In this document: positions 1 through 21,602 of the stretch, in pieces
Layout of the letters: each line of letters begins with the position of its first letter
How positions within the stretch are numbered: the stretch's first letter is position 1
The notes under the pieces: generated by a model
Told to the model about the DNA's origin: nothing
Databases searched by the model: none
What the model saw: the letters and a program-made list of their open reading frames with translations, nothing else
Translations under genes and position numbers: made by a program
NCBI GenBank assembly: GCA_963766075.1
Contig: CAVYAN010000062.1
Span: 1-21,602 of the forward strand
DNA length: 21,602 nt
Source: an uncultured cyanobacterium
Lineage (GTDB): Bacteria > Cyanobacteriota > Cyanobacteriia > Leptolyngbyales > Leptolyngbyaceae
Direction: 5' to 3'

Positions 1-1197
<1,197 letters not shown>

Positions 1198-1208
<11 letters not shown>

Positions 1209-1383
1209 CCTGTGCCTCTTCCCCCGCCGAGGCCCATGGCATCGCCACTTGTTCCATCACTTCCACCCGTTCTGGTGTCACTAACCCTTCCCGCTGGCGC
1301 AGCAACATCCATGCTTCACCGCTGGGACAGGCCTGGAGCTTTTCGATCAGGTCGATATAGGATTGCAGCCGCTGTTGGTTCAT
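1198..1383 (-). CDS. Small hypothetical protein resembling the cyanobacterial N-terminal module 'MNEQRLQAY..LI..LL.CPSGEE'; possibly truncated; overlaps the ATPase start
   Basis: 61-aa ORF MNQQRLQSYIDLIEKLQACPSGE...VMEQVA; 11-bp overlap with the ATPase start codon region. Confidence 0.55.
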
Positions 1384-1446
1384 ACAAGTTGGTTCGTTGG
1401 TTCATGTCGAGCCCTATGGTTTCCACAACGCACCAATTTTAAGTAA

Positions 1447-1479
1447 ACTTTAAGCAAACAAGTTGAGAAACTTGTGAGG
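1447..1479 (-). promoter_or_regulatory. Conserved promoter element, copy 1 (CCTCACAAGTTTCTCAAC-TTGTTTGCT-TAAAGT), upstream of the hypothetical-ATPase unit
   Basis: Ungapped match to the elements at 4241-4273 and 10725-10757; TAnnnT at identical spacing. Confidence 0.7.
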
Positions 1480-1496
1480 TTTAATTTCCTCACAAG
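1471..1496 (-). terminator. Hairpin CTTGTGAGG-N8-CCTCACAAG followed on the minus strand by TTTCT; candidate terminator of the TPR gene, overlapping the promoter element
   Basis: Perfect 9-bp inverted repeat about 28 nt after the TPR stop codon (1525); the U-tract is short. Confidence 0.4.
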
Positions 1497-1524
1497 GTGT
1501 AAGGTCGATCGCGGATCATCCGGT

Positions 1525-2910
1525 TTACTGGCCCAGTTGGTCGCGAAGAACATGGTCAACCTTGCCCGCCATCGGCGCGTTACCCTGGGCCTTGAAGAGA
1601 TCTCTCGCTTGTTTGAGCTCAGCGATCGCGGCCTCGCGCTGTCCGAGATCGGAGAAGGTCTCCCCGAGATTCGCGTGGGCCATAGCAGCATCGGGATCCA
1701 GGCGGATGGCTTCGCGATACTCGGCGATCGCGGCTTCACTGTGACCTTGAGCGTGGAGGGCACTCCCAAGGTTATTGTGAGCTATGGCCTCGTTGGGATC
1801 GAGGCGAAGGGCTTCTCGGTACTCGGCGATCGCCTCCTCAAGTTTGCCTTGAGTGCGGAGGGTAAACCCAAGGTTATTGTGCGCCCTGGCATAGTTGGGA
1901 TCGAGGCGAATGGCTTCTCGGTACTCGGCGATCGCTTCCTCAAGTTTGCCTTGAGAGTCGAGGGTCAGCCCAAGGTTATTGTGCACCTTGGCATAGTTGG
2001 GATCGAGGCGAATGGCTTCTCGGTACTCGGCGATCGCCTGCTCAAGTTTGCCTTGAGTGCGGAGGGTCAGCCCAAGGTTATTGTGCGCATTGGCATCGTT
2101 GGGATCGAGGCGAATGGCTTCTCGGTACTCGGCGATCGCCTCCTCAAGTTTGCCTTGGGTTTGGAGGGCAAACCCAAGATTATTGTGCACCTTGGCATCG
2201 TTGGGATCGAGGCGAATGGCTTCTCGGTACTCGGAAGATCGCCTTGCCTCAAGTTTGCCTTGAGGCGGAGGGTCAGCCCCCAAGGTTATTGTGCGCCGTG
2301 TCATCGTTGGGATTGATGCGAATAGCTTCTCGAAACTCGGCCACCGCTGCCTCAAGTTTGCCTTGCATCAAAAGGGCACTCCCCAACATATCGTGAGCCA
2401 TGTCATCGTTGGGATTGATGCGAATAGCTTCTCGAAGCTCGGCCACCGCTGCCTCAAGTTTGCCTTGCATCAAAAGGGCACCCCCCAACGTATCGTGAGC
2501 CATGGCATCGTTGGGATTAATGCGGATGGCTTCTCGAAACTCGGCGACCGCTGCCTCAAGTTTGCCTTGCATCAAAAGGGCACCCCCAACATATCGTGAG
2601 CCGCTGCGTTACTCGGGTTGAGTTGAACCGCTCTCCGAAAGGCGGCTTCCGCCCCGAGAAAATCTCCCGCTTGCATCAACTGCTGACCTTGCTCCAAATA
2701 TTGAGCGGCGGGGGCCTGCGCTATTGTCAACGGCGCTGATGCGTAACTGATCGGCAAATGATTGAGGGTCGGTAAATGATTGAGGGTCGGTAAATGATTG
2801 AGGGTCGGTAAATGGTTGATGACGATACTGGCGTGGGTATTTCCCGGTGTGCCGATGACTAAAGCCATCGCGACGGCCATCAGCAGCGCAGACGGTTTAA
2901 GGGTAGCCAT
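1525..2910 (-). CDS. Secreted/periplasmic tetratricopeptide-repeat protein (about 11 TPRs), split by frameshifts near 2580 and 2230-2285
   Basis: ORFs 2572..2910 (signal-peptide-like N-terminus, first TPR), 2273..2575 and 1525..2355 carry consecutive 34-aa repeats AHNNLG..L..QGKLEEAIAEYREAIRLDPN. Confidence 0.9.
1630..2600. repeat. Tandem 102-bp near-identical repeats encoding the TPR units, in two sub-types
   Basis: Recurrent gttgggatcgaggcgaatggcttctcggtactcggcgatcgcc (about 1630-2290) and gttgggattgatgcgaatagcttctcgaaactcggccaccgctgcctcaagtttgccttgcatcaaaagggca (about 2290-2600), 102-bp period. Confidence 0.9.
2751..2819. repeat. 18-bp tandem repeat (ggtaaatgattgagggtc, about 3.7 copies) encoding (NHLPTL)n
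   Basis: Directly visible; translation reads NHLPTLNHLPTLNHLPTLNHLPI. Confidence 0.95.
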
Positions 2911-2982
2911 ATGACTTAGCCTCCAGCGGCTAGAACCTAGTCGATTATTTTTCTCTCTGAAACAGTAGACGGTGTGACGAAC

Positions 2983-3306
2983 TCAGCGAGCGGGTGGGGT
3001 GGGGGCAATCTCTGGCGGCGGCGATGGGGGCGATTGCCCTGGCACTTGGAGTGGCACCTCGATTTCCATAGGCGGTGCGGACCGGATGATGAGTAGCGGG
3101 GTTGCCGGACGAGGGTTTTGTAACCGTTGAATGTCTAGTTCAAATTGTTGCCGCCCTTGGTTGAAAAATTGTTCAGAACTGCGCGGTTCCCCCAAATCGA
3201 CTGTCCGACCACATTCGGACGACGCCAAGGCTGGGGACAATCCCACGAACGCAAGGGTCAATGTTGCCATCAAGATTGGCAGTCGGGTCATTACAGTGCT
3301 TGACAT
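2983..3306 (-). CDS. Small secreted hypothetical protein with Pro-rich C-terminus
   Basis: 107-aa ORF; hydrophobic signal peptide ending ..SPALA; GAGGAGG SD-like sequence just upstream; co-oriented with the TPR gene. Confidence 0.65.
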   Translation of the reverse strand: MSSTVMTRLPILMATLTLAFVGLSPALASSECGRTVDLGEPRSSEQFFNQGRQQFELDIQRLQNPRPATPLLIIRSAPPMEIEVPLQVPGQSPPSPPPEIAPTPPAR

Positions 3307-3409
3307 ATAACCTCCTCTCCATGGCGGGTGCCATTGCTGGTAATGGTGGTTTCGGAGTGTCTTACTTTTGTGCTATCTCTATCTCTACTTTATTCATTAC
3401 CATTGCTCA

Positions 3410-3949
3410 TCAATTTTCTGGACGATTGATGTGCGCATATCCGGCGATCGCGGGTTCGGTTAAGCGCACTGCCGATTTTGGTGACACGGTAACGCTTAGA
3501 CTTCGCAGCGTTAGAACTTGTAACCTCTCCACCCCTTGGGGTGAAAAGCCATCGACAACGCCCAGAATGCCCCGCCCTTGGCTCGTCTCTGCCACAATCA
3601 CTTCTACCGGATTGGCCGTCGCACAGTAAATCGTACAGACCTCCGGACATTGTTTGATGGCATTGAGGAAATTGAGAGGATAGGCATCTTGCAACAGGAT
3701 GATAAAGCTGTGTCCGGCGGCGATCGCCGCCGCATTTTGCGTGGCAGCATCCTGCAAGGCGACATCATTCCCCGCCACCCGAATCAAACACGGTCCCGAT
3801 GCTTCACAAAAAGCAATGCCAAACCTCACCTGCGCCGAGGTGCTCACCATGATTTCGTACAGGTCTTCAATGGTTTTGATGAAGTGGGTTTGACCTAGAA
3901 TCAGGTTGCTCCCTGTGGGGAGTGCAATCGCCACTGATTTGAGTTCCAT
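3410..3949 (-). CDS. Adenosine-specific kinase family (DUF355) protein with aberrant C-terminus (deletion plus frameshift near 3526)
   Basis: Motifs NLILGQTHFIKTIEDLYE, FGIAFCEASGPCLIR, YPLNFLNAIKQCPEVCTIYCATANP and GRGILGVVDG. The native-like GYKF-stop lies out of frame at 3525..3511. Confidence 0.88.
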   Translation of the reverse strand: MELKSVAIALPTGSNLILGQTHFIKTIEDLYEIMVSTSAQVRFGIAFCEASGPCLIRVAGNDVALQDAATQNAAAIAAGHSFIILLQDAYPLNFLNAIKQCPEVCTIYCATANPVEVIVAETSQGRGILGVVDGFSPQGVERLQVLTLRSLSVTVSPKSAVRLTEPAIAGYAHINRPEN

Positions 3950-4240
3950 AGTCTGATCCTCCGTCTGATTTTGATAGAGAACAACTCGGTGCCGTACCTG
4001 GTGTCATGCTGGGTGTGATCCCGAGGACTCAACTCTATTGTGAGTCATTTCTACTGGCTGATTTTCAAGACGTACACATTTCCTCACGCGATCGCCGATT
4101 TAGCTAATAATGGCTGAAGCGCGGCATGAGCCACGTCAGAGAGGTTTGCTGATAGGACTACACTTATACTGAGGGAGCTTTTTTACACTCCTACCAACTT
4201 TTCAAACGCCCTCTAAAGGCTTTAACTAAAACTGATCCGC

Positions 4241-4273
4241 CCTCACAATTTCCTCAACTTGTTGACCTACGCT
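4241..4273 (+). promoter_or_regulatory. Conserved promoter element, copy 2 (CCTCACAATTTCCTCAAC-TTGTTGACC-TACGCT), upstream of the oxidoreductase
   Basis: Ungapped match to copies 1 and 3; 30 nt before the ATG at 4304. Confidence 0.7.
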
Positions 4274-4303
4274 GAAGAAACGGGATTGTCATGGGAGGTA
4301 AGT

Positions 4304-5881
4304 ATGAAAAGCTTTGATTATGTCATTCTGGGCGCGGGGCTAGGGGGGCTTTCTGCGGCTGCTTGCCTTGCGCGTCAAGGTTATGAAGTCGCCGTTTTAG
4401 AAAAACACGATTTGCCCGGTGGCTGCTGCCACACCTTTGATTATGGCGAGTATCACTTTTGTGCAGATGTGCATTACATTTCGCAATGCGGTTCTGGCCA
4501 AACTATTCATCAATTACTCAACTATCTGGAACGCGATGTTCCATTCAATTCCCTGGATCCAAATTGTATTGATCGCGTGATTACGCCTGAGGTAGACTTC
4601 AAAATCCCCCTGGGCTGGGAGACCTTGCGGGCTCGCTTACTGGCAACGTTTCCAGAAGAACGCGTCGCCATCAATCGCTACTGCGATGCGATTCGACACC
4701 TGCATCAAGACATCCATACGTTGACGCAAGAGGTGCATTGGTATGACGCCAAATGGTCAGATTGGTTGAAGCTGCCCAAATACTGGAATCTCTTCTCCAA
4801 GCGGAATTGGACCCTGCAAGACCTGTATAACCGGGTCGGACTTTCACCCAAGCTGCAAAACTTACTGGCAGGGCAAAGTGGCGATTATGCCTTACCCCCC
4901 AATGAAATTGCTCTCCTGAGTCACGCCTCCTTAGTTTGGGACTATTCGGAAGGCGCATATTATCCGAAATATCACTTCAAGCATTTGGTTGATACTCTGG
5001 TTGAAGCCATTACCACTAGCGGTGGCGTCGTGCAGTTGGCAACGCCTGTGGCGCAGATTGAAGTGTGCGATCGCGAGGTACAGTATGTCACCACCGCAGA
5101 GGGCGATATCTATCACGCAAAGAAAGCCTACATTAGCGACCTCGATCCCAAGCTCACCGTTCAATTGATGCACCCAGTTGGAGCCTTGAGTCCCCATGAA
5201 CATCAACGACTAACAGACTACCAATATTCCGCCAGTGCTTTCAACATCTACCTGGGGCTAGATAGTTGCTTCAAACCTGAACGCTATGGCATTGGCAACT
5301 GGAATATCTGGTACTATCCCACGGGCAATCTCAACCAGGCCTATCAGAACCAGTTACAGGGAGATTTCAGCCATCCGTGGATCTTTCTTGCTTGCCCCAC
5401 AATGAAATCCCATGAACCGGGCATGGCTCCCCCAGGACAGCATGTTCTAGAGATTGCCACGGTCTGCCCCTACGAACCGTTTGAACAGCTCCACAATACC
5501 GATCCCAAAGCCTACAAAGCCAAAAAGCGAGAAGTGTACCAACACATCATGACCAGTATCCGCGAGTTAATTCCCGATGTCGATGCTTATATCCGGATGA
5601 AAGTCTATGGCACACCGACCACCAGTGAATATTATCTGGGGCAGCCCCAAGGCAATATTTATGGTGCCAAGTTGATCCCACAGCAGGTGGGGCTGAATCG
5701 GTTGGGGTATACGACTGAATTAACCAATCTCTTTTTGGTCGGAGCCAGCGCGGGCTATCCCAGTGTGCCCGGTGTAATTGGCAATGGCATGGATGTGGTA
5801 GAACTGATGACGGGGCGATCGGTGTGGCACACAAAGAAAATCTCTGAACCCTTCTCTGAGCCCTTGGTAACGGCAGGGTAA
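4304..5881 (+). CDS. FAD-dependent oxidoreductase, phytoene desaturase/retinol saturase superfamily (COG1233)
   Basis: Rossmann motif DYVILGAGLGGLSAAACLA..G..V.VLEKH..PGG; C-terminal GTPTT..YY....GNIYG and NLFLVGAS..PSVPGV. ATG 4304 has GGGAGG upstream and is preferred over TTG 4259. Confidence 0.88.
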   Translation: MKSFDYVILGAGLGGLSAAACLARQGYEVAVLEKHDLPGGCCHTFDYGEYHFCADVHYISQCGSGQTIHQLLNYLERDVPFNSLDPNCIDRVITPEVDFKIPLGWETLRARLLATFPEERVAINRYCDAIRHLHQDIHTLTQEVHWYDAKWSDWLKLPKYWNLFSKRNWTLQDLYNRVGLSPKLQNLLAGQSGDYALPPNEIALLSHASLVWDYSEGAYYPKYHFKHLVDTLVEAITTSGGVVQLATPVAQIEVCDREVQYVTTAEGDIYHAKKAYISDLDPKLTVQLMHPVGALSPHEHQRLTDYQYSASAFNIYLGLDSCFKPERYGIGNWNIWYYPTGNLNQAYQNQLQGDFSHPWIFLACPTMKSHEPGMAPPGQHVLEIATVCPYEPFEQLHNTDPKAYKAKKREVYQHIMTSIRELIPDVDAYIRMKVYGTPTTSEYYLGQPQGNIYGAKLIPQQVGLNRLGYTTELTNLFLVGASAGYPSVPGVIGNGMDVVELMTGRSVWHTKKISEPFSEPLVTAG

Positions 5882-5883
5882 CT

Positions 5884-6318
5884 ATGGCAGTCAATCATCG
5901 AGAAAAAATCATTACGCTATGGGCCGTGTTTCTATTGGGGATTCTCTTTCACACCCAACTGGGTTTAATGCCCCTGTTTCACAACCAGAGTGTTGCCGCC
6001 TCTGATGCCCACGGAACGGAGAATATCGCCTGGATTCTATGGTTGATGCTGGGCTTTTTTGTCGTCCCCATGATTGCCATGATTACAATACTTTACGATA
6101 GCTCAATCCGCTATCGTAAGCTCCATTTTGGCATGACTGTTTTCTATTCAATCATGAATTTTTTCCATGTCGTGGCTGATTTACTAGTGAAACCAATCGC
6201 TTGGTATCAAATAACCTTAATGATTTTACTATTTCTAATTGGAATCTTACTCAATCTAGTTTCCTGGCAATGGATGAAAGCATGGAGAAACGATAAATTA
6301 TCGAGGAATATCAGATAA
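5884..6318 (+). CDS. Hypothetical integral membrane protein (about 4 TM helices), probably co-transcribed with the oxidoreductase
   Basis: 144 aa with four hydrophobic stretches; starts 2 nt after the upstream stop. Confidence 0.78.
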   Translation: MAVNHREKIITLWAVFLLGILFHTQLGLMPLFHNQSVAASDAHGTENIAWILWLMLGFFVVPMIAMITILYDSSIRYRKLHFGMTVFYSIMNFFHVVADLLVKPIAWYQITLMILLFLIGILLNLVSWQWMKAWRNDKLSRNIR

Positions 6319-6507
6319 CTTTTTGGTGTAACGTGTGTGTTTGTGTTGTATAGCTGTGGCAGATTAGTGACAGCTCTGAGGCGGTATTAACTATCTGTTA
6401 CTGAAACGATTTTACTGACACGAACAGCCCATCACACCATTCTGGGTGGCCGCGACAGGAATCGCCTCCGCGATGAAACTGGCTTTCACACCCATAAAAT
6501 CCCAGCA

Positions 6508-9500
6508 TCATTTCTTTGGGCTATTGGAGCGGGCAATCTGGTAAGCCGTAGTATTCATCGATCGGCTGCCCTTCACCCCTTGGGCGGCGAACCAGGCACA
6601 AAAGCGGCTCTGTTGTCCCAGGCTGAATGCTAATCGTGAGAAGTATGTCGGTTCACGATACAATGCAGCGGTAATCCCAGAGACATCGACCAGCGTAAGA
6701 CTGGGCAACTCAACGGCTTGGAACTCAGCAGCACCGATGTCGGCTCGACCCACTCTGGGAAATCCCCGCTGGTCGAGAGTCGAAAGCTCGGGATTACCTC
6801 TGTTAATGGCGGGGCTACCCGAAACCAGGGCATGGGTCTGGGTCGGCCCACCATTGTTGGCTAGGGGCGCAAGAATGCGATCAGGCTGACTTGCGGCACT
6901 TGGTCAGTGGCAAGGAGTGTCATCCCATCCACACCACTAGATTGGCTATACCCGAACAGGTTATAGCCTTCAAAAACAGCAACACCTGCATTCGCCACTT
7001 CTCGCCCCCTGTCAGCCCTATTTCCTGAAATCAGGCTATTCTCGATGGCTAAGCGGCTAGCCGGTTGATATGGAAATTGTACAGGGTCTTGACTTGCACT
7101 ATAGATACCACCACCCTGATGCGCTGAATTGCCTGTTAGGGTAGCGCTGGTGAGAGTGAGCATGCTCAAGTTGAAGAGGCCACCGCCACGCATCGCCGCC
7201 GAATTCCCAGAAAGGGTACTGTTATCGATCAGCACCGTGGGAACATAGCTGTAGAAGAGGCTGTCGTTATAGACACCCCCGCCATCGCCCTGGGTGGAAT
7301 TGCTCGTCAGGGTAAAGTGGGTAACGGTAAGCGTGCCGCCGTTAAAGATGCCACCACCACGGTCACTCGCTGAATTCCCGGCCAGGGTGCTGTTCGTGAG
7401 GGTGAGCGTGCCTGCCGATCCTATTCGCGATCGCCCGATATTGTGGATCAGCTCCCCCCACCCTGGCTGAATTTTCAGCCACGGTGCTGTTATCGATCAC
7501 TGCCGCGGGGAAGTTGCTGAAATGGCCACCATTAGCGATACCACCGACCATTTCTCTGAGTGCCGTCACGATGGAATGGATGAGGGTGAGCATGCCGTCG
7601 CTGTAGATGCCACCGCCGCTATCTTGCGCTGAATTGCCTATCACGGTGGAGTGGACAAGCGTCAGCGTACCATGGTTAAGGATGCCGCCGCCATTTCCCT
7701 GACCACTGAATTGCCTATCAGGGTGGAGCGCGTGAGGGTGAGCATGCGGTCGCTGTAGATGCCACCACCGCCAGAGCCCATGCCGAAAGGCCCTCCGTTC
7801 GCTGAATTGCCTGTCAAGGTGGAGTCCGTGAGCGTGAGCGTGCCCCGTTGTTGACAATGCCGCCGCCACTGCTGTCCGCCGAATTGCCCGTTAGGGTGGA
7901 GTCCGTAAGCGTGAGCGTGCCCCCGTGGTTGTAAATGCCGCCGCCAGAGCCTGTGCCGAAAGGCCCCCCACTCGCCGAATTACCCGTGAGGCTGGAGTGG
8001 ATGATCGTGAGCGTTCCCCCATTGTTGTAGATGCCGCCACCAATGGGGGAACTACCATTGCTCGTAATGCTGCGCTCACTGCCCTGAACCGCATTGTGAC
8101 TCAGGGTAACATTGGTAAGGGTGAGGGTACTGCCGTCATTGTAGATGCCGCCGCCGTAGACAATTTGGGGTTGAATCGTCTCGATGCCAACGACTCTGCC
8201 ATTGGCGATCGCCAAGCTATCCAGATTCACGGTATTGCCCGCCGCAACGGTCAATACCCGGTAGGCAGCGTTGCCGCTGAGGACAGTGGTGCTGGCTCCA
8301 GTTCCATTCAAATTCAGGGAGCGATCAACGGTGAGGGTATCCCCTGGTACGTGCCAGCCCCTAAATTGATGGTGCGACTACCCGCAACTGATCCGATCGC
8401 ATTAATGGCACTCTGAATCGAGCGGGTCGGTGCATCGACTTCCGGGTTCACCTGATTCAGGTCAAAGGTCAAGCCTCCCACGCTAGTCATGGAAATCGTT
8501 GTGTCGCCCGGATTGGCAAATCGCCGTCCGGTCAGCGTCAGGGAAGCAGTGCCGCCCCCGATTTGATTCACCGAGTCTGCTAACGTAATATCACCATTGC
8601 CACCCGCGCCCGATGCCGTAGTCAACCTGACATTTGTGCCGCTATCCAATGAGGCGGCAATCTGGGCCGGGGTAACCGTGCCGCCTGTCGTCGCGATGGT
8701 AATAATCCGAGGGATCAATTATCCAGGTTCCCGGCAGTCCGCGCACGGCACCGGCATCACCCGTTCCCCCGCCACATCCAACTGCCGAAGTCCAGAGGTT
8801 TCGACTAAACCGCCATTGCCGCCCTGTACTCCCCCAGTGGCTGTAATTCTCCCCTGCACCTGGGTACTTCCGTCAGCCCAAACAACCACCTGCCCCCCAT
8901 TGCCCTGGGTCAGAGCGTTGGCTTAAATTTATAGCGGCATCAACCACGATGGATTGTGTTCGGAACGGCGTAGTCCCTTGGTTTTGCCCAGTGCCGCCAA
9001 GGAACACAATGCCCCCACTATTCGGGCCAGAGGCGTTCAGATTGGCATGGATCAGGGAAATGCGATCTCCCAAGACTTGAATTTGGGCTGCATTTTGCGG
9101 CGTTGCGGCACTGACAGATAGGTTGCCACTGATGAGGGTAGTACCGGCTGCGGTCGAAATAAACGTACTACTACCGGTCAGTTTAACCAATCCATTCTCT
9201 ATGACTAATCCGGTAGCTTCCGGTATACTCCCTCCGGTGAGCAAGGCAGGCAACGACAGGGGCGTAATGCTGGGAAGATTGAGCCCATCACCATTCCGTA
9301 TCGGTAACTTCAGACTGAGCAGACTGCCCTCTGGGCTGATGTTGATCATATTTTCTCCGGGTGCTGCCCGATCGTGATGGTGCCACCTGGAGTCTCAATG
9401 GCTCCCGTATTTATCACAGTACCGCCCAATAGGGTAATGCTCTGTCCTCGTCCAGCGCTCAAAATGCCAGCGTTTAGAATTGTCCCCGGATTCGTTCCCA

Positions 9501-10014
9501 GGAATGCCACCTGATTGGGTGTACCCATTAGGTGGGTATAATCATTGAGGCCACTCGCATTAAACCAGCCATTACCCATGCCGATGCCATTAGCCGTTGT
9601 GGCCACAAATGAGGCCGGGAGATCCAAACGAGCATTTGGGCCAAAAATGATACCTGCGGGGTTCATCAAAAATAGATTGGAATTACCGCCACTGACCTGA
9701 AGTAGACCATTGATCATGGAGGTATTGCCACCCATGACTCGCCCCAGAATGTTTTGAATGCTGGGATTGCTCAGAAAATTGGCAACTTGCCCCTGAGACA
9801 GCCCAAACTGCTGAAAGCTATGGAAAAGATTAGCCCCAGATTGAGTTCCGCCAGTAATGTCAAACTGATTCGGATTGCTGGCCGGACTGGAGAGGATTGT
9901 CTGGGTATCAGCGGCAGGTATAATGGGTTGACTATAAGCAGCTTTAATCCCCAAGATGGGCAATACAACGGCAATAATCAGCGAGCTTATAAAATGATAA
10001 AATTGAGCTTTCAT
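6508..10014 (-). CDS. Filamentous haemagglutinin-family exoprotein (TPS/haemagglutination-activity N-domain, GGGIYN beta-helix repeats, choice-of-anchor Q-like C-domain), copy A, multiply frameshifted
   Basis: Signal peptide; NLFHSFQQFGL..GQVANF..NPSIQNILGRV.GG..S.ING..NLFLMNPAGIIFG; GGLVETSG; repeated LTLTDSTLTGNSA..GGGIYN; LANNGGPTQTHALVSGSPAINRG..DQRG..R....DIGAAE; stop at 6508. Confidence 0.9.
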
Positions 10015-10197
10015 ATTAACTCGACAATTAAATAGAATGCATTTTACAACGCGGCATAAGCAATTTCAGGATGCTGAAAATAACTGCTAACGCGGTCCGA
10101 TGATTTCTGCAATTTCCACAGGTGAGACATCAATCACTGTTTGAGTTGATGCAGGTTTCGGCAGGGCAGTTGATCATGCACACCCTGTTTCACATCG

Positions 10198-10716
10198 CTA
10201 TTGCGTCACCGCATCCGGATCCTGTTCATAGGCCCGCTCGGTTGGTCTTTGAGGGCTATATCGCCAGCGTTTGAGATATTCTCCCACGCTCCGAATCGGT
10301 AGCTTGACCCCACATAATTGTTCAATCAAGGCCTGCACCGCTGAGCGGGTCTACAGCACACTGTCAATCTCATAATCCTCCGGAACATGTCCACTCATCG
10401 CCGCCTGCACATCCGCTTCATCCATCGGACTCAGGATCCGGCCTTCGCCCGTCGCGAGTCCCCGCTTGAGTTGATGCAGCGTGGACTCGCCATGGTGTTC
10501 ATATTGCCACCACCAATCAGTAACCGTATTCCGGTGCACCCCAAGGTACTCGCTGATATCGTTGATGCGCTTCCCTTGTTGCCGCAGTCGAATTGCTTGT
10601 TGTCGAAGGTAATCTTGGGTCTCTATCATGAGGTGTTGAGCATCAGGGGTATCCATATCAACCTCCTTATTCCTCTAATTTCCCATTATACCTATCTTTT
10701 CTATTACCAAGTTAAT
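10198..10716 (-). mobile_element. IS630-family transposase remnant (HTH region only, internal stop), copy A
   Basis: ETQDYLRQQAIRL..GKR..DI..YLGVHRNTV..WW; after an in-frame TAG it continues TRSAVQALIEQLCGVKLPIRSVGEYLKRWRYSPQRP.ERAYEQDP; no DDE domain. Confidence 0.85.
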
Positions 10717-10724
10717 CGCTGCAT

Positions 10725-10757
10725 CCTCACAAGATCCTCAACTGGTTTGCCTATAGT
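10725..10757 (+). promoter_or_regulatory. Conserved promoter element, copy 3 (CCTCACAAGATCCTCAAC-TGGTTTGCC-TATAGT), upstream of hsp20 copy A
   Basis: Ungapped match to copies 1 and 2; near-consensus -10 box TATAGT. Confidence 0.7.
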
Positions 10758-10859
10758 AAAGCTGGAGTCAAGGAAGCCCATACACAGGTACGCTACACCG
10801 GGAACGCTACACCATGGCTCTCATCCCAAATCCCAATCATTCTCCAAGGAGGACGTGTT

Positions 10860-11314
10860 ATGTCGCTGATTCGTTGGCAACCGATGCAAGAATTAGATGT
10901 GCTCCGTCGGCAAATGGATCAACTGTTTGAAGGATTGACAGTCCGCGATTTCCCGGCGCTGTCAATGAATGGTGAAACGAAATGGATCCGGCGATCGAGA
11001 TCCAAGAAACCGATACCGAGGTCATTCTGAAAGCCCAAATTCCTGGTATCGCAGCTAAGGATTTGGACGTGCAAGTGAGTCCCGATACGGTGATGTTGAA
11101 AGGTGAATATCAGCAAGAAACCAAGACCGAGGAAAAAGGTTTCTCGCGTTCGGAATTCCACTATGGGCACTTTGCCCGCACCGTCCCCCTGCCGGCCCTC
11201 GTGCAACATGAGCAAGTGAAATCCAGCTTCAAGAATGGCGTTCTGACGTTGACCCTGCCCAAAGAAACCGAGGTGCCGCGCAAAGTCGTTAAAGTGGATT
11301 TGACGCAGCAATAG
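10860..11314 (+). CDS. hspA: Hsp20/alpha-crystallin small heat-shock protein, copy A (1-bp deletion near 10987 relative to copy B)
   Basis: AAGGAGG SD, ATG 10860 MSLIRWQPMQELD; tggatccgg here versus tggatgccgg in copy B; alpha-crystallin motifs SEFHYGHFARTVPLP and FKNGVLTLTLPK. Confidence 0.9.
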
Positions 11315-11354
11315 GAGTTCGCGGTGCCGCCGGACTGACTAGACTGGTGGCACC

Positions 11355-11385
11355 ACCACTAGATGTCTAGTAGATATTTAGTGGT
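11355..11385 (+). terminator. Hairpin downstream of hsp20 copy A, abutting the IS5 end
   Basis: ACCACTAGATGTCT-AGT-AGATATTTAGTGGT imperfect inverted repeat; no U-tract remains. Confidence 0.4.
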
Positions 11386-11387
11386 AA

Positions 11388-12017
11388 GAGCCTATCCGGA
11401 AACCTCGGATTTTAAGAGAAGCTTAGTATAAGGAGCTTTTGGAGACTGAGCAGGTATGAACTTCACAGAAATCGACCCCCGATTCTTGTGTCGAGATGAA
11501 GTTTGGGAGTGTGTCAAAAGTGTGCTTCCACCAGAGCGTCCTAAACCCAGAGGCGGACGACCTCGGATGGCAGACCGAGACGCTTTGAATGGGATTTTTT
11601 ATGTGCTGCGAACCGGCATTCAATGGAAGGCATTACCTCGGTGTTTGGGTGCAGCCAGTACCGTGCATGACCGCTACCAAGAATGGGTGGACCAAGGGGT
11701 ATTTGAGCACATGTGGGAAGTAGGGTTGAACGAGTATGCAGAGAAAGTCGGGATTGAATGGGAATGGAGCGCGATGGACGGAGCAATGGTGAAGGCTCCG
11801 TTGGGGGGAAAAAGCAACGGGTCCCAACCCAACTGACAGAGCCAAGTCTGGCACCAAACGGAGTATGTTGACTGATGGTCGGGGAGTGCCGCTGGGAGTT
11901 GCCCTGGAAGGGGCCAATCGTCATGATATGAAGATGACAGAAGCAACGCTAGAGAGTCAGCGCATTGTCCCCCCAGATACTGATGAAAAGTGCCGACGAA
12001 ATCTCTGTTTAGACAAA
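11388..12017 (+). mobile_element. IS5-family element (two-ORF, frameshift type), 3'-truncated copy
   Basis: Left TIR GAGCCTATCCGGAAAC after TAA; orfA 11456..11836 (GGRPR..D..LNGIFYVLRTGIQWKALP); GGGGGGAAAAAGC slippery site 11803-11815; orfB cut at ..CLDK by the next IS. Confidence 0.92.
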
Positions 12018-13019
12018 AGAGTTGTCGGGAAATAAAAGTTGAGTGAGGCAATGTTGCTCTCCAAGGCATTGTTTTTCAAGCAGCGAGCAGGTAGAAGTTC
12101 CATAAACCTGCGGCTGTAAGCATCAAGTGGTCATCAAAATCTTCAGTGCGATTGCGATAAATCATACTGACGGCGTTGTAACGCTTGACTCCAGCAAACG
12201 CATTTTCACAAACCACTCGCGATTGGCTCAAGGTGCGATTCTCTTGCTTTTGTCGGTCACTCAACTCGCCTCCTCTCGGTTTTTTGTGGGGTAGATGGAT
12301 GTTGTCATACTCTTTTTGCAAGCCTAAAAAGCCTAAATCGACTTCAATGGGAATCGCGTCTGGCACGCTCCCAGCGATGTCCTCTTCATCATGAAAGCGT
12401 TTGTCATGCAGTTTGCCTTCGCGGGCTTTGCTCAAAACCAGCACCCGTTTGGTTTCATCAACCGCTGCGAGATGCTTACGGGTATGGCGTTTCTTTTTGC
12501 CTGAGTAATTGGCTTGCTGCGCTTCCGGGTCTTGAGGACGGGCGATGGGGCGTTCGGTCCCATCAATCATCACCCGCTTCACCCCTGGAAAGCGCTGTAA
12601 AAAGGACTCTAGGCTGTCGAGCTTGCGCTCTGGTAACACCATCTTTTGACCCAAGCTGGCTTCGAGAATCGGCTGTAGACGATGCATCCACTCATGGGCT
12701 TGAGAGCGGTGGAGGTCGAAAATCAGTCCCGCCAAGTCAAAGGTGGGATAGCACTTAAAGTAAAACAGGATGAAAAACAGTTTCGCTTGGGTCGTGAGCA
12801 AGCGAGCTTTACGTCCACCACCGACAGCGCGTTGACGCGCTTGAGTTTGTCGGGTTTGTTCGTAAACGGGACTAAAGGTTTCTAGGAGCACATCAAATGC
12901 TTTGCGGTTCAAGCCAGTCAGTGCTCGCAGCAAGCGGTCTTGGTTCAGGGCCCGTTCAATATCCAGCATCTTCCTGTCCTATCACTGCTGTCTATTCTCT
13001 CTTATTTACCGACAAGTCT
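12018..13019 (-). mobile_element. Intact IS5-family (ISL2/IS702-like) insertion sequence, about 1002 bp, no target-site duplication
   Basis: TIRs AGAGTTGTCGGGAAATAA and (reverse complement) AGACTTGTCGGTAAATAA, 16/18 identical; flanks AAA versus ATT. Confidence 0.88.
12076..12969 (-). CDS. DDE transposase (HTH_Tnp_4 + DDE_Tnp_4 type)
   Basis: 297 aa; LTGLNRKAF, IDGTERPIARP....Q..NYSGKKKRHT, VDLGFLG, RVVCENAFAGVKRY. Confidence 0.92.
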   Translation of the reverse strand: MLDIERALNQDRLLRALTGLNRKAFDVLLETFSPVYEQTRQTQARQRAVGGGRKARLLTTQAKLFFILFYFKCYPTFDLAGLIFDLHRSQAHEWMHRLQPILEASLGQKMVLPERKLDSLESFLQRFPGVKRVMIDGTERPIARPQDPEAQQANYSGKKKRHTRKHLAAVDETKRVLVLSKAREGKLHDKRFHDEEDIAGSVPDAIPIEVDLGFLGLQKEYDNIHLPHKKPRGGELSDRQKQENRTLSQSRVVCENAFAGVKRYNAVSMIYRNRTEDFDDHLMLTAAGLWNFYLLAA

Positions 13020-13021
13020 AT

Positions 13022-14068
13022 TCAACAAATTCTGGGTAATTGCTCACCACTCAACAGATCGAGCATCCGAGTGGTACCGAACTGACCATTGAGAATGACG
13101 GTAGGTGTCGTAGATTCTATGACTTTGCCAATCACGCAAGCGGTTGTCGCTTCTCCACGCTCACCTTGGGCGGTTCGCAAGATGGTAAGTACGGATTCCA
13201 CCTCTTCTGGGGCGACAAAGGCCACAAATCGCCCCTCATTGGCAATGTACAGTGGGTCAAGACCCAGCAATTCACAAGCGCCCTGCACCTCTTCTAAAAC
13301 CGGGATGGCAGGCTCTGTGATCGCCAGCGTCAGGTGGGTTGCCGCTACGATCTCATTGAGCGTACTGGCTAAGCCGCCGCGAGTCAGATCCCGCAGGCAG
13401 TGGATTTTAATCCCCGCTTGGAGTAATACGTCCACGATCGCAGCCAGGGGGGCAGAATCACTGGTAATCGTGGTTTGAAATGTCAGTCCTGCCCGGCTCG
13501 CCATGACGGCAATGCCATGTCGGCCTAAATCCCCATTGAGGAGAATGACATCCCCAACTTGAATGGCACTAGGGGCAATATGCACCGAATGTTCGAGAAT
13601 GCCAACCCCAGATGTATTGATAAAGATACCATCCCCTTTGCCACGATCGACGACCTTGGTATCTCCGGTCACGATTTGCACTTGAGCCAAATCAGCGGCA
13701 GCCTTGATCGACTGCACTACCCGCCATAGGGTTTCCATCGGCAAGCCTTCTTCTAAAATCAACCCCAGACTGAGGTAAAGCGGGCGGGCTCCAGCCATGG
13801 CTAGGTCATTTACGGTGCCATTCACCGCCAGGGAACCAATGTCACCACCGGGGAAAAACAGCGGATTGACCACATAGGAATCAGTTGTGAAGGCAATGCG
13901 ATTGCCCGGTAGGTTCAGTACCGCCGCATCATGGGGTTCGCGATCGGGGGAGCCAAAGACGGCCAAAAACATCGTCTCGATCAATTGGTGCATCAACCGT
14001 CCGCCGCCGCCATGGGCCATGAGAACGGTGGGATAGTGCTGGAGCATAATCGGACAGGCAAAGGTCAT
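13022..14068 (-). CDS. hypE: [NiFe]-hydrogenase maturation protein HypE (carbamoyl dehydratase)
   Basis: [56 protein letters not shown] and the C-terminal GEQLPRIC. Confidence 0.97.
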
Positions 14069-14072
14069 CAGT

Positions 14073-15269
14073 TTAATCTCCCAAACAAATTCCCAAGGAT
14101 CGGGCGGTGTGTATCATGCTGCCCTGCGGATCGACGGGGAAAGCACAAGGGCGTTGGCGGGTGGCTTTCTCTGCCTTAATCCGGGCCATGACCTTGGCTA
14201 ACGGTTTGAGGTGGGTTTGGCCACCCTCCCAGGCCACCATGTACTGATAGGGGGGCTGACTTTGGGCGATCGCGTCCACTGCTTTGACCCCAAAGGACAC
14301 GGCCAATAAGCGATCGAGGGTTGACGGGGGGCTACTGCGCTGGATGTGCCCCAATACCGATACCCTAACTTCAACATCTTCGTGCAGGCCGCAAAAATCT
14401 GACTGCTGCGGATCGCAATGGGTGCGCGCGTAATACTCCAACTGCTGTTTGAGGTGGTCTCCGATCGACACTTTCCCATCAGACGCAGCAGTGGGAGTCG
14501 GCCCAATCCCTTCTGCCACCACCACCAACGCAAAGTTACGTTTCTCTTGACGAATCTGAGCCACTTTATGGCACACATGGGTCACGACCGATTCAGTCAA
14601 GTAGGGGACGAGTTCCGGAATCAAAATGACATCGGCTCCCCCCGCAATTCCGGACTGGAGCGCCAAGTGTCCGGCATCACGGCCCATCACTTCCACGATC
14701 ATCACTCGATCGTGACTCGCAGCGGTAAAACTCAGGTTATGCAGGGCTGAAGCGACGGTCTCGACGGCGGTGTCAAAGCCTACCAAGCGTTCTGTCATTG
14801 GTACGTCATTGTCGATAGTTTTCGGCACAGCGACCAGATTCCATCCCCCTACTTGGGCTAAATCGGCAATGATCTCTAAACTGCCATCCCCGCCGATCGC
14901 AATTAGGGCATCCAAGCCCAAGCAGCGATAGCCCTGAAGAATTTTTTCCGGTTCTCCGAGTCCCGCTCGCTTCTTCCCACGGCACCCGAGAACGCTGCCA
15001 CTCAGAAACAGCAACACATTAATACCCTTTTGGCCCGGAATATCAAAGGAGTGTTCGTAAAGTTCCAAATCCTCGATTTGGCAGACGCCATTCGCAACAT
15101 CGATAAATCCATCGGTGCCGTTGGGAATGCCATAGACCTGCCAGTGTTTAGCGGCGCGGGCATATTTCACCACGGCATAAATCACGGCATTTAACCCTGG
15201 GCAATCCCCGCCGCTAGTGAGAATGCCAATTTTCTGGGGTACAACGGTCCCGTCAGTCATGAATATCAT
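14073..15269 (-). CDS. pfkA: 6-phosphofructokinase, PfkA family (cyanobacterial/group III type)
   Basis: [45 protein letters not shown] and VLGHIQR; start could be 15269 or 15260. Confidence 0.95.
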
Positions 15270-15519
15270 CGTGAATGATGAGCCGATTAATTCTATCGCT
15301 TCAACTTCCCCGAAAATATAACAAAAGGTTTCCGACCCATGCCCCTAGTACTCTGCGGCGGAGATTCACCTGCCATCCAATAGCACTCACGATCGTGCTG
15401 TCAGCAGTCTGCCATTTTCTAAGGGTTGGTGTATTTAAGCCACAGCCTACTGGAGGGATTGTCACGAATTTTTCGCAGATAACCAGAGAATAAAAATGGA
15501 CTGGCGCTGCATAAGGGTT

Positions 15520-15862
15520 TCAAAAAGCCCCTACGCGGAGCACGAATAATTCAAAACACTCACGATTTTGCCTCGCGGTCAGGCCGAGCACCACGCCCCA
15601 CTGGACATTAAACAGCGAGATCAACCTGAGCACCTGCAGCAAAACTCGCCGAAAGCCGGTCCGAAGGTATCGGTTGGTCGGGCCGTTCCAGGTATGCCCA
15701 CAATTCGGTTTGGTGCCGTTTAGCCAAGGTTGCCATCGCGGAATACCCCGAGCGGCCACTCATGATCGCCATCACAACGATGAGTAAAACCATCCCCAAG
15801 GGGTAGTCAACGGGGCCGGTCCGATCATCTTTGATCCCTTTGAGATGACTGACCAAACTCAT
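15520..15862 (-). pseudogene. ISAs1-family transposase remnant, frameshifted and internally deleted
   Basis: MSLVSHLKGIKD.R....YPL..VLLIVVMAIMSG..GY.A...AKRH...L..IPS, then FRRVL and ISLFNVQWGVVLG in another frame. Confidence 0.72.
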
Positions 15863-15948
15863 CGCTAACTCCCCTCCTCAATGTAGATCATGGGTTGAGA
15901 ACGACGAAACCGATGAGTTGCCATGGGTGATCCTCCAATCGGTATTTA

Positions 15949-16850
15949 GAGCCTATCCGAAAACTTGAACAGCCCGCACTGCAATGGTTGCAAAGGATAG
16001 ATGAATCATTGCCAGGTAATTCTCAGGCTTCTTCTCCCAGCGTATTAATAACCGTCGAAATTGGTTCATCCAAGCATGAGTCCGTTCCACCACCCAGCGC
16101 CTTGCTCTGTAATTGGGAAGGTCCTGTCATGAATCATGCGCTTACTCTCATCCCTCGGAGGAATATGCCCCACATCTCCCCAAGCTCTGACAAGTTGTCG
16201 CACTTCTTCATAGTCGTATCCTTTGTCTAAACAGAGATTTCGTCGGCACTTTTCATCAGTATCTGGGGGGACAATGCGCTGACTCTCTAGCGTTGCTTCT
16301 GTCATCTTCATATCATGACGATTGGCCCCTTCCAGGGCAACTCCCAGCGGCACTCCCCGACCATCAGTCAACATACTCCGTTTGGTGCCAGACTTGGCTC
16401 TGTCAGTTGGGTTGGGACCCGTTGCTTTTTCCCCCCAACGGAGCCTTCACCATTGCTCCGTCCATCGCGCTCCATTCCCATTCAATCCCGACTTTCTCTG
16501 CATACTCGTTCAACCCTACTTCCCACATGTGCTCAAATACCCCTTGGTCCACCCATTCTTGGTAGCGGTCATGCACGGTACTGGCTGCACCCAAACACCG
16601 AGGTAATGCCTTCCATTGAATGCCGGTTCGCAGCACATAAAAAATCCCATTCAAAGCGTCTCGGTCTGCCATCCGAGGTCGTCCGCCTCTGGGTTTAGGA
16701 CGCTCTGGTGGAAGCACACTTTTGACACACTCCCAAACTTCATCTCGACACAAGAATCGGGGGTCGATTTCTGTGAAGTTCATACCTGCTCAGTCTCCAA
16801 AAGCTCCTTATACTAAGCTTCTCTTAGATCCGAGGTTTCCGGATAGGCTC
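15949..16850 (-). mobile_element. Full-length IS5-family element (902 bp) with TTA target duplication
   Basis: TIRs GAGCCTATCCGAAAAC (15949) and GTTTCCGGATAGGCTC (ends 16850), 15/16 identical; TTA at both 15946-15948 and 16851-16853. Confidence 0.93.
15953..16783 (-). CDS. IS5 transposase orfA/orfB with a probable programmed -1 frameshift (16424-16436) and an extra disruption near 16125-16135
   Basis: orfA 16403..16783; orfB ..LTDGRGVPL..GANRHD..CLDKGYD; the C-terminal RARRWVVERTHAWMNQFRRLLIRWEKKPENY..VFG-stop is in a third frame and ends inside the TIR. Confidence 0.88.
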
Positions 16851-16852
16851 TT

Positions 16853-16883
16853 ACCACTAGATATGTACTAGACATCTAGTGGT
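16853..16883 (-). terminator. Hairpin downstream of hsp20 copy B (ACCACTAGAT-N11-ATCTAGTGGT)
   Basis: Perfect 10-bp arms about 40 nt after the hsp20 stop; the IS5 sits at its base. Confidence 0.4.
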
Positions 16884-16923
16884 GGTGCCACCAGTCTAGT
16901 CAGTCCGGCGGCACCGCGAACTC

Positions 16924-17379
16924 CTATTGCTGCGTCAAATCCACTTTAACGACTTTGCGCGGCACCTCGGTCTCTTTGGGCAGGGTCAACGTCAGAACGC
17001 CATCCTTGAAGCTGGATTTCACTTGCTCATGTTGCACGAGGGCCGGCAGGGGGACGGTGCGGGCAAAGTGCCCATAGTGGAATTCCGAACGCGAGAAACC
17101 TTTTTCCTCGGTCTTGGTTTCTTGCTGATATTCACCTTTCAACATCACCGTATCGGGACTCACTTGCACGTCCAAATCCTTAGCTGCGATACCAGGAATT
17201 TGGGCTTTCAGAATGACCTCGGTATCGGTTTCTTGGATCTCAATCGCCGGCATCCATTTCGTTTCGCCATTCATTGACAGCGCCGGGAAATCGCGGACTG
17301 TCAATCCTTCAAACAATTGATCCATTTGCCGACGGAGCACATCTAATTCTTGCATCGGTTGCCAACGAATCAGCGACAT
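16924..17379 (-). CDS. hspA: Hsp20/alpha-crystallin small heat-shock protein, copy B (intact, 151 aa)
   Basis: MSLIRWQPMQELDVLRRQMDQLF..WMPAIEIQET..FSRSEFHYGHFARTVPLP..GVLTLTLPK..KVVKVDL. Confidence 0.95.
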   Translation of the reverse strand: MSLIRWQPMQELDVLRRQMDQLFEGLTVRDFPALSMNGETKWMPAIEIQETDTEVILKAQIPGIAAKDLDVQVSPDTVMLKGEYQQETKTEEKGFSRSEFHYGHFARTVPLPALVQHEQVKSSFKDGVLTLTLPKETEVPRKVVKVDLTQQ

Positions 17380-17481
17380 AACACGTCCTCCTTGGAGAAT
17401 GATTGGGATTTGGGATGAGAGCCATGGTGTAGCGTTCCCGGTGTAGCGTACCTGTGTATGGGCTTCCTTGACTCCAGCTTT

Positions 17482-17514
17482 ACTATAGGCAAACCAGTTG
17501 AGGATCTTGTGAGG
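17482..17514 (-). promoter_or_regulatory. Mirror copy of conserved promoter element 3, upstream of hsp20 copy B
   Basis: actataggcaaaccagttgaggatcttgtgagg is the reverse complement of 10725..10757. Confidence 0.7.
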
Positions 17515-17522
17515 ATGCAGCG

Positions 17523-18041
17523 ATTAACTTGGTAATAGAAAAGATAGGTATAATGGGAAATTAGAGGAATAAGGAGGTTGATATGGATACCCCTGATGCT
17601 CAACACCTCATGATAGAGACCCAAGATTACCTTCGACAACAAGCAATTCGACTGCGGCAACAAGGGAAGCGCATCAACAATATCAGCGAGTACCTTGGGG
17701 TGCACCGGAATACGGTTACTGATTGGTGGTGGCAATATGAACACCATGGCGAGTCCACGCTGCATCAACTCAAGCGGGGACTCGCGACGGGCGAAGGCCG
17801 GATCCTGAGTCCGATGGATGAAGCGGATGTGCAGGCGGCGATGAGTGGACATGTTCCGGAGGATTATGAGATTGACAGTGTGCTGTAGACCCGCTCAGCG
17901 GTGCAGGCCTTGATTGAACAATTATGTGGGGTCAAGCTACCGATTCGGAGCGTGGGAGAATATCTCAAACGCTGGCGATATAGCCCTCAAAGACCAACCG
18001 AGCGGGCCTATGAACAGGATCCGGATGCGGTGACGCAATAG
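17523..18041 (+). mobile_element. IS630-family transposase remnant, copy B
   Basis: Mirror of 10198..10716; TATAAT at 17549-17554 and AAGGAGG before ATG 17583; same internal TAG at 17886-17888. Confidence 0.85.
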
Positions 18042-18224
18042 CGATGTGAAACAGGGTGTGCATGATCAACTGCCCTGCCGAAACCTGCATCAACTCAAAC
18101 AGTGATTGATGTCTCACCTGTGGAAATTGCAGAAATCATCGGACCGCGTTAGCAGTTATTTTCAGCATCCTGAAATTGCTTATGCCGCGTTGTAAAATGC
18201 ATTCTATTTAATTGTCGAGTTAAT

Positions 18225-21200
18225 ATGAAAGCTCAATTTTATCATTTTATAAGCTCGCTGATTATTGCCGTTGTATTGCCCATCTTGGGGATTAAAGCTG
18301 CTTATAGTCAACCCATTATACCTGCCGCTGATACCCAGACAATCCTCTCCAGTCCGGCCAGCAATCCGAATCAGTTTGACATTACTGGCGGAACTCAATC
18401 TGGGGCTAATCTTTTCCATAGCTTTCAGCAGTTTGGGCTGTCTCAGGGGCAAGTTGCCAATTTTCTGAGCAATCCCAGCATTCAAAACATTCTGGGGCGA
18501 GTCATGGGTGGCAATACCTCCATGATCAATGGTCTACTTCAGGTCAGTGGCGGTAATTCCAATCTATTTTTGATGAACCCCGCAGGTATCATTTTTGGCC
18601 CAAATGCTCGTTTGGATCTCCCGGCCTCATTTGTGGCCACAACGGCTAATGGCATCGGCATGGGTAATGGCTCAGTTAATGCGAGTGGCCTCAATGATTA
18701 TACCCACCTAATGGGTACACCCAATCAGGTGGCATTCCTGGGAACCAATGAGGGGGCATTTCTAAACGCTGGCATTTTGAGCGCTGGACGAGGACAGAGC
18801 ATTACCCTATTGGGCGGTACTGTGATAAATACGGGAGCCATTGAGACTCCAGGTGGCACCATCACAGATCGCGGCAGCACCCGGAGAAAATATGATCAAC
18901 ATCAGCCCAGAGGGCAGTCTGCTGAGTCTGAAGTTACCGATACGGAATGGTGATGGGCTCAATCTTCCCAGCATTACGCCCCTGTCGTTGCCTGCCTTGC
19001 TCACCGGAGGGAGTATACCGGAAGCTACCGGATTAGTCATAGAAAATGGATTGGTTAAACTGACCGGTAGTAATACGTTTATTTCGACCGCAGCCGGTAC
19101 TACCCTCATCAGTGGCAACCTATCTGTCAGTGCCGCAACACCGCAAAATGCAGCCCAAATTCAAGTCTTGGGCGATCGCATTTCCCTGATCCATGCCAAT
19201 CTGAACACCTCTGGTCCGAATAGTGGGGGCATTGTGTTCCTTGGCGGCACTGGGCAAAACCAAGGGACTACGCCGTTCCGAACACAATCCATCGTGGTTG
19301 ATGCCGCTACTCAAATTCAAGCCGACGCTTCTGACCCAGGGCAATGGGGGGCAGGTGGTTGTTTGGGCTGACGGAAGTACCCAGGTGCAGGGGAGAATTA
19401 CAGCCACTGGGGGAGTACAAGGCGGCAATGGCGGTTTAGTCGAAACCTCTGGACTTCGGCAGTTGGATGTGGCGGGGGCACGGGTCGATGCCGGTGCCGT
19501 GCGCGGACTGCCGGGAGCCTGGATAATTGATCCCTCGGATATCACCATCGCGACGACAGGCGGCACGGTTACCCCGGCCCAGATTGCCGCCTCATTGGAT
19601 AGCGGCACAAATGTCAGGTTGACTACGGCATCGGGCGCGGGTGGCAATGGTGATATTACTTTAGCGGACTCGGTGAATCAAATCGGGGGCGGCACTGCTT
19701 CCCTCACGCTGACCGGACGGCGATTTGCCAATCCGGGCGACACAACGATTTCCATGACTAGCGTGGGAGGTTTGACCTTTGACCTGAATCGGTGAACCCG
19801 GAAGTCGATGCACCGACCCGCTCAATTCAGAATGCCATTAATGAGATCGGATCAGTTGCGGGTAGTCGCACCATCAATTTGGGGCTGGCACGTACACAGG
19901 GGATACCCTCACCGTTGATCGCTCCCTGAATTTGAGTGGAACTGGAGCCAGCACCACTGTCCTCAGCGGCAACACTGCCTACCGGGTATTGACCGTTGCG
20001 GCGGGCAATACCGTGAATCTGGATAGTTTGGCGATCCCCAATGGCAGAGTCGTTGGCATCGAGACGATTCAACCCCAAATTGTCTACGGCGGCGGCATCT
20101 ACAATGACGGCAGTACCCTCACCCTTACCAATGTTACCCTGAGTCACAATGCGGTTCAGGGCAGTGAGCGCAGCATTATGAGCAATGGTAGTTCCCCCAT
20201 TGGTGGCGGCATGTACAACAATGGGGGAACGCTCACGATCATCCACTCCAGCCTCACGGGTAATTCGGCGAGTGGGGGGCCTTTCGGGCAGGCTCTGGCG
20301 GCGGCATTTACAACCACGGGGGCACGCTCACGCTTACGGACTCCACCCTAACGGGCAATTCGGCGGACAGCAGTGGCGGCGGCATTGTCAACAACGGGGG
20401 CACGCTACGCTCACGGACTCCACCTTGACAGGCAATTCAGCGAACGGAGGGCCTTTCGGCATGGGCTCTGGCGGTGGTGGCATCTACAGCGACCGCATGC
20501 TCACCCTCACGCGCTCCACCCTGATAGGCAATTCAGTGGTCAGGGGAAATGGCGGCGGCATCCTTAACCATGGTACGCTGACGCTTGTCCACTCCACCGT
20601 GATAGGCAATTCAGCGCAAGATAGCGGCGGTGGCATCTACAGCGACGGCATGCTCACCCTCATCCATTCCATCGTGACGGGCAACTCAGCAGAAATGGGC
20701 GGTGGTATTGCTAATGGTGGCCATTTCAGCAACTTCCCTGCGGCAGTGATCATAACAGCACCCTGGCTGAAAATTCAGCCAGGGTGGGGGGAGCTATCTA
20801 CAATATAGGGCGATCGCGAATAGGATCGGCAGGCACGCTCACCCTCACGAACAGCACCCTGGCCGGGAATTCAGCGAGTGACCGTGGTGGTGGCATCTTT
20901 AACGGCGGCACGTACCGTTACCCACTCTACCCTGACGAGCAATTCCACCCAGGGCGATGGCGGGGGGGTCTATAACGACAGCCTCTTCAACACTATATTC
21001 CCAGGTGCTGATCGATAACAGTACCTTTTCTGGGAATTCGGCGGCGATGCTGGCGGTGGCCTCTTCAACTTGAGCATGCTCACTCTCACCAGCGCTACCC
21101 TAACAGGCAATTCAGCGCATCAGGGTGGTGGTATCGATAGTGCAAGTCAAGACCCTGTACAATTTCCATATCAACCGGCTAGCCGCTTAGCCATCGAGAA

Positions 21201-21602
21201 TAGCCTGATTTCAGGAAATAGGGCTGACAGGGGACGAGAAGTGGCGAATGCAGGTGTTGCTGTTTCTGAAGGCTATAACCTGTTCGGGTATAGCCAATCT
21301 AGTGGTGTGGATGGGATGACACTCCTTGCCACTGACCAAGTGCCGCAAGTCGGCCTCAATCGCATTCTTGCGCCCCTAGCCAACAATGGTGGGCCGACCC
21401 AGACCCATGCCCTGGTTTCGGGTAGCCCCGCCATTAACAGAGGTAATCCCAAGCTTTTCGACTCTCGACCAGCGGGGATTTCCCAGAGTGGGTCGAGCCG
21501 ACATCGGTGCTGCTGAGTTCCAAGCCGTTGAGTTGCCCAGTCTTACGCTGGTCAATATCTGTTGGGATTACCGCTGCATTGTATGGTCGAACCGACATAC
21601 TT
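18225..21602 (+). CDS. Filamentous haemagglutinin-family exoprotein, copy B, multiply frameshifted; 3' end outside the window
   Basis: Same domains as copy A across ORFs 18225..18953, 18841..19371, 19223..19795, 19932..20351, 20185..20808, 20784..20975 and 21070..21516. Confidence 0.9.

Follow-up and report, generated by a model that had tools for sequence, protein, structure and literature searches.

RcaC has the domain order receiver, OmpR-type DNA-binding domain, Hpt and receiver. In mycobacteria, the haem kinases DosS and DosT and their regulator DosR (DevR) control a hypoxia regulon that is rich in universal stress proteins and alpha-crystallin small heat-shock proteins; DosR is of the NarL type and binds palindromes, and the haem is held in GAF domains. 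In type III chromatic acclimation, as outlined in one account of the RcaE-RcaF-RcaC system, phosphorylated RcaC binds an L-box in its target promoters (PMC8256508). The pho box of Escherichia coli is described as tandem repeats that lie 10 bp upstream of a -10 hexamer, TAN3T (PMC1906773). Cyanobacterial low-oxygen and fermentation genes, such as chlAII-ho2-hemN, hox and nifJ, are controlled by ChlR, cyAbrB2/SigE and LexA; ChlR, of the MarR type, recognises the palindrome TTMCC-N3/4-GGWAA, and cyAbrB2 is nucleoid-associated on AT-rich DNA (PMC13421787). The regulators that this source describes (ChlR, cyAbrB2 with SigE, LexA) come from two unicellular models, and a dedicated sensor for fermentation genes is not among them (PMC13421787).

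The promoter box in the window

Four exact matches to CCTCACAANNTYCTCAACTKGTT were found in the window (the whole stretch of DNA analysed, 21,602 nt), compared with 0.00 expected from 100 shuffles. The box reads CCTCACAAnTTCCTCAA, followed by 10 nt and TAnnnT. The boxes and the genes associated with them are:

1479..1447, minus strand: box 1, CCTCACAAGTTTCTCAA, 10 nt, TAAAGT; PWM score 46.6, the best in the genome
1488..1496, minus strand: CTTGTGAGG, the first half-site in inverted orientation, 8 nt ahead of box 1
1..1383, minus strand: transcription unit behind box 1, with a 61-aa ORF (1201-1383) and a cation P-type ATPase gene
669-1208, 478-654 and 1-417, minus strand: ORFs of the P-type ATPase gene, which is in pieces (Cation_ATPase_N, E1-E2_ATPase) and runs off the contig
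4241..4273, plus strand: box 2, CCTCACAATTTCCTCAA, 10 nt, TACGCT; PWM score 43.3
4304-5881, plus strand: FAD/NAD-binding amine-oxidase-type oxidoreductase, first gene of the unit 4304..6318 behind box 2
5884-6318, plus strand: 144-aa membrane protein, second gene of that unit
10725..10757, plus strand: box 3, CCTCACAAGATCCTCAA, 10 nt, TATAGT; PWM score 43.7; left arm of the inverted duplication
10860..11311, plus strand: left copy of hsp20, which a frameshift leaves in two ORFs, 10860-11027 and 10982-11311
16927..17379, minus strand: right copy of hsp20, intact, 151 aa, HSP20 domain
17514..17482, minus strand: box 4, with the same sequence as box 3; in the duplication's right arm

IS fragments are abundant in the window. 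Boxes 3 and 4 sit in the arms of a 5.3-kb inverted duplication whose arms are 99% identical. The mirroring of 10725..10757 at 17482..17514, reported in the preliminary description, is therefore real but represents one promoter duplicated by the inverted repeat rather than two, and the window holds three independent promoters, not four. The three 33-mers quoted in that description have the coordinates and strands given when read from the window sequence. Counting by hand likewise reproduced 23 of 33 invariant positions; CTCA occupies positions 2-5 and 13-16, giving the 11-bp period, and the distance to the start of TAnnnT is 9 nt when counted from CTCAAC and 10 nt when counted from the 17-mer core. 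The "ATPase unit" of the description requires amendment: a P-type ATPase is present, but the 61-aa ORF comes first and the ATPase is split into at least three ORFs. From the sequence, the inverted half-site at 1488..1496 is able to pair with 1471-1479 in a 9-bp hairpin directly past a TPR gene, and it may be the terminator of that upstream gene or an extra half-site.

The richness of the window in such IS fragments, together with its large inverted duplication, would suit boxes that are the ends or fragments of a dispersed MITE without regulatory meaning. This reading was rejected. Alignment of six promoters placed all invariant columns inside the box, in agreement with the earlier claim of non-homologous surroundings, and similarity did not extend past the 33-mer; with flanks that are unrelated, we give the MITE explanation practically no chance. 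Furthermore, the copies are single, each points towards a gene and has the -10 hexamer at a constant distance, and from family to family the box is found again before orthologous genes.

This conserved 33-bp promoter box contains two CCTCA repeats with an 11-bp period and lacks a -35 element. CCTCA was present at positions 1-5 and 12-16 in every strong site of this genome, and a T precedes each repeat in the named cyanobacterial genomes. The hexamer at the -35 position, ACAAGT, has one of six letters in common with TTGACA when read by eye. As in the pho box read by PhoB in E. coli and the Pho boxes of SphR, 11-bp direct repeats, which fall within the 10-11 bp period of OmpR/PhoB-type boxes, stand in for the -35 element and stop 10 bp short of TAN3T, so that a fixed distance of about 10 bp separates them from a -10 hexamer of the sigma-70 type. 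The repeat itself differs, being CCTCA here and CTGTCA or CTTAACCT in pho boxes. A CCTCA direct repeat or an OmpR-type reader fits neither ChlR nor cyAbrB2.

An element that covers the -35 region, with constant spacing to the -10 hexamer, could also be the -35-region recognition sequence of an alternative sigma factor, an option that the preliminary description had allowed for and the less likely one. We consider this very improbable. At -10 the box promoters have TAnnnT, the usual hexamer for sigma factors of the primary type. Upstream, direct repeats in tandem span about 22 bp with a period of 11 bp, an arrangement characteristic of winged-helix dimers bound head to tail. A sigma-factor gene was not found among the larger ORFs scanned around the boxes.

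Copies in the genome and across cyanobacteria

The whole-genome PWM scan detected 15 sites with scores of at least 21.7, 14 of which scored at least 26.6, whereas three block-shuffled genomes contained 1, 0 and 0 sites with scores of at least 20 and a maximum of 24.6. TAnnnT was present at positions 28-33 in 13 of the 15 sites, and a same-strand ORF started about 10-240 nt downstream at all 15.

The box is conserved across many cyanobacterial families. The exact 17-mer was found in 16 of 41 genomes, this genome (G000) included, and in 108 of 401 genomes class-wide, which represent 72 of 168 genera; the reversed 17-mer, used as a control, gave 7 matches in 6 of the 401 genomes. Spacing was conserved as well. 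Among 78 sites in the named cyanobacterial genomes, TAnnnT followed the 17-mer by exactly 10 nt at 54 (next best offset, 9/78), with T28 in 75, A29 in 74 and T33 in 60, and 29 of 31 sites in the relatives had TA at positions 28-29. The oriented copies, the breadth of genera and the fixed 10-nt spacing support the earlier proposal of a shared activator site with OmpR/PhoB architecture that serves an uncharacterised regulon.

Genes behind the box

In the sampled cyanobacterial genomes, the box precedes genes for pflB, pflA, adhE, PFOR, ppsA and pfkA, as well as genes for ADP-forming acetyl-CoA synthetase, Usp, Hsp20, P-type ATPases and DSP-phosphatase-like proteins. A scan of 67 downstream ORFs detected Usp (6), Hsp20 (5), PFOR (5), DSP-phosphatase-like proteins (5) and PpsA (3), with PFL, PfkA, the D1 protein and protoglobin among the other families; 27 of the 67 were without a Pfam match. 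An NrdG-like activase also is among the targets. Judged by predicted function, the gene set behind the box is one of fermentation and low-oxygen genes, which fits the low-oxygen programme that the preliminary description had considered possible. These targets, fermentation and stress genes, differ from the phosphate uptake genes of PhoB and SphR. The DosR regulon is a functional analogue only, with no homology of box or regulator.

Not every target is shared. When the orthologues of the window's oxidoreductase were compared in relatives (n = 10), a box within 400 nt upstream was clear only in G016 (score 33.3), and the orthologue of G008 had a degenerate upstream box (score 15.0). With a box at only one or two of the ten orthologues, the oxidoreductase is a lineage-specific member of the regulon.

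A candidate regulator

The preliminary description placed the regulator outside the window, and candidates are present on other contigs: an OmpR-family regulator on C71 and a FixL-like kinase on C74. The C71 protein (788 aa) is RcaC-like, with the order REC-Trans_reg_C-Hpt-REC-REC-GGDEF; Pfam matches are Response_reg (three), Trans_reg_C (150-223), Hpt (260-340) and GGDEF (620-776). The order REC-Trans_reg_C-Hpt-REC-REC is of the RcaC type, and the protein's own Hpt and extra receivers set it apart from the two-domain PhoB and SphR. Orthologues share the N-terminal domain order and form one clade (support 100/99), while the C-terminal output varies between genomes, from GGDEF here to a fused kinase in family f32.

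The orthologue and the box occur together. Among 40 relatives, with an orthologue defined by at least 65% identity to the N-terminal 235 aa of the C71 protein, the exact motif was present in 13 of 14 genomes with an orthologue and in 2 of 26 without. Class-wide, with orthologues taken as matches at E <= 1e-95 (a threshold picked post hoc, in a cross-table made by hand), the motif was present in 73 of 79 genomes with an orthologue and 34 of 321 without, and at least two copies were present in 53 of the 79 and 9 of the 321. The six genomes with an orthologue-like match and no exact 17-mer are G021, G290, G187, G241, G291 and G312; the nine with at least two copies and no match at this threshold include G016, which has three good sites. 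The association is correlative and related genomes are not independent, and regulator and motif could both simply track lifestyle or genome size. In 14 genomes, which belong to five families, no more than about 6 kb separates the orthologue from a box, and in f32 a box-Usp unit is divergent from the regulator-CheY operon in all four genomes inspected. Among the box sites of G000, none is upstream of the C71 regulator gene or the C74 kinase gene.

A box that is a real activator site might instead be read by another protein, either a REC-wHTH-Hpt paralogue (of the C106 type or the type on contig C16 of G014) or an unrelated transcription factor, with the C71-type gene a frequent neighbour or target. 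Several family paralogues occur per genome, with 3-10 long matches in many genomes, and the three good boxes of G016 coexist with no C71-type match at the threshold used. In G014 a paralogue that belongs to another clade has a box (score 29.3) 120 nt upstream of it, and in G000 the C106 paralogue is followed by a weak box (score 21.7), behind which come two CheY genes; because of these two positions, the paralogues may read the box or be among its targets. The DNA-binding segments argue the other way. All 11 C71-type orthologues compared, from five families, share the recognition segment AVRTHIKGLR and the wing ETVYGIGYRL without a change, which fits a 17-mer that is identical across families, whereas both segments differ in the two paralogues examined. 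In addition, the C106 protein has its closest relatives in genomes that lack the motif (G036 and G024), and the association by phyletic pattern and neighbourhood was seen for the C71 clade, the one in which it was looked for. We therefore regard a different reader as unlikely and retain the C71-type protein as the candidate.

A candidate oxygen sensor and relay

In G000, C74 encodes a FixL-like kinase with a CheY-like gene directly after it, unlinked to the regulator on C71. The two are regarded as partners because of fusions in other genomes. The f32 orthologues are fused to PAS-HisKA-HATPase, and over 398 aa the C74 kinase shares 64% identity with the kinase part of these fusions. Kinase and CheY genes adjoin the regulator in G035 and G130, and a CheY-like gene follows the regulator in G172, G123, G334, G284, G035 and G130; the CheY protein beside the C74 kinase is 77% identical to that beside the fused regulator of G172. 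Like RcaF, these are single-domain CheY proteins that adjoin a kinase or regulator. The sensor, in contrast to the bilin-binding cyanobacteriochrome RcaE, is a FixL-like PAS kinase, and the targets are fermentation and stress genes rather than L-box-controlled phycobilisome genes. Since sensor and targets differ, the system is better viewed as a paralogous, Rca-like one than as Rca itself.

The associated kinases contain GAF and FixL-like PAS domains. The PAS domain of the G035 kinase matched FixL haem domains with E values from 5e-24 to 2e-16; for PDB 8js5, 1dp6 and 1d06 the range was 5e-24 to 5e-17 (5e-24 for 8js5 and 5e-18 for 1dp6). At the positions that correspond to the proximal His of FixL and to the Arg of GIGR the residues are conserved, and we take their roles to be those of proximal His and distal-pocket Arg. 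The C74 kinase is 60% identical to this domain and keeps the His and the stretch GERxEIYGRRKDG. Homology to the FixL haem domain with both His and Arg in place makes the kinase a likely candidate for a haem-type oxygen sensor. The resemblance to the rhizobial FixL-FixJ system ends with the kinase, whose activity at low O2 is suggested by analogy: FixJ is of the NarL/LuxR type, whereas the regulator here carries an OmpR-type Trans_reg_C domain with an Hpt relay.

The regulon and regulator could be as proposed and yet respond to energy or redox state, darkness or general stress, through CBS-PAS hybrid kinases or a haem-free PAS domain. Adenine nucleotides are the usual ligands of CBS domains, and hybrid kinases of the type CBS-PASn-HisKA-HATPase-REC are present in five motif-rich islands of other families, where they could report energy state instead of oxygen. 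The commonest targets (Usp, Hsp20 and CBS proteins) are general stress proteins, and the C-terminus of the G000 regulator is a GGDEF domain, not a kinase. Other targets need anoxia or are typical of it, namely glycyl-radical PFL with its activase, AdhE, PFOR and the NrdG-like activase, and the regulator's fused or adjoining kinase has the PAS match to FixL haem domains with the aligned His and Arg. Such a trigger appears somewhat less probable still than a different reader of the box, and low oxygen is retained as the signal, which we infer from gene content and the FixL sequence match.

Proposed mechanism

Our main reading, to which we assign a probability of roughly 0.6, is that the box would be read by the phosphorylated N-terminal REC-winged-helix part of an RcaC-like regulator, which would recruit RNA polymerase in the manner of PhoB, probably at low oxygen. 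The reader would be the orthologue group of the C71 protein. Phosphate would pass along a four-step relay like that of RcaE-RcaF-RcaC, from the FixL-like, putative haem-PAS histidine kinase of C74 to the neighbouring CheY-like protein, then to the Hpt domain and finally to the N-terminal receiver. By analogy with FixL, the kinase would be active without bound O2, and the regulon would thus be on in anoxia or hypoxia. In the window, the targets would be the P-type ATPase unit, the FAD oxidoreductase with its membrane protein, and the small heat-shock protein gene.

A broader model is put forward tentatively, as one that may well prove wrong. The FixL-type haem sensor, the CheY-like shuttle and the RcaC-like regulator would together act as the master anaerobic switch in cyanobacteria of benthic and filamentous habit, with conservation from Leptolyngbya-like forms as far as Nostocales. 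This switch would use a single, invariant tandem box of CCTCA to turn on pyruvate fermentation, PFOR, the breakdown of sugars, ion pumps, the dormancy proteins Usp and Hsp20 and a D1 isoform, and the GGDEF tail would, in this genome, couple hypoxia to c-di-GMP.

Significance

Mat, sediment and bloom cyanobacteria meet anoxia nightly and then depend on fermentation and hydrogen metabolism, and to our knowledge little is known about how cyanobacteria sense the loss of oxygen. A literature search found no paper that describes this system of box, regulator and sensor. A box kept letter for letter in 72 of 168 genera, with a candidate regulator and a candidate haem sensor, offers a testable candidate for the missing switch. 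The box also provides a sequence tag for annotating low-oxygen genes, many of which are of unknown function, and a predicted anoxia-inducible promoter of about 40 bp could serve the engineering of cyanobacteria for the production of hydrogen, ethanol and organic acids.

A shared box at three promoters of the window

The 33-bp element shared by promoters of the window is very probably a transcription-factor box that defines a conserved regulon, and on the sequence comparisons we put this reading at about 85%. A regulatory box with its own regulon had been proposed in the preliminary description, and the proposal was supported by the copies of the box in the source genome (G000, an uncultured Leptolyngbyaceae cyanobacterium), by its spread across genomes and by the genes that follow it. 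Re-reading of the sequence confirmed the coordinates and strands of the first three boxes. The pattern CCTCACAANNTYCTCAACTKGTT had four exact matches in the window vs. none in 100 shuffles, the fourth being the mirrored hsp20 site (17482..17514, minus strand).

Boxes of the window and the genes behind them
1479..1447, minus strand: box 1, then a 61-aa ORF and a cation P-type ATPase gene
4241..4273, plus strand: box 2, then a FAD-dependent amine-oxidase-type oxidoreductase gene and a gene for a 144-aa membrane protein
10725..10757, plus strand: box 3, then hsp20 (left copy, frameshifted)
17514..17482, minus strand: box 4, then hsp20 (right copy, intact)

By our own count, 23 of 33 positions are invariant among the three 33-mers, and the CTCA repeat with its 11-bp period was borne out in all of them. 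The -10-like hexamer TAnnnT keeps the fixed spacing reported earlier, beginning 10 nt past the 17-mer core CCTCACAAnnTyCTCAA. Boxes 3 and 4 lie in opposite arms of an inverted duplication (6676-12020 vs. 16219-21565) with 99% identity overall, so the window contains three independent promoters. An alignment of six promoters placed all invariant columns inside the box, as expected from the non-homologous flanks already described. An origin of the matches as MITE ends, named beforehand as contrary to a shared regulatory box, was ruled out because the promoter regions are unrelated outside the box. A weight-matrix scan detected no box before the central pfkA-hypE pair, the best other window score being 8.5. 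The pair is flanked by IS fragments, which the region upstream of pfkA abuts.

The window genes are unevenly conserved as members of the regulon. Hsp20 and P-type ATPase genes recur behind the box in other genomes (the ATPases of relatives being identified by N-terminal sequences only), and among ten orthologues of the oxidoreductase one had a clear box and one a degenerate box. Behind box 1 the ATPase gene extends beyond the end of the contig and is broken into at least three ORFs. G000 has three box-driven P-type ATPase genes, of which two are split into several ORFs (window 1-1208, minus strand; L002:1598-4410 on contig C95); these may be pseudogenes or may reflect assembly frameshift errors (completeness 84.9%).

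Other structures were observed near the boxes. Upstream of box 1, at a distance of 8 nt, the first half-site recurs in inverted form (CTTGTGAGG; window 1480-1496, minus strand) and forms, with the first repeat of box 1, a 9-bp hairpin immediately past the stop of a TPR protein gene; the hairpin may be a terminator that overlaps an activator site. The TPR gene (1525-2910, minus strand) contains at least six copies of a 102-bp repeat unit, 62-78% identical, and, in its N-terminal part, tandem repeats of 18 bp (2751-2819) that encode repeated LPTLNH. An adenosine-specific kinase (PF04008) gene is located upstream of box 2 (3410-3949, minus strand), and a PF04008 gene also immediately follows a box-hsp20-DSP-phosphatase cluster in the genome G023 (L097:7219-7698); it may be a conserved neighbour or a member of the regulon. 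The arms of the inverted duplication, each about 5.3 kb and 95-100% identical in blocks, contain hsp20, IS fragments and genes in many short ORFs for exoproteins with a TPS domain and Chlam_PMP repeats, and the 4.2-kb centre contains an IS4/5-type transposase gene, hypE, pfkA and IS fragments. The structure could be composite-transposon-like or an artefact of MAG assembly.

Box copies across the genome

The genome-wide scan that the preliminary description had called for was run on the G000 assembly (5.05 Mb, 126 contigs), of which the window is contig C62 in full, with a weight matrix built from eight of the 12 distinct sites having at most one mismatch to the 17-mer, the four without TAnnnT at positions 28-33 being omitted. 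Fifteen sites scored at least 21.7, followed by a gap to 17.5 and noise, and three block-shuffled genomes gave 1, 0 and 0 sites of at least 20. Five of six strong sites outside the matrix training exceeded the best shuffled score. TAnnnT was present at positions 28-33 in 13 of the 15 sites, and all 15 had a same-strand ORF start about 10-240 nt downstream.

Genes behind G000 sites outside the window
One site: Usp protein
One site: PEP synthase, then a second Usp
Two sites: further P-type ATPase units, one in an ABC-2/HlyD/ATPase operon
One site: DSP-phosphatase-like protein (BLH_phosphatase)
One site: small Cys-rich protein
One site: ArsR-DUF3122-x-rhodanese operon
One site: DUF305 protein
Three sites: proteins without a Pfam family

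Sulfur-related genes were found behind or beside boxes, namely the ArsR-DUF3122-x-rhodanese operon, genes for DUF305 proteins and that for an SQR-like flavoprotein (L009, which is G000 contig C10 57000-64500; L043; L046), which hints that the box programme includes sulfide handling.

Distribution and geometry in other cyanobacteria

The exact 17-mer was detected in 16 of 41 genomes (G000 and 40 relatives). A scan of related cyanobacteria had also been suggested, and in the class-wide sample 108 of 401 genomes, representing 72 of 168 genera, contained the 17-mer, vs. seven matches in six genomes for the reversed 17-mer used as a control. By family, the 17-mer occurred in 28 of 45 genomes of f1, 24 of 40 of f16, all three of f30 and most of f32, and in none of the 46 genomes of the small-genome family f2. 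Named genomes contributed at least 121 stretches with the 17-mer; the matches listed include Nostoc, Calothrix, Anabaena, Scytonema, Leptolyngbya, Phormidesmis, Stenomitos, Pleurocapsa, Xenococcus, Chamaesiphon and an Acaryochloris plasmid.

Geometry was evaluated at 78 sites from 75 stretches among the matches listed, stretches titled as other phyla being omitted. TAnnnT began exactly 10 nt past the core in 54 of these 78 sites and at no other single offset in more than nine. Within the hexamer, T28 was present in 75, A29 in 74 and T33 in 60 of the 78. The box of the named genomes among the matches listed extends to a T before each CCTCA and an 'aTT' after the second repeat.

Candidate regulator

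G000 contains 17 Trans_reg_C genes, and the products of two that adjoin a box are long, multi-domain proteins.

Long Trans_reg_C proteins of G000 encoded beside a box
Contig C71, candidate regulator: 788 aa, REC-Trans_reg_C-Hpt-REC-REC-GGDEF (Pfam); box of score 33.0 about 690 nt downstream of its stop codon, following a 128-aa ORF
Contig C106, paralogue: 620 aa; weak box (21.7) 50 nt downstream of its stop codon and followed by two CheY genes

The C106 paralogue was searched first and was dropped in favour of the C71 clade because the genomes encoding its closest relatives lack the motif. The C71-type clade had 100/99 support in a REC-wHTH tree and members from ten genomes. With 65% identity to the N-terminus of C71 as the minimum, an orthologue was detected in 14 of 40 relatives, 13 of which had the exact motif; the motif was present in two of the 26 relatives without an orthologue, at three good sites in G016 and at one site lacking the -10 hexamer in G002. 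Cross-tabulation of the class sample, done by hand at a threshold chosen after the data had been seen (E ≤ 1e-95), gave 79 genomes with a C71-type match, of which 73 had the motif and 53 at least two copies, and 321 without a match, of which 34 had the motif and nine at least two copies; the association is strong, not proof, because related genomes are non-independent.

Gene neighbourhoods were compared as well. Fourteen genomes of five families (G000, G017, G023, G035, G107, G123, G130, G131, G172, G180, G197, G284, G320, and G334) have an orthologue and a box no more than about 6 kb apart. A box-Usp unit is divergent from the regulator-CheY operon in all four f32 genomes examined, and the gene order in G035 and G284 is regulator, (kinase), CheY, box and DSP-phosphatase-like gene. 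A regulator inside the motif-rich islands of distant families was rejected, since 13 of 14 stretches were without a REC-wHTH gene, the exception being in G130; the regulators of these genomes lie elsewhere, beside a box-Usp unit.

All 11 orthologues compared, from five families, share the same recognition-helix stretch (AVRTHIKGLR) and the same wing (ETVYGIGYRL), and the two paralogues compared differ at several positions in these stretches. An invariant recognition helix fits the letter-identical box across the same families. Overall, the comparisons lean towards the C71-type protein as the reader of the box. Rre1/Hik34, RpaB HLR1, NtcA, ChlR and LexA were set aside as readers, their known sites not being CCTCA direct repeats.

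Proposed signal input and mechanism

Orthologues from family f32 are 1210-1770 aa long and carry (GAF)-PAS-PAS-HisKA-HATPase-REC after the Hpt domain and receivers, and G035 and G130 encode the same kinase and a CheY as separate genes after the regulator. In G000, the kinase (574 aa) and CheY genes are on contig C74; over 398 aa, this kinase and the one fused to the regulator in G172 share 64% identity, and the CheY is 77% identical to that beside the fusion. The first PAS domain of the G035 kinase matched the FixL haem domains 8js5, 1dp6 and 1d06 (E 5e-24 to 5e-17), and DosP more weakly. It keeps the GIGR-stretch Arg and a His at the position that aligns with the proximal histidine of FixL. 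The chances are about even that the C74 FixL-like kinase and its CheY provide the input to the regulator.

The box consists of two tandem repeats with an 11-bp period that end 10 bp before TAN3T, occupying the -35 position without a -35-like hexamer. This pho-box-like layout suggests that an OmpR/PhoB-family winged-helix regulator would bind as a head-to-tail dimer and, judged from the architecture, would most likely act as a class II activator at the box. Given the order of kinase, CheY, Hpt and receiver and the FixL-like PAS domain, we propose a phosphorelay. The deoxy-haem kinase would be active and would transfer phosphate to CheY, from which it would pass through the Hpt domain to the N-terminal receiver of the C71-type regulator; the activated regulator would bind the box and activate transcription.

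The trigger may also be something other than oxygen: five motif-rich islands encode CBS-PAS hybrid kinases, from which the same Hpt domain may receive an energy signal. Two kinase genes were also observed between box-driven pflB and pflA in G004 (L044:8390-12264), one ethylene-receptor-like (ETR1_N-PAS-PAS-HisKA_2) and one REC-PAS-HisKA, and these may be further inputs into the relay.

Comparison with known systems

An excerpt of PMC1906773 describes the E. coli pho box as tandem repeats placed 10 bp upstream of a -10 hexamer TAN3T, which is the geometry of the CCTCA box, but the repeat sequence differs. The RcaE-RcaF-RcaC relay, as outlined in a portion of PMC8256508, comprises a kinase, a single-domain receiver, an Hpt domain and a receiver-DNA-binding domain, and RcaC resembles the C71-type regulator in relay design. 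The sensor of the proposed relay is like FixL, and the gene content of the regulon is like that of the mycobacterial DosR dormancy regulon. The box system belongs to none of these because repeat sequence, sensor type, partner type and gene set each differ. An excerpt of a 2026 review (PMC13421787) gives ChlR, whose site is palindromic, and cyAbrB2 with SigE as cyanobacterial low-oxygen regulators, and these, as described there, are unrelated to the CCTCA box. Searches of the open-access literature and bioRxiv turned up no account of the CCTCA box (including the string CCTCACAA), the C71-type regulators or a FixL-like system in cyanobacteria.

Gene content of the regulon

Genes behind the box in relatives of G000 include pflB, pflA, adhE, pfkA, ppsA-usp and hsp20 and those for an ADP-forming acetyl-CoA synthetase, CBS-CP12, an NrdG-like activase and an SQR-like flavoprotein. 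Among the genes behind the box in distant families are PFOR, ppsA, adhE, pflB and sucrose synthase with a GH65-HAD protein. The matches listed from named genomes provided 67 downstream ORFs for a Pfam scan, three further ones being omitted because their stretches were titled as other phyla. Among these 67, Usp was detected in six, Hsp20, PFOR and DSP-phosphatase-like proteins in five each, PpsA in three, and CBS, protoglobin and pentapeptide proteins in two each; PFL, PfkA, alternative oxidase, radical-SAM, the D1 reaction-centre protein and five others were found once, and 27 had no Pfam family.

Some members were unexpected. The named genomes have the box before a D1 (Photo_RC) gene (L187:788-1417), protoglobin genes of two Anabaena records (L125 and L142) and an alternative-oxidase-family gene (L151), all of which fit an oxygen-related programme. 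The box-driven PEP synthase of G180 (L236:2971-6585) is 1205 aa long and contains an intein, with an Intein_splicing match inside the mobile domain.

The gene set behind the box comprises pyruvate fermentation, sugar breakdown and dormancy-type stress protection, and several of its products function only without oxygen. The regulon likely responds to low oxygen, as its predicted gene content and sensor suggest.
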